Shown here one piece after another: positions 1 to 64,000 of a stretch of 64,000 nt of DNA; within the stretch, counting starts at the first letter, position 1; each line of letters starts with the position of its first letter. A program made the translations under genes and the position numbers. The DNA lies in NCBI GenBank assembly GCA_002269645.1, contig NIVC01000731.1, positions 395,048-459,047 of the forward strand, given 5' to 3'. The notes beneath the pieces were generated by a model. It searched no databases. It was not told where the DNA came from and worked only from the letters and a program-made list of their open reading frames with translations. The stretch is from Macrostomum lignano (lineage: Eukaryota).

Positions 1-771
1 GCTGCTCGAAAAGCGCAGGCGACTGCGGCACAGCTGAGCGGAGTCAGCGGGACACCGGTCCGGCATCACCTGGACTCCGCTACTCGCTTCAGTTTCGTTC
101 TTCACCAGCTCGTACGCCTCCCAGAGGGCCAAGTAGGAGCTGGTGCCGGCCTTCGGTATGAGCAGGGACACCTCTGAGGTGTCGGCGGCCGGCTGCAGCT
201 GAGAGACGAGGCGGGCCGACAGCCGACTCTTGAGTCTGGCCACCAGACTGTTGATGTCGTTCGTTCGACCTGCGGGAATTGAGCGGGCAGTTCTTGTGCG
301 TAGGGAAATCAACAGGTCATGCCAAGCCCCGGCAATACTCACCTGAAATGAATATTGCATTGTCGAGCACGCTCAGGGGCAGCCGGGAGACTGTGACACT
401 GAGCTGGTGAATGGCGGTGCCGATGGTCACCTGGACTAGGTGTGTGCCACCTGGCAGGTCGGCCTTGAACACAATCCTGTTTGGCACGGAGCTCCTGTCA
501 ACATCGAACTTGTCTGGCACCAGCCCGCTGCTCACGCTGTCGATAAGGTCCGAGCCGCTGATTGTCATGTAGGCGAAGCTGTACTTTGTGAAGTCCGCAT
601 CTGAGAAATGATTTAAACAGTTTGATCAGCAATCCATAGCCATGGCGTCTCACCCATGTCCCGCAAGTGCAACTCACCGTCCGGCAGCCGGACTTCAACG
701 CTGGCCGAGTCGCAGAGGCCGCCAGTGGCCAAAGCCAGCAGAATGAGGGCTGCAGAGCTGCACCGAAGCAT
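1..771 (-). CDS. Cadherin-derived EGF/LamG membrane protein, paralog A (5' part; runs off the window at position 1)
   Basis: Phase-consistent GT-AG exons 678-771 (signal peptide MLRCSSAALILLALATGGLCDSASVEVRLPDG), 343-600 (EC-like domain ending LDNAIFISG) and 1-269 (GRTNDINSLVARLKSRL...). Each exon is homologous to the matching exon of paralog B. Confidence 0.85.
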
Positions 772-1539
772 GACCGACCAGCACTGGCTCGGGCTGAAAC
801 TGAGGCGAGTCTCTGGCGCTGCGCTCGTGGCTGCTTTGTGTTTGTTTTGGTGCGCGGCCTCCACCAGTGCGGACTGGCTGGGGTCAGTGGGGGAGTCGGA
901 GGTGGCGGCAGGCACTTTAATCAGCAGGGGGAGAGAAGGGGGCGCATGGAGGCCGGGCCCAGTCCTAATGCCGAGCTCTGTTGCTGATAAGCGCCGGCCT
1001 ATGGCGGGTGAGTCAGGCCTTCCCGGGCCCCGCCCCGCCAGATCGAGCAGCCCGGCAGGCGCAGGACAGGTGCGCATAAAAAGGAATCATTTTTTTCCTA
1101 CTTTATTTCGCCTACTCGCTGCATAATTGCGGCCCAGCCACCCCCGCCGCCGCATTGCAGGCCCAGCGAGTTGTGGGCCGCAGCTTGGGGGGGGGAGTCA
1201 GAAATATTCGAATTGCACACGCAGCTCGAGAGCATTTCTTGGAGCTGCAGGGCGAGACAGAGCAGTCACTGATAAAGTCACCGGGCAGAGCTGAGCCAAG
1301 GAGATAAGGCTGCACAGGGCGCGGCTTCGCACTGCCGCAGTTGCTCACACTGCACCGCTGCCGCATCTATCTGGCAGGGTCCCGGTGTCTCTTGGATGAT
1401 CATATTTGACGCCTATTAATATCTATTATAGCTTTGAGGTTTGAGTATGACCACACTGCTGTCACAGTACACTGGTAATTCTTCAGTTCGAAACAGATTT
1501 TAAACAAGAACTTTGTGGTGGATTCAAGTCAACTAACCT

Positions 1540-2443
1540 GAGGAGAAGAGAGGAGAAGAGAGGAGAGGAGAGGAGAGGAGAGGAGAGGAGAGGAGAGGAG
1601 AGGAGAGAAGAGGAGAGGAGAGGAGAGGAGAGAAGAGGAGAGGAGAGGAGAGTAGAGAAGAAGAGAGGAGAGGAGAGGAGAGGAGAGGAGAGGAGAGGAG
1701 AGGAGAGTAGAGAAGAAGAGGGAGAGGAGAGGAGAGGAGAGTAGAGGAGAGGAGAGGAGAGGAGAGAAGAGGAGAGGAGAGGAGAGTAGAGGAGAGGAGA
1801 GGAGAGGAGAGGAGAGAAGAGGAGAGGAGAGGAGAGGAGAGGAGAGTAGAGGAGAGGAGAGGAGAGGAGAGGAGAGGAGAGTAGAGGAGAGGAGAGGAGA
1901 GGAGAGGAGAGGAGAGGAGAGGAGAGGAGTGGAGAGGAGAGAAGAAGAGAGGAGAGAAGAGGAGAGGAGAGGACAGTAGAGGAGAGGAGAGGAGAGAAGA
2001 GGAGAGGAGAGGAGAGAAGAGGAGAGGAGAGGAGAGAAGAGGAGAGGAGAGGAGAGTAGAGGAGAGGAGAGGAGAGGAGAGGAGTGGAGAGAAGAAGAGA
2101 GGAGAGAAGAGGAGAGGAGAGGAGAGGAGAGGAGAGGAGAAAAGAGGAGAGGAGAGAGAGGAGAGGAGAGGAGAGGAGAGGAGAGGAGAGGAGAGGAGAG
2201 GAGAGGAGAGGAGAGGAGAGGAGAGGAGAGGAGAGGAGAGGAGAGGAGAGGAGAGGAGAGGAGAGGAGAGGAGAGGAGAGGAGAGGAGAGGAGAGGAGAG
2301 GAGAGGAGAGGAGAGGAGAGGAGAGGAGAGGAGAGGAGAGGAGAGGAGAGGAGAGGAGAGGAGAGGAGAGGAGAGGAGAGGAGAGGAGAGGAGAGGAGAG
2401 GAGAGGAGAGGAGAGGAGAGGAGAGGAGAGGAGAGGAGAGGAG
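1540..2443 (+). repeat. (AGAGG)n pentanucleotide microsatellite
   Basis: ~900 bp, nearly perfect in the 3' half, with AGAAG/AGTAG variants in the 5' half. Confidence 0.98.
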
Positions 2444-2535
2444 GGAGAAGATAGCTAAGAAGAGACACTAACAATAAGCGGGCCGAATTGGTATTGTGAA
2501 GTTTCAAAGGACACGTAGAGAGGCTTTGCGGTCCG

Positions 2536-2780
2536 TATGTGGCCGCCCTGGGTTAGAGCGTCGGACTCGCGGCTTGAAGGTCAGGGGTTCGATTCCTGAT
2601 CCCACTGGAACAATTTGTGTCCTTGAGCAAGACACTTGACTCTGCATTGCTTCAGTTCATCCAGCTGTAAATTGGGTGCCATCATTAGCTGAGGTAATTG
2701 AGGGTGTGTGGTGACCCCAGTCCTTGGACTAAACAGCCGTACGCAGCCTTCAGATGTATTCAATTATTATTATTATTATT
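2536..2780 (+). mobile_element. tRNA-derived SINE family 1, copy a (CORE-like body, (TTA)n tail)
   Basis: A-box-like GGTTAGAGCG and B-box GGTTCGATTCC; body TGTGTCCTTGAGCAAGACACTTGAC...CAGCTGTAAATTGGG resembles the CORE-SINE domain; homologous to 6087-6336 and 10946-11251. Confidence 0.85.
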
Positions 2781-3419
2781 ACTTGTATTATAATTTGATC
2801 AACCAAAATTTGCCAGTTATTTCACTGAAGCCCTCAGCACACCTGTGCAGCGATTCGCGTGACTGCGGCCGGCATAAATAAACTGCAGAATTGCAAATCT
2901 CGATCCGCATTGCTTTGCATAAAGCCGGGCCCGCCGAGCTTCCAACTGAGGGCAGTGGCGGTGGCAAATGCCCGCCTGTAACAAAACACCCCGCCATGCT
3001 AATTAACCTGCGCTGTGCTGGCGTATCAGCCTCTCCGCTGTGGGAACCAGAAACTATGTAATTGAAGACTCTCAATCTTGCATTTTCGAGGTGCGAATGT
3101 AGCCATCAGGCTTCAAGAGCTGCTCCAATCAAGATTAATGACTCTAGAAATGGTGAAGTCTAGTGCAAAACTGCTGGCCCACCAGCCAACCAACTGGACT
3201 GCAACGAATTACAAGTATTTCTGCTGTTACAATAACTCGTAAAATTCGTAATTGTTAGTAAAATCTAGTAAAATTTCTACATGCACTGGATTTCTGGTCA
3301 ACTGCGCATTGAAACAGGCAGCTGGAAGAAGCTGGAATTTGGGCGACTTCATTATTTTTACTTCTTTACTTTCATTGCTTTCTACTATGAGTAGTGCAGT
3401 GAGAATTGTTCTGCCGTAT

Positions 3420-3555
3420 GGATAGCTTTATTAGGGACAGGGGCTGGGTGCACTCTGGCGCACATTGTTACACAACCGGCGAGAGGCATTACTGCCCATT
3501 CCGCCGACTCCCCTGAGCAGGCACACAAGCGAGCGGATACGTACGCAGTCAAAGA
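3420..3555 (-). mobile_element. SINE family 2, copy a (3' part only)
   Basis: ACAACCGGCGAGAGGCATTACTGCCCATTCCGCCGACTCCCCTGAGCAGGCACACAAGCG is shared with 23518-23841 and 31825-32140. Confidence 0.8.
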
Positions 3556-4034
<479 letters not shown>

Positions 4035-4684
4035 GGCCTCCCAAAAGCCACTTCAATGTGATTGACAGAAATGAAAAATTTAAATGAGGTGTTGGAAACT
4101 AGAAGGGTGATCGATATGTGAGCTCAATAAGTGACCGATGGGAGATCGGTTGATTCGAAGCCAGCAGAAGCCAGAAATCTAAGAAATGCTTTAACAAACT
4201 GGCAATTTTTGCACCCGGCAGCTCTGCACACTCGCCCGAGCGCCCCACCCAGATCGATCCGCTGCCAGCCCGAACGAGTGAACAGCCTGCAGATTATTTT
4301 CAGCCACTCCCCGGCCCTTCAGTGCCAGCTGGGTTTGCGCCGCCTCGCCTTCCCAGAGACGCAAAGAATCGCGGCAAAGGTTGCGCCAGCCGTCCACTCA
4401 GCCAATTGCACTACGTCGTAGCAGCCAGACCAAATCTGGGGGGGGGGGGTTCTTCCCTCATCCCTCTCGGGTCCGCAGGCCCTTGATCCCTGTGTAAGCA
4501 CGAACTTTTAGTAGGCGCTTTTGTTCGCGGCCCCTAGCGGGGTTTTAGCAGGCGGGCAGAGCGGCTAAAAGGGGATTTCTGCACGAATTTGAGAGTGCAG
4601 ACACCTGGAAGCTCTCCGAGACCGCCGATCTTCGTCTGACTCACTGGGCAGCCACTCTACCAGTGTTTAAAGTTCTCGTGTGTC

Positions 4685-6752
4685 ATGCCGCTGGCGGCTC
4701 TCTGGAGTTGCCGTGGCTCCAAAAAGCGGCAGCGAAAAGAGCAGCAGCAGCAACATGGAGGCAAGGATCCCACTGCCACCTCCCGCGAGGCTGAGGTACC
4801 CGAGGATGTCGACTTGACCGAAGCTCTGGCCGACGAAGAGATCGCCGAGTGCGTGCAGACTTTCAACACATTCGACTACGACAACGACGGACGCATAAGC
4901 ATGAAGGAGCTTGGCAACATCCTGCGCTGCCTTGGATACGGCTGCTCTCGGGCAGAGCTCAAGGTGAACTATCTTGGTATATAGTTGACAATATTCCTAG
5001 AGCCGCTAGGAATACTATGGTAGTCTCTAGGTGAGACAAGTCTAAACTCTACAGAGCCTTACCTGCCGAGCGTTCCTCCAGACCACAGAATTGTCCAGAC
5101 AGAATCCTCCAGACCACAGAATTGTCCAGACAGAATCCTCCAGACCACAGAATTGTCCAGACAGAATCCTCCAGACCACAGAAATGTCCAGACAGAATCC
5201 TCCAGATCACAGAATTATCTAGACAGAATCCTCCAGACCACAGAAATGTCCAGACAGAATCCTCCAGACCACAGAATTGTCCAGACAGAATCCTCCAGAC
5301 CACAGAAATGTCCGGACAGAATCCTCCAGACCACAGAATTGTCCAGACAGAATCCTCCAGACCACAGAATTGTCCAGACAGAATCCTCCAGACCACAGAA
5401 TAGTCCAGACAGAATCCTCCAGACCACAGAATTATCCAGACAGAATCCTCCAGACCACAGAAATGTCCAGACAGAATCCTCCAGACCACAGAATCCTTCA
5501 GACCACAGAATCCTCCAGACCACAGGTCTCCCTGCTGACATTTATTACCATACAATAGTAAAATTGTGTAGCCAATGCTAACGTGTGGATATGCCCCCAC
5601 CTGTCCAATTTATGCTACATATCTGGTCAACTCTAACTTATGTACAGCCAAGTCTTTGTATAGACAAGCGTTCGGCAAACTCTTTTACGTCAAGGGCCAG
5701 ATAGAGAACGTAGCGCACGACTGCGGGGAGGCGAGAGACGAGGGAAGAGAGAAGAGAGATTGGAGAAAGGGAGGCAATGAAATAAAGGAGACGACAGAAG
5801 AAGGAGAGATGAAATAGGAGAAGGAAGACGAGAGAAGAGAGAAAGGAGCTGAGAAGAGAGACAAATCTTAAGCAGGCCGGATTGCTATTGTAAAGCTTAA
5901 AAGAACACGAGGGTCGGATAGAGAGGCTTTGTGGACCGATCCCTGGCATAGAAGAAACCATCCCTTCTCGGCTGGAAAGGCTTGGCATGGCAGAGTGCTG
6001 AAGTTCCAGTGACAGTCTGCGGCCAGCCCTGGTGACCAGGCCAGCTGGAACGGAGTTTTTGCTGTATTCTCATTGTCTGAGTTGCAGGAGATTGTAGCCG
6101 AGTGGTTAGAGCGTCGGACTCATGACTTGAAGGTCGGGGGTTCGATTCCGGATTCCACTGGAACAATTTATGTCCTTGATTAGCTAGGGTATTTGAGGCT
6201 GTGTGTGGCGACCCCCCTGACCATGGACTGAACAGCCGTACGCAGCCTTCAGATGCGCCGCGCAATAGCTGCGGCTGAGCTGTCGGTTGCACATCTGGCC
6301 CAATTCGAGCAGGTGTAATCAGTTATTATTATATTACTGGGTTGCAGAATTCACTGCAGAGGTCTCTGGATGTCTTTAAGTGGTAAGAATTCCCGCAAAA
6401 CTCGAAACTTGGGCCTCAGAGTGCAGCCCTGCTCCCGCAGGAGATGTTCGCCGGCATTGACAAGAACGGAAACGGCTTCATTGACCTGCAGGAGTTCCTC
6501 GGCCTCGTGGGCCTCGGGCAGCTTCGCCACCGGCAGCAGACGGACCGCCAGCTGGCGAAGGCCTTCCGAGTCTTCGACGCCGACCGAGACGGCTTCATTG
6601 GCCCGGCGGAGCTGCGGGCTGCCCTGCGCCGCCTGTTGAAGCCCGCTGAGGTCACCGACCGACTGGTGGACGACATGATTCGCGGCGCTGACCGTGACGG
6701 CGACGGACGCGTCTCCTTTGCCGAGTTCGTCGGCATCGTCAGCCCGCGGTAG
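4685..6752 (+). CDS. Calmodulin-like EF-hand protein, 196 aa, 2 exons
   Basis: Exons 4685-4963 and 6441-6752 joined by a phase-0 GT-AG intron. Four canonical EF loops: DYDNDGRISMKE, DKNGNGFIDLQE, DADRDGFIGPAE, DRDGDGRVSFAE. Confidence 0.92.
5078..5525 (+). repeat. 31-bp minisatellite in the calmodulin-like intron
   Basis: Unit TCCAGACAGAATCCTCCAGACCACAGAATTG, ~14 copies. Confidence 0.95.
6087..6336 (+). mobile_element. SINE family 1, copy b (internal deletion of the CORE-like body)
   Basis: TTGTAGCCGAGTGGTTAGAGCG...GGTTCGATTCC head; 3' half matches the copy at 10946-11251; TTA tail. Confidence 0.85.
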
Positions 6753-7557
6753 CCGGAGCCATTGTGGATCGAGGCCAGCTGAGAGCTGGGGAATGCGGCC
6801 CAGTTTCTTGCCTTCCATCTGAAGAGCCCAATGACTCCACAAGCTGATATTGGTTGCACTCGTAGTTAAAATTTAGCGCTGTTTTTGCTGTACAGTACAG
6901 AATTCTTGGATCGCGTGCGTGCGGATGTCATTGCCCCAGGCTGCTGCGAGAAATTTGCTTAAAAACAAACACTTTTTGTTGTCTCGATGAACTGCTGAGT
7001 TTTTTGCTAAGTTTACTCACTTCTCGCTTGTTGGGACGCAGAAGAAGAAATCTATGCACTGTATCAGTGGGTAAATTCGCCCACTATGCATCAGCCCTAA
7101 CCCAAGACAGATACTCAAGCCTGCTTAGTTTCTCACCGATTGGACATGGAGACATTTTGGGCTCTGTGAAGTCCTCTACTGACTCTACTCAGATGTAGAT
7201 ATGACCTCAGTGTAAAATGCTGGTACTACTTAGGATGCTCCGTCAATCTTCGTCCCCCGCGAGCTCGCAGACAACTCGGTGTACAATTGGCATATGTCTC
7301 GGGGCAGAGAAGTACAACTCAGGCTCAGGCGCAAACAATGAGAGCTTCAAGGCGTCCATATTTCTTGCACTCAGAGCTTCTCAACAGCAGCGAAGGAAGA
7401 GGAGGCGAGGTTCGCTACCGAAACTTGAAAAACTTTGCCTAGATAATTTCTATCTGGGGGACGAAAATGAAACAGTCGGACAGTTGAAGCTGTGTTAGCT
7501 AAAAACTGCTCAAAACGCTGAATTTCTCAAATCGCTCCAAAACTCCAATCATCAAAA

Positions 7558-9045
7558 ATGCGAGCAAGTCAAGCAGTCACCGTCGCTCACATCGCGGTGC
7601 TGCTGACGATGCGCTGCTGCCTGAAGGTCATGGAGTACCAGTTCATCACACTGGCCGCAGCAAGCTCCAATGCCAGCACCGCCACCGAGGGAGTGGCGGA
7701 CTCGGCCTCAGCGCTGTCCTGGATGTACACCTGCCGCTTTTTGCTAGGCGCTCTGGGCGGCCTGCTGGCCTGCTGGATCGGCCACGTGCGCACCCTGCAG
7801 CTGGGCGGCTGCGTCCTGCTGGCATCGGCTGGCGCCATGGCCGGCGCCGTGTACACAGACCAGTGGAGCCCGGACTCTGGCGCCGCGCTGACCGCCTGCG
7901 CCCTCATGCTGGTCTACAACGGCCTGGTGATCCCCAACGTGATGTACGCAGTGCTGAGCAAGCGGACGAGGCCGCAGCGCCGCACGGTGCTCTGCGCGCT
8001 CGTCTACATGTCCTCCGCGGCCGGCCTGTTTGTGGGCATCCAGGTGCAGCACCTGCTGACCAACCCGAGCGTTGGCAAGCACTGCAGCCTCGTCTGGTTG
8101 GCCTTCGCCCTCGCCTTTGCCGCGCTCGCTATCCTGGCGCTGCCGCGGCTCGACGCAGCAGCCGCGATGGCACCGAGCTCCGGGCAGCTCGACACGGCTC
8201 CGCCGCCGCCGTTTTCGAAGCTGCTGTGCGACTGCGGGCACGTCCTGCTGCCGACTTGGAGCCGTCTGAAGCGCAGCTGCATCGTCTTCGGGACGCTGAT
8301 CCCCTTCCTGGTGGGTCTGTGCGATGACCGGTCCTCGGCCTTCAACGCGCAGCGGGCGCTGCAGCCGCTCATCGCCAACTCCAGCGGAGGTAACTCCGGA
8401 AATGACCGATTGAGCGATTCGCTGGATAGCGCGCTGCTGGCAGTCAGCCTGGTGGCCGTCAACGGAGGTCTGGTGGTCGCCGCCTGCTGCCTGCGCGGTC
8501 GCAGACGTCTCCCAGTGCAGCCGCGGCTCCTGGCGGGCATCGTCATGGAGGCGGCCCTGGAGCTGGCGCTGGCGGCAGTCAGTGGCGTTGGGCTGGCCGA
8601 CCCTGTGGCCGTGTCCGCGGTGTACACCGCTTCTACAGTGGTGGACGCGACCGCCGCCGCGCTGACGATGGTGGCCGCCTACGAGCTGATGGACAGCTTT
8701 GAGCGGGACGCCGCAATGCCACTGATTTTCGGCATCATGCTGACTGTGTGGGGTCTCGCGAACCTGGCCAGCCGCTGTATTGTCACGATCTGCCGCCGCT
8801 TGCCGCCCGACAACCCGATCCTGCAGCCGAGCGCCGGCAAGCCGCCTCTGCTGTTCGTCTACCACTCGCTGCTGCTGGCGCTGCTGCTGCTGAGCCTCGC
8901 CTTCTGGCGGCTGTTCGCCCTGCGGCTTGCCCGCTCGCTGCAGGTTATATATGAGGACGAGGGGCCGGAAGCTGCCGCCGGCCCCGTCAACGATGGCGAC
9001 GGGGAGAACCGGCCGCTGCTGAACCCGCCATCAACTGATGGGTGA
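7558..9045 (+). CDS. Intronless multi-pass MFS-like transporter (loosely POT/SLC15-like), 495 aa, copy 1
   Basis: Uninterrupted GC-rich ORF with ~11-12 hydrophobic segments and a C-terminal ENRPLL dileucine motif. The family assignment rests on topology and loose motif resemblance only. Confidence 0.8.
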   Translation: MRASQAVTVAHIAVLLTMRCCLKVMEYQFITLAAASSNASTATEGVADSASALSWMYTCRFLLGALGGLLACWIGHVRTLQLGGCVLLASAGAMAGAVYTDQWSPDSGAALTACALMLVYNGLVIPNVMYAVLSKRTRPQRRTVLCALVYMSSAAGLFVGIQVQHLLTNPSVGKHCSLVWLAFALAFAALAILALPRLDAAAAMAPSSGQLDTAPPPPFSKLLCDCGHVLLPTWSRLKRSCIVFGTLIPFLVGLCDDRSSAFNAQRALQPLIANSSGGNSGNDRLSDSLDSALLAVSLVAVNGGLVVAACCLRGRRRLPVQPRLLAGIVMEAALELALAAVSGVGLADPVAVSAVYTASTVVDATAAALTMVAAYELMDSFERDAAMPLIFGIMLTVWGLANLASRCIVTICRRLPPDNPILQPSAGKPPLLFVYHSLLLALLLLSLAFWRLFALRLARSLQVIYEDEGPEAAAGPVNDGDGENRPLLNPPSTDG

Positions 9046-9501
9046 CGGCGATGGGCTCATAACCCTCTATACGTGTAATAATTGACCATTCGTAGGCTTT
9101 CTCAAGACCTACTTAGGACTTTACGAACTTTAAGAGATATCTTGCTCACATCGAAATCGCGCGCACAGAATTTGCGCAACCTATTTTAACAATTGTTGAA
9201 CTCTCTTCACCGGTTACCCCAGTAGCCACATGGAATCAGTCTGCAAAACTGAGGTCCAGATCGCTCAAAGTCTCAGGTCATGCATTATGCTGGGCCGCTA
9301 CAGTTGATTGATATAATGAATAAGTAAACATATTTTTCGATAAAAAGCTCCACACAGCAATACTTTCGTTTTCATTTAACTTCTGTGAAGATTACCCTAG
9401 CCATTCTAACATAGCGAACCGTAAACACCTTCTGACAATGGTTTATTTAGTCATGAACAACTCCGAAATATGAACTAAATGTAGTCATCAACATGCAGCA
9501 C

Positions 9502-12500
9502 TCAGATGCATTTCGCTGCATATCTCCGCGGCGTTGAGCGCTGAGCTCCTGACGATCGTCGAGACTGCGTTCGACGCCGCAACAGAAACACAAGAGCCAC
9601 CACGATGAGGATGAGCACCATGACTCCGATGCTTACAATCAGCCAGACCCACCAGTTGACTCCGGCAGAGGTGAAAACTGTTCTGGCTTCACTGCTACTC
9701 CTGCACATGGTGACCCCCGGCGGGCAGATGCACTCGAATCCCAGGTTGACGCCCGTCGCCCGGCACGACCCGCCGCTCGGGCAGCTGATGTTGAACTTGC
9801 TGCACGGGTTCACGGCAACGCAGCTCTTGCCCGCGTCTCTCTCCTGTCCTGCTGGACACTCGCAGGTCGTCTTGCCCCAGAGTCTACGGCAGACTTCCGT
9901 TGACGGACAGTCGCAGGGAGGCGTCAGGTCCACACCGTCGGGACCGACTCTGGCATCGCTGGCCAGCACTGGCGTGATGAAGCCCCCTGTCGCCTCATTG
10001 ATAGACCGATCTGCAGCATCCGTAGTTGTAGACATGTACGTGCCGGAGACGCGGATGTTCCGCAGCCAGCCTGAGCGAATTCAGTGGAGAGGTGCTAATT
10101 GGTTCAATCAAGGTAGGAAACTGACACACTAGCACAGGCACTGACTTACTGTTGGCGATCTGGGCCGTCAAGTCCAAGTTCGAGAGGTCGGCCACGGTTC
10201 GGCCCAGGTCGTGCAGCCTGTCGACCCCGTCAACTCTCAGCTTGAGCACGGCTTGCCTGGTGGCGGCAAACACGGAGTGCCACTCGCCATCGTCGACTCT
10301 GATCGGCGGAAACGCGAAGCAGCTGGACGAGTCGATGCAGAGCTGCAGCAAGCCGTCCGAAATCTGGAGTCAGGGGAGGAAAATATTTGTATAAATTGAA
10401 GTTATGAGCTTCTTGGCTTCAGTTTAAAAAATTCAGCTCACATCCAAGCTCTGACTCAGAACGGTTGAACGTGCCGAATTCTTGATAACAGCATGCAGGA
10501 CGCCAGTCGATGCACTGACTCGAGTTCGCAGTTCCAACTCAATCGATACGGAGTTTTTATCGCTTAACTGTAGCGAATTGTTCGGGTTCTCGAACCAAGT
10601 GCTTGGATTGCTTGATGCGGTGCTGATTATCAGTGGATCTGCAATTTCAATCAGTTCACTGAAGTTCAAGTGGGGGTTGTAGCCAGTGGGGGTTGTAGCC
10701 AGTGGGGGTTGTAGCCAGTGGGGGTTGTAGCCAGTGGGGGTTGTGGCCAGTGGGGGTTGTAGCCAGTGGGGGTTGTGGCCAGTGGGGGTTGTAGCCAGTG
10801 GGGGTTGTAGCCAGTGGGGGTTGTGGCCAGTGGGGGTTGTGGCCAGTGGGGGTTGTAGCCAGTGGGGGTTGTAGCCAGTGGGGGTTGTGGCCAGTGGGGG
10901 TTGTAGCCAGTGGGGGTTGTAGCCAGTGGGGGTTGTGGCCAGTGGGGGGTTGTAGCCTAGTAGTTAGAGCGTCAGACTCACGACTTGAAGGTCGGGGGTT
11001 CGATCCCCGATCCCACTGGAACAATTTGTGTCCTTGAGCAAGACGCTTAACTCTGCATTGCTTCAGTTCACCCAGCTGTAAAATGGGTGCCAGCAATAGC
11101 TGGGGTAATTGAAGGCGTGTGGTGACCCCCCGTCCTTGGACTGAACAGCCGTACGCAGCCTTCAGATGCGCCGCGCAATAGCTGCTACTGAGCTGTCGGT
11201 TGCACATCTGGCCCAATTGGGGCAGGTGTAACCAATTATATTATTATTATTGTTTACTGAAGTTCAGCTTTGGGTTATCAAGCTATGTGTGAATTCCAAA
11301 CTCGTCTTACCTTGTGTGCACTCGTTGGACTGCCGATCTTTCCTGCACTTGGCACTGGAGCCGACCGTCTCAAGCTTCTTTCGCTTCGATCCCAGGCACT
11401 GGCAGTTGCAGTCCATCGGAGCTCCTTTGCTTTTAGTCACGATCCCATAGCAGACCGACTGCGCTCCGCACACGAATGTGCCGGAGCCGCCGCAGCTGCC
11501 GCTTTGAAACTTGCAGTCGTCTTCCACTTTGGAGTCCCCGGTTGTCACGGCCCTGCTGGCCTTCGCGTCCACCAAATAGCCGTTCACGGTGACTGATTGC
11601 ACGCAGCCAGTGAGCGCCTGGCCGATCTCAAGCCAGAGGTTGGTAAAGTCCGAGACCGAACCACCAGAATTGACGCTCTTGGTCTGGCACTCGAGCGGAA
11701 TTGGATTGCTTGAGACGCCTGCGAGCTTCTTTGGGCACAGAACTGCTCGAGTCTGCAATTGGTTGCCAAGTTGGTTCAGCTCTGGTTGATAAGCAAGCGC
11801 ATGCGAGATTTATCCCAGAAACTCTCACCAGATTTGGAGTCATGAGAATGTGAAAAGTGAACCAGTTCCCTTGGTTAAGGCCTGCAGATGATACATCAAA
11901 GCTTTTTCCAAGAAGCAGACTTCCGGCCACTCTGAGTGTTGTAGTCCGGAAGATCAGCGATGCACTGAGCATTGAACTGCCTGGATTGTTGGGACTCTTC
12001 AGCGCCAGCGTCTCGTGGCCTGCTTTTTCGATTGATCCGGACAGCTCAAATGAGATTTCCAGAGACAGAGCCGAGTGCGGCAGGCCGCCAATCCAGTGGC
12101 GAGTGAAGGCCAGACCGGATGACCCGTGGCTGTAGCTTCTGACCGGGTACTCGCATCGAGGACCCCACGGGGTGTTCGGCGCTAACGGACAGATGCACCT
12201 GCAGATTGGCAGAACTTTTTTAATCAGGCTTTACTAACAGATGCAACTAGCAATCTAGTGCTTCTAATGGGGTTCTATTAGCAAGAAACGAAAAATATTT
12301 ATGAGAACCTCTTAAAACGAAAGCATTTCTCTTAAAAGCATTCCTATTTCAGTTTAATAAATCACTTTGTTCGAGTAAATTTGTTCAAAAAATTGAATAA
12401 TTTTTTTGAATAAACTAAATGTATGTTCTGACCTTTCAGTCTTGATACGCTCGTCTCTGCATTTTTCCCAGTAAGCCTTGACATCTCAGCAATTCCCCCA

Positions 12501-15171
12501 GTAAGCCTTGACATCTCAGCAATTCCCCCAGTAAGCCTTGACATCTCAGCAATTCCCCCAGTAAGCCTTGACATCTCAGCAATTCCCCCAGTAAGCCTTG
12601 ACATCTCAGCAATTCCCCAGTAAGCCTTGACATCTCAGCAATTCCCCCAGTAAGCCTTGACATCTCAGCAATTCCCCCAGTAAGCCTTGACATCTCAGCA
12701 ATTCCCCCAGTAAGCCTTGACATCTCAGCAATTCCCCCAGTAAGCCTTGACATCTCAGCAATCCCCCAGCAAGCCTTGACATCTCAGCAATTCCCCCAGT
12801 AAGCCTTGACATCTCAGCAATCCCCCAGCAAGCCTTGACATCTCAGCAATCCCCCAGCAAGCCTTGACAAAGATACTGTCCTAAAATGAAAACGGAATTT
12901 TGTAACCTTCGAACTGTCAGGCACGCTTGTTTAAATTGTCAGGACAAGGCTGACAAGGACAAGGACAAGGTTGTCAAGGCTGTGGTTTAAGCCTACATAT
13001 CAGAGACAGCAATGAGAAGGGATATACGCTATCAACTTGGAAAGCTTATCGGCACCTGCGTCAATATTCCGGCATAATGTTTTCGAGACTTCTCTTTCAA
13101 AAGCTGAAAAATAACATTCGTGCAGAAAATCTAAGAAAGCGGGCAGAACAGTCTTTAGCCACGCCTGTGCTTGAGAGCCACCTGAATTCACCTGAACCCG
13201 AAGCCAGTGAAGTTGGCATCGCAGACTCCGCCGTTCAGGCAGGTGGCCGGTCCGCACGGCTCTGCGCTCATCTGCTCGGCTGTCTGAGCCGTCCAGCTCA
13301 GCCCGAATCCCACGAAGTTCGAGTCGCTGTTGAGCTGCACCACAGCCGGATGCACCGATGGAAGCGAGCTGCTCGAAAAGCGCAGGCGACTGCGGCACAG
13401 CTGAGCGGACTCAGCGGAACACCGGTCCGGCATCACCTGGACTCCGCTACTCGCTTCAGTTTCGGTCTTCACCAGCTCGTACGCCTCCCAGAGGGCCAAG
13501 TAGGAGCTGGTGCCGGCCTTCGGTATGAGCAGGGACACCTCTGAGGTGTCGGCGGCCGGCTGCAGCTGAGAGACGAGGCGGGCCGACAGCCGACTCTTGA
13601 GTCTGGCCACCAGACTGTTGATGGGGTCTCGAGAACCTGTTTAATAATAGGCAAGCAGTGCGGGTGTTGATAACTGAGTTTGAAAATGAGCATTAGCTAT
13701 TTATACTGGCAGCTCCATACCAGCAATGAAGATGGCGCTGTCAATGACGCTCAGTGGCAGGCTGGAGACTCGCAAATTCAACTGGTGAGATACAGTTCCA
13801 GCTTTCACCTGCACCACGTGTACGCCATTCTTTAGGTCGGGAGGCCTGAGCACGAGTCTGTTGGGTGTGGAGCTCTTGTCAACGGTGAACTTGGTCGCAA
13901 CGTCGCCTGCGCCGATCACTCTGTCCATCCTGTCTACGCCCGATATTCTCAGGTAGGCGGCGCCGTACTTTCTGAAGTTGGCATCTGCGCGTTGACGGAG
14001 AGGGAGCGCAACGTTTTGATTTGTTTTAGCTGGTCGCACGGTTGCACAAAAAGTAATTAAGGGTGGGATGTGGGCACCCTGGATCAATGCTTCCGGTAAA
14101 ATCGTCCCACAACCAGCGGCGGGGCGATTCTTCCCATTGCACTGACTCCTGGGCACGCGCTGTACTGTCCCAAGTGGATCAGGCGAGGGGAGAGGGGGGA
14201 CATGCCAATGCTTTGTCCCCCCACCCGACCTCCTGACCCGTTGTGATAATCAACACTTTTTCTTCAGGGTGCAAAATATAGCGCCAAAAATAATGCCTGC
14301 GGAGCTAAAGGGAATGCCTGCGGCGCAAAAATGAGTACCTGCGGCGCCTAAATGAGTGCCTGCGGCGCAAAAATGAGTACCTGCGGCGCCTAAATGAGTG
14401 CCTGCGGCGCAAAAATGAGTACCTGCGGCGCCTAAATGAGTGCCTGCGGCGCAAAAATGAGTACCTGCGGCGCCTAAATGAGTGCCTGCGGCGCAAAAAT
14501 GAGTACCTGCGGCGCCTAAATGAGTGCCTGCGGCGCCTTAATGAGTGCCTGCGGCGCAAAAATGAGTGCCTGCGGCGCAAAAATGAGTACCTGCGGCGCC
14601 TTAATGAGTGCCTGCGGCGCAAAAATGAGTGCCTGCGGCGCCTAAATGAGTGCCTGCGGAGCTAAAAGGAGTGCCTGCGGTGCCTAAATGAGTGCCTGCG
14701 GCGCCAAATGACTTCTTGCGGCGCCAAATGACTTCTTGCGGCGCCAAAACAAGTGCCTGCGGCGCTAAAAGGAATGTCTGTGGCGCCAAAATGAGCGCTG
14801 ACCACACCGATTCTCAAAAGACGAGTAATGGACATGTAGGAATTTGGTCATGCATATGTACATGTTGAATTCTTGGCTTCGTCCCCCCCACCATAAAATC
14901 CATGGCGACGCCCCTGATGTGGATACTGCACGCAGGCGCGCTCTCAAAGACACGCTTCCACAGGGTGTACAGCAGACCTCACTTCTTAATCGTCAGGCGT
15001 GTGCACTCTCTGCGTGTGCACTCTCTGGATTGGCCCTCAAAGATGTGTACGTTCAACAGGAGGCTGGCACTCACCATCTGGTAGCAAGACTTCAACTTCA
15101 GCTTTGTCGCAGTAGGCACTGGCGAGCACCGCCAGCAGGATGGCTGCAACTGCAGGTCCGTACCGGAGCAT
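9502..15171 (-). CDS. Cadherin-derived EGF/LamG single-pass membrane protein, paralog B, 865 aa, 8 exons
   Basis: Exons 15075-15171, 13721-13984, 13192-13636, 11829-12198, 11311-11752, 10442-10638, 10150-10363, 9502-10070 (2598 nt, all GT-AG, phases consistent). Signal peptide; EC-like domain; NC-like domain; EGF (CGPATCLNGGVC...CICP...CE); LamG (GCVQSVTVNG); Cys-rich/EGF; LamG (RVDDGEWHSV); 2 EGF; TM (WWVWLIVSIGVMVLILIVVALVFLL); short tail. AATAAA on the minus strand at 9442-9447. Confidence 0.85.
10669..10945 (+). repeat. 16-bp G-rich minisatellite derived from the SINE 5' end
   Basis: Unit AGTGGGGGTTG(T)(A/G)GCC, ~17 copies, running directly into the SINE head. Confidence 0.95.
10946..11251 (+). 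mobile_element. SINE family 1, copy c (most complete), antisense in a cadherin-like intron
   Basis: GGGGTTGTAGCCTAGTAGTTAGAGCG...GGTTCGATCCCC head, CORE-like body, 3' segment and (TTA)n tail. Confidence 0.87.
12466..12869 (+). repeat. 30-bp minisatellite in cadherin-like intron 3
   Basis: Unit CCAGTAAGCCTTGACATCTCAGCAATTCCC, ~13 copies. Confidence 0.95.
14295..14790 (+). repeat. 21-bp minisatellite (42-bp dimer) in cadherin-like intron 1
   Basis: Alternating GCCTGCGGCGCAAAAATGAGT and ACCTGCGGCGCCTAAATGAGT units. Confidence 0.93.
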
Positions 15172-15695
15172 GGCTGAGTCAGACTGGGCTTCGACCTCGG
15201 ATGCTCTGCTCTCAGCTTGAATCAGCAGAGCAGCTCTCGGTCGGCTGGGCAGTTCATTTTAAGGTTGCGACTCGCGCGGCCCGGCAGTGACAGGCGCGCA
15301 ATTTTGCGCATAATTTGCTAGCAACGCCTGCGGCCCGGCTGAAGCTGGCAAACCCTCGGTAACCCGGTTAAGCTGTCTCTATTAATATTCAATTTGTTTG
15401 CAATTACGCAGCACATTAAGAAACGTAATTTTATCAGATATTTTCTCAAATTAGCATTTCCACAATGCCTTACGCTTGTAACCGCACCTGCTCAGACCCC
15501 ACAGGTAAATCATTGCGAAGTTCTTCTACGAGCGTATGTGCGTATTTTTAACAGAAAGGGATCGAAGTTTTATCCCCATTGCGTTGAAAAGTCGCATTAA
15601 TTTTGTCTGTAGGACCGAGAGTTACGCGCGATTTCACGTCTGCTGTTGCTGGCGACGAGCTACGAGAGTAACTGCAACTACCTGTCTGTACCAAT

Positions 15696-16100
15696 TTGGT
15701 GAAGCTAATTGGTCACACAATTCACATGGGCCCTGAGCCCCTGGTCCCTGCCCCTTCTACGTTCATCGATCGTCAGATCGATGACTGGGCTGATTCCCTT
15801 CACAGGGACAGATGGGCGGGCACCCAGGACTGCCGGCGATTCCGGTCCGCGGTTCCGAGCCCTTCCCGCAGGTTCAGAAACATCCTTCTCACTCAAAATC
15901 AGAAGGATATCCGCGCCCTTGTCATGACACTTACCGGTCACGGCTACCTCACCAGGCTCTGCTTCCTCCGAGAGTGAACTTTACCCTTTTTGAGAATTCC
16001 CTTTCTTCACCAAAGACCGGTACGATACCTCGTACGATACCCGTCTTTTGACGAGGTCTGCCAGCCCAGCCCGAAAGCATCCCACGGCTCATCCAGTTCC
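15696..16100 (+). mobile_element. Degenerate 3' fragment of a non-LTR retrotransposon ORF2 (LOA/R1-like, post-RNase H region)
   Basis: ORF 15696-15977 reads GPEP...IDDWADSLHRDRW...DIRALVMTLTGHG, matching from memory the GPEP..W..W...LTGH pattern of LOA-clade elements; it breaks at a stop and frameshift. Confidence 0.65.
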
Positions 16101-16204
16101 TCCGGGAGACAAGACAAGCCATGCACTTTCTTCCCCACGGAAGATCACGCTGCAGGACGGACCGGCGGACCAACCCTGACCGGCTCCACGCCTCTCCCTG
16201 CCTG

Positions 16205-16515
16205 CGGTCTGAAGGGCTGGCCGCATCCTGGGGAATTCCCATTTCCCATCCAGCGGGTTTAAAGGGCTGGCCACATCCTGGGAAATTCCTACCCAGTGGG
16301 TCTGAAGGGCTGGCCGCATCCTGGGGAATTCCCATTTCCCACCCAGCGGTTCTGAAGGGCTGGCCGCATCCTGGGGAATTCCCACCCAGCGGTTCTGAAG
16401 GGCTGGCCGCATCCTGGGGAATTCCCACCAGCGGATCTGAATGGCTGGCCGCATCCTGGGGAATTCCCACCCAGCGGGTCTGAAGGGCTGGCCGCATCCT
16501 GGGGAATTCCCATCC
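16205..16515 (+). repeat. ~43-bp minisatellite containing the palindrome GGGAATTCCC
   Basis: Unit TCTGAAGGGCTGGCCGCATCCTGGGGAATTCCCACCCAGCGG(T), ~7 copies. Confidence 0.92.
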
Positions 16516-16808
16516 CTCTTGCAAGACACGATGTGAATTCGAGCATGTGTACTGGTTGTTGTCGGTTTGAGGGGCTGAGCAGGAACTGAAAGAGGCTTCA
16601 TTTTTCAGTTTAAATGGCTCACTTGAGTCTAAACCTATGTCGGCTATCTGGATAAGGGTCTGCTTCACACGTCACTATTGATAGTAGTATCAACAGCAGT
16701 TTAAACGTTTTGGTTTCCCTTTTTCGTACCTAGTGATTTTCGTTGCATACTACTGTGACATGATCATGAGTAAAGTGCAAGTTGATTTTTTCTACACGTA
16801 TTTATGTG

Positions 16809-17874
16809 TTAAAACGCCGAGATGAACCTGACATTCGACCCGGCCAGTTCCAGTTCTCCTATGCTTGCTAGCTGAGAAAGTCAACACAGACCGCTCTGTT
16901 TGTCCTCGACAAACTGTGGTGCAGACAGCCCTCCGCTTGTCTAATCTTCATGCTGAGCTGTCTATGACAGAAAAGCTCTCAAAACAAAAAAGACTGCTAG
17001 CAACCCGCAGTTAACTCAATCACTGAAGTGCGGGACTGTATTTTCCTGATGGCTCTTGGGGCTCGCATCTGTGAGGCGCAGGCGGGAGTCTTCCGAAATC
17101 ACACGGCGTCATGCAAATAACATGCGAAAATTAATTAAAAAGCAATTTAGGAAACTGGACCAAAAGTTTACTGGGCATGGAGAAACGAGAGCATCGATTC
17201 GATTGACAAAGTATACGACGTAAATCCGAGGCTGTTTCTCCTGGGGTACTGCACAGACAACGATTAGATATCGAAAATTCGAAAGAGGCGCAGACACACT
17301 GGGCTCGAGGCCGATGTCGAGCTGAGTGAAGTTAAGCAAAGCGAGTTCCATGGGGATTCGATCAGGTTCTCAGGGAGAATTTGCGCAAATTCGAGCCAGT
17401 CAATCAATATTCGCTGATTAAGAAAATTGACATTTAAGCCGCAGTCTTTCCACTACAAAGCAAATTAATTACAGAGTGCGCATCGGCCTGAGGAAAGGGG
17501 GAGTCGCGTCGGCAGCTTCAGGTGCGCACCTGCACGGTGACACCGCTGAGGGTGTTCCACAGCTGCAGCACTTTGCCCCTGGAGGCGCTGGCGCTCTTCG
17601 CCTGCCTGCGATCGTACAGCGACGGCAGCGGCGGAGCCACGAAGTAGGTCGTCGGCCGGCTGCTAGTGTAGCTGAAGGGCGGCCGGTGCTGGCTGGGGTA
17701 CGGCAGCAGCAGGTTCGGCGCCGTGCGGGCGCGCCGCAGCTGGGCCTCCTCGCGCTGCCGGTCCTGCTGCTCCAGTCGCTGCCGGCGCATCCGCATCTCC
17801 TCGCGCATGTAGAAGCCGTAGATCTGGTTGGAGGTGTGCGGCTTCTCGCTCAGCCAGTTGTTGTAGTAGTCCAT
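16809..17874 (-). CDS. Hypothetical orphan protein (~185 aa); first exon well supported, downstream exons tentative
   Basis: Exon 17530-17874 has strong GC3 coding bias (MDYYNNWLSEKPHTSNQIYGFYMREEMRMRRQRLEQQ...) and ends in CAG|GTGCGC. Phase-0-compatible candidate exons at 17172-17321 and 16809-16871. Confidence 0.55.
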
Positions 17875-20633
17875 CCTGGTGCTGCTCTCTGTCTGCTGTC
17901 TCCGTGTTGCTTATCCGGTTATCTGCCTCAGGTTGGCTCTCTGCCTCGGCTTGCGCCTGCTTAAAATACCTGCCCCCCCCCCTTGCCTTCCACCTTGCGT
18001 TACCCTTGGATACCGCGTTGTGGGTTGGGGGGCTGGGGTGGAAAACTGTGTGCGTGCGCGTCTGTCTCTCTCTCCCTCGGCATTGAGGCGGAGTCAGAGG
18101 CTTGAAAGTGGAGGTTGGGGCGGCTGCTGGCGCAAGCAGAGCGCGTGCATTCGGGTGGCGGAGAGCCCAGCGCCAGCGCCTGAGAAAGCCTGCTGGGCTT
18201 TGTGGGCGAGAGATGGGGCTGCAGGTCGGGCAATGGCAGACTCAGGATCGCGGTGGGGACGAGTTGGGATCGGAAGCGAGCTGGGATCGCGTTGCTATGG
18301 GTGAGGGACTGAGGACTGGGTGATTTCTTACTCTTGAAACGGTGTAAATTCTCTCTAATCACTGCATATAGTGGAGATTGTCAAAACTGAAACCCAAGCA
18401 GAAGCTTTCATGCGAAGTAAATAATGAATCAGTTGTCAAGAATTACTGTGAATTGAAGATCCATATGTACAGTAAGATTTTATGAAAAACATTTTTATCG
18501 CTCTTTTGTTAAACGAGCGCAACTCGGGCTGCTTAAGCACTCATAAAGCTGTGTCAGGCGGCTCTCTCACTCGCACTTCTAATCTCGCACAGAAGCGCAG
18601 GCCAAAGTTTACCCGATGACAGATAGTGGGGGCTGAGGCCACTTCGCAGCGCGCCATATGAATTAGAAGTGGATGGAATTATGCTCGAATGCAGGGAGGC
18701 CCCTTCTAGTTTCTGGCCTTCATACACAAGCTTTGGTCCAAATATAGGCGAGTTTTTTTTTTAAAAACACAGGACTCCAGCTATGTGAAAATTTGATAAG
18801 AGAACTCAATATGACTCTCCTGGGCCAAGGTGCTCGTAAAATAAATTTATGAATACCAAAGCACTGCAGTTTCACTGTTTCAGCAATTAATTGCCTAAGG
18901 CACTTTCTCCATTCCTGTCTGACAGCTTCATAATATGTTTATAGTAATCTCATAAAGACTGAATTAAGCTGCAGGCACGATTCCCAAATACTATAAAAAT
19001 ATAAAGAGTAGAATTTGGGAAGCCATCTGGTTCTATCTATATAATCTACAAGTTAACATGTGGATAAACTTGCAGTAAGGATCTAGAGTTAAAAGACCAG
19101 AAGTCATAAAGAGACATAAAGAGAAAACGTGCACCTTGGGCTGTTCAAATAATGCAGCGCAAATTAGTACGCCAGGATCCATATACATATGATATAGTGT
19201 CGATGAAAAGTGCTTGCAATTGTCCAAGCTAACTAGTACTCATTGAATGATTCAATTTGACTTTAAATTCAACTAAAGATTCTAGTTTTCATTGAGGCGG
19301 TCAATTCTAAGTTGCTTGAATGCATCTAAAAAATTTCTGGCGCTACTGAATCCACCTCATACGCAACTCACCGTGGATGTTTACTCAGACAAGCAAAGCA
19401 ATAGGCATAGAGATATTTAAAATTTATAAATATACAAGTAATCAGAAAACACAAAGGTACATTTTTGTCATACTTAACTTTTAACTTGTTTTACTGAGGG
19501 TTATATGAACTAGTATTGTTTGGGCAAAAATCAAATACCGCCTTTTACCAGAATTTCAGTCGACGACACTGATTGATTGATCACCTGACTGACTTCCAAA
19601 TTTGCTTCATGCAGCAAATCAAAGACGAAAAATAAATGATATGCTCTTTCTGAAAGATGTTTTACTTTCCATTCAAGATTCCCTCAAGGGACTGACCATT
19701 GAAAGAAGATGAATTGTTGTTAGACACTTGAAATTTACATTTACTTCATTCGTTCTTTTAAATATGGTCACTGGAACAATAACAACTGCTAAAATTATTT
19801 AGAGTAATTTTTGTGATACTGACCCTGTCAATCTGTCATATAGTGATAGTACCCCTGCCTGCCACATATTGTACAGGCTCGTCCTTACCTGCTTATTTTA
19901 CTTAGAATTAAGCTTAGTAGTAGGATAGTAGTAGGCCTAGTTAGTAGTTAACAATCACAGGCAGGCACAAAAGATGAATAGTGAATTCAAAAGTTTTTTT
20001 CTAGTATTAGTGCGAATAAGTGCTTTGAATTGTTTGTAATACAAATTTGCAATTTAAGTTTATCTGCTTAGCAAATAATTATAGCTAGTTACGATAAAAG
20101 AATGTATGAATAGACTGAATAGTATGAGCGAAGCGAACGAACGAGATCGAACGATCGAGCTACTTTGCACAGCGAAAAATCATTGAGTTTTCTATTCAAA
20201 CTTTTTACCCTAACCATAAAATGAGGACATTTTTTATTACTAAAAGCTTAAATTTTGTCTTGAGCTACTTTTACAGACTTCTGAAATTTGAAATCTAAAA
20301 ATTACAATTTGCTTTGTTGTAACTGGATTGCGTAACCAGACTTCAAATCGGAAAATAATTTTATAGAGGTTATGCTTATGTATGCTTATGTCATATTCTA
20401 TTGCATTATTAAATGCATAAATGTAGCATCATTTGGTGGAGCAAAGAATAACTTAATTAGAAATAATTAGAGAACAAGATTCCCTTTTTAGGTCTAGAAA
20501 GAAATAATATTATTGTACTTTGCGCTTTTTTGTGCTCTGGCAGTCCCAAAAATACGTCCCAATCCCAATTTTAGCCTGCTTACGCCTTACTATAGGTTTC
20601 TCATAGGTTTATAATAGCGCATTTGACGTATGG

Positions 20634-20720
20634 TTACTCTTGGCCTAGTGGTTATATCTCTTGACCTAGTGGTTAGGGCGCCTACTTTGCTTTTGGTAGG
20701 TCTCTGGTTCGAGTCCATTT
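20634..20720 (+). other. tRNA-like pseudo-sequence with duplicated A-box
   Basis: CTCTTGGCCTAGTGGTTA and CTCTTGACCTAGTGGTTA in tandem, a CCTAC/GTAGG stem, then B-box GGTTCGAGTCC; no complete cloverleaf. Confidence 0.5.
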
Positions 20721-21109
20721 TAAGGAATAATTTTTTCTTGAAAATTTTCTCGACATTTTATATTTAAAATTTGCTAGTGTGTCTAAAAAGTGCAGTCCCA
20801 TTTTTATACTTTCCAAAGTCTTGTATCGACCAATGATTAACATTGTTATTAATTTTTTATTACAATACAATAATCAATAACAATATAAATTTTATTAAAT
20901 GTATTGTATTGTATTAGAAATACAAAGTACTTTTTATTACGGTTTATGCTTTATTTCATAATTAGCCAAGCGGAATACAATTATTCACCATTTTTTGCTC
21001 ATGCCTTTAGTCCTTCCTCAGCAATCGGTATTTTTGTACACAGTACACTGAATTTGCCATATTCATTATGCTCTACCTAGTACGGAGTAGCGCACGGGGC
21101 AATAAAAAA

Positions 21110-21245
21110 TCGCAAGTCCACGGCCACTACGGCTAGCCGGACGTGGGTCCACGGTGGATCCACCGGCTAAGCCGAGAATTTTTGACTAGTGGCTAGCCGT
21201 GGCTGCGAGCTGGTCTGGCCGTGCGCTCGGGGCTTAGACCCCTGT
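21110..21245. mobile_element. Possible single hAT-like transposon end
   Basis: Cluster of inverted GGCTAGCC/CCACGG motifs ending in ...CTTAGACCCCTG (CAGGGGTC on the minus strand); no partner end found. Confidence 0.3.
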
Positions 21246-21388
21246 TTAGAGCCTTTGCAATCTGGCACCCTGTGTTGACTCCTTTACTCCGCCGCCACCC
21301 TTGCGAGCCCGTGTAGGCTTGTAGAATCTTGCCGCCTTTACTTGTTTACTTGCCTTCTCTCTCTCCGCCTCGCTTCGCCACGGCCTTA

Positions 21389-22052
21389 GGCGGTTGACGG
21401 TCATTTCGTCTGCCGCCAGTTCGTCTGCCACCCTTTCGTCTGCAAGAATACGATACAGTCGTTTCGTCTGCCAACGAATAGTAAAGTTTTAATAAGTGTA
21501 AATATGTCAGTTGTTGTCATTAATTTGAGATTTGAGATATTTAAGATAACAGTGATTAAGATATCAGGATCATTTCTTAGGAGTAATGACTTAAACGAGT
21601 AATTTCTGAATATTTTTGTTTATATTTATTAAACTACGCAATTGAACGAATTCAATGCATTTTCGTCATGATATGGCAGACGCCATACTATCTCTTAACC
21701 GTTTCAAAGCTTCAAAGCTCAAAAGCAATTAGTCGAGTTGGAATTATTTTACTTATTATAAGTAAGTTACACGCGCACAAATTATAAATCTTATTCACAG
21801 CTCACTACGTAGATTCAATTAAAGCTTATATACGAATAATTGTATTTCTTGGAAACATTGCGATAAGCAAAATAAAAAATACAAAGACTACATCTAATTC
21901 TAAATCTGAAAATTACTAGTAAATTATAAGTATTAAAAATAAACTATAAATTAATTTCAGCCATTTATAAAACTTATTTTGCTACTTATTTTAAAAAGTC
22001 GTTTCGTCTGCCGGCAGACGAAAAGGCGGCAGACGAAATGACCGCGCACCCC
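21389..22052. mobile_element. 664-bp MITE with TTA target-site duplication (PIF/Harbinger-like)
   Basis: Inverted CGGTCATTTCGTCTGCCGCC / GGCGGCAGACGAAATGACCG near GG...CC ends; TTA at 21386-21388 and 22053-22055; repeated TTCGTCTGCC subterminal motifs. Confidence 0.75.
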
Positions 22053-23123
22053 TTAGGCCACGCCTCTGCCACTCTCAGCCACGCCACTTCCACTACCTAT
22101 GTATCAAACTCGTTGTTGTGTAGCCGCCAGTGCATTGTTACGAATCCAACTTGCATTTCTGTTGACAATAAACCAAATCTGCAGCCATTGATTGCATTAA
22201 CTTTAACTTTAACTGATATTACTGCCAAGTGCTACCGCTACAAATTTGCCTCTGCCGCATTCATTTGCCTTCGCTTATTCTCGGGGCCGCCACGCTAGTA
22301 TTCGTCACAATAGGCATCATTTCTCTTTGGTGTCCTGCGAAATTCTAACTCCTTTATTGAACTTTCACATTCGGGAATTCTGTAGCTGAAAGTTCTATTA
22401 GCGAGTCTGCAAAAGCGTCTTTCGACTCACTTCTTCCTTGTACGCGTCATTTAAACTCTTCCTTAAACTCTGACGCATTTCCTATATTCTGCTGAATCTC
22501 TCGATCGTTCCATAAAATCTTCGCACTCTAAATAGTCTGGCAAATTAAGTCGCATGCAGATGTTGGATCAAAATTGGCTAGCAATTATGTTTTCCTATGG
22601 TTTAACTCAATTTTTTACAGAGTCGCACCTCTGATCAAAGGTTGTTTACCATATCATAATATCCTGGCTTAGCGTGTATTTTGAATTCTAACATGTCTTG
22701 TCGGTCTTAATTCAAGACAATTCCTAAGTTCTTCAGCTAAGAGTGTTAATGCGTCATTAATACCTGACATTGTAAGTTATTACTTCACGTAATAATTAAA
22801 TTGCCTCTCACTGTATCTTGATCCCAAGCCAAGAGCCAATAGTCAACAGCTACAACTCAAGTTGTTTCCGTATTTCACACAGATTATTCATCCAAAAGCA
22901 AAAATTATGCTGATTGGACTCATTATACTCTGTAATTAATAAATGGCGAAACTTTTCAAATTGTGCTCAGTAAGTATTTGTAAAAGGTTACAATTAATAG
23001 AATATCGGCTTTTTGACATGTTAATCTGCAACGGGGACAGCGGCACTGATAGCAAAGTTTCTAATTAACCTGGAAGGCAACGGGGACCGCGTCATTGATA
23101 AGAATTGAGCATCTTGTTTTTCA

Positions 23124-26100
23124 TTAGGCTGGCACCAGCTGGACTGTCTCTCCGTCGTTCTCGCCGTCGCTGTCCCGGCACCGGCGATGCGTTTGCCGCC
23201 AGACGAACAGCGCGCACACCGGCAGGATGCACATGGCGCACACTGTTGCCATGGCAACCGCTGCCGGACGTAGGACAGACGTCGATGCGGCTACGTCGGC
23301 GCGGAAGAAAGCGCAGTCCTGGGGGCCGTCAATGGCGACGTAGGGCCGCGGCCCCAACACCCTGGACGACGAGTTCGCCTCCGGACAAGACGACGAAGCA
23401 AAGCCGATGCGACGACCGGCTCGGTCGAATTCGACCAGGAATCCCGAGAGGAAGGTGGCACCTGGGCGGAGCAGTTAAGCGAAACTGATGATTAGAGGTA
23501 GATTAAAGGCAGGGGGCCGTGTGCGCACTTTAGGCGACATTGTCACACAACCGGCGAGAGGCATTGCTGCCCATTCCACCGGCTCCCCTGAGCAGGCACA
23601 CAAGCGCAACGATGCTTCGGTACGCAGGCACACACTCACACAGGAGTGTACAGCGGCCCTAACTTTATTTTTCGTTAGGCATTTACACTTCATTGTGGCT
23701 TAAGGGTTGACCCTCAAGGACGTTAATTGCCCGAGCAGAGTCAAGCCGAGATTTCGATTTAGCCCTAGATTAATGTGACTGCACTTAAAATCGAGTCTGG
23801 ACCGCTGGAACATCAGAGCTAGACCATTAGGTTACGCTCCCCCCCCTGATGATGAGAGGTCATGATAATGCCAATATACCCACTCCTGAAGTATTTCAAC
23901 TGTGAGCTTTGACACTCACTTTGCCTGCACTCAGACACGCAGCCCACCTCTAGCAGAAATTCAGAACCACATTCCCCGCTTCACCCTGACCTCTGGCCTT
24001 TCTATGCATCATCAGACTAAAGAAATCAAATTTCGAGTCAGAGCTTGCTAGATCAGGATTGTTGTTTCATGACAGTTGAGCTGTTTAAATTTCCAGCTTC
24101 CCTACCGAGAATAGCTCCATCGCTTGTGCTCTGAATTCCGAAGCGGAAACAGGACCCATTTCCGGCTGGAGAGCCACCGAGCACGACCGGTCGCAGGTAC
24201 TGGGTGGGGCTCAGCTCGAGGTCCACCGTCTGGTTATCCGGCGTCACCAGGCTGAAGGTGACGGATGGAAAAGCGTCGAGAAGCCTCTTGGTGGCTTCCA
24301 GTGAACCGTCGCTCGAGCACAGGAGGCCCAGGCCGTTAAAGAAGCGGTTGCCGAGCTCCGGCTGCTGCGCCCCCACCTGCTGAGCTACGCGAGCGTGCAC
24401 CCGGGCCGGCAGGCGAATGTCGCCGACGCCAGAGTGCAGGATGGCCTTGTCCATGTTGTACTCCTTGCAGTCCATGCCGAGCGAGGACTGGCCGACCTTG
24501 ATGTCGGCTATGACCACTTCATAGTACCTGAACGGCGGAGATTATTGATGGATTGTTGATATGAAAAAGGAAAACTTTCTCCAGACTGCTTATTCCGCTG
24601 AGCATTCACACGCACAAGGATACGTACGCAGATACAAGCTCAGGATGGTCAGCGGCCTTGAATTTCTAATCTTCAAAGATGTACAGTTGAATCACACAAT
24701 TGCAGAAGCCTCAAGTTATTTTGCCACAATCGAGTCTCACCAGTCCCAGCGCACGGAGGCGTACAGCATGTCGGTGCGGTTCGCCCGCCCGATCCTGATG
24801 AAGCTCCCTAAACCCGCGTCGCCTCCGCACAGCTGCAGGCAGAACGGCACGGGAGGCGATCCCGTCGACATGGCGTCGCCCAGCTGCCTCGCCAGCGTGT
24901 CGGCGAAGTTTCCGCCGCCAGCCGCTGTCCGCGCATTCGACAGCCGTTCGAAGGCCAGGCCGACAGAGGCCTGCCAGGCCCCGGCGGCGGCCTGGAAGTA
25001 GCCGGAGCTGCGCTCGGCGACGCTGAAGGCGGCGCGGACTGGTCCGGGCACAGGGCCTGGCAGGGACACGACGTCCGTGGCCAGGTGGCCCTCCCAGAAG
25101 CCGGTGGTGTAGGGGGTGCGAACCAGCTGGTGCTGCCAGACTAGCGAACTGGACGACTTGGCGTCGAACCACCGGTCAAGGCCGGGCGTCTTGGCGCCAG
25201 CCGTTACGAAGTCGCTGCTGCCTGTGTCCAACTTTGCTGTGATCTGCGAGATCAGGTTAGATGAATTTATTTCAATTTAATAGCCTACTGTCCAGTAGAC
25301 AGTATAGAATGTGGCGCAAAAGGCTTGTTCGGAGGACAAAAAAGTCTTCGTGCTGTTTTCTTGATTCAAGGGGCAGCTCGAAATTCAGAAAACGGGCCAG
25401 ATGAATCAGCATTTGAAACCAACTGGAGTTCACGGGAACTGAAGATTTGAAACTAACTGGAGTTCACAGGAACTGAAGAGTTAAAAAAAGAACTGGAGTT
25501 CACGGGAACTGAAGATTTGAAACTAACTATAGTTCACGGGAACTGAAGAGTTAAAAAAAGAACTGGAGTTCACGGGAACTGAAGATTTGAAACCAACTAT
25601 AGTTCACGGGAACTGAAGATTTAAAACCAACTATAGTTCACGGGAACTGAAGATTTTAACCAATTTGGAGTTCACGGGAACTGAAGATTTTAACCAACTG
25701 GAGTTCACGGGAACTGAAGATTTTAACCAACTGGAGTTCACGGGAACTGAAGAGTTGAAACCAACTATAGTTCACGGGAACTGAAGATTTTAACCAACTG
25801 GAGTTCACGGGAACTGAAGAGTTGAAACCAACTATAGTTCACGGGAACTGAAGATTTTAACCAATTTGGAGTTCACGGGAACTGAAGATTTAAAGCCAAC
25901 TATAGTTCACGGGAACTGAAGATTTGAAACCAACTATAGTTCACGGGAACTGAAGATTTGAAACCAACTATAGTTCACGGGAACTGAAAATTTGAAACCA
26001 ACTATAGTTCACGGGAACTGAAGATTTGAAACCAACTATAGTTCACGGGAACTGAAAATTTGAAACCAACTATAGTTCACGGGAACTGAAGATTTAAAAC

Positions 26101-26801
26101 CAACTATAGTTCACGGGAACTGAAAATTTGAAACCAACTATAGTTCACGGGAACTGAAGATTTGAAACCAACTATAGTTCACGGGAACTGAAAATTTGAA
26201 ACCAACTATAGTTCACGGGAACTGAAGATTTAAAACCAACTATAGTTCACGGGAACTGAAAATTGAAACCAACTATAGTTCACGGGAACTGAAGATTTGA
26301 AACCAACTATAGTTCACGGGAACTGAAGATTTTAAACCAACTGGTATTCACGGGAACTATAAAAATTTAACCAACTGGAGTTCACGGGAACTAAATGGAA
26401 ATTTTAACCGACTGGAGTTCACGGGAACTGAATGGAAATTTTAACCGACTGGAGTTCACGGGAACTGAATGGAAATTTTAACCGACTGGAGTTCACGGTG
26501 ACTTAAGTTTAACCGCACTGTGAGCTCCGGCACCTCTGCCCACCCAGCTCACATTCTGCCTGGGTGTACCAACGCCAAGCCGCAGGCAGTAGGCAGCCTC
26601 AGGTCGACCGTGAATGGCGCTGCCATTCACCAGCTGGAAGACACCCCTCTGTCCGAACAGCTGGACGCTGTCCACTGGCAGTCCGGATTTGGCGGGCGCC
26701 ACGAAGTTCAGGCGAGTCAGCGGCAGCTGCAGGGCCGCCGTGGCGGGGAGGCAGGCCAGAGCCGCGCAGACTGGCGGCAGCAGAGTGAGAAGAATTCCCA
26801 T
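23124..26801 (-). CDS. BACE: BACE-like (beta-secretase-type) membrane aspartic protease homolog, 503 aa, second catalytic Asp replaced by His
   Basis: Exons 26553-26801, 24741-25243, 24106-24527, 23124-23461 (1512 nt, phases consistent). Motifs LGVGTPRQ, LDTGSSDF, WYYEVVI, DCKEYNMDK, AILHSGVGDIRLP, FLVEFDRAGRRIGFA, and a C-terminal TM (AMATVCAMCILP) like BACE1/2. Confidence 0.9.
23518..23841 (-). mobile_element. SINE family 2, copy b, in BACE intron 3
   Basis: Minus-strand head GGAGCGTAACCTAATGGTC (A-box-like) and AGACTCGATTT (B-box-like); body shared with the other two copies. Confidence 0.78.
25420..26497 (+). repeat. 33-35-bp minisatellite filling BACE intron 1
   Basis: Unit AACT(GG/AT)AGTTCACGGGAACTGAAGATTTGAAACC, ~31 copies. 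Confidence 0.96.
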
Positions 26802-27867
26802 AGTGTTGAGCACGGCTACAGCAGTTGCAGCTAAGCGGAAACAAAAACTTTTTATTTATTTTATGCCTTTTTATGACCATGCAGAGAGCAGCGAACTGGA
26901 CGAACATCTGACGCGGAGCAGCTGTTGCAGTTTGGAGCAGCCGGTTGGAAACGATGGTTTTTTCTGATTTCCCGAGAAATGAGAAATGCGCTCAAGTACC
27001 CGACACAGGTTAAGAAACTGATTTCTGCTTGAAAGTTTAAATTCTCCTATCGTTCTGTTTAAAATATTGATATTTTTCTCACTACTCTACTAACCGACCG
27101 TGAGTAGTATGAAAGAGATGCAAAATGAATTTTCAATTTTGCAATCTTTTTACATTTTATGACGATAGTAATGCGGCCAAAATATGGAAATGCAGAGTCT
27201 GTTCAGCTTCCTCATCAGCTTCATCATCATGGGTGTGGGGTATTACGTAATCCGACTCCGCCTTCAGAACTGACAGGCGTCATTTGCACCAGCCACAATG
27301 CATTCGAGCTGCTACAAGGGCGAGTGAAACTCGGGCAGCATCGCTTTGGCCTGCAGCGGCCACGCCATCATTCGGTCTGGGATTCCTTGGACAGATTAGA
27401 AAAATACTGCGCAGGGGAACAGGGAGGCTGGGGATGAAGCCGCGTGCCTGCGGACTGCGCAAAATCGTCAGTTCTCTCTCGACCCGCAGGAGCCGTGCCG
27501 GCATCAAAGCCGAAGTGTCCGCCTTCGGTCAGGAGGCCTGCCCGCCCCGGCCGGCCGTTGACTGTCGCCTGTCCGCTCACCTTGGAATTAAAAAAGATTA
27601 AGTCTGCGCCCTTTAATGAAATTCTGGCCGAATAGAAAGACAAAGTAAACCGCTTTCTGATGATGGCTAAGAGAAAGTTCAGGAAATCTCCAGTTTTTTT
27701 ATCGCAAAATCTAAATGCAAGTCTTTAAAAATAGCTTTGATGGGTTATGGAAATCAGGCTTCATCAATAAATAATCAGGCTAGCTCACTGCACTAGAAGT
27801 TGTCAGCTTTGTAGCCTGTGAATTTAATTGCGTATAATTGCTGCTGTCTGCTCTGGCCTCTGCTTTC

Positions 27868-28420
27868 CAACTGTAACACCTTGTCTAACAGCCAGTCACC
27901 ACACTGTAGCACCCTGTCTAACAGCCAGTCACCACACTGTAACACCCTGTCTAACAGCCAATCACCACACTGTAACACCCTGTCTAACAGCCAGTCACCA
28001 CACTGTAACACCCTGTCTAGCAGCCAATCCCCACACTGTAACTGTAACACCCTTCCATCAGCCAGTCACCACACTGTAACGACTAACACCTTGTCTAACA
28101 GTATTTCATCACTGTAACACCCTATCTAACAGCAATTCCTCACACTGTAACACCCTATCTAACAGTAATTCCTCACACTGTAACACCCTGTCTAACAGCC
28201 AGTCACCACACTGTAACTGTAACACCCTGTCTAACAGCCAGTCACCACACTGTAATTGTAACACCCTGTCTAACAGCCAGTCACCACACTGTAACACATT
28301 GTCGAACCGTATTTCATCACTGTAACACCTTGTCTAACAGCAATTCCTCACACTGTAACACCCTATCTAGCAGCAATTCCTCACACTGTAACACCCTGTC
28401 TAACAGCCAGTCACCACACA
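27868..28420 (+). repeat. 33-bp minisatellite
   Basis: Unit CTGTAACACCCTGTCTAACAGCCAGTCACCACA with +6 variants. Confidence 0.93.
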
Positions 28421-28819
28421 GCACCTTAACTCTCTAACAACCCGTCTAGCCAGGCAGTGTGACGCCAGCCTTCATTGATTGACAGGTCCAGATAAGCCAG
28501 GATCCAAATGCCCGGCCACTTCACCCAGACACTCGGGGCCTTCTGTGCGACCGGCAGACAGGAATCTGTGCACTTATCCGGTGACATTCAAAACCCTTCT
28601 TTGCAAAAAGACTCCGACAAAACTCAACCCGAAAGGGGAAACTCGATTATCCAAAATTGGACTGGCTGAGTTTGCTGACTTATTCGGTGTCCCATTTGAG
28701 CATAGAGTCGCTGCCTAATTGGCCCAGTGGGTCACGGCTCAGGCAGACCGGCTCCAGATCCTCAAATGTTTATGAATAAAATTCCCACAGCCTAGGCTGA
28801 GGACTTTCAAAGCCTTAAG

Positions 28820-29090
28820 CCTGTCTACCAGAACAGCCCACCTGTTCACTAGGCTGTCTCACAAGACAAACTACCTGTCCACTAGGCTGTCTCACAAGAC
28901 AGGCGACCTGTTCACTACAGCCCACCTGTTCACTAGAGCCCACCTGTCCGCTACAGCGCACCTATCCACTACAGCCCACCTGATCACTACAGCCCACCTG
29001 TCCACTGCAGCCCACCTATCCACTACAGCCCACCTATCCACTACAGCCCACCTATCCACTACAGCCCACCTGTCCACTACAGCCTACCTG
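28820..29090 (+). repeat. 18-bp minisatellite
   Basis: Unit CACTACAGCCCACCTGTC, degenerate at the 5' end. Confidence 0.9.
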
Positions 29091-29513
29091 TCTATTAGCC
29101 GGTCTTTAAAGCCAGCCTAACCATCTCTGACCTGCATTCGAGCACAGCAAGTATAAAAAAATTTCATTAAAAAGCCAACAAACCCATCAGATTGGCTTTG
29201 AGCTATAAAAAGATCTCTAGCGGCAGAGCGAGTTGGGCAGAAGAAGAGAGCAGCCGAAGCAAGAAGCCGAAGATGCAACCTGAAAGGCCAGCCCTGAAGA
29301 CACCGGGAAGCCGGGGTCAGGTGCCCCCTCCCCTGCCGCCACCGCTGCAGAGCCCTCAAGCTCCGCCCTCCCCTCTCCCCCTCTCTGTTCCTCTTCTTTC
29401 TTATTCCCCAAAGCGATTAAGCTTGATAAGCTCGCTCTTTTCCCAGCAGCCCAGCCTCCGTCGCATCAGACTTCATCCCGGCTGAGTTACCCGCCAGCCT
29501 TCTTAATGGGGCA

Positions 29514-29551
<38 letters not shown>

Positions 29552-30123
29552 GCGGCCGCCGCAGCCCAGACTCTCGCTAGCTTCATCAGTCCAATCTCGA
29601 ATCTCCGGCCTGGATCAGAGAAACGGCGGGGCTTGAGGGGCGGCGGGCGTCCGGAGCTCGAGTCCTCGGAGGCGGATCAGGAAGTCGGGTTGGTTGAAGG
29701 CCGCTTCAATCGCCCCCCCTCCGCACTCCACAGGAAAATGCGAAGTAGCAGAGAAGAAGAAATGGCTTGGGAAAGAAATTGCGAAGCCCCATGGAGAGCT
29801 GAAATTCCTTTTAATAAGAAAAGCGAATTTTCACTCCCAGATGATCTGCACGAATCGGGTCGGTCTGCAGTCTCCGGGCCCCGATGAGTCACTCGATTCC
29901 GGTCGGCTGCGGGCTGCGGATTTTGCACCGGGCCAGCGCTGGGCCGGGGGCGGCTTGAGAAGCCAATTCGGCTGCTGGAAACCCGACACCGGGGGGGGGG
30001 GCATTTCTGGCTGAGAGATGAGAGTCTGGCTGGGTATCGCCACCTGCGGGTTCCCAGCGGATTGCCAGCACGGCAAATATGCTGGCCTTCTGGATCTGTT
30101 GGAATTCGTTTCTCTGCTGCAAA

Positions 30124-30465
<342 letters not shown>

Positions 30466-31824
30466 ATCTGCTTATTTAGCAGAGCAGGCAGTGCAAACTT
30501 TGGGCAGACAGCACACAGCTGTCAGCAGCAGCTCACCAAACTCTGTTTAGAATGTCTTCAGAAATGTTTTTCGCCCTTACTGTGACGGAATTCGGTTGCC
30601 AGGCAGCAGAGACGGAGCGAAGGTGCAAGGGGGGGGGGGGCTGCTCGCCCTGCCGCCCCAGCAGACAGACAGGGGCTTGAAAATATTTGCCTGCGCATAA
30701 CCGAATTCCAACTTCTGACATCCGCGCAGAGGGGGTCCGTGCCCCCCCCCCCCGCCAGAGCCGATGGGGGTGTATCGATGCAAGCCCCAGATATGCAAGC
30801 CGATCCTAAAACCCCGGGATCGATTTTCAAACTGCGGATTAAGCCATGATCTCGCTCGGGATGCTTCAAGCTCGGTAGGTAAAGTAAAGTTGCTTCATTC
30901 GTAAAACTTCAGAACCAGCAGGTTGGGGTGGTCAGGGGGAAGGGGCTCGCTATAGCAAGGCTCGTGGCCAGCGCATATTAACATAAAGTTTGCAAACCCG
31001 ACTGCATAGAGTCAAGTGTTTTTTGCGCTAATTAATTCTGGACTAGTGCGGCCCAGGTAGCGATATAGAATGGCGCGAAGCCGCACGAGCTTCAATCCGC
31101 AACTTTATGACCGCCGATAAGCCAGACAAGTGCGGCTTGTAAAGCTCAGCAACAGGTGTTCCTCGGGCTTAAACACGCTCAGTTATGGCTGTTATGGACA
31201 TTGCATTATAAACGCGCTGACTACAGGCTTTAAGCTCTGTGTACAGTTTTTCAATAAAGTCCAAGTTCGATATATTTTTGTACGCCTGGCGTCGCTCTTC
31301 GGCTCGCTCCGTCCCCGCCTCCGTTCTACGGGTGGGCCAGCTAAATTAATCTGAGGCTAATCCGATCAGGGAGAGACAGGGGGTGAAGGAGGAGCTGAAG
31401 AGGCTGAGACGCCGCGGCAGCGTCGGAGGCGAGCGGCATTCGGAATTGAAAGAGATTGAGAAATAAGTGGAATGAGAGAGAGAAGGGAGATGACGGCGCG
31501 AGGGAGACGGACAGGGGGGATGGGGAGCGGGAGAAATGGGGGGGGGCTGCGTGAGCCGGTGGGGGCCGCTAAGTCTGAGTAAAAGTTCACTCTCTAGCAG
31601 GTGACTCAGCCAAGGGCAAAGATTGAGACTGAATTGTGGGCCAACGGAAATGAGCTTTGATGACTGCGGGCACGAAAGGCTGGCGCTGACCCGATGATCT
31701 GAAACTTTGTAAACAAAGCTTTGAAGGCCGACATTTTCCGAACTCATGATTCTCAACGAGAATTATTTCAGCAAATCGGCTTCCTCATTTCAATCTTATT
31801 AACAAAATATTTCTGTAGGCATTA

Positions 31825-32140
31825 AGATTTGTCTCGATTGCCTTGTCGAGAATGGGCAGCTGGCCTGTGTGCACCCTGGCGCACTTTAGGCGACATTGTC
31901 GCACAACGGCGAGAGGCATTGCTGCCCATTCCGCCGACTCCCCTGAGCAGGCACACAAGCGCGTGGATACGAACGCAGTCATACGCTCAGGCATGTACAC
32001 TTCACTGTGCCTGGGGGTTGGCCCTCAAGACCTCGTTTATTGCACGAGCAGAGCCAAGCCGAGATTCCAATTGAGCTCCAAATTAATGTGACTGCACTCG
32101 GAATCGAGCCTGGGCCGCTGGTACACGAGAGCTAATCCTC
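31825..32140 (-). mobile_element. SINE family 2, copy c
   Basis: Homologous to 23518-23841 over ~300 bp; minus-strand B-box-like GGCTCGATTCC. Confidence 0.78.
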
Positions 32141-32626
32141 ACTGAGACCTGAAGGATAAACTGAGAATCTGCACCAGCAATTCGGGAGCTTCAGCAGTCT
32201 CCAAGTTTGAAGAATTCTCCAGCAGTCATTAATCAGGCCATAATTTCACAGCACAGGGCGCCGCTAACGACAAGCTGTTAACGCAGTCTGACCGGGTCGC
32301 AATTACAGTTTCAACAACAGGCAGCGCAGCTTAACCGGTTCAAGCATTTTATTGCCGCACCCTTTCAAACCTCAGCCTGCTGCCGCAAGCGTGAAGAAGT
32401 TCCCGCGCTGAACTTTTCCAGCCGCAGGCCCAGCTGCCCCGAGATGCAGAACCGGGGGGGGGGGGCGGGGAAACAGATAGGGCCGGGCAGAGGGGGACAG
32501 CAGATGTCAGTCTCCCACTAACTGGCGCATTCATGTGTGTTTTTACAGTATATATTCTCCCTACCTGTCCAAGGAGACCCAGAACAGGCCTTGGAGTGGC
32601 AACTCTACTTCAAGGCAGCAAGGCGG

Positions 32627-32864
32627 GTTTGTGAGCATTGGGTTTGTGAGCATTGGGTTTGTGAGCATTGGGTTTGTGAGCATTGGGTTTGTGAGCATTG
32701 GGTTTGTGAGCATTGGGTTTGTGAGCATTGGGTTTGTGAGCATTGGGTTTGTGAGCATTGGGTTTGTGAGCATTGGGTTTGCAAGCATTGGGTTTGTGAG
32801 CATTGGGTATGTGAGCATTGGGTTTGTGAGCATTGGGTTTGTGAGCATTGGGTTTGTGAGCATT
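32627..32864 (+). repeat. 15-bp minisatellite
   Basis: Unit GGGTTTGTGAGCATT, ~16 copies. Confidence 0.96.
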
Positions 32865-35210
32865 AGCGCAAAGTGTCATTCTGCCAAACAAGCAGGCCTG
32901 CCAAATGTCACAATAAAATCAGAAGTCGGTCAATGAAGGATCGAAAACTTCTGCAGCCCGGCCTGCAGTTGGCTGGGACTGGAGGAGTCGCTACCCCCAA
33001 GGCCCTGGCGCAAGGCCTCCTTGCTCCGGGCAAGTCCCGCAGCACAGGAGGACCGCTCGAAAAGCCAGCGCGAACACAAATTATCCCCATTCTTGGGGAA
33101 GAATTCAAAGGGCAGCGATACGCGACCCCCAGACAGTTCAACCCCTGCCGCATCGAGTCCGCCAGCACTTCACCAGAAAGTTCGGAATTCCCCCCAAGGT
33201 CACCGCGCCTACCAATTTGCACCGGTTGGGGAGAGGCTGGCAAATTAATCATTGCCAATCATTCCGGGGGCACGCAGTGACTCAGTGCCCAGCACCGGGG
33301 AGATCAGATGCCGGACACGCAGTCTCATGTACCCCGGCTAATCAGCCCGGCTCAGCAGGTGGCCGCGCTGTCCCAGACGATCGGGGGAAAGTGCGATAGA
33401 AAATAAATCTGCTGCTTGCTGTGCAGTCGCGCGTGAAGCTGGACACCCGCCCTACGCTCCTCTCCATCACTTCTTCCCACGGAGGAACGGAGGCGGGCTC
33501 CAGAGGTGATGAATGGAGGGCCGCAGCTCAGCCCCCCCCCCGCCCCGGTCCCAATTATTCCAGCACCAGCCCACGAGCCCAGTGTAATCTGAAAGCACTC
33601 AACATTTGCCAGACTGCTGCCAGCCTCCTCAGCACCTCCCCGCCACCCCGGCCTTCGCCATCCCGAAAACACGCTGCCGGAGCCGCCACTAATCAAGCAG
33701 CCTCGACTTCCACCGCAGACTGGGGCCCGCTAGAAAACTCCCACCACCCCCCAGTCTCTTCCTAGCAACCGGGCCACGTCTCTCTAAAGGGAAGGAGACG
33801 GCACTGACTGGACCGCTGACTCATCGCCCAGCCTCCATTCCCCATCGCCTTTCTGCACTTTTAAGTTCCGATACTCGACGAGCGAAAGCGGGCACAACGT
33901 GATTTATAAAAATCCAAATGAGTCTGCAGCTGGCGACGAGAGCACCGGCCCTCGGGGGGATTCTAGAAAATAAATAATAATGATAAGTATTGCCGGGAAG
34001 AAATTACTCAGCCGAGTCAAGTGTCAGCCGCCACCTCATCCAGCAGTCGGGTTGAGCAGAGAGTGAGCACTCACTCAGACAGTGGGGGTTGGCGATTCTG
34101 CATTCCCAGAGAAATTGGGGGGGGGTTGTGGTCATGATAATAAATCACACACACAGCGGAGACAAGTTTGGCAATTTCTTTTACCATAATAAAACTGCAG
34201 CACTGCAGCATGGCCGGCTCTTCATCGCATATATTTATTAACCTATTTGCTTAATAATATTAAACTGATTGCAAACAAACTTTCAAATACTTTATTATGG
34301 ATATTAAAAATGAATAAAATAAATTTCAGTCAGCTGATGAAGCGCACACAGAAGTAAAACAGATTCTTCAATGCAATACTTGTAGACCAGTGTTAGTATG
34401 TATTATTATATATAGAAATTTCTGACTGGGCAATGATCAACCAGATTGTGAGGTAACAAAAATATCATCAAAATCCGTTGCTATGGCAACACGCTTCAAC
34501 AATTGAAATTAGCGTTCTGTCTCGGAATAAACAAATAAATAAATAAATAGAAGTAATCTAATAATCTAGAGAACAACACAGACTGACAGCTCGACTTGGC
34601 TTGAGCAAATTTGGATAATTGCTAATCTAAATATTTTCTTCTAGCAGCAGCAAGCGGGAAAGAAAACACAAACAGAGAAAAAACTCTAATAAATAATTTC
34701 TACTAGCGAGATCAAAACAATAAAAAATGAAAATGATAAATGATAAAATCATCATTGCAGTATAAATTCTATTCTGACACAGCGCTGCCGCACTGCAATG
34801 AGTTAATAAATAAATGAACAGGGCTGTGAGGACAGCACACAGGTGACAGATGCGCTGACCAGGCCAATAGTTGATTGCAAATTAATCTGGATTGCTAGCA
34901 GTAATCGGATTAGTTACAAATAGTAATCAGCAATATTCAACAACAGCAAATATAATAGCATCAGCAAGTAATTAAGAAATATTAACTAAAAATAAAATTT
35001 TGCACTGATTCTCGCTTAAATGTAAATTTTGATTGACTGATTGACAGACTGCTACAGCGTTGAGTGATGCAAGGCCACAAAACATCTGGTGGCATCAGCT
35101 GATTGGTTTCGGGTGAATAATGAACCTGGAAAGAACTTAGGACAAACTTCTTTAGTGCAAGAATACTGTCAAGCTTGGGGGAAGCTTGAAGGTCAAAGTA
35201 GTTTTAGCTA

Positions 35211-35860
35211 TAAGCTGACCTCAGTTGACCCCGAAGCCAAGGGTTTATGTTAAGATTCTCACTAACCTGACCTCAGTTGACCCCGGAGCCAAGGGCTAAT
35301 GTTAAGATTCTCGCTAAGCTGACCTCAGTTGACCCCAGAGCTAAGGGCTAATATTAAGATTCTCGCTAAGCTGACCTCAGTTGACCCCGGAGCCAAGGGT
35401 TTATGTTAAGATTCTCACTAACCTGACCTCAGTTGACCCCGGAGCCAAGGGCTAATGTTAAGATTCTCGCTAAGCTGACCTCAGTTGACCCCAGAGCTAA
35501 GGGCTAATATTAAGATTCTCGCTAAGCTGACCTCAGTTGACCCCAGAGCTAAGGGCTAATGTTAAGATTCTCGCTAAGCTGACCTCAGTTGACCCCGAAG
35601 CCAAGGGCTAATGTTAAGATTCTCACTAAGCTGACCTCAGTTGACCCCGGAGCCAAGGGCTAATATTAAGATTCTCGCTAAGCTGACCTCAGTTGACCCC
35701 GGAGCCAAGGGCTAATGTTAAGATTCTCGCTAAGCTGACCTCAGTTGACCCCAGAGCTAAGGGCTAAAATTAAGATTCTCGCTAAGCTGACCTCAGTTGA
35801 CCCCAGAGCTAAGGGCTAATATTAAGATTCTCGCTAAGCTGACCTCAGTTGACCCCGGAG
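35211..35860 (+). repeat. 52-bp minisatellite immediately downstream of the abLIM stop codon
   Basis: Unit GCTGACCTCAGTTGACCCCGGAGCCAAGGGCTAATGTTAAGATTCTCGCTAA, ~12 copies. Confidence 0.96.
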
Positions 35861-35895
35861 ATGAAGCGAGACCCGAACCTTCAAGAAAAGGAGTG

Positions 35896-37799
35896 TCAAA
35901 ACAAATCAGCTTTGCGCTTGAGGTCGCTCCTGCGCCACTCGGGGAGGCGCTGGAAATGGCGCCGTTCCATTCCAAAGACGTGCACGAACTCCTCGTCGGA
36001 GAGGTGCGCCTCCAGCCGCGTCGGATCGGCGCCGCGCGGCGGCTGCTTGGCGCCGGAATGGCGGCGCAGCGCCTCGTAGTCGAACTGGCGCGGCGGAGGC
36101 GGCGCCGGGCGGTGAAGCCGCAGTGGCCCGCCGGTGGCGTGCAGGCCGAGGATGTTGGGGTAGGACAGCAGGTCCTCGTCGTCGGAGGCCGCGAGCAGCT
36201 TGGCGTAGCGGCTCTCCCTGCGGGCGGCGGCGGCCGCGGCGTCGGCTGGGCTCGGGTCCTGCGCCTGCTGGCGGCGGTCGGGCGGCGGCAGGCTGGCCGC
36301 CTTGGAGCGGACGGCCGCAGGCGAGTAGCCGCGATTGCCGACGCTGACGAATCCCTGCGGCGAAGGCACGGGCGGCCGCCTGGATGCCGTCAACTGCGGC
36401 TGCGGGCGCGGCGTCTGCTGAAACTGCTGCTGCATCCGCTGCAGCCGGCTGGCCCTGGACGGTGGCGGCGGCGGCGGGCTGACCGGATCGTCCGGGCCGA
36501 GCAGCAGGGCGGAGCCGAGGCCGCCGAGCTCCAGCCGGCCGGATTCGAACTCGCGCCGGGATCGGCTGCCGTCGCGGAAGCCGCGCCTGGACGAGGCGGC
36601 AGGCTGCTGTTGGGCGGCGGCTGCCTCATCGGCGCTGGCGGCGGCCCCCTCAGCCTCTCGTCGGCGCTGGCGCTGCCGCTCGGCCAGCAGGAGGGCGGGC
36701 AGCGGCGGGCAGGGCCAGTCGTCCCGCTCGATTGGCGCCGGCTTGGCCAGGTCGGGCCGGGAGCCGGCCGGGTAGTGGCTGAGCAGCAGCGGGTCCTCGT
36801 TCGGGTCCAACGACGGCGCCGGGCTGGGCGTCCGCGGCGTCCGGGCCGACCGCCGCCGGCCACGCTGGCTGGGCGGCGCGGCCCGATGGAGCCGGGGTGG
36901 GTGCCGGCGCCGCGCGATGACGAAGCGAGGCTGTGCGCCCGCGACCGGGGCCGGCTGCCGTCCCGGTGCATCGGCAGGTGGAAATGCTGAGGCTGCGGAC
37001 TCGGCGACCTGGTTGAAGAGGCCACGGCGGCGCAGGGGCTGGCGGGCCGGTGGTAGCGGTCGTTGGGGTGCAGCTTGCGCTCGGCCTCCTGCTCCAGGGT
37101 AAGGTAGGACCTGGCCAGCTGGGAGCCCCAGCGCGACCGCCGGCTGCTGGACGCCTCGGACGGGCAGGAAAAGCTGCCGGGGCTGTGGTGGCCGCCGCCC
37201 CTGATGCTGCTGCCATCGGCCAGGTAGTGGTAGTGGTGATAGTGCTGCGGCGGGTAGTGCTGGTGCTGAGGCAGGCTGCGCAGGCCGTGCCCGGTGCTCT
37301 CGGTGGTGTACCCGGTGTCTGTGTTGGCGTCGAAGGCGCCGTTGCCAGTGACGGCGGCGGCGGCGGCGGTGGGCGGGGCGGTGCCCACCCGCAGTCCGCC
37401 GGCCGGGTCGGTGTCGGAGGCGGCCTCGTCCTTGAGGCGCTCCCGGTGGGAGCAGGCCTTGCACAGGTAGAGCTCATTGGACCAGAGGGTGACGCGGTCG
37501 CCGGGGGTGAAGGGGGTTCGGCAGGTCTGGCAGCGGAAGCAGCTGGGGTGGAAGGTGCTGCCAAGCGCGGTGATCACCTCGCCGACAACGTAGCCGGCGC
37601 AGACGCGGCACTTGACGCCGAACAGCCGCTGATAGTCGTCCGGGCAGTAGAACTTGGCGTCCCGGACGAAGAAGCCGCCGCGTTCGAGGCCGGCTGAGCA
37701 CTCGGCACACTTGAAGCAGTCGCGGTGCATGTACTGCTCCTGGACTCGGAGCACCTCGCCTTTGCAGCGCTTCTGGCAGGCCAGGCAGTACACCTTCAT
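35896..37799 (-). CDS. ABLIM: abLIM/UNC-115-like actin-binding LIM protein (2 LIM + anchor + villin headpiece), intronless CDS with one apparent frameshift
   Basis: ORF 36390-37799 has two LIM domains ([15 protein letters not shown]...; [25 protein letters not shown]) and HFHLP. ORF 35896-37464 has [10 protein letters not shown] and a VHP ([16 protein letters not shown]...[13 protein letters not shown]). The frame switch lies between ~36830 and ~36975. Confidence 0.88.
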
Positions 37800-37879
37800 G
37801 GCGCTGGCGGGGGCTCAAGTATGGACTGGCTGGTGCTGGCGTGGCTGGCAGGTGCTGCAGTCGGATGGACACAGCTGCG

Positions 37880-40143
37880 GAGACAAATATAAGTGTAATA
37901 ATCTTAAAAAATAAAACTTGTCAATGACCATAGTTGTTGATAATAAGTCAAACTAAATCCTTTATACCATATATATAATGTTCTATTTTTAGGCCTATTT
38001 GAAGTGACTGCATGACTTTTTTATGAAAAGAAAGAACATTTGACCAGCCAAAACTTACAATTCTAGGCCTTTATACCAGATGCTCATGGGTGTATTGGTG
38101 TTGGAATTTTGCCAAACTGGCTATTGCCAAACAAAATAGAAACCAAATATGCAAATCATTTTAATTTTTAATGAATTTTTATACTTTAAGTACTCAAATT
38201 GGCTTTCTATAGGTGATGAATCCAACTATCTAAATTTTTCTATATGATAGAATTGATAATTTGAATAAAAAACAAATCTAAGACCTTATAAAGGTGTCAA
38301 GGCAGTTATGATTAAAAATCATAAAATACAATTTAAACTTTTATTACAAAAAACTAGTTCTAAAACAAAATTCTATTATACAAATGTATATTCTTTAAGT
38401 AAATATAGTAGATGTACTTCTTATTATACAGATTTATAAACTATTATTTAGGAATAAATTAGGACTTAGGGTTTTTCCATTGAGATTTATAAAACTAGGC
38501 AAACCCTAAAATTCCTATGGTATATAATAATACTAAATAATGATAAATGCAATACATACCATACCTTATTATATACCACACATAGCAAGGTATACACTAT
38601 ATTAAAAAAATTCCAGTGCATATAACCAAAAAAGTATATGCAAAGTGGCATATATGTTGTACAAATGCCTAATAAAAATTGTTAGCATAGTGGTGTATAA
38701 CAAAAGCTGATCAAAAATATTAAGGGTTACAAGAGGTCACCTAAAATGTATAATCTATATTAATATGATCTGCATGAAATATGCATTTAATTAAATACTT
38801 TTTTGCAAGACTTAGGCCTAATTTATGTATTCATATCAATTAGATAATTGTTTCTTAGTAAATTAAATGAATAATTGAAATAAAAACTATTTACTATAAA
38901 TTTTAGTCAATATTTTTTGATAATTTTCAAAATGAGCTCAAATAAAACACAAAGTTTTAAAATTTAAAAGGGCCTATAAAAGCAACAAAAATTGATCTAT
39001 TATTTCAAATTTTGATTTAATCTGAATTTTACTAGATTTTTAGTGCTATTATATATTGGTACTCTACTATGTATACACTTATATGTCAATAAATGAATGT
39101 AAGACTTGGTATACAAATTTGTACTTTAGCCTTGTACCTAGTTCATACCTAAAAATATGTTAAATATATTCCCACACAAATGTTATACCTTCAATATGGG
39201 TTGTATATAAGAATTATCTATGAAATAGCATATGGCTTTAACTTAGGTATAATCTAAAATAGCATGGTTAATGTCTAGTTACAAAACCCAAGGGAGGGGC
39301 AATAGGCAATTGCTCTCTTAGATAAAGACTAGAAAAAAATCAATGGGTCAAGTGAATTTTAGCCAAAATATAAAGCCACCTTCTATACCCTCCCTCCTTA
39401 GGTCTTTAGGCCTACCTTCTAAAATCTGCTGCCTCCCATTGGAAAATTTCTTGTTGTGGTACTGTTAGGGCCTAATGTCTATTAAAAAACAAAAAAAACA
39501 AAAAAATATCCATCTTAAACTATAGTAAAAGTTTATACAATTTCTAATTAATAAATTTTTGGCAAAAAGATGCTTTGGTGAAAATGAATTTTTAGTTAAA
39601 ATAGATGTACATTTCAGCAAAACAAAGTGGCTAGTTTGGCAAAAGGATTGATGACTTATATTATATAATTGCAAATATATATAGTTTTAAAATATATATA
39701 GTTTTAAAATAACTAAGTTTTAAAATAGTTTTAAAATAGTATATATAGTTTTAAAATAAATAATGTTATTTATTTATTAACATTAATTTGCAGTTTGATA
39801 ATTTTAAAACTCATGACTTAGATGGTAGCTAGGCCTATGTTATGCACATGCAATCTATCAATATGCAATGATTGATTAGGGATGCTCTAATGATGACAGT
39901 GTGGTTTTTAAGATATTAGTTATACTTTTCAAATTGTAGGCCTATTTTGAAATTGAAACAGAATGGAATGGCACCTAATAAAACAATTAAATAAAATTGT
40001 CACAGAAAAAAACATGAAAATAAAATTAGTCTTTATAAAGTTAATCATTTTTTTCACTTTTTTCTAAAACAAAAAAACTCTTCACTAAAGCTTGGAACAA
40101 ATCTTTTGCTAAAATGGTTAGCTTTTAGATGAAATGGTCATTT
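37880..40143. other. AT-rich, CpG-free block of decayed transposon-like sequence
   Basis: No CG dinucleotide seen on a line-by-line read between the CG at 37878 and the CG at 40144; remnants of inverted motifs such as TTTGGCAAAA/TTTTGCCAAA. Confidence 0.75.
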
Positions 40144-41570
40144 CGAAAGTATTTATTGCCATTATTAACTTTTGACACAAATTCTTTTGCCAAAGTGGGT
40201 TGAAACCAATAATATTAATACTAAAAAATAGCCCTTTTGACAATTATAAGATTATCAAAGATAATATTATTAAAAAGCTAGGGTCTAATAAATAATAAGG
40301 GTCAGGTCAAAAGATAATTCATAAAAAAATAGGAAAATTCATCAAGCAATGTTAAACGCCTGGGCCATCTGGCCATGTTTTTTTACTTCCAAAGAGTCCA
40401 GTTACAGCCAGAATAGCTTCAAGATAAAGACAATGCCTAAACTAAATAATTAGCAAAATTAGTTCAATGATAGGCCTACCAATTTTAAAGTATCGACTTA
40501 GAGAAACGTTCACATGTCCTTAGTTATTAAATAGCATAGGACAAATTACAAATACAAATCTTGCATTTGGATTTGGTTCAGCTGTTCAGTCAGTGCGACT
40601 GTGCAAAATAGCGGTACAGGCCACGGCACTGGTCAGATTCAGAGAGACAAGAGAGTCAGATGCTGATTTAAATCTTAATCAATTAGTATAAAACAGAAAT
40701 CGAGATGATTAGGCCCAGTATGCGGTATGCGGTACACTTTCTCTGATGTTTAAATCGAGTCCGATCATTACTACTTTGTTATCGTACCGTGGATGATCAA
40801 TCTAGAGCTCGATCATCCCTATAGATAGAAAGCGTTTGTTAAATTTAAAAAAGAAATTGGCTTCAAAGCCAAACTATAACATAATAATAAAGAGTTTCCT
40901 GGCTGAAATCTAAAAAAAGCTTTTGAATGATTCTTCAGTAATTTTAGTAAAAATATTTTTAAAACAAAAAACTTTTCAACTACAAGGCTTGCTTAGGCAT
41001 TATTTAAATTTCTTACTTTCATAGAATCCATCATTCAAGAGAGAAGAAAACTCATGAAGTGTACCCTGTAGTTGTACTTAATATAGTACAGCCCAAAAGT
41101 CTTTTTTACAGTGTAGGCGGAGTGTAAGTGTAAGTGGGTGTGTGGGAGTGTAAGTGGGAACTACATTATGTGCTTTGTCAAACTAGTTTTTTTAAATTAC
41201 AGTGGATATAACTTTCAACTTTAGTTGTACCAGTATACCGGGTAATAAAGCCATAAAGGCCTAACGTTTTATTTCACATTGTGAATTAGCTGCATAATGA
41301 CGATGCCTTGTCATTTTTGCCAGGCAGCTACTTGCATAAAACTTTGGGCATTCTTTCGTTTTACAATCACATAGCACTGTCCCTTTGGGAGTCGGGACGG
41401 GACTTTCGTTACACAATCCCCCATAGAAGACGAAAAGGTTAAGTTAAAATTGCTCTTAAAATCAAACTTTAAAATAGGACCACTTCTAAGCGTATTTTTA
41501 TTGTAGTATCAAATCTTGCATCTTGTAGAAACGCATAGCTTATATTCACTTTTGTCCTACAATTATTTAA

Positions 41571-41967
41571 ACGAAGAGCTTGCGTGCACGGCCGCCGTTC
41601 ACGTAAGCTCAGAATTGTGTGCACGGCAGAGCTATATCTTATAGGCTTATACAGTAAGTCATATACTATTCGAATTAATATTCAAGTTAACAAAAAAAAC
41701 AATGAATTAAGATTACATTTGCAGTCCATGGTGTACGGGGGATAAAACATTATAAAACAATATAGTAAAAATATTTTTTAATTAGGTTTGCCAATGCTAA
41801 TGCGTGGATTTAAGGGCCCCAGTCCCGGCCAATTGCCGGCTGCCGTGCACGCAATTACAACACTAGGTGGACGGCTGCATACATGCAAATAAAGCACTAG
41901 GTAGATAGCCGCCGTGCACGCAATTCTGAGCTTACATGAACGGCTGCCGTGCACGCAAGCTCTTCGT
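41571..41967. mobile_element. 397-bp MITE with 57-bp TIRs and 7-bp TSD (TATTTAA)
   Basis: TIR ACGAAGAGCTTGCGTGCACGGC...GTGCACGGC with 3 mismatches; TATTTAA at 41564-41570 and 41968-41974. Confidence 0.88.
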
Positions 41968-43064
41968 TATTTAAATGGTGAAATTGTATATAGGTGATTG
42001 CAAGACAAAACTGAACTCACTTTCATGCTACAATCACCCTACAATATAAAGGGATAAAGCATATGTCCATTTAACTGGGGGGATTGTAAGACAAAAGTGA
42101 GGGGTGTGGGTACCTAGAATCAGTTTGCAGTTTTTGCAGCTCTTCTTATCATTTCAAAATAAAAGGAAATTGTTGGTATAATCAACATTTCAATTAAACA
42201 AACAATTTCAGCCACACTCCGGATCATGTAGTATATGCCCGAAAATTCGGGTGTGCATTGGCCTTGCATGCCAAAATTAGGCTTGCACAGTTGGCGTGCA
42301 TCACTCCTGAAAAAATAGTATGCGTGCACACCTGGCGTGCACTTTATAGAATCACGCCTAAGAGTTATTTTAAAGTTGAAAAAAGAATTAAAAAGTTCAT
42401 TTTTAAGCGCAAATTTCAAGCTTTCCGGGTTTTTCAAGCTCGTAAAAAAGCAGTTAAACAAATCTTTGCATGTATAAATTTTCTGCTATAAATAATATTG
42501 CCGAAAAAACATAAAAAGTAACTAAATTATCTGGTGATAAGGGTCTATTACGCAATTTAAAAAGGGTATTGTATTGTCACAACATAAAAAAGGTCATTTA
42601 TTATTGCAACACTGGCATTTTTTGAGAATGGGCGTGCACTTACATTTTTTTCGGCGTGCATCTGTAATTATTCAATTTTTGTTCGGGCATGCACCCAGCA
42701 TGATCCGGACTATGGAATTTCAGCCTCTACAATGTTCACAAACCAAAATCTACAAAGCCACCAAAAACTGCAACCCAATTTTAGGCACTCAGTTTTGTCT
42801 TACAATCCCCCTCCCCAGTGCCCAGTTAAATGGACATGTTTTATATTGTGGGGTGATCAAAGACAAAAGTGAGTTCCATTTTGTCTTGTAATCACTTCTA
42901 CATATAATTTTATCATTTAAATGATCATATGACAAAAGTGAATATAAATTATGCACTTCTATAACTATGCTATGCCTACATTTTTATGATTTGCAATGAC
43001 AATTTAAATTGACTTGGAAGTGAGTTTAATGGAAAATAAATGTGAAACGTAATTTTTTGATATA

Positions 43065-43850
43065 GGCTCATTCCATATAAGATGGAGATATTTGGAAAAT
43101 AGAAAAAAGTCAATATTTTTGCTTGCCATTGCCTAATTAGCCTATTTTTTTACCAAATGTTTATATTGTGCAATATATACAATCTAAGAATAAAGGAATG
43201 GTAAAATGTTGGATTAGTATGTTATCAATTGGCAAAAAGTCATTTTTGTAAAAATTTGGACATTTTTCGAAGCAAAAGACATCATTAAGATTTTGTACCT
43301 TTTAAAAACAAATAGAAAGCTTTTAAAGGTTGAAACAAACTATAGATAAAAGTATAGTACTTGCATCATCAGATAAAAGCATTGGTGACCAAATAGTCTA
43401 TTATATTTTTAATGTATTAGTACCTCAAAGTTACTGAATTGACAGAAAAAAATATGTTATGACCATAATGTTACGACCATAAGGCTGCCTTTTCTTTTGT
43501 ATCTTTGTTGCCTTTTGAGTTTATATATTCTAATAAAAGAGTATGATTTCTAAAGATGTTCTTAGTCAAATTTTAAAAATGTATTGCAAAATATCAAAAA
43601 TGAAAAATGTTATAAGACTTTTACCTTTTAGTTTCTATATGTCAAAAATCCTGTCGTTACGACCATAAGTGTCATTTAAGGTTTAATAGCATCTATACTA
43701 ATGATGATATCTATATGAAACTCTATAAATATATTCTAGACAAAATAATCTTTCATTTAAAATATTGGTTTAGTATATTCTATTATTAGATTTCATTTTA
43801 TAAGTAAAAATAACCTGTCATGTTACGACCATGCTTATATGGAATGAGCC
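43065..43850. mobile_element. 786-bp MITE with GGCTCATTCCATATAAG TIRs and TATA (or TA) flanks
   Basis: Perfect 17-bp TIRs, TATA on both sides, internal GTTACGACCAT repeats. Confidence 0.8.
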
Positions 43851-44282
43851 TATACTGGAGTGTCCTGTTGACTCTTTAACAAAGATTGTAATACAAAAGT
43901 GGACCTGCTTGGGGATCGTGGGACGAAAGATTGCCAAACTCTGTTGTTTGAGTTTATAATTTTATTCTTAGATCATTTCAATATAATTGTTTTTCCTATC
44001 TTTTTCTTTTGATTTAAGGTTTCTCATTAAGTCTTAAACCAATTTTTAATTTGGAGCTATGTATTACCAATAATAACTTGAGTATAATAAATAAAGAGTT
44101 TATGAGCAGCAATTATTAATGTTTCCAAAAAAATTTTTCTTATCAATGATTAAACCAATTATATGCATAGGGCCTGGGCCCTAGTTAGGTCAAAGTGCAA
44201 GCATAGACAAAGAGAAAGCCAAGCAAAGCGTTGACTGAGATAAGATGCAGTAGCAGACCCACCACACAAAATGCACAATTAG

Positions 44283-45662
44283 AAATTGCAGTGTCTGAAT
44301 TGCAGTTTTGGTGAGTCATTGATTGCAGTGTCTGAATTGCAGTTTTGGTGAGTCATTGATTGCAGTGTCTGAATTGCAGTTTTGGTGAGTCATTGATTGC
44401 AGTGTCTGAATTGCAGTTTTGGTGAGTCATTGATTGCAGTGTCTGAATTACAGTTTTGGTGAGTCATTGATTGCAGTGTCTGAATTGCAGTTTTGGTGAG
44501 TCATTGATTGCAGTGTCTGAATTGTAGTTTTGGTGAGTCATTGATTGCAGTGTCTGAATTGCAGTTTTGGCGAGTCATTGATTGCAGTGTCTGAATTACA
44601 GTTTTGGTGAGTCATTGATTGCAGTGTCTGAATTGCAGTTTTTGGCGAGTCATTGATTGCAGTGTCTGAATTGCAGTTTTGGTGAGTCATTGATTGCAGT
44701 TTTTGGCGAGTCATTGATTGCAGTGTCTGAATTGCAGTTTTTGGCGAGTTATTGATTGCAGTGTCTGAATTGCAGTTTTTGGCGAGTCATTGATTGCAGT
44801 GTCTGAATTGCAGTTTTGGTGAGTCATTGATTGCAGTGTCTGAATTGCAGTTTTGGTGAGTCATTGATTGCAGTGTCTGAATTGCAGTTTTGGTGAGTCA
44901 TTGATTGCAGTGTCTGAATTGCAGTTTTGGTGAGTCATTGATTGCAGTGTCTGAATTGCAGTTTTGGTGAGTCATTGATTGCAGTGTCTGAATTGCAGTT
45001 TTTGGTAAGTCATTGATTGCAGTGTCTGAATTGCAGTTTTGGTGAGTCATTGATTGCAGTGTCTGAATTGCAGTTTTGGTGAGTCATTGATTGCAGTGTC
45101 TGAATTGCAGTTTTTGGCGAGTCATTGATTGCAGTGTCTGAATTGCAGTTTTTGGTGAGTCATTGATTGCAGTGTCTGAATTGCAGTTTTTGGCGAGTCA
45201 TTGATTGCAGTGTCTGAATTACAGTTTTGGTGAGTCATTGATTGCAGTGTCTGAATTGCAGTTTTTGGTAAGTCATTGATTGCAGTGTCTGAATTGCAGT
45301 TTTTGGTGAGTCATTGATTGCAGTGTCTGAATTGCAGTTTTGGTGAGTCATTGATTGCAGTGTCTGAATTGCAGTTTTTGGCGAGTCATTGATTGCAGTG
45401 TCTGAATTACAGTTTTGGTGAGTCATTGATTGCAGTGTCTGAATTGCAGTTTTTGGTGAGTCATTGATTGCAGTGTCTGAATTGCAGTTTTGGTGAGTCA
45501 TTGATTGCAGTGTCTGAATTGCAGTTTTTGGCGAGTCATTGATTTCAGTGTCTGAATTGCAGTTTTTGGCGAGTCATTGATTGCAGTGTCTGAATTACAG
45601 TTTTGGTGAGTCATTGATTGCAGTGTCTGAATTGCAGTTTTTGGCGAGTCATTGATTGCAGT
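44283..45662 (+). repeat. 37-38-bp minisatellite carrying TGAGTCA, just upstream of APEX2
   Basis: Unit TTGCAGTGTCTGAATTGCAGTTTTGGTGAGTCATTGA, ~36 copies. Confidence 0.97.
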
Positions 45663-45995
45663 TAACTGAAATCGCGTTGACTCTGCTGTAAGCAATTTCA
45701 GCTCAAAAAACGACTTTGTTTAAGTTTTGCAATTTGTCTCTTTGATTTCATGTCTGATTCTTGAGTCCAAGCACATTCCACAGCTTGCATCAAACGAACA
45801 GTTTTTAGCAAGTGCAGTTGACAAAAGAAGATTTGAATCTGGTGCAAACGCATGAACAGTTTCACTAGGTTACTCGGGGCAGGATCTGTCTGTCTATTTC
45901 AATGCCAGGCAGTTTTTTTACCTGTGCACTATACAGCGGGCCTGTCATTGGCTGCGGGTTTCTCACACTCAACCCCCGCCCTGCCTCCCTCAGCC

Positions 45996-48900
45996 ATGCC
46001 AGTCCACCTGCTAACGTGGAACATTAATGGCATCAGGTCTCTGCCGCGGCCCTTTGCCGAAGTGCTGCCCTCATTGGGCGCCGATATTGTCTGCCTGCAG
46101 GAGACCAAAGTGACGCGTGAGCCTCTGCTCTGTTTTGTTTTTCTGCCCCAGCTGCGTGGGTGCGGCAGTTGAAGGGGGGGGGGGGGTGAGTCGCTGGTGC
46201 AGCCCGAGTTCAACCCGAGGGTGACCGCAGTGCTGTCTGGGTCCGCGCTTTCATTGGACAATGGGATTGGATAAGCTTATTTATAGCTGGGGTCGCTGCC
46301 GGCCTGACGTCGGTGCTTGCTTTCATTTGGGCCAGCCAGAGCGTGGCATTTTAATTTGTATTGCTTTAGAGGCTGCTCAGAGACTCACTATGTAAAGATT
46401 GTCCGCCGCAGGCGACCAACTGGACAGCAGCCTCGTCCATGTCGACGGATTCAACGCGTTCTTCGCCTTCTGCCGAGTCCGCGGCGGCTACTCCGGTGTA
46501 GCCGTCTACTGCTCCGACCGGCTGCGCCCACTGCGCGCCGGCGACTCCCTGCTGGGCGCCGGCGGACCCGACGACTCCGTGGGCTCCTGGCCTGATGGGC
46601 CCGGCCTGTCCGCTGCCGTCGGCTGCGACGATGACCCGGCGGCCCGGGTGGCCTTGGACAGCGAAGGCCGCTGCCTGCTGATCGAATTTCCCACCAGGTC
46701 TGTGTTGGCGCGTTTGCTTGATGGCCTCACCCCAGATCCTCAGTCTCTGGGCCAGCCTCCCAGATCCTCAGTCTCTGGGCCAGCCTCCCAGATCCTCAGT
46801 CTCTGGGCCAGCCTCCCAGATCCTCAGTCTCTGGGCCAGCCTCCCAGATCCTCAGTTACTGGACCAGCCTCCCAGATCCTCAGTCTCTGGGCCAGCCTCC
46901 CAGATCCTCAGACTCTGGGCCAGCCTCCCAGATCCTCAGTTGCTGGGCCAGCCTCCCAGATCCTCAGTTGCTGGGCCAGCCTCCCAGATCCTCAGTCTCT
47001 GGTCCAGCCTCCCAGATCCTCAGTCTCTGGGCCAGCCTCCCAGATCCTCAGTCTCTGGGCCAGCCTCCCAGATCCTCAGTTACTGGACCAGCCTCCCAGA
47101 TCCTCAGTCTCTGGGCCAGCCTCCCAGATCCTCAGTTGCTGGGCCAGCCTCCCAGATCCTCAGTTACTGGACCAGCCTCCCAGATCCTTAGTTGCTGGGC
47201 CAGCCTCCCAGATCCTCAGTCTCTGGGCCAGCCTCCCAGATCCTCAGTCTCTGGGCCAGCCTCCCAGATCCTCAGTTGCTGGGCCAGCCTCCCAGATCCT
47301 CAGTTGCTGGGCCAGCCTCCCAGATCCTCAGTTGCTGGGCCAGCCTCCCAGATCCTCAGTCTCTGGGCCAGCCTCCCAGATCCTCAGTCTCTGGGCCAGC
47401 CTCCCAGATCCCCAGTTACTGGACCAGCCTCCCAGATCCTCAGTTGCTGGGCCAGCCTCCCAGATCCTCAGTCTCTGGGCCAGCCTCCCAGATCCTCAGT
47501 CTCTGGGCCAGCCTCCCAGATCCTTAGTTGCTGGGCCAGCCTCCCAGATCCTCAGTCTCTGGGCCAGCCTCCCAGATCCTCAGTCTCTGGGCCAGCCTCC
47601 CAGATCCTCAGTCTCTGGGCCAGCCTCCCAGATCCTCAGTTGCTGGGCCAGCCTCCCAGATCCTCAGTTGCTGGGCCAGCCTCCCAGATCCTCAGTTGCT
47701 GGGCCAGCCTCCCAGATCCTCAGTCTCTGGGCCAGCCTCCCAGATCCTCAGTTGCTGGGCCAGCCTCCCAGATCCTCAGTTGCTGGGCCAGCCTCCCAGA
47801 TCCTCAGTTGCTGGGCCAGCCTCCCAGATCCTCAGTCTCTGGGCCAGCCTCCCAGATCCTCAGTCTCTGGGCCAGCCTCCCAGATCCCCAGTTACTGGAC
47901 CAGCCTCCCAGATCCTCAGTTGCTGGGCCAGCCTCCCAGATCCTTAGTTGCTGGGCCAGCCTCCCAGATCCTTAGTTGCTGGGCCAGCCTCCCAGATCCT
48001 CAGTCTCTGGGCCAGCCTCCCAGATCCTCAGTCTCTGGGCCAGCCTCCCAGATCCTCAGTCTCTGGGCCAGCCTCCCAGATCCTCAGTTGCTGGGCCAGC
48101 CTCCCAGATCCTCAGTTGCTGGGCCAGCCTCCCAGATCCTCAGTTGCTGGGCCAGCCTCCCAGATCCTCAGTTGCTGGGCCAGCCTCCCAGATCCTCAGT
48201 TGCTGGGCCAGCCTCCCAGATCCTCACTCACTCAATTTCTACGCCTGCAACAAAGCAGCGACGGCCGCGGCCTGGTGCTCATTACCGTCTACTGCCCGAA
48301 TGCCGACCCGTCCAACGAGGCTCGAATGCAGTTCAAAATGCGCTACCACCGGCTGCTGCGGCTGAGGGCGGACTGCCTGCTCAGGAGTGGCAAGTGAGCG
48401 GCCCTGACTAACTGTGGTGCTGTCATTTTCTCCGGGTCTTTTGCGTCTGCGTCCTTTGAGCCATGCAGTCTCAAAGCCCCGTATTTGTTAGTGCTCTATT
48501 TGAGTCCTGAGGTATTGAGTACTTATCTCCGATTCCTGAAGTCTTGCCATTTCAAGAGTCTGGCCATCCCTGAGGCCTGAAGTTTCGAGTCTGGCCATCC
48601 CTGAGCCCTGAAGTGTGGACCCATTTTGACCATCCCTGAGGCTTGAAGTGTCGAGTCTGACCATCCCTGAGGCCTTAAGGTTTTTTTGGTCCCTGAGACC
48701 TGAAGTTTTGAGTCTGGCCATCCCTGAGGCCTGAAGTTTTGAGTCTGGCCATCCCTGAGGCCTGAAGTTTTGAGTCTGGCCATCCCTGAGGCCTGAAGTT
48801 TTGAGTCTGGCCATTCCTGAGGCCTGAAGTGTCGAGTCTGACCATCCCTGAGGCCTGAAGTGTCGAATCTGACCATCCCTGAGGCCTGAAGTGTCGAATC

Positions 48901-51900
48901 TGACCATTCCTGAGGCCTGAAGTGTCGAGTCTGACCATCCCTGAGGCCTGAAGTGTCGAGTCTGGCCATCCCTGAGGCCTGAAGTGTCGAGTCTGACCAT
49001 CCCTGAGGCCTGAAGTGTCGAGTCTGGCCATCCCTGAGGCCTGAAGTGTCGAGCCTGGTCATTCCTCAGCCCTGCTGTTTTTTAACCTTCCATCTTTAAA
49101 CTGGTCCCCTCTTCGTCAACTAATTATCATAATTTATGCGGGACCAACCGACTCCCACTCGCAGGCACGTGATCATCGCCGGCGACCTGAACGTGTCGCA
49201 CCGCCTCATCGATCACTGCGAGACGGCCGAGGCTCTGCCGATCAGCGGCGGCGATGGCGAGGTGAGGTTTTGGGTTGTTGTCAAGGCCGCGTGCCCGCGA
49301 GAATTATCTCTAATTCAACTGAGAGCTCTCGTTCTTGCCCCCCCCCTTTTGAGGGCAGGACAGGCAGTCATTAGAGAGATAAGAGATAAGCGAGCGCGCG
49401 CACCTGAGCACCTGCCTAAAATTGCCCTTGATTTGCTCCGCTTCAGTGGCTGCTCCAAAGGATATCCGATCCGCCCATCCCCTTCCCCGGCCATGGCATT
49501 TCCGCCCCTCCCATCCCTCATCTGTGTGTCTGTTCAACCCGGCTTCAGTGCCTTGTGAGTGCAGGTGCACTTTGCCGGTGTGAGTAGCAGTTTCAGAGCT
49601 AATTATTGGCTGTTATAGTTATTATTTTTGTTCTCGTCTTTTAGCGGATTGCAAAATTCAACAAATCTGCTAGATTTGGTGCTTAGCTGTTAGATTTGGC
49701 GCTTAGCTGTTAGATTTGGCGCTTAGCTGTTAGATTTGACGCTTAGCTGTTAGATTTGGTGCTTAGCTGTTAGATTTGGTGCTTATCTGTTAGATTTGAC
49801 GCTTAGCTGTTAGATTTGACGCTTAGCTGTTAGATTTGGTGCTTAGCTATTAGATTTGGCGCTTAGCTGTTAGATTTGGCGCTCAGCTGTTAGAATTGGC
49901 GCTTAGCTGTTAGATTTGGTGCTTAGCTGTTAGATTTGGCGTTTTTCTGTTAGATTTGGCGCTTAGCTGTTAGATTTGGCGCTTAGCTGTTAGATTTGGT
50001 GCTTAGCTATTAGATTTGGCGCTTAGCTGTTAGATTTGGCGCTCAGCTGTTAGAATTGGCGCTTAGCTGTTAGATTTGGTGCTTAGCTGTTAGATTTGGC
50101 GTTTTTCTGTTAGATTTGGTGCTTAGCTGTTAGATTTGGCGTTTTTCTGTTAGATTTGGCGCTTAGCTGTTAGATTTGGCGCTTAGCTGTTAGATTCGGT
50201 GCTTAGCTGTTTGATTTGGCGCTTAGCTGTTAGATTCGGTGCTTAGCTGTTAGATTTGGCGCTTAGCTGTTAGATTTGGTGCTTAGCTGTTAGATTTGGC
50301 GCTTAGCTGTTAGATTTGGTGCTTAGCTGTTAGATTTGGCGCTTAGCTGTTAGATTTGGTGCTTAGCTGTTAGATTTGGTGCTTAGCTGTTAGATTTGGC
50401 GCTTAGCTGTTAGATTTGGCGCTTAGCTGTTAGATTTGGCGCTTAGCTGTTAGATTTGGCGCTTAGCTATTAGATTTGGCGCTTAGCTGTTAGATTTGGT
50501 GCTTAGCTGTTAGATTTGGTGCTTAGCTGTTAGATTTGGTGCTTAGCTGTTAGATTTGGTGCTTAGCTGTTAGATTTGGCGCTTAGCTGTTAGATTTGGT
50601 GCTTAGCTGTTAGATTTGACGCTTAGCTGTTAGATTTGGTGCTTAGCTGTTTGATTTGGCGCTTAGCTGTTAGATTTGGCGCTTAGCTGTTAGGTTTGGC
50701 GCTTAGCTGTTGGGTTTGGCGCTTAGCTATTAGATATAGCGCTTAGCTGTTAGATAAGGCACTCATGTACTGTATTACATGCCCATCTGAAGTACCCAGC
50801 TGAATATCAGACCACTTAACTTGCAGCTTATCTCCACACTGTAGTCATTTTTTGTCCCGTCATAAAATTTCTGCACCACAAAATGCCAGCAGCTTGTTGA
50901 GCCTCCGGAAACCGTCCCGCGCCCGTTTCTTAACCCCCTCTCCCCCCTGGTCACGTGCCCCCAACCCCGCGTTTGCCTGCTGACCAGCCCAGCCCAGCCC
51001 CCCCCCCCCTCATGGCAGGACCTGTCAGCCCGAGTGCAGTCGCAGTTTGCCACGGGTGCGGCTGGAATTTTTGCTAACAGAATAATTTTAATCCGCTTCT
51101 TTTCATTCAATGGCGACTAACTGCCGTCCTGCCCTCTTCTCCCCACTGCTGGGGTCTCTGCGGACTGCGGGATCTCCCACTATCTGGCCCAAATCATTTT
51201 ACAACCGTTGAGTCTGCGTTTCGTAGAGACAGGGCGGTGCGAGCTGGTACCGACACTGCCTAAATGTCGGACTGGGCTGTCAATGAGACAACTTCTTCTG
51301 TTATAATGTATTTGTAGGTGCTTATTGAGACACAGTTGCTTAAGCAAATATGCTCTGTTGGAGAGCTGGAAGGCACCCATTCCAGTGGTGGGGGAGTGCC
51401 AATTCCAGTGCTGGTGGGAGTGCCAATTCCAGTGCTGGGGGAAACGCCAATTCCAGTGCTGGGGGGAGTGCCAATTCCAGTGCTGGGGGAAACGCCGATT
51501 CCAGTGCTGGGGGAAACGCCAATTCCAGTGCTGGGGGAAACGCCGATTCCAGTGCTGGGGAAGCGCCAATTCCAGTGCTGGGGAAATGCCAATTCCAGTT
51601 GGGGGAAATGCCGATTCCAGTGCTGGGGGAAGCGCCAATTCCAGTGGTGGGGGAAGCGCCAATACCATTGCTGGGGGGAGCGCCAATTTCAGTGGTGGGG
51701 GAAGCGCCAATTCCATTGCTGAGGGGAGCGCCAATTCCGGTGGTGGGGGAAGCGCCAATTCCATTTCTGAGGGGAGCGCCAATTCAAGTGGTGAGGGAAA
51801 CGCCAATTCCATTGCTGGGGGAAACGCCAATTCCAGTGCTGGGGGAAACGCCAATTCCAGTGCTGGGGGAAACGCCAATTCCAGTGCTGGGGGAAACGCC

Positions 51901-54900
51901 AATTCCAGTGCTGGGGGAAACGCCAATTCCAGTGCTGGGGGAAACGCCAATTCCAGTGCTGGGGGAAACGCCAATTCCAGTGCTGGGGGAAACGCCAATT
52001 CCAGTGCTGGGGGAAACGCCAATTCCAGTGCTGGGGAAACGCCAATTCCAGTGCTGGGGGAAACGCCAATTCCAGTGCTGGGGGAAACGCCAATTCCAGT
52101 GCTGGGGGAAACGCCAATTCCAGTGCTGGGGGAAACGCCAATTCCAGTGCTGGGGGAAACGCCGATTCCAGTGCTGGGGGAAACGCCAATTCCAGTAATG
52201 GGGGGCACCAATTCTAGTGCTGGGTGGTGCCAATGCCAGTGCTGAGGGGAGCGCCAGTTCCAGTGCACCAATTTGGATGCCCGTGTACGAAATTTTCCAT
52301 TCATAATAGATAATAAATTTATATTTATATTAAATTTGCATCTCAAAGGCTGCAATGCTCCCTCATCTAAGGGCTGCTGTATCAGGCTACGGACAGATGA
52401 ATTCTAACAAACTAAGTACCCAGAGCTCTTGTGTATTTATTGTCTAAACTGCCTCTGTTCCTGTTTGTCCAAGCTCTTAGAGAAATTAGAACTCGCCGAT
52501 AGTTTTAAAACTTGTAACTATTCACTCATAGATGATTCACTGATAGATGATGCAGAGTGCTCAGTCTCTGTGTTGGGACATGAAAATCGGGATGAAACTC
52601 CCTCTCAGGCTTAGCAATCTATCCAGTTTCAATTTGGCGTAGGCGGTCGGGTAGTTGCTGCTTCTGCTGTTGCTCTCTTGCCAAGCCCCCTATCAGCCCT
52701 GCTCAGCGGGCGGCTGGCTACTCAGGCTGAGCTGAGCAAAATTCTACACTGTATGAAGCTCCGCGCAGATGAGGGCAGCCTGCGGGGATCAGCAAAGAGT
52801 ATGGAGGGAAGCGGATGCTGAGCAATCCAATTTGCCAAATTGTCATCGCTTTTTTACACGCGGCTTCTAAAAGTGCAGAAAAATATAGATGATTTTTGGG
52901 GAATTAAACTGATAAAGAATGTATTGATAGCGCAGAGCACAGGGAGTTAAACTGATAAAGAATGTCTTGATAGCGCAGAGCACAGGGAGTTAAACTGATA
53001 AAGCATGTCTTGATAGCGCAGAGCACACGGAGTTGAACTGATAAAGAATGTCTTGATAGCGCAGAGAACACGGCGTTAAACTGATAAAGAATGTCTTGAT
53101 AGCGCAGAGCACACGGAGTTGAACTGATAAAGAATGTCTTGATAGCGCAGAGCACACGGAGTTGAACTGATAAAGAATGTCTTGATAGCGCAGAGAACAC
53201 GGCGTTAAACTGATAAAGCATGTCTTGATAGCGCAGAGAACAGGGAGTTAAACTGATAAAGCATGTCTTGATAGCGCAGAGAACAGGGAGTTAAACTGAT
53301 AAAGCATGTCTTGATAGCGCAGAGCACACGGAGTTAAACTGATAAAGCATGTCTTGATAGCGCAGAGCACAGGGTAATTAAACTGATAAAGAATGCCTTG
53401 ATAGCACAGAGCACAGGAAATTAAACTAAGTTTGGTTAAAATTAAGTTCGGAGCATATAAAAGTGCATCGACTTTCTGGAATTTGGGTCTCCGGTTTTTT
53501 CTTAAGAGTCGGAGACCCCCTGACTCTTTCTGTCTGGAGGTCAATCGAGAACCAGTTGCACTTCCCTGTCGCACTTCCCTGTCTGGGGCAGCGGGGAGTT
53601 GGAGACTAATAAACCAACTTTTAAGCGTCTCCACTGGTGTCTGTCAGAACAGAAAAGCGCTCCTGCACAATGGTGTAACATGCTGTAACATATGCTTTAT
53701 CGAGGAGAGAATGAGAGCGCAACTCCTGAGACTACTAAGCGGGATCGCTGCTCCAAAGCCAAGATAAAACACCTGACACCCACTAGCACTCAGTACGCAT
53801 TTCTGAGGCTACCCCATCAGTAGGCTGAGGCCACCCTATCAGCAGGGTGAGGCCTCCCTATCAGTAGGCTGAGGCCACCCTATCAGCAGAGTGAGGCTAC
53901 CCTATCAGCAGGGTGAGGCCACCCTATCAGCAGGGTGAGGCTACCCTATCAGCAGGGCGAGGCTACCCTATCAGCAGGGCGAGGCTACCCTATTAGGGTG
54001 GGGCTACCCTATCAGCAGGGTGAGGCTACCCTATCATCAGGCTGAGGCTACCCTATCAGCAGGGTGAGGCTACCCTATCAGCAGGGTGAGGCTACCTTAT
54101 CAGCAGGGTGAGGCCACCCTATCAGCAGGGTGAGGCTACCCTATCAGCAGGGTGAGGCTACCTTATCAGCAGGGTGAGGCCACCCTATCAGCAGGGTGAG
54201 GCTACCCTATCAGCAGGGTGAGGCCACCCTATCAGCAGAGTGAGGCTACCCTATCAGCAGGGTGAGGCTACCCTATCAGCAGGCTGAGGCTACCCTATTA
54301 GGGTGGGGCTACCCTATCAGCAGGGTATCATAATGTGAAATAAGGCGCAGGTTCAGCCGTAGTCCTCATTTCCTGTTTGCGTTGAGAAGCTAAAAATTAC
54401 CAAGGCAATAAAAAGCTTTAAAGCTTTTCAAAGCAGTAATCAGCTGCGTAAAAAAGCTTTTACAACTATCGAATTCAAGCGCAGACAGAGACGGCCAGTG
54501 CATCGATTTTTGATAACTGATTGATTTTCTGGCCTGGGATCGCATTGCCGCTGCGTTAGTCAGGGATCAGGCAGACCCTGAGCCGGATTACTCTGGCCTT
54601 CCTTGTTATAAAAAGCCTCTGTGTGGAATTAATCGCTTGACTTTTTCTGCTTCCTGGGTTCACTTGCTAAGGCAGCAACACCAGTGTCCTTTGCTGGTAG
54701 TGCCAGACAGTGCTAAAGCAACGATTGGCCACCGCCTCCGTTTCCATGGCAGCCGGCCGGCCGCGGCTCCTACTCGGACGCGCTGCACCAGTCCTTCCTG
54801 GCCAAGCCGGTGCGGCACTGGCTGGACCGGCTGCTGGTTGCCAGGCAGCGGGACCCCGCACTCGCTGCTCACCGAGGCGAGCTCAGCTCCGAGTCGGACT

Positions 54901-57896
54901 CGAACTCGGACTCAAATTCCGACTCCGGCTCCGCTGACGATGCCGACCAGCGCCGATTTATCGACGCATTCCGTCAGCGGCACCCGGACAGGCGGGACGC
55001 GTACACCTGCTGGTGCAGCCGCACGGGGGCGCGGCAGACCAACTACGGCAATCGGATTGACTACGTGCTGGGTGAGTGTCTGAGCCTTGCTGTTGAAGAA
55101 AGCCGCTTGCTCCTTGGGGCGAGAGGGGAGACAAGATAGGGGAGAAAGGGGAGACAGGAGAGAAGTAGAGGGGAAAAATGAGAGTGGGCGAGAGGGGGAA
55201 CGGAAGAAGAGAGGAGAGAGAGGGAAACGCGAAAGGGGTAGAGGGGAGAAAGAGGGAGACGGGAGAGGGCGAGACGTGAGAGGAGAGAGGGGTGAGACGC
55301 GAGAGGGGGAGAGGGGAGAGAGAGGGAGATGGGAGAGGAGAGAGAGTTAGAGACACGAGGAGGAGACGTGAGAGGAGAGAGGGGGGGAGACGCGAGAGGA
55401 GAGAGGGAGACGGAAGAGAAGAGAGGGGGAGACGGGAGAGGAGAGAGGGGGAGACGCGAGAGGAGAGAGGGAGACGGGAGAGGGCGAGACGGGAGAGGAG
55501 ATAGAGGGAGACGGGAGAGGAGAGAGAGTTAGAGACACGAGGAGGAGACGTGAGAGGAGAGAGGGGGGGAGACGCGAGAGGAGAGAGGGAGACGGAAGAG
55601 AAGAGAGGGGGAGACGGGAGAGGAGAGAGGGGAGACGCGAGAGGAGAGAGGGAGACGGGAGAGGGCGAGACGTGAAAGGAGAGAGGGGGAGACGCGAGAG
55701 GGGGAGAGGGAGAGAGAGGGAGATGGGAGAGGAGAGAGAGTTAGAGACACGAGGAGGAGACGTGAGAGGAGAGAGGGGGGAGACGCGAGAGGAGAGAGGG
55801 AGACGGAAGAGAAGAGAGGGGGAGACGGGAGAGGAGAGAGGGGGAGACGCGAGAGGAGAGAGGGAGACGGGAGAGGGCGAGACGTGAGAGGAGAGAGGGG
55901 GGAGACGCGAGAGGGGGAGAGGGGAGAGAGAGGGAGATGGGAGAGGAGAGAGAGTTAGAGACACGAGGAGGAGACGTGAGAGGAGAGAGGGGGGAGACGC
56001 GAGAGGAGAGAGGGAGACGGAAGAGAAGAGAGGGGGAGACGGGAGAGGAGAGAGGGGGAGACGCGAGAGGAGAGAGGGAGACGGGAGAGGGCGAGACGTG
56101 AGAGGAGAGAGGGGGAGACGCGAGAGGGGAGAGGGAGAGAGAGGGAGATGGGAGAGGAGAGAGAGTTAGAGACACGAGGAGGAGACGTGAGAGGAGAGGG
56201 GGGGAGACGCGAGAGGAGAGAGGGAGACGGAAGAGAAGAGAGGGGGAGACGGGAGAGGAGAGAGGGGAGACGCGAGAGGAGAGAGGGAGACGGGAGAGGG
56301 CGAGACGGGAGAGGAGATAGAGGGAGACGGGAGAGGAGAGAGAGTTAGAGACACGAGGAGGAGACGTGAGAGGAGAGAGGGGGAGACGGGGAGACGGGAG
56401 AGGAGAGACGGGAGACGGGAGAGGAGAGAGGGGAGACGGAGAGAGAGATAGAGGGAGACGGGAGAGGAGAGAGAGTTAGAGACACGAGGGGGAGACGGGA
56501 GAGGAGAGAGAGTTAGAGACACGAGGGGGAGACGGGAGAGGAGAGAGAGTTAGAGACACGAGGGGAGACGGGAGAGGAGAGAGAGTTAGAGACACGAGGG
56601 GGAGACGGGAGAGGAGAGAGAGTTAGAGACACGAGGGGGAGACGGGAGAGGAGAGAGAGTTAGAGACACGAGGGGAGACGGGAGAGGAGAGAGAGGAGGA
56701 GACGTGAGAGGAGAGAGGGGGGACGCGAGAGGAGAGAGGGAGACGGGAGAGGAGAGAGGGAGACGGATAGGAGAGAGGGAGACGGGAGACGGGAGAGGAG
56801 AGAGGGAGACGGGAGAGGAGAGAGGGAGACGGGAGAGGAGAGAGGGAGACGGGAGAGGAGAGAGGGAGACGGGAGAGAGAGAGAGGGAGACGGGAGAGGA
56901 GAGAGGGAGACGGGAGAGGGGAGACGGAGACGGGAGAGGGGGAGACGCGAGAGGAGAGAGAGAGGGAGACGGGAGAGGAGGAGACGCGATAGGAGAGAGT
57001 TAGAGACACGAAGGGGGAGACGGGAGAGGAGAGAGAGAGAAAGAGACTGGGAGGCTTTCAGGCCATAGCTCAAGACAGCACTGTCCTGAGGAGGCACCTG
57101 GGACTCGCCTCATAAACGGGTGGCTACTAATGCTGGGTCGATTGTGCCCGCTCGCATTGAAGAGCCTCCAGATGCTTTGCTAGCGTTAGCGGTCCTTGAC
57201 TCTTTGTTATCCAATTTTGTTTCCAGTCAGTCACAGCCTGGCGGACCAGCTGCTGGACTGCGACATCCAGCCAGAGGTGTCCGGCTCCGACCACTGTCCG
57301 GTGCTGGCCGTCCTGTCCGACGGCTACCCGCTGTCCGCGCCGCCCGACCAGCCGCTGCCGTCGTTGGCCGCCGCTCGCCTGCCGGAATTCGCCGCCCGTC
57401 AGCGAAGAATCAGCGACTTTCTGGCGCCATGGCGCGGCGCTCAGCAGGCGCCGATGCCACCGGCAAAGCAGGAGCCGCCGCCAGCCTCGCTGAAGAAGCG
57501 AAAGCAGCCGCAGCAGCAGCCGCAGCCGGCAGCGAAGCGGCGCCAGGCCAGCCTGTCTTCATTCTTCGCCAAGCCGACGCCGACGCCGGAGGTCGCAGCG
57601 CCGGCCGCCGACAGCAGCGTTGAGAAGGCCGCCGCGGAATCAGACAGCAACGGCTCAGTCTCAGCATCATCAGCTTCATCAACCGCAGCGTCCAGCAGTC
57701 AGCAGTGGCGGCAGCTGCTGACCGGACCGGAGAAGCCGCCGCTGTGCCGCGGCCACGGCGAGGCCTGCCTGCTGCGCACGGTGAAGAAGGACGGGCCGAA
57801 CCGCGGCCGCCGCTTCTGGGTCTGCCGAGGCCCGAGGGCTCGGCCAAGAATGCCGAGGCTCGCTGTGACACCTTCCTGTGGGTTGCCAAGCGCTGA
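45996..57896 (+). CDS. APEX2: DNA-(apurinic/apyrimidinic site) endonuclease 2 (ExoIII family with PIP-like motif and GRF zinc finger), 6 exons
   Basis: Exons 45996-46116, 46412-46697, 48259-48393, 49165-49261, 54792-55071, 57227-57896. Motifs [49 protein letters not shown]...[35 protein letters not shown]...[12 protein letters not shown] one-C deletion at 57825-57826 shifts the final CDTFLW segment. Confidence 0.95.
46726..48228 (+). repeat. 28-bp minisatellite filling APEX2 intron 2
   Basis: Unit CTGGGCCAGCCTCCCAGATCCTCAGT(CT/TG), ~53 copies. Confidence 0.97.
48555..49060 (+). repeat. 31-bp minisatellite in APEX2 intron 3
   Basis: Unit GAGGCCTGAAGTGTCGAGTCTGGCCATCCCT. Confidence 0.94.
49668..50757 (+). 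repeat. 20-bp minisatellite in APEX2 intron 4
   Basis: Unit GTTAGATTTGG(C/T)GCTTAGCT, ~54 copies. Confidence 0.97.
51378..52262 (+). repeat. 24-bp G-run minisatellite in APEX2 intron 4
   Basis: Unit GGGGGAAACGCCAATTCCAGTGCT. Confidence 0.96.
52905..53428 (+). repeat. 43-bp minisatellite in APEX2 intron 4
   Basis: Unit AACTGATAAAG(A/C)ATGTCTTGATAGCGCAGAGCACACGGAGTT(A/G), ~12 copies. Confidence 0.95.
53808..54327 (+). repeat. 22-bp minisatellite in APEX2 intron 4
   Basis: Unit GCTACCCTATCAGCAGGGTGAG. Confidence 0.95.
55128..57042 (+). repeat. Polypurine (GA-rich) complex repeat with higher-order structure, APEX2 intron 5
   Basis: GGAGAGAGGGAGACG-type monomers punctuated by a recurring GAGAGAGTTAGAGACACGAGG landmark. 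Confidence 0.93.
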
Positions 57897-57916
57897 CTGA
57901 ATGTAAAGGGGCCGGC

Positions 57917-58432
57917 TCTGTCAGCTGTGCTGTCGGTTTGTCAGCTATTCTGTCAGTTTGTCTGTCAGCAATTCTGTCAGTTTGTCTGTCAGCAATTCTG
58001 TCAGTTTGTCTGTCAGCTATTCTGTCAGTTTGTCTGTCAGCAATTCTGTCAGTTTGTCTGTCAGCAATTCTGTCAGTTTGTCTGTCAGCAATTCTGTCAG
58101 TTTGTCTGTCAGTTTGTCTGTCAGCAATTCTGTCAGTTTGTCTGTCAGCTATTCTGTCAGTTTGTCTGTCAGCTATTCTGTCAGTTTGTCTGTCAGCAAT
58201 TCTGTCAGTTTGTCTGTCAGCTATTCTGTCATTTTGTCGGTCAGTTTGTCTGTCAGCAATTCTGTCAGTTTGTCTGTCAGTTTGTCTGTCAGCAATTCTG
58301 TCAGTTTGTCTGTCAGCAATTCTGTCAGTTTGTCTGTCAGTTTGTCTGTCAGCAATTCTGTCAGTTTGTCTGTCAGCAATTCTGTCATTTTGTCGGTCAG
58401 TTTGTCTGTCAGCTATGCTGTCAGTTTGTCAG
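57917..58432 (+). repeat. 24-bp minisatellite directly after the APEX2 stop codon
   Basis: Unit CTGTCAGTTTGTCTGTCAGCAATT. Confidence 0.95.
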
Positions 58433-59427
58433 CTGTGCTGTGAGTTTGTCAGCTCGATGCGCAGCTCTCCCAGCATTTCCTTGCCCAATGAATCCTTCAG
58501 TTGGCTGTAAGATGGTTAATGTCGGTGCATTCGTTTTCCTGCCTCCCTGACAGCCAGGTGGTGTTACACTGTTACATGCTACACTGTTACATGCTACACT
58601 GTTACATGCTACACTGTTACATGCTACATGTTACACTCCTTTGAATCTGTAGTCCTCAGACGATCAGTCTGTAAATTGCTGTAAAAATTGAATCATGCAC
58701 CATGCTTTTTTAAATTGTTTTTCTCCTACAAACTGGAGTTTCCGATTTAAGTGCGCACTTTGGCGGGAGCTGCAAACTCTTTCGTCTGCGCCTCAGAGTG
58801 CGCCGGGCCAGACTGACGGTGCATTTCTTCTTCTTCTTTTGCAAAAGCAGAAATCGTATATGTGACTTCTATTAGCATCCTGTCTGGTAGTTTCTATTTA
58901 GCCGTTCCGTGGGAACTTGCAAGTTTTTATATTCCGTACTCGGTGACTTGTTTTTAATTTCTTACTGTTTTTTTACAACTCGCAGCGTTTATGCAGTTCC
59001 CTCTCTTAATACCCCAATCTAAAAATTCCCTTAAGGAAATTCCCCCAAATATTGTAACGGATTGATCTCTGCTCAGAAATTACCTCATGTATGACCATCA
59101 TAGATATTCCTGTGCATGATTCTTAGATAGAAATTCCCTCTTACGAAATTCCCTGCTAAGAATTCCCTGGTAAGAATTCTCCTTTAAAAATTCCCCTGTT
59201 GAAAATTCCTCCTTACTAAATTCCGTGGTGAGAATTCCCCCTTATTAAATTTCCTGGTGGTAATCACTTACGAAATTCCCTAGTGAGAATTCCCCCTAAT
59301 GCAATTCCCCCAAGGAGCCACTTCAGCCGCTCATCATAAATCAGCTGTCATCGCCAATTCCATTGCAGCTGACTCAGCCAGACTCTCCACCCGGAATTCG
59401 CCACCGCCGCCACCGCCCCTGACGCGG

Positions 59428-61093
59428 ATGCCGCCGCTGACCCCGGCGACCGGCTGCCGGCTGTGCTCAATATGCGGCGACCGCGCCACGGGCCGGCACT
59501 ACTCGGCCTACTCCTGCGAGGGCTGCAAGGGCTTCTTCAAGCGGACGGTGCGCAAGTCGCTGCGCTACACCTGCCGGGATTCGCGGCGCTGCCGCATCGA
59601 CAAGCGGCAGAGGAACCGCTGCCAGTACTGCCGCTACATGAAGTGCCTGGCGGCCGGGATGCAGCGGGAGGCTGTGCAGGAGGAGCGGAACCGCCTGGCC
59701 GGCGGCGACCGCCTGGTGGGCCCGAGCGCTGAGGCGCCGAGTCCCGGAGCCGCCACAGCCGCGGCCGCCGCCGACCTGCTGCCGTTGCCGCCGGCCGGCC
59801 GGAGCCGCCGCTGCCGCTCGCCCGTCTCGGCAGCTTCGCCAGGTCGCCGCTCGAATCCGACGAGCTCCGCCGCCGCCTGCTCGACGCGGAAGCCGCCTGG
59901 GAAGCCGCATCGACTGGCGCTGAGGTGGCGGGGCCGCGCAGCTGCTGGCCTGGACCGTCTGGCTGCTGCCCGTGGCGCGGCTGCCGCCAACAGACTGGGC
60001 CAGGCTGCTCGTGGCCTGCTGGCGGGAACTGCAGGTAAGCCTCCTAAAAATCGCCCTGGGCTAATAGAAATCGCCCTGAACTAAAAAAAATCGCCCTGAG
60101 CTAATAAAAATCGCCTTGAGCTAACAAAAATCGCCCTGAGCTAATAAAAAATTGCTCTGAGCTAATGGAAATCGCCCTGAGCTAATAAAAAATCGCCCTG
60201 AGCTAACGAAAATCGCCCTCAACTAAAAGAAATCGCCCTGAGCTAATAAAAATCGCCCTGGGCTAATAGAAATCACCCTGAACTAAAAGAAATCGCCCTG
60301 AGCTAATAAAAATCGCCTTGAGCTAACAAAAATCGCCCTGAGCTAACAAAAATTGCCCTGAGCTAACAAAAATCGCTCTGAGCTAATAGAAATCGCCCTG
60401 AGCTAACAAAAATCGCCCTGAGCTAACAAAAATCGCCCTGAGCTAATAAAAAATCGCTCTGAGCTAATAGAAATCGCCCTGAGCTAATAAAAAATCGCCC
60501 TGAGCTAACAAAAATCGCTCTGAGCTAAAAGAAATCGGCCTGAGCTAATAAAAAATCGCCCTGAGCTAACAAAAATCGCCCTGAACTAAAAGAAATCGCC
60601 CTGAGCTAACAAAAATCGCCCTGAGCTGACAAAAAATCGCCCTGAGCTAATAAATCAATCCCCCTAACTGTCCCCTAGGTGGCAGCACTGGCCAGCAGCA
60701 GTTCCCGAGCTGTCAATCAGAGCCACTGCTCAGCTCGCTGACGCCATTCGTCACCTGCGGCCGGAGCGGCTCGAGCTCGCCTGCCTGAAGGCCGCCGTGC
60801 TGCTCAAGCCGGAGGTGCCGGGCCTCCGCTGCCCGGAGCTCGTGAGCCGAGCCAGGCAGCAGGTGTACCAGACTCTCGAGCTGCACTGCTCAGCGCAGCC
60901 CGGCCGCTACTGCCGCCTGCTGCTGCGGCTGCCGGCCCTCCGTTCCTGCAGCCTCCGCTGCTGCCATCTGCCGGAGCCTCCGCCGCTGTCGCTGCTGGCC
61001 GAAGCCTCGCCGCCTCCGCCGCAGTCGAGGAAGTTGGCACCGAGCCAGACGCTACCGGCGATGTCGCGGAAGTTGCCGGCGACGCCGAGTTAA
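59428..61093 (+). CDS. RXR: RXR/USP-like nuclear receptor (NR2B-type DBD, divergent LBD), 2 exons, with apparent frameshifts
   Basis: [34 protein letters not shown]...[10 protein letters not shown]-box [11 protein letters not shown] pieces lie in successive frames: [22 protein letters not shown]...[10 protein letters not shown] (donor 60035), then from 60679 VAALASS and [14 protein letters not shown]...[10 protein letters not shown]. The start may be further upstream (ATG 59299 or acceptor 59368). Confidence 0.85.
60045..60655 (+). repeat. 20-21-bp minisatellite filling the RXR intron
   Basis: Unit AAAATCGCCCTGAGCTAA(T/C)A, ~29 copies. Confidence 0.96.
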
Positions 61094-61584
61094 GAGAAGA
61101 GAGCTCAGCCTCTTTTATGCCTCATCATGGCAAAGGATTTGGCTGGAGCAGCTGCGGCGGCAGCCGTGATGCCGCGGTCTGCCGGGCCTCAGCGGCAGGT
61201 TGCCGGAGCCGGCCGGCACAAAACTGACCGCACTGCTCTCCGCTCCTTTGCCTTTTATATGCATATATTTCTATTTTCCTGAGCGAGTAGTCAGTCGCGG
61301 CTGTTACTGTCGATGTTTAAATTTCTGCGCCAGAGAAAAATTCGCCTTTTCATTTGCTCATCGCCCGCCTTGCTGCTTCTGCTTGTGAGAGTTTTGCTGT
61401 GCTGTGGGATCCCAAATCTACATTGCTTTTTCTAATCCAGCATTTGCTGCCAATGTCCTGCATTGCAGCGAAGGCTGAGCTTACTCAACTTGAGTCCTCT
61501 GCTGCTGATTCCCGAATCTGAGACCCCAATGTCGTGGATTGTGGACTTGAAATAATATGAAATCACTAAATCCATGACTAAATC

Positions 61585-61960
61585 CTAATCCCAAATCCTA
61601 AACAACACGTCCTAAATCTCCAGCAGGTCCCGAATCCTAAAAAAGATCCCACATCCTCAAAAAGACCCCAAATCCCAGAGAAGATCCCAAATCCCCAAAA
61701 GATTCAAAATCCCAAATAATATCCCACAGAAAGTTCATACATCCCAAAAAGACCCAAAATCCCAGAAAAGACCCCAAATCCCAAAAAAGATCCCAAATCC
61801 CAGAGAAGCTCCCAAATCCCAAATAAAATCCCACATCCCACAGAAAGTTCATACATCCCAAAAAGACCCCAAATCCCAGAGAAGATACCAAATCCCAAAA
61901 GATCCCAAGTCCCAAAAAGACCCCAAGTCCCAAAGAAGATCACGAATCCCAAGAACAGAT
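61585..61960 (+). repeat. Degenerate CCCAAAT/AGAAAAGA-type low-complexity tandem repeat
   Basis: Recurring CCCAAATCCC, AGAAAAGATCCC and AGAAAGTTCATACATCCC blocks. Confidence 0.75.
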
Positions 61961-62305
61961 CCCGCATTATATAGAACACAGATTGCTCAGCACTACTTCT
62001 CTCTGTACTCGACTGCCCTGCAAGCTCATGGGGCTCTCTGCCAGTTTGCTATTCTCTGCTTATTTCCGAGCCTCAGAGGCCGCCCCTCAGCCTTCCGCTT
62101 TCCGCCTGGCCGAAAAAAAACAGCGCCAGCGCCCTGAGTCTTTGATGAAGTTGCCGCCCGCTCGGGTTGCCTGGCTGAAGAGCATTGTCACGCCTTTTAA
62201 AACCGAAACTGGTCTTTTGAGTTTCTGGCTTCTGGATTTCTGTATTTTGCTGCTTCGGTAAAAGGGGATTTCACTTGGTGTTAAACGGGGAATATGCTCT
62301 TCCAG

Positions 62306-62582
62306 AAAGTTACAGACAAATACAGACAATTACAGACAATTACAGAAGGTTACAGACAATTACATATAAGTTACAGAAAGTTACAGACAATTACAGAAAG
62401 TTACAGACAATTACAGAAAGTTACAGACAATTACAGAAAGTTACAGACAATTACAGAAAGTTACAGACAATTACAGAAAGTTACAGACAATTACAGAAAG
62501 TTACAGACAATTACAGAAAGTTACAGACAATTACAGAAAGTTACAGATTATTACAGAAAGTTACAGACAATTACAGAAAGCT
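62306..62582 (+). repeat. 20-bp (10+10) tandem repeat
   Basis: TTACAGACAATTACAGAAAG units. Confidence 0.95.
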
Positions 62583-62757
62583 ACAACTCTTTCGGCATGA
62601 AGACTAAAGCTGCAGTCGTACTTTACGAGTCACAAGCAAGAGATTGAAGCTGCTCTGACTGCAGATTATAGATCTAAGAACCTACTGCAGAACTACAGTT
62701 ACTTGAATACTGCAGTTACATGTAAAGACAGTTCAGCCCAGCTTCCAAGCGGCTTCA

Positions 62758-64000
62758 TCAGCCCAGCTGCTCCGCAGTCGGCAACAGCGGCCTGTCCTCG
62801 CCATCGTCTGCATAGCCGGCAGCCTCCGGAGGCCCCTCGTCCTCGTAGACCAGCTGCAGCGAGCGGGCAAGCCGCAGGGCGAACAGCCGCCAGAAGGCGA
62901 GGCTCAGCAGCAGCAGCGCCAGCAGCAGCGAGTGGTAGACGAACAGCAGAGGCGGCTTGCCGGAGCTCGGCTGCAGGATCGGGTTGTCGGGCGGCAGGCG
63001 GTTGCAGATGGCGACAATACAGCGGCTGGCCAAGTTCGCGAGACCCCACACAGTCAGCATGATGCCGAAAATCAGTGGCATTGCGCGTCCGCTCGAAGCT
63101 GTCCATCAGCTCGTAGGCGGCACCATCGTCAGCGCGGCGGCGGTCGCGTCCACCACTGTAGAAGCGGTGTACACCGCGGACACGGCCACCGGATCGGCCA
63201 GCCCAACGCCACTGACTGCCGCCAGCGCCAGCTCCAGGGCCGCCTCATGACGATGCCCGCCAGGAGCCGCGGCTGCACTGGGAGACGTCTGCGACTACGC
63301 AGGCAGCAGGCGGCGACCACCAGACCTCCGTTGACGGCCACCAGGCTGACTGCCAGCAGCGCGCCGCCTGAGAGGTCGCTAGGCCGGAAGTCTTCGCCGC
63401 TGGAGTTGGCGATGAGCGGCTGCAGCGCCCGCTGCGCGTTGAAGGCCGAGGACCGGTCATCGCACAGACCCGCCAGGAAGGGGATCAGCGTCCCGAAGAC
63501 GATGCAGCTGCGCTTCAGACGGCTCCGAGTCGGCAGCAGGACGTGCCCGCAGTCACAGCAGCTTCGGGAACGGCGGCGGCGAGCCGTGTCGAGCTGCCCG
63601 GAGCTCGGCGCCATCGCGGCTGCTGCGTCAAGCCGCGGCAGCGCTAGGAAGGCGAGAGCGGCAAAGGCGAGGGCGAAGGCCAGCCAGACGAGGCTGCAGT
63701 GCTTGCCAACGCTCGGGTTGGTCAGCAGGTGCTGCACCTGGATGCCCACAAACAGGCCGGCCGCGGAGGACATGTAGACGAGCGCGCAGAGCACCGTGCG
63801 GCGCTGCGGCCTCGTCCGCTTGCTCAGCACTGCGTACATCACGTTGGGGATCACCAGGCCGTTGTAGACCAGCATGAGGGCGCAGGCGGTCAGCGCGCGC
63901 CAGAGTCCGGGCGCCACTGGTCGGTGTACACGGCGCCGGCCATGGCGCCAGCCGATGCCAGCAGAACGCAGCCGCCCAGCTGCAGGGTGCGCACGTGCCG
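62758..64000 (-). CDS. MFS-like transporter, copy 2 (inverted paralog of 7558-9045; 5' end off the window; several small deletions)
   Basis: Largely co-linear with copy 1 on reverse-complement comparison. At least six 1-nt deletions in CC/GG runs plus one 2-nt deletion fragment the ORF; the tail ends EDRPLLPTAEQLG. Confidence 0.8.

What the first reader, a model, noticed from the sequence alone, without database searches (positions are those of the whole stretch)
24410..24450. BACE homolog with His in place of the second catalytic Asp (histo-aspartic or pseudo-protease)
Seen: the N-lobe motif is intact (LDTGSSDF), but the C-lobe reads AILHSGVGDIRLP (CAC at 24434-24436) where BACE1 has SIVDSGTTNLRLP. 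The following TT is also replaced by VG. The rest of the gene is open, correctly spliced and keeps signal, TM and tail. Known: pepsin-family catalysis needs two Asp; Plasmodium HAP is an active enzyme with His replacing the N-lobe Asp. Inference: either a maintained non-catalytic binding or decoy secretase, or an animal histo-aspartic protease with His on the opposite lobe. Multiple adjacent changes argue against a single base-call error.
Basis: partly seen in the sequence, partly recalled or inferred. Interest (0 to 1): 0.8.

Follow-up and report, generated by a model that had tools for sequence, protein, structure and literature searches.

The report
Flatworm BACE paralog lacking second catalytic aspartate
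A flatworm (Macrostomum lignano) carries an extra, transcribed and selectively maintained copy of the beta-secretase (BACE) gene. One of its two catalytic aspartates is a histidine and the substrate cleft is rebuilt, so it is most likely a membrane-anchored "dead" protease with a binding or regulatory role; it is a real but modest curiosity.

Summary
On the minus strand, a 4-exon, 503-aa gene (26801..23124) encodes a full-length BACE-type protein. LDTGSSDF is intact and AILHSGVGDIRLP has His282 (CAC, 24436-24434). The window is Macrostomum lignano, and the product is 100% identical to the transcript-derived GenBank protein PAA77670.1. The other genomic copies and an older assembly all keep HSGVG, so it is not a base-call error.

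The same genome has a canonical paralog (DTGSS + DSGTT, 39% identical) with identical intron positions. In an NJ tree the His copy is its sister (94% bootstrap) on a long branch. It changes 14 of 62 near-invariant BACE columns, against 1 in the canonical copy. The changes cluster in the cleft (L30K, I118S, F108Y, G13A, T231V, T232G). The six cysteines, flap Tyr, TM helix and tail motif are kept.

Recent duplicates give dN/dS of about 0.27, and exons are about 7x less diverged than flanking non-coding DNA.

Best reading is a maintained membrane-anchored pseudoprotease, since published work reports C-lobe Asp loss as inactivating in other A1 proteins. An active "reverse" histo-aspartic enzyme is not excluded (about 0.1). 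No orthologs from other Macrostomum species were available. Catalytic status and function are untested.

The parts
26553..26801 (-). Coding exon 1 (codons 1-83): start ATG at 26801-26799, hydrophobic signal-like N-terminus (MGILLTLLPPVCAALACLPATA), pro-region, and the start of the N-lobe (...YCLRLGVGTPRQN). Donor is GTGAGC.
   Evidence: The product is identical to PAA77670.1. The second-highest hydropathy window is at residues 1-19.
25411..26469 (.). 34-bp x 31-copy minisatellite filling most of intron 1 (intron 1 = 25244-26552). It is not coding. Intron 1 is longer in the g1 copies.
   Evidence: The exon coordinates in L001/L002 give a 1645-nt intron 1, against 1309 nt here.
24741..25243 (-). 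Coding exon 2 (codons 84-251, first two bases of the Trp251 codon): N-lobe with the catalytic motif, the flap (TPYTTGFWEG, Tyr128) and a degenerate psi-loop ASVGLA (consensus GILGLA).
25214..25228 (-). N-lobe catalytic motif D89-T-G-S-S93, intact (BACE1 D32 equivalent).
24106..24527 (-). Coding exon 3 (last base of codon 251 to first base of codon 392): C-lobe, including the substituted catalytic motif.
24422..24436 (-). C-lobe motif H282-S-G-V-G286 in place of the family-invariant D-S/T-G-T-T. His codon CAC is at 24436-24434.
23124..23461 (-). Coding exon 4 (codons 392-503 plus stop TAA at 23126-23124): end of the C-lobe, juxtamembrane Cys, TM helix and cytosolic tail.
23199..23267 (-). Predicted transmembrane helix, residues about 457-479 (PAAVAMATVCAMCILPVCALFVW).
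   Evidence: The highest Kyte-Doolittle window is at residues 460-478. AF2 predicts a helix at 448-487. It aligns with the BACE1 TM segment.
23127..23198 (-). Cytosolic tail RQTHRRCRDSDGENDGETVQLVPA. The pattern RQ-x-R-x-CR ... DGE-xxx-LVP is shared with the canonical M. lignano paralog. I read it as an acidic-cluster/[DE]xxxL[LIV]-like sorting signal (inference).
   Evidence: Pairwise alignment.

Best explanation
This is a real, transcribed, selectively maintained paralog of the Macrostomum lignano BACE-like (memapsin-type, peptidase family A1) gene, most likely a membrane-anchored pseudoprotease. It arose by DNA-level duplication of the flatworm BACE gene; this is shown by identical intron positions and phases. 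The copy then evolved 2-3 times faster than its sister (shown). It lost the C-lobe catalytic Asp (D228H in BACE1 numbering) and the Thr-Thr that follows it. It also lost several invariant cleft residues (L30K, F108Y, G117A, I118S, G13A, N37D). The fold determinants are kept: six disulfide cysteines, flap Tyr/Gly/Trp and core Gly/Pro/aromatics. So are the signal-like N-terminus, the TM helix and a tail motif shared with the canonical copy (shown). Inferred mechanism: without the C-lobe Asp it cannot run the two-Asp, water-activating chemistry. It still folds as a BACE ectodomain with an altered cleft and probably travels the same membrane route as the active paralog. It would then act by binding rather than cutting. 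It could be a decoy or protector for substrates, a partner or regulator of the active BACE, or a receptor-like protein with a new ligand. Which of these applies is not shown.
For: Identity and anatomy:
- establish the gene model and its identity. BACE1 is the best PDB sequence match at 3e-60 over the full length, and the product is 100% identical to PAA77670.1.
- The AF2 model has a confident core (pLDDT 85-96 across both lobes, pTM 0.72). Its best structural matches are BACE1 (target-normalised TM-score 0.81-0.85).

Not an error:
- HSGVG is present in all 5 cluster members, on 3 contigs and in 2 assemblies.
- At least 5 nucleotide changes separate the motif from the canonical one.

Transcribed:
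- The GenBank annotation of Mlig_3_7 is built from RNA-seq/transcriptome assemblies (PMC5730564).
- The annotated protein equals my splice model.

Maintained:
- g3 versus g1 copies show 8 synonymous and 6 nonsynonymous differences, dN/dS 0.27, with an excess of synonymous changes (p = 0.014).
- This is not distinguishable from the canonical pair (0.155, 6S/3N).
- Exon divergence is 0.93% against 6.8% in introns and downstream DNA (p = 1e-19).
- 48 of 62 near-invariant family columns are still kept, although overall identity is only 33-39%.

Duplication and acceleration:
- Intron positions and phases are identical in both paralogs.
- NJ sister grouping has 94% bootstrap.
- Tajima tests give 63-76 unique changes against 22-31 (p = 1e-3 to 1e-6).

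Catalytic impairment:
- Asp at this column is invariant in the 32 other aligned BACE-family proteins.
- In a motif scan of 313 retrieved proteins the only other exception is one chimeric model.
- 14 of 62 conserved columns are changed, against 1 in the canonical copy, and they are concentrated in cleft positions.
- Tick RmPAP, which lacks the second Asp, is inactive. It is reactivated by restoring Asp and binds haemoglobin with KD 33 nM (PMC6345952).
Against: - No enzymology exists for this protein.
- His can act as a general base at neutral pH. Tick BYC is reported to retain some activity without the second Asp.
- The N-lobe DTGSS and the flap Tyr are fully conserved. That would be unnecessary for a pure scaffold and could indicate residual or altered catalysis.
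- The dN/dS estimate rests on only 14 substitutions.
- Expression level, tissue and protein product are unknown. The gene ID was absent from the main text of the searched library and from the held supplements of three M. lignano papers.
- The decoy/regulator mechanism is an analogy, not data.
Confidence: 0.68

Rival explanations
1. It is an active atypical protease, a 'reverse' histo-aspartic enzyme. Asp89 (N-lobe) and His282 (C-lobe), possibly helped by the new Lys87 (L30K), would hydrolyse peptide bonds. It would probably work at near-neutral pH and with a new specificity set by the remodelled S1/S3 pockets.
For: The N-lobe DTGSS, flap Tyr128/Gly131/Trp133, Ser283-Gly284 and Arg289 are all conserved. 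This is more than a scaffold strictly needs. Purifying selection acts on the gene. There is precedent for activity with a single Asp: Plasmodium HAP and tick BYC.
Against: In HAP the retained residue is the C-lobe Asp215, and the review argues that this is the indispensable one. Here it is the one lost. Thr231, which in my recollection of BACE1 structures hydrogen-bonds the catalytic carboxylate, is Val. Invariant S1 hydrophobics are replaced by Lys/Ser/Tyr. This looks like release from catalytic constraint. A1 homologs lacking the C-lobe Asp that have been tested are inactive or barely active.
Confidence: 0.12
2. It is a functionless, slowly decaying duplicate (a transcribed pseudogene in the making), or the His is an assembly or consensus artefact.
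For: The branch is long, and 14 of 62 near-invariant positions are lost. M. lignano has a recently duplicated, highly redundant genome in which spare copies are common. No orthologs from other species were available to show long-term retention.
Against: All retrieved copies that cover the whole coding region, except one older-assembly model with an aberrant C-terminus (P0055), keep a complete 503-aa ORF with canonical splice sites and the same motif. dN/dS is 0.27 with an excess of synonymous changes. Exons are about 7x more conserved than adjacent non-coding DNA. All six disulfide cysteines, the TM helix and the tail motif survive about 60% sequence divergence from the sister copy. The AF2 model is confidently folded. 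Independent assemblies agree.
Confidence: 0.07
3. The His paralog is not a Macrostomum-specific duplicate. It is the M. lignano ortholog of the divergent BACE-like genes of parasitic flatworms (trematodes/monogeneans), and it lost its Asp secondarily. This concerns origin, not mechanism.
For: It shares DTGSSD...AG.K.P..DRWF with Calicophoron and Opisthorchis sequences. Relative-rate asymmetry disappears when trematodes are the outgroup (50 vs 42 and 45 vs 30). Quartet-informative sites split 4:4:0.
Against: The NJ tree groups the two M. lignano paralogs with 94% bootstrap. They alone share the C-terminal DGE-xxx-LVP tail. The four sites favouring trematodes are conservative F/Y, L/I and L/M swaps.
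Confidence: 0.2

Closest known systems
BACE1/BACE2 (memapsin 2/1), membrane-anchored peptidase family A1
   Same: It is the best sequence and structural match. It shares the type I architecture with a signal-like N-terminus, pro-region, bilobal A1 domain, six conserved cysteines, TM helix and short cytosolic tail. It falls inside the BACE clade in the tree.
   Different: The second catalytic Asp (D228/D289) is His, TT is VG, and the S1/S3 pocket residues are changed. The R-x-x-R motif present in the pro-region of the canonical flatworm copy (RHLR) reads TRLN here. It has only 3 introns.
Canonical M. lignano BACE-like gene (Mlig005505 / PAA68318.1)
   Same: It is in the same genome and has the same three intron positions and phases. 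It shares the tail motif. It is sister in the NJ tree, at 39% identity.
   Different: The canonical copy keeps DTGSS + DSGTT. It departs from the family consensus at 1 of 62 near-invariant columns, against 14 for the His copy. It is 45-48% identical to mollusc, nemertean and vertebrate BACE1, against 33-35% for the His copy.
Plasmodium histo-aspartic protease (HAP, plasmepsin III)
   Same: It is an A1-fold protein in which one catalytic Asp is naturally replaced by His.
   Different: In HAP the N-lobe Asp32 is His and the C-lobe Asp215 is kept and carries catalysis. Here the lobes are reversed. From my own knowledge, HAP also has flap substitutions, whereas here the flap Tyr is kept. There is no close phylogenetic relationship. 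HAP is a soluble food-vacuole enzyme.
A1 pseudoproteases lacking the C-lobe Asp: tick RmPAP, wheat xylanase inhibitor TAXI-I, soybean basic 7S globulin, carrot EDGP (and pregnancy-associated glycoproteins with other active-site changes)
   Same: The pepsin fold is retained. The second catalytic Asp is replaced. These proteins are maintained as binding proteins: RmPAP is inactive, becomes active again when Asp is restored, and binds haemoglobin at 33 nM.
   Different: Those are soluble secreted proteins from the cathepsin D/pepsin or plant nepenthesin-like branches, with Pro or other residues at the site. This one is a membrane-anchored BACE-type protein with His. Its inactivity is not yet tested.
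Dead paralogs of membrane sheddases (iRhoms among rhomboids)
   Same: The concept is the same: a membrane-resident, catalytically dead paralog that regulates clients of the active enzyme family (PMC3149277, abstract listed).
   Different: The protease class and fold are different. The resemblance is functional analogy only, and nothing was tested here.

Membership tests
Peptidase family A1 (pepsin fold) | Bilobal pepsin-like domain recognised by the family profile and fold | tested here: met
   Pfam PF00026 matches at E = 3e-21, covering profile positions 2-314 of 315. The AF2 model's best PDB matches have target-normalised TM-score 0.81-0.85.
Peptidase family A1 (pepsin fold) | Two catalytic Asp, one per lobe, in D-T/S-G motifs | tested here: not met
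   The N-lobe D89-T-G-S is present. The C-lobe reads H282-S-G. It is therefore a homolog by descent but not a canonical aspartic peptidase.
Peptidase family A1 (pepsin fold) | Flap tyrosine (pepsin Tyr75 / BACE1 Tyr71) | tested here: met
   Tyr128, Gly131 and Trp133 are conserved.
BACE / memapsin subfamily | Closest relatives are BACE proteins, with placement inside the BACE clade | tested here: met
   The top PDB and database hits are all BACE. The NJ tree places it inside the clade.
BACE / memapsin subfamily | C-terminal transmembrane anchor and short cytosolic tail | tested here: met
   There is a hydropathy peak at residues 460-478 and an AF2 helix at 448-487. The alignment to BACE1 runs through the TM segment.
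BACE / memapsin subfamily | Six cysteines of the three BACE-type disulfides | tested here: met
   C222, C271, C321, C377, C417 and C441 align with BACE1 C216, C278, C330, C380, C420 and C443. The disulfide pairing itself is not testable here.
BACE / memapsin subfamily | Aspartic endopeptidase (sheddase) activity | not testable with these tools
   This needs recombinant protein. The sequence argues against canonical activity.
Histo-aspartic protease (Plasmodium HAP type) | His replaces the N-lobe Asp32 while the C-lobe Asp215 is retained | tested here: not met
   Here the N-lobe Asp is retained and the C-lobe Asp is the one replaced.
Histo-aspartic protease (Plasmodium HAP type) | Demonstrated proteolytic activity with the His in place | not testable with these tools
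A1 pseudoproteases (RmPAP, TAXI-I, EDGP, basic 7S globulin, some PAGs) | Pepsin fold with a catalytic Asp naturally substituted | tested here: met
A1 pseudoproteases (RmPAP, TAXI-I, EDGP, basic 7S globulin, some PAGs) | Gene maintained by selection rather than decaying | tested here: met
   dN/dS is 0.27 between recent copies. Exons are far more conserved than non-coding DNA. The ORF is intact in all three Mlig_3_7 genomic copies. Power is limited (14 substitutions).
A1 pseudoproteases (RmPAP, TAXI-I, EDGP, basic 7S globulin, some PAGs) | Absence of proteolytic activity and gain or retention of a binding function | not testable with these tools
   This is inferred from the cleft remodelling and from precedent only.

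The most novel reading that the evidence does not exclude
The protein is a working endopeptidase that uses an Asp(N-lobe)/His(C-lobe) pair. It would be a mirror image of Plasmodium HAP and the first such animal, membrane-anchored enzyme. It would contradict the view that the C-lobe Asp is the indispensable catalytic residue of the pepsin fold.
Probability: 0.1. Interest if true: 0.75.

Novelty: new variant of a known kind. Interest (0 to 1): 0.42.

Why it matters
Catalytically substituted pepsin-fold proteins are known, but those I found are soluble (tick RmPAP, plant inhibitors, placental PAGs). I found no description of a BACE-type, membrane-anchored one. Among 313 retrieved BACE-family proteins this was the only credible loss of a catalytic Asp.

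If it is a dead sheddase that co-traffics with the active paralog, it is a natural experiment on non-catalytic roles and regulation of beta-secretases. It sits in a genetically tractable flatworm where RNAi and transgenesis are available.

If it is active, it would revise which Asp of the A1 dyad is dispensable. Either way the scope is one lineage-specific paralog, so the general impact is moderate.

Tried and rejected
1. Orthologs in related species. The word-indexed search, the exhaustive representative search and a control search with the canonical paralog returned nothing from any other Macrostomum or macrostomorph species. The age and conservation of the D->H change could not be tested. 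This is a sampling gap, not evidence of absence.
2. Expression details. The gene ID Mlig022958 was absent from the main text of the searched library and from the held supplements of three M. lignano papers.
3. A second natural example. Oyster model P0091 (NSGTT) looked like an independent Asp loss. It is a chimeric or fragmentary gene model (half an Asp domain plus 7tm hits) and was rejected as evidence.
4. Timing of the duplication relative to parasitic flatworms. Quartet-informative sites split 4:4:0. I rely on the NJ tree (94%) and the shared tail, with a stated caveat. No ML software was available.
5. Active-site geometry. The structure tool returns confidence values but no coordinates, so the His282-Asp89-Lys87 distances could not be measured.
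6. Single-base error, retrogene and bacterial/contaminant origins were considered and rejected.
7. No paper describing a BACE-clade pseudoprotease turned up in the literature searches.
Full report
**Observation**

The reported interval lies on the coding (minus) strand of a spliced gene.
- The reverse complement of 24200-24529 reads RYYEVVIADIKVGQSSLGMDCKEYNMDKAILHSGVGDIRLPARV....
- The + strand GTG at 24434-24436 is the His codon CAC.
- Reading the junctions gave a four-exon model: 26801-26553, 25243-24741, 24527-24106 and 23461-23124. All introns are GT..AG. The frame is open for 503 aa and ends in TAA.
- The N-lobe motif is KLDTGSSDF (D89). The C-lobe motif is AILHSGVGDIRLP (H282).
- The protein matches Pfam Asp (PF00026, 3e-21). 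It matches human BACE1 chains at 3e-60 from the pro-region through the transmembrane segment.

**Source and independent confirmation**

- The product is 100% identical to GenBank PAA77670.1, 'hypothetical protein BOX15_Mlig022958g3' of the free-living flatworm Macrostomum lignano.
- Its 90% cluster holds four more sequences: the g1 copy on two other contigs, and three UniProt models from another assembly. All have HSGVG.
- I extracted the g1 coding sequence from both contigs. The splice sites are the same, the ORF is intact, and CAC is retained.
- Relative to the canonical paralog, the five-codon motif differs by at least five nucleotide substitutions.
- The GenBank annotation of this assembly was generated from genome-guided RNA-seq transcript assemblies. 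Novel transcripts below RPKM 0.5 that did not overlap the de novo transcriptome mappings were discarded (PMC5730564). An annotated model identical to my splice model therefore implies a spliced transcript.

I could not inspect reads. I also found no expression tables mentioning the gene.

**Family context**

- The same genome encodes a canonical BACE-like protein (PAA68318.1, Mlig005505) with ILIDTGSSNF and TIVDSGTTDIRLP. It is 39% identical to the His copy.
- Both genes have three introns at identical positions and phases: after ...PxQxxN (phase 0), inside the Trp codon of W|YYEV (phase 2), and inside the Gly codon of AILG|A (phase 1). The duplication was therefore DNA-based, not retroposition.
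- I built an NJ tree of 34 BACE-family sequences. In it the two M. lignano paralogs are sisters (94% bootstrap), and the His copy sits on a branch more than twice as long.
- Tajima relative-rate tests with non-flatworm outgroups give 63-76 unique changes in the His copy against 22-31 in the canonical copy (p = 1e-3 to 1e-6).
- With trematode outgroups the asymmetry vanishes, and quartet-informative sites split 4:4:0. An older duplication, shared with parasitic flatworms, cannot be firmly excluded.
- The DGE-xxx-LVP tail shared only by the two M. lignano proteins argues for the local duplication.

**How unusual is the His?**

- An exhaustive HMMER scan of 1.84 billion representatives and two word-indexed searches gave 313 BACE-family sequences.
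- Wherever the C-lobe motif could be located, the catalytic residue is Asp, with two exceptions. One is the M. lignano Mlig022958 cluster (His). The other is an oyster model with Asn, which is a chimeric or fragmentary prediction.
- No sequence from another Macrostomum species was present, even for the canonical paralog. The age of the substitution within the genus is unknown.

**What else changed, and what did not**

- Sixty-two alignment columns are at least 90% conserved in the 32 other BACE-family proteins. The His copy departs at 14 of them. The canonical copy departs at 1.
- In BACE1 mature numbering the changes are G13A, L30K, N37D, A39V, I102A, F108Y, G117A, I118S, V227L, D228H, T231V, T232G, W262F and E339S.
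- Less strictly conserved cleft positions also differ: G11E, V69T, Q73T, I110Q and R128N.
- From my knowledge of BACE1 inhibitor complexes, L30, F108, I110, W115 and I118 line S1/S3. The 10s loop (residues 9-14) and T231/T232 shape S3/S2. T231 hydrogen-bonds the catalytic carboxylate.
- The catalytic centre and the substrate pockets are thus remodelled together.
- Kept are D32-T-G-S-S, the flap Y71/G74/W76, S229-G230, R235, all six disulfide cysteines and most structural Gly/Pro/aromatic positions (48 of 62).
- An AlphaFold2 model is confident across both lobes (block pLDDT 85-96, pTM 0.72). It predicts a C-terminal helix at 448-487.
- The model's best PDB matches are BACE1 structures (target-normalised TM-score 0.81-0.85).
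- Hydropathy peaks at residues 460-478 (TM) and 1-19 (signal-like).
- The R-H-L-R motif in the canonical copy's pro-region aligns to T-R-L-N in the His copy. This hints, by inference only, that furin-type pro-peptide removal is no longer required.

**Selection**

- The window copy (g3) and the g1 copies differ at 14 of 1509 coding positions: 8 synonymous and 6 nonsynonymous.
- This gives dS 0.020, dN 0.0054 and dN/dS 0.27. The binomial p for excess synonymous change is 0.014.
- The canonical gene's equivalent pair gives dS 0.016 and dN/dS 0.155 (6S/3N). The two are not distinguishable.
- Coding divergence (0.93%) is about seven-fold lower than that of introns 2-3 and 1 kb downstream (6.8%, Fisher p = 1e-19). 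Indel-rich non-coding alignments may inflate the latter figure.
- None of the six amino-acid differences touches a catalytic motif.
- Together with the retained fold-determining columns, this argues against a neutrally decaying duplicate. The numbers are small.

**Mechanism**

- Shown: a real, spliced, duplicated-and-retained BACE-type gene whose C-lobe catalytic Asp is His and whose cleft is remodelled.
- Established knowledge: a structural survey of acid proteases states that HAP stays active because Asp215 is still present. [quoted passage not shown] It concludes that the C-lobe Asp is the required one (PMC11313796).
- Tick RmPAP lacks the second Asp and is inactive. It regains activity when Asp is restored, and it binds haemoglobin with nanomolar affinity (PMC6345952). 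The same paper notes that tick BYC keeps some activity without that Asp, so inactivity is likely but not guaranteed.
- Inference: the M. lignano protein is a membrane-anchored pseudoprotease. It keeps a BACE-shaped ectodomain with a changed cleft and a tail motif shared with the active paralog. It therefore probably shares the active paralog's trafficking route. It would act by binding, as a substrate decoy or protector, a partner or regulator of the active BACE, or a receptor for a new ligand.
- I put about 0.68 on 'maintained, catalytically impaired paralog'. Confidence in any particular binding role is much lower.
- The main rival, an active Asp/His enzyme mirroring HAP, gets about 0.1. A functionless copy or artefact gets about 0.07.

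**Comparison and novelty**

- By descent it is a member of the BACE/memapsin branch of family A1. It fails the defining two-Asp criterion of an aspartic peptidase.
- It is not a HAP-type enzyme. The substituted lobe is the opposite one, the flap is canonical, and there is no phylogenetic link.
- It works most like the known A1 pseudoproteases. It differs from all of those I found in being a type I membrane protein of the BACE clade and in carrying His.
- No paper describing a BACE-clade pseudoprotease turned up in the literature searches.
- I therefore rate it a new variant of a known kind. Interest is moderate (0.42). It is a credible, testable curiosity in a tractable model flatworm, but it is lineage-restricted and functionally uncharacterised.

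Noticed in passing
window 25411-26469 (intron 1 of the BACE-like gene); also 1540-2448, 5074-5525, 12467-12869, 35211-35860, 44285-45662, 46731-48226, 49667-50755, 51379-52266, 55208-57040 and others: The window is packed with minisatellites (periods 15-52 bp, 10-55 copies) and microsatellites. One 34-bp x 31 array fills most of intron 1. Intron 1 is 1309 nt here and 1645 nt in the g1 copies, so array length differs between copies.
   Followed up: partly
window 36390-37799 (-), GC about 0.71: A long ORF begins with two LIM domains (Pfam PF00412, 1.5e-21). It lies upstream of the BACE-like gene on the same strand. The g1 locus L001 has a LIM + villin-headpiece gene in the same relative position, so synteny is kept between the duplicated regions.
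   Followed up: partly
window 46399-48411 (+) and 57196-57900 (+): An ORF segment at 57196-57900 carries a GRF zinc finger (PF06839). An upstream ORF at 46399-48411 starts with sequence that looks AP-endonuclease-like to my eye and then runs through the 28-bp minisatellite. Together they resemble an APEX2-type gene interrupted by very large repeat arrays. Only the GRF domain was confirmed.
   Followed up: partly
window 59299-60084 (+): This ORF carries a nuclear-receptor C4 zinc-finger DNA-binding domain (PF00105, 4.8e-29). It is presumably one exon of a nuclear receptor gene.
   Followed up: partly
window 7558-9045 (+) and 63129-63917 (-): A 495-aa hydrophobic, apparently multi-pass membrane ORF has no Pfam match. 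A near-identical partial copy lies in inverted orientation at the far end of the window, so this is an inverted segmental duplication within 64 kb.
   Followed up: no
window 10946-11015 (+): Rfam reports a tRNA-like match (37 bits, gathering threshold 29) directly abutting a 16-bp tandem array (10669-10957). ARAGORN finds no tRNA in the window. It may be a degenerate or repeat-associated tRNA-derived element.
   Followed up: partly
P0061 (Corticium candelabrum XP_062499743.1): A sponge 'beta-secretase 1-like' protein of 856 aa contains two complete BACE-type A1 domains in tandem, both with DTGSS and DSGT motifs, followed by a single TM segment. This could be a fused gene model or a real two-domain BACE.
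   Followed up: no
P0091 (Saccostrea echinata XP_061184875.1): An oyster 'beta-secretase 1-like' model has NSGTT instead of DSGTT. It contains only the C-terminal half of the Asp domain joined to 7TM-receptor-like sequence, so it is probably a chimeric or pseudogenic prediction and not a second BACE pseudoprotease.
   Followed up: partly
P0055 (UniProt A0A1I8I215, older M. lignano assembly): This model of the same gene mixes g1- and g3-type residues. It has a 5-aa deletion (VGAQQ) and a frameshifted C-terminus. It could be a third distinct copy or an assembly chimera. It still has HSGVG.
   Followed up: no
L003 and L004 (canonical paralog loci): Both copies of the canonical BACE-like gene are preceded by a SPARC/FSTL1-like EF-hand gene (faint or weak Pfam hits). 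The canonical locus is therefore also duplicated with its neighbour.
   Followed up: no
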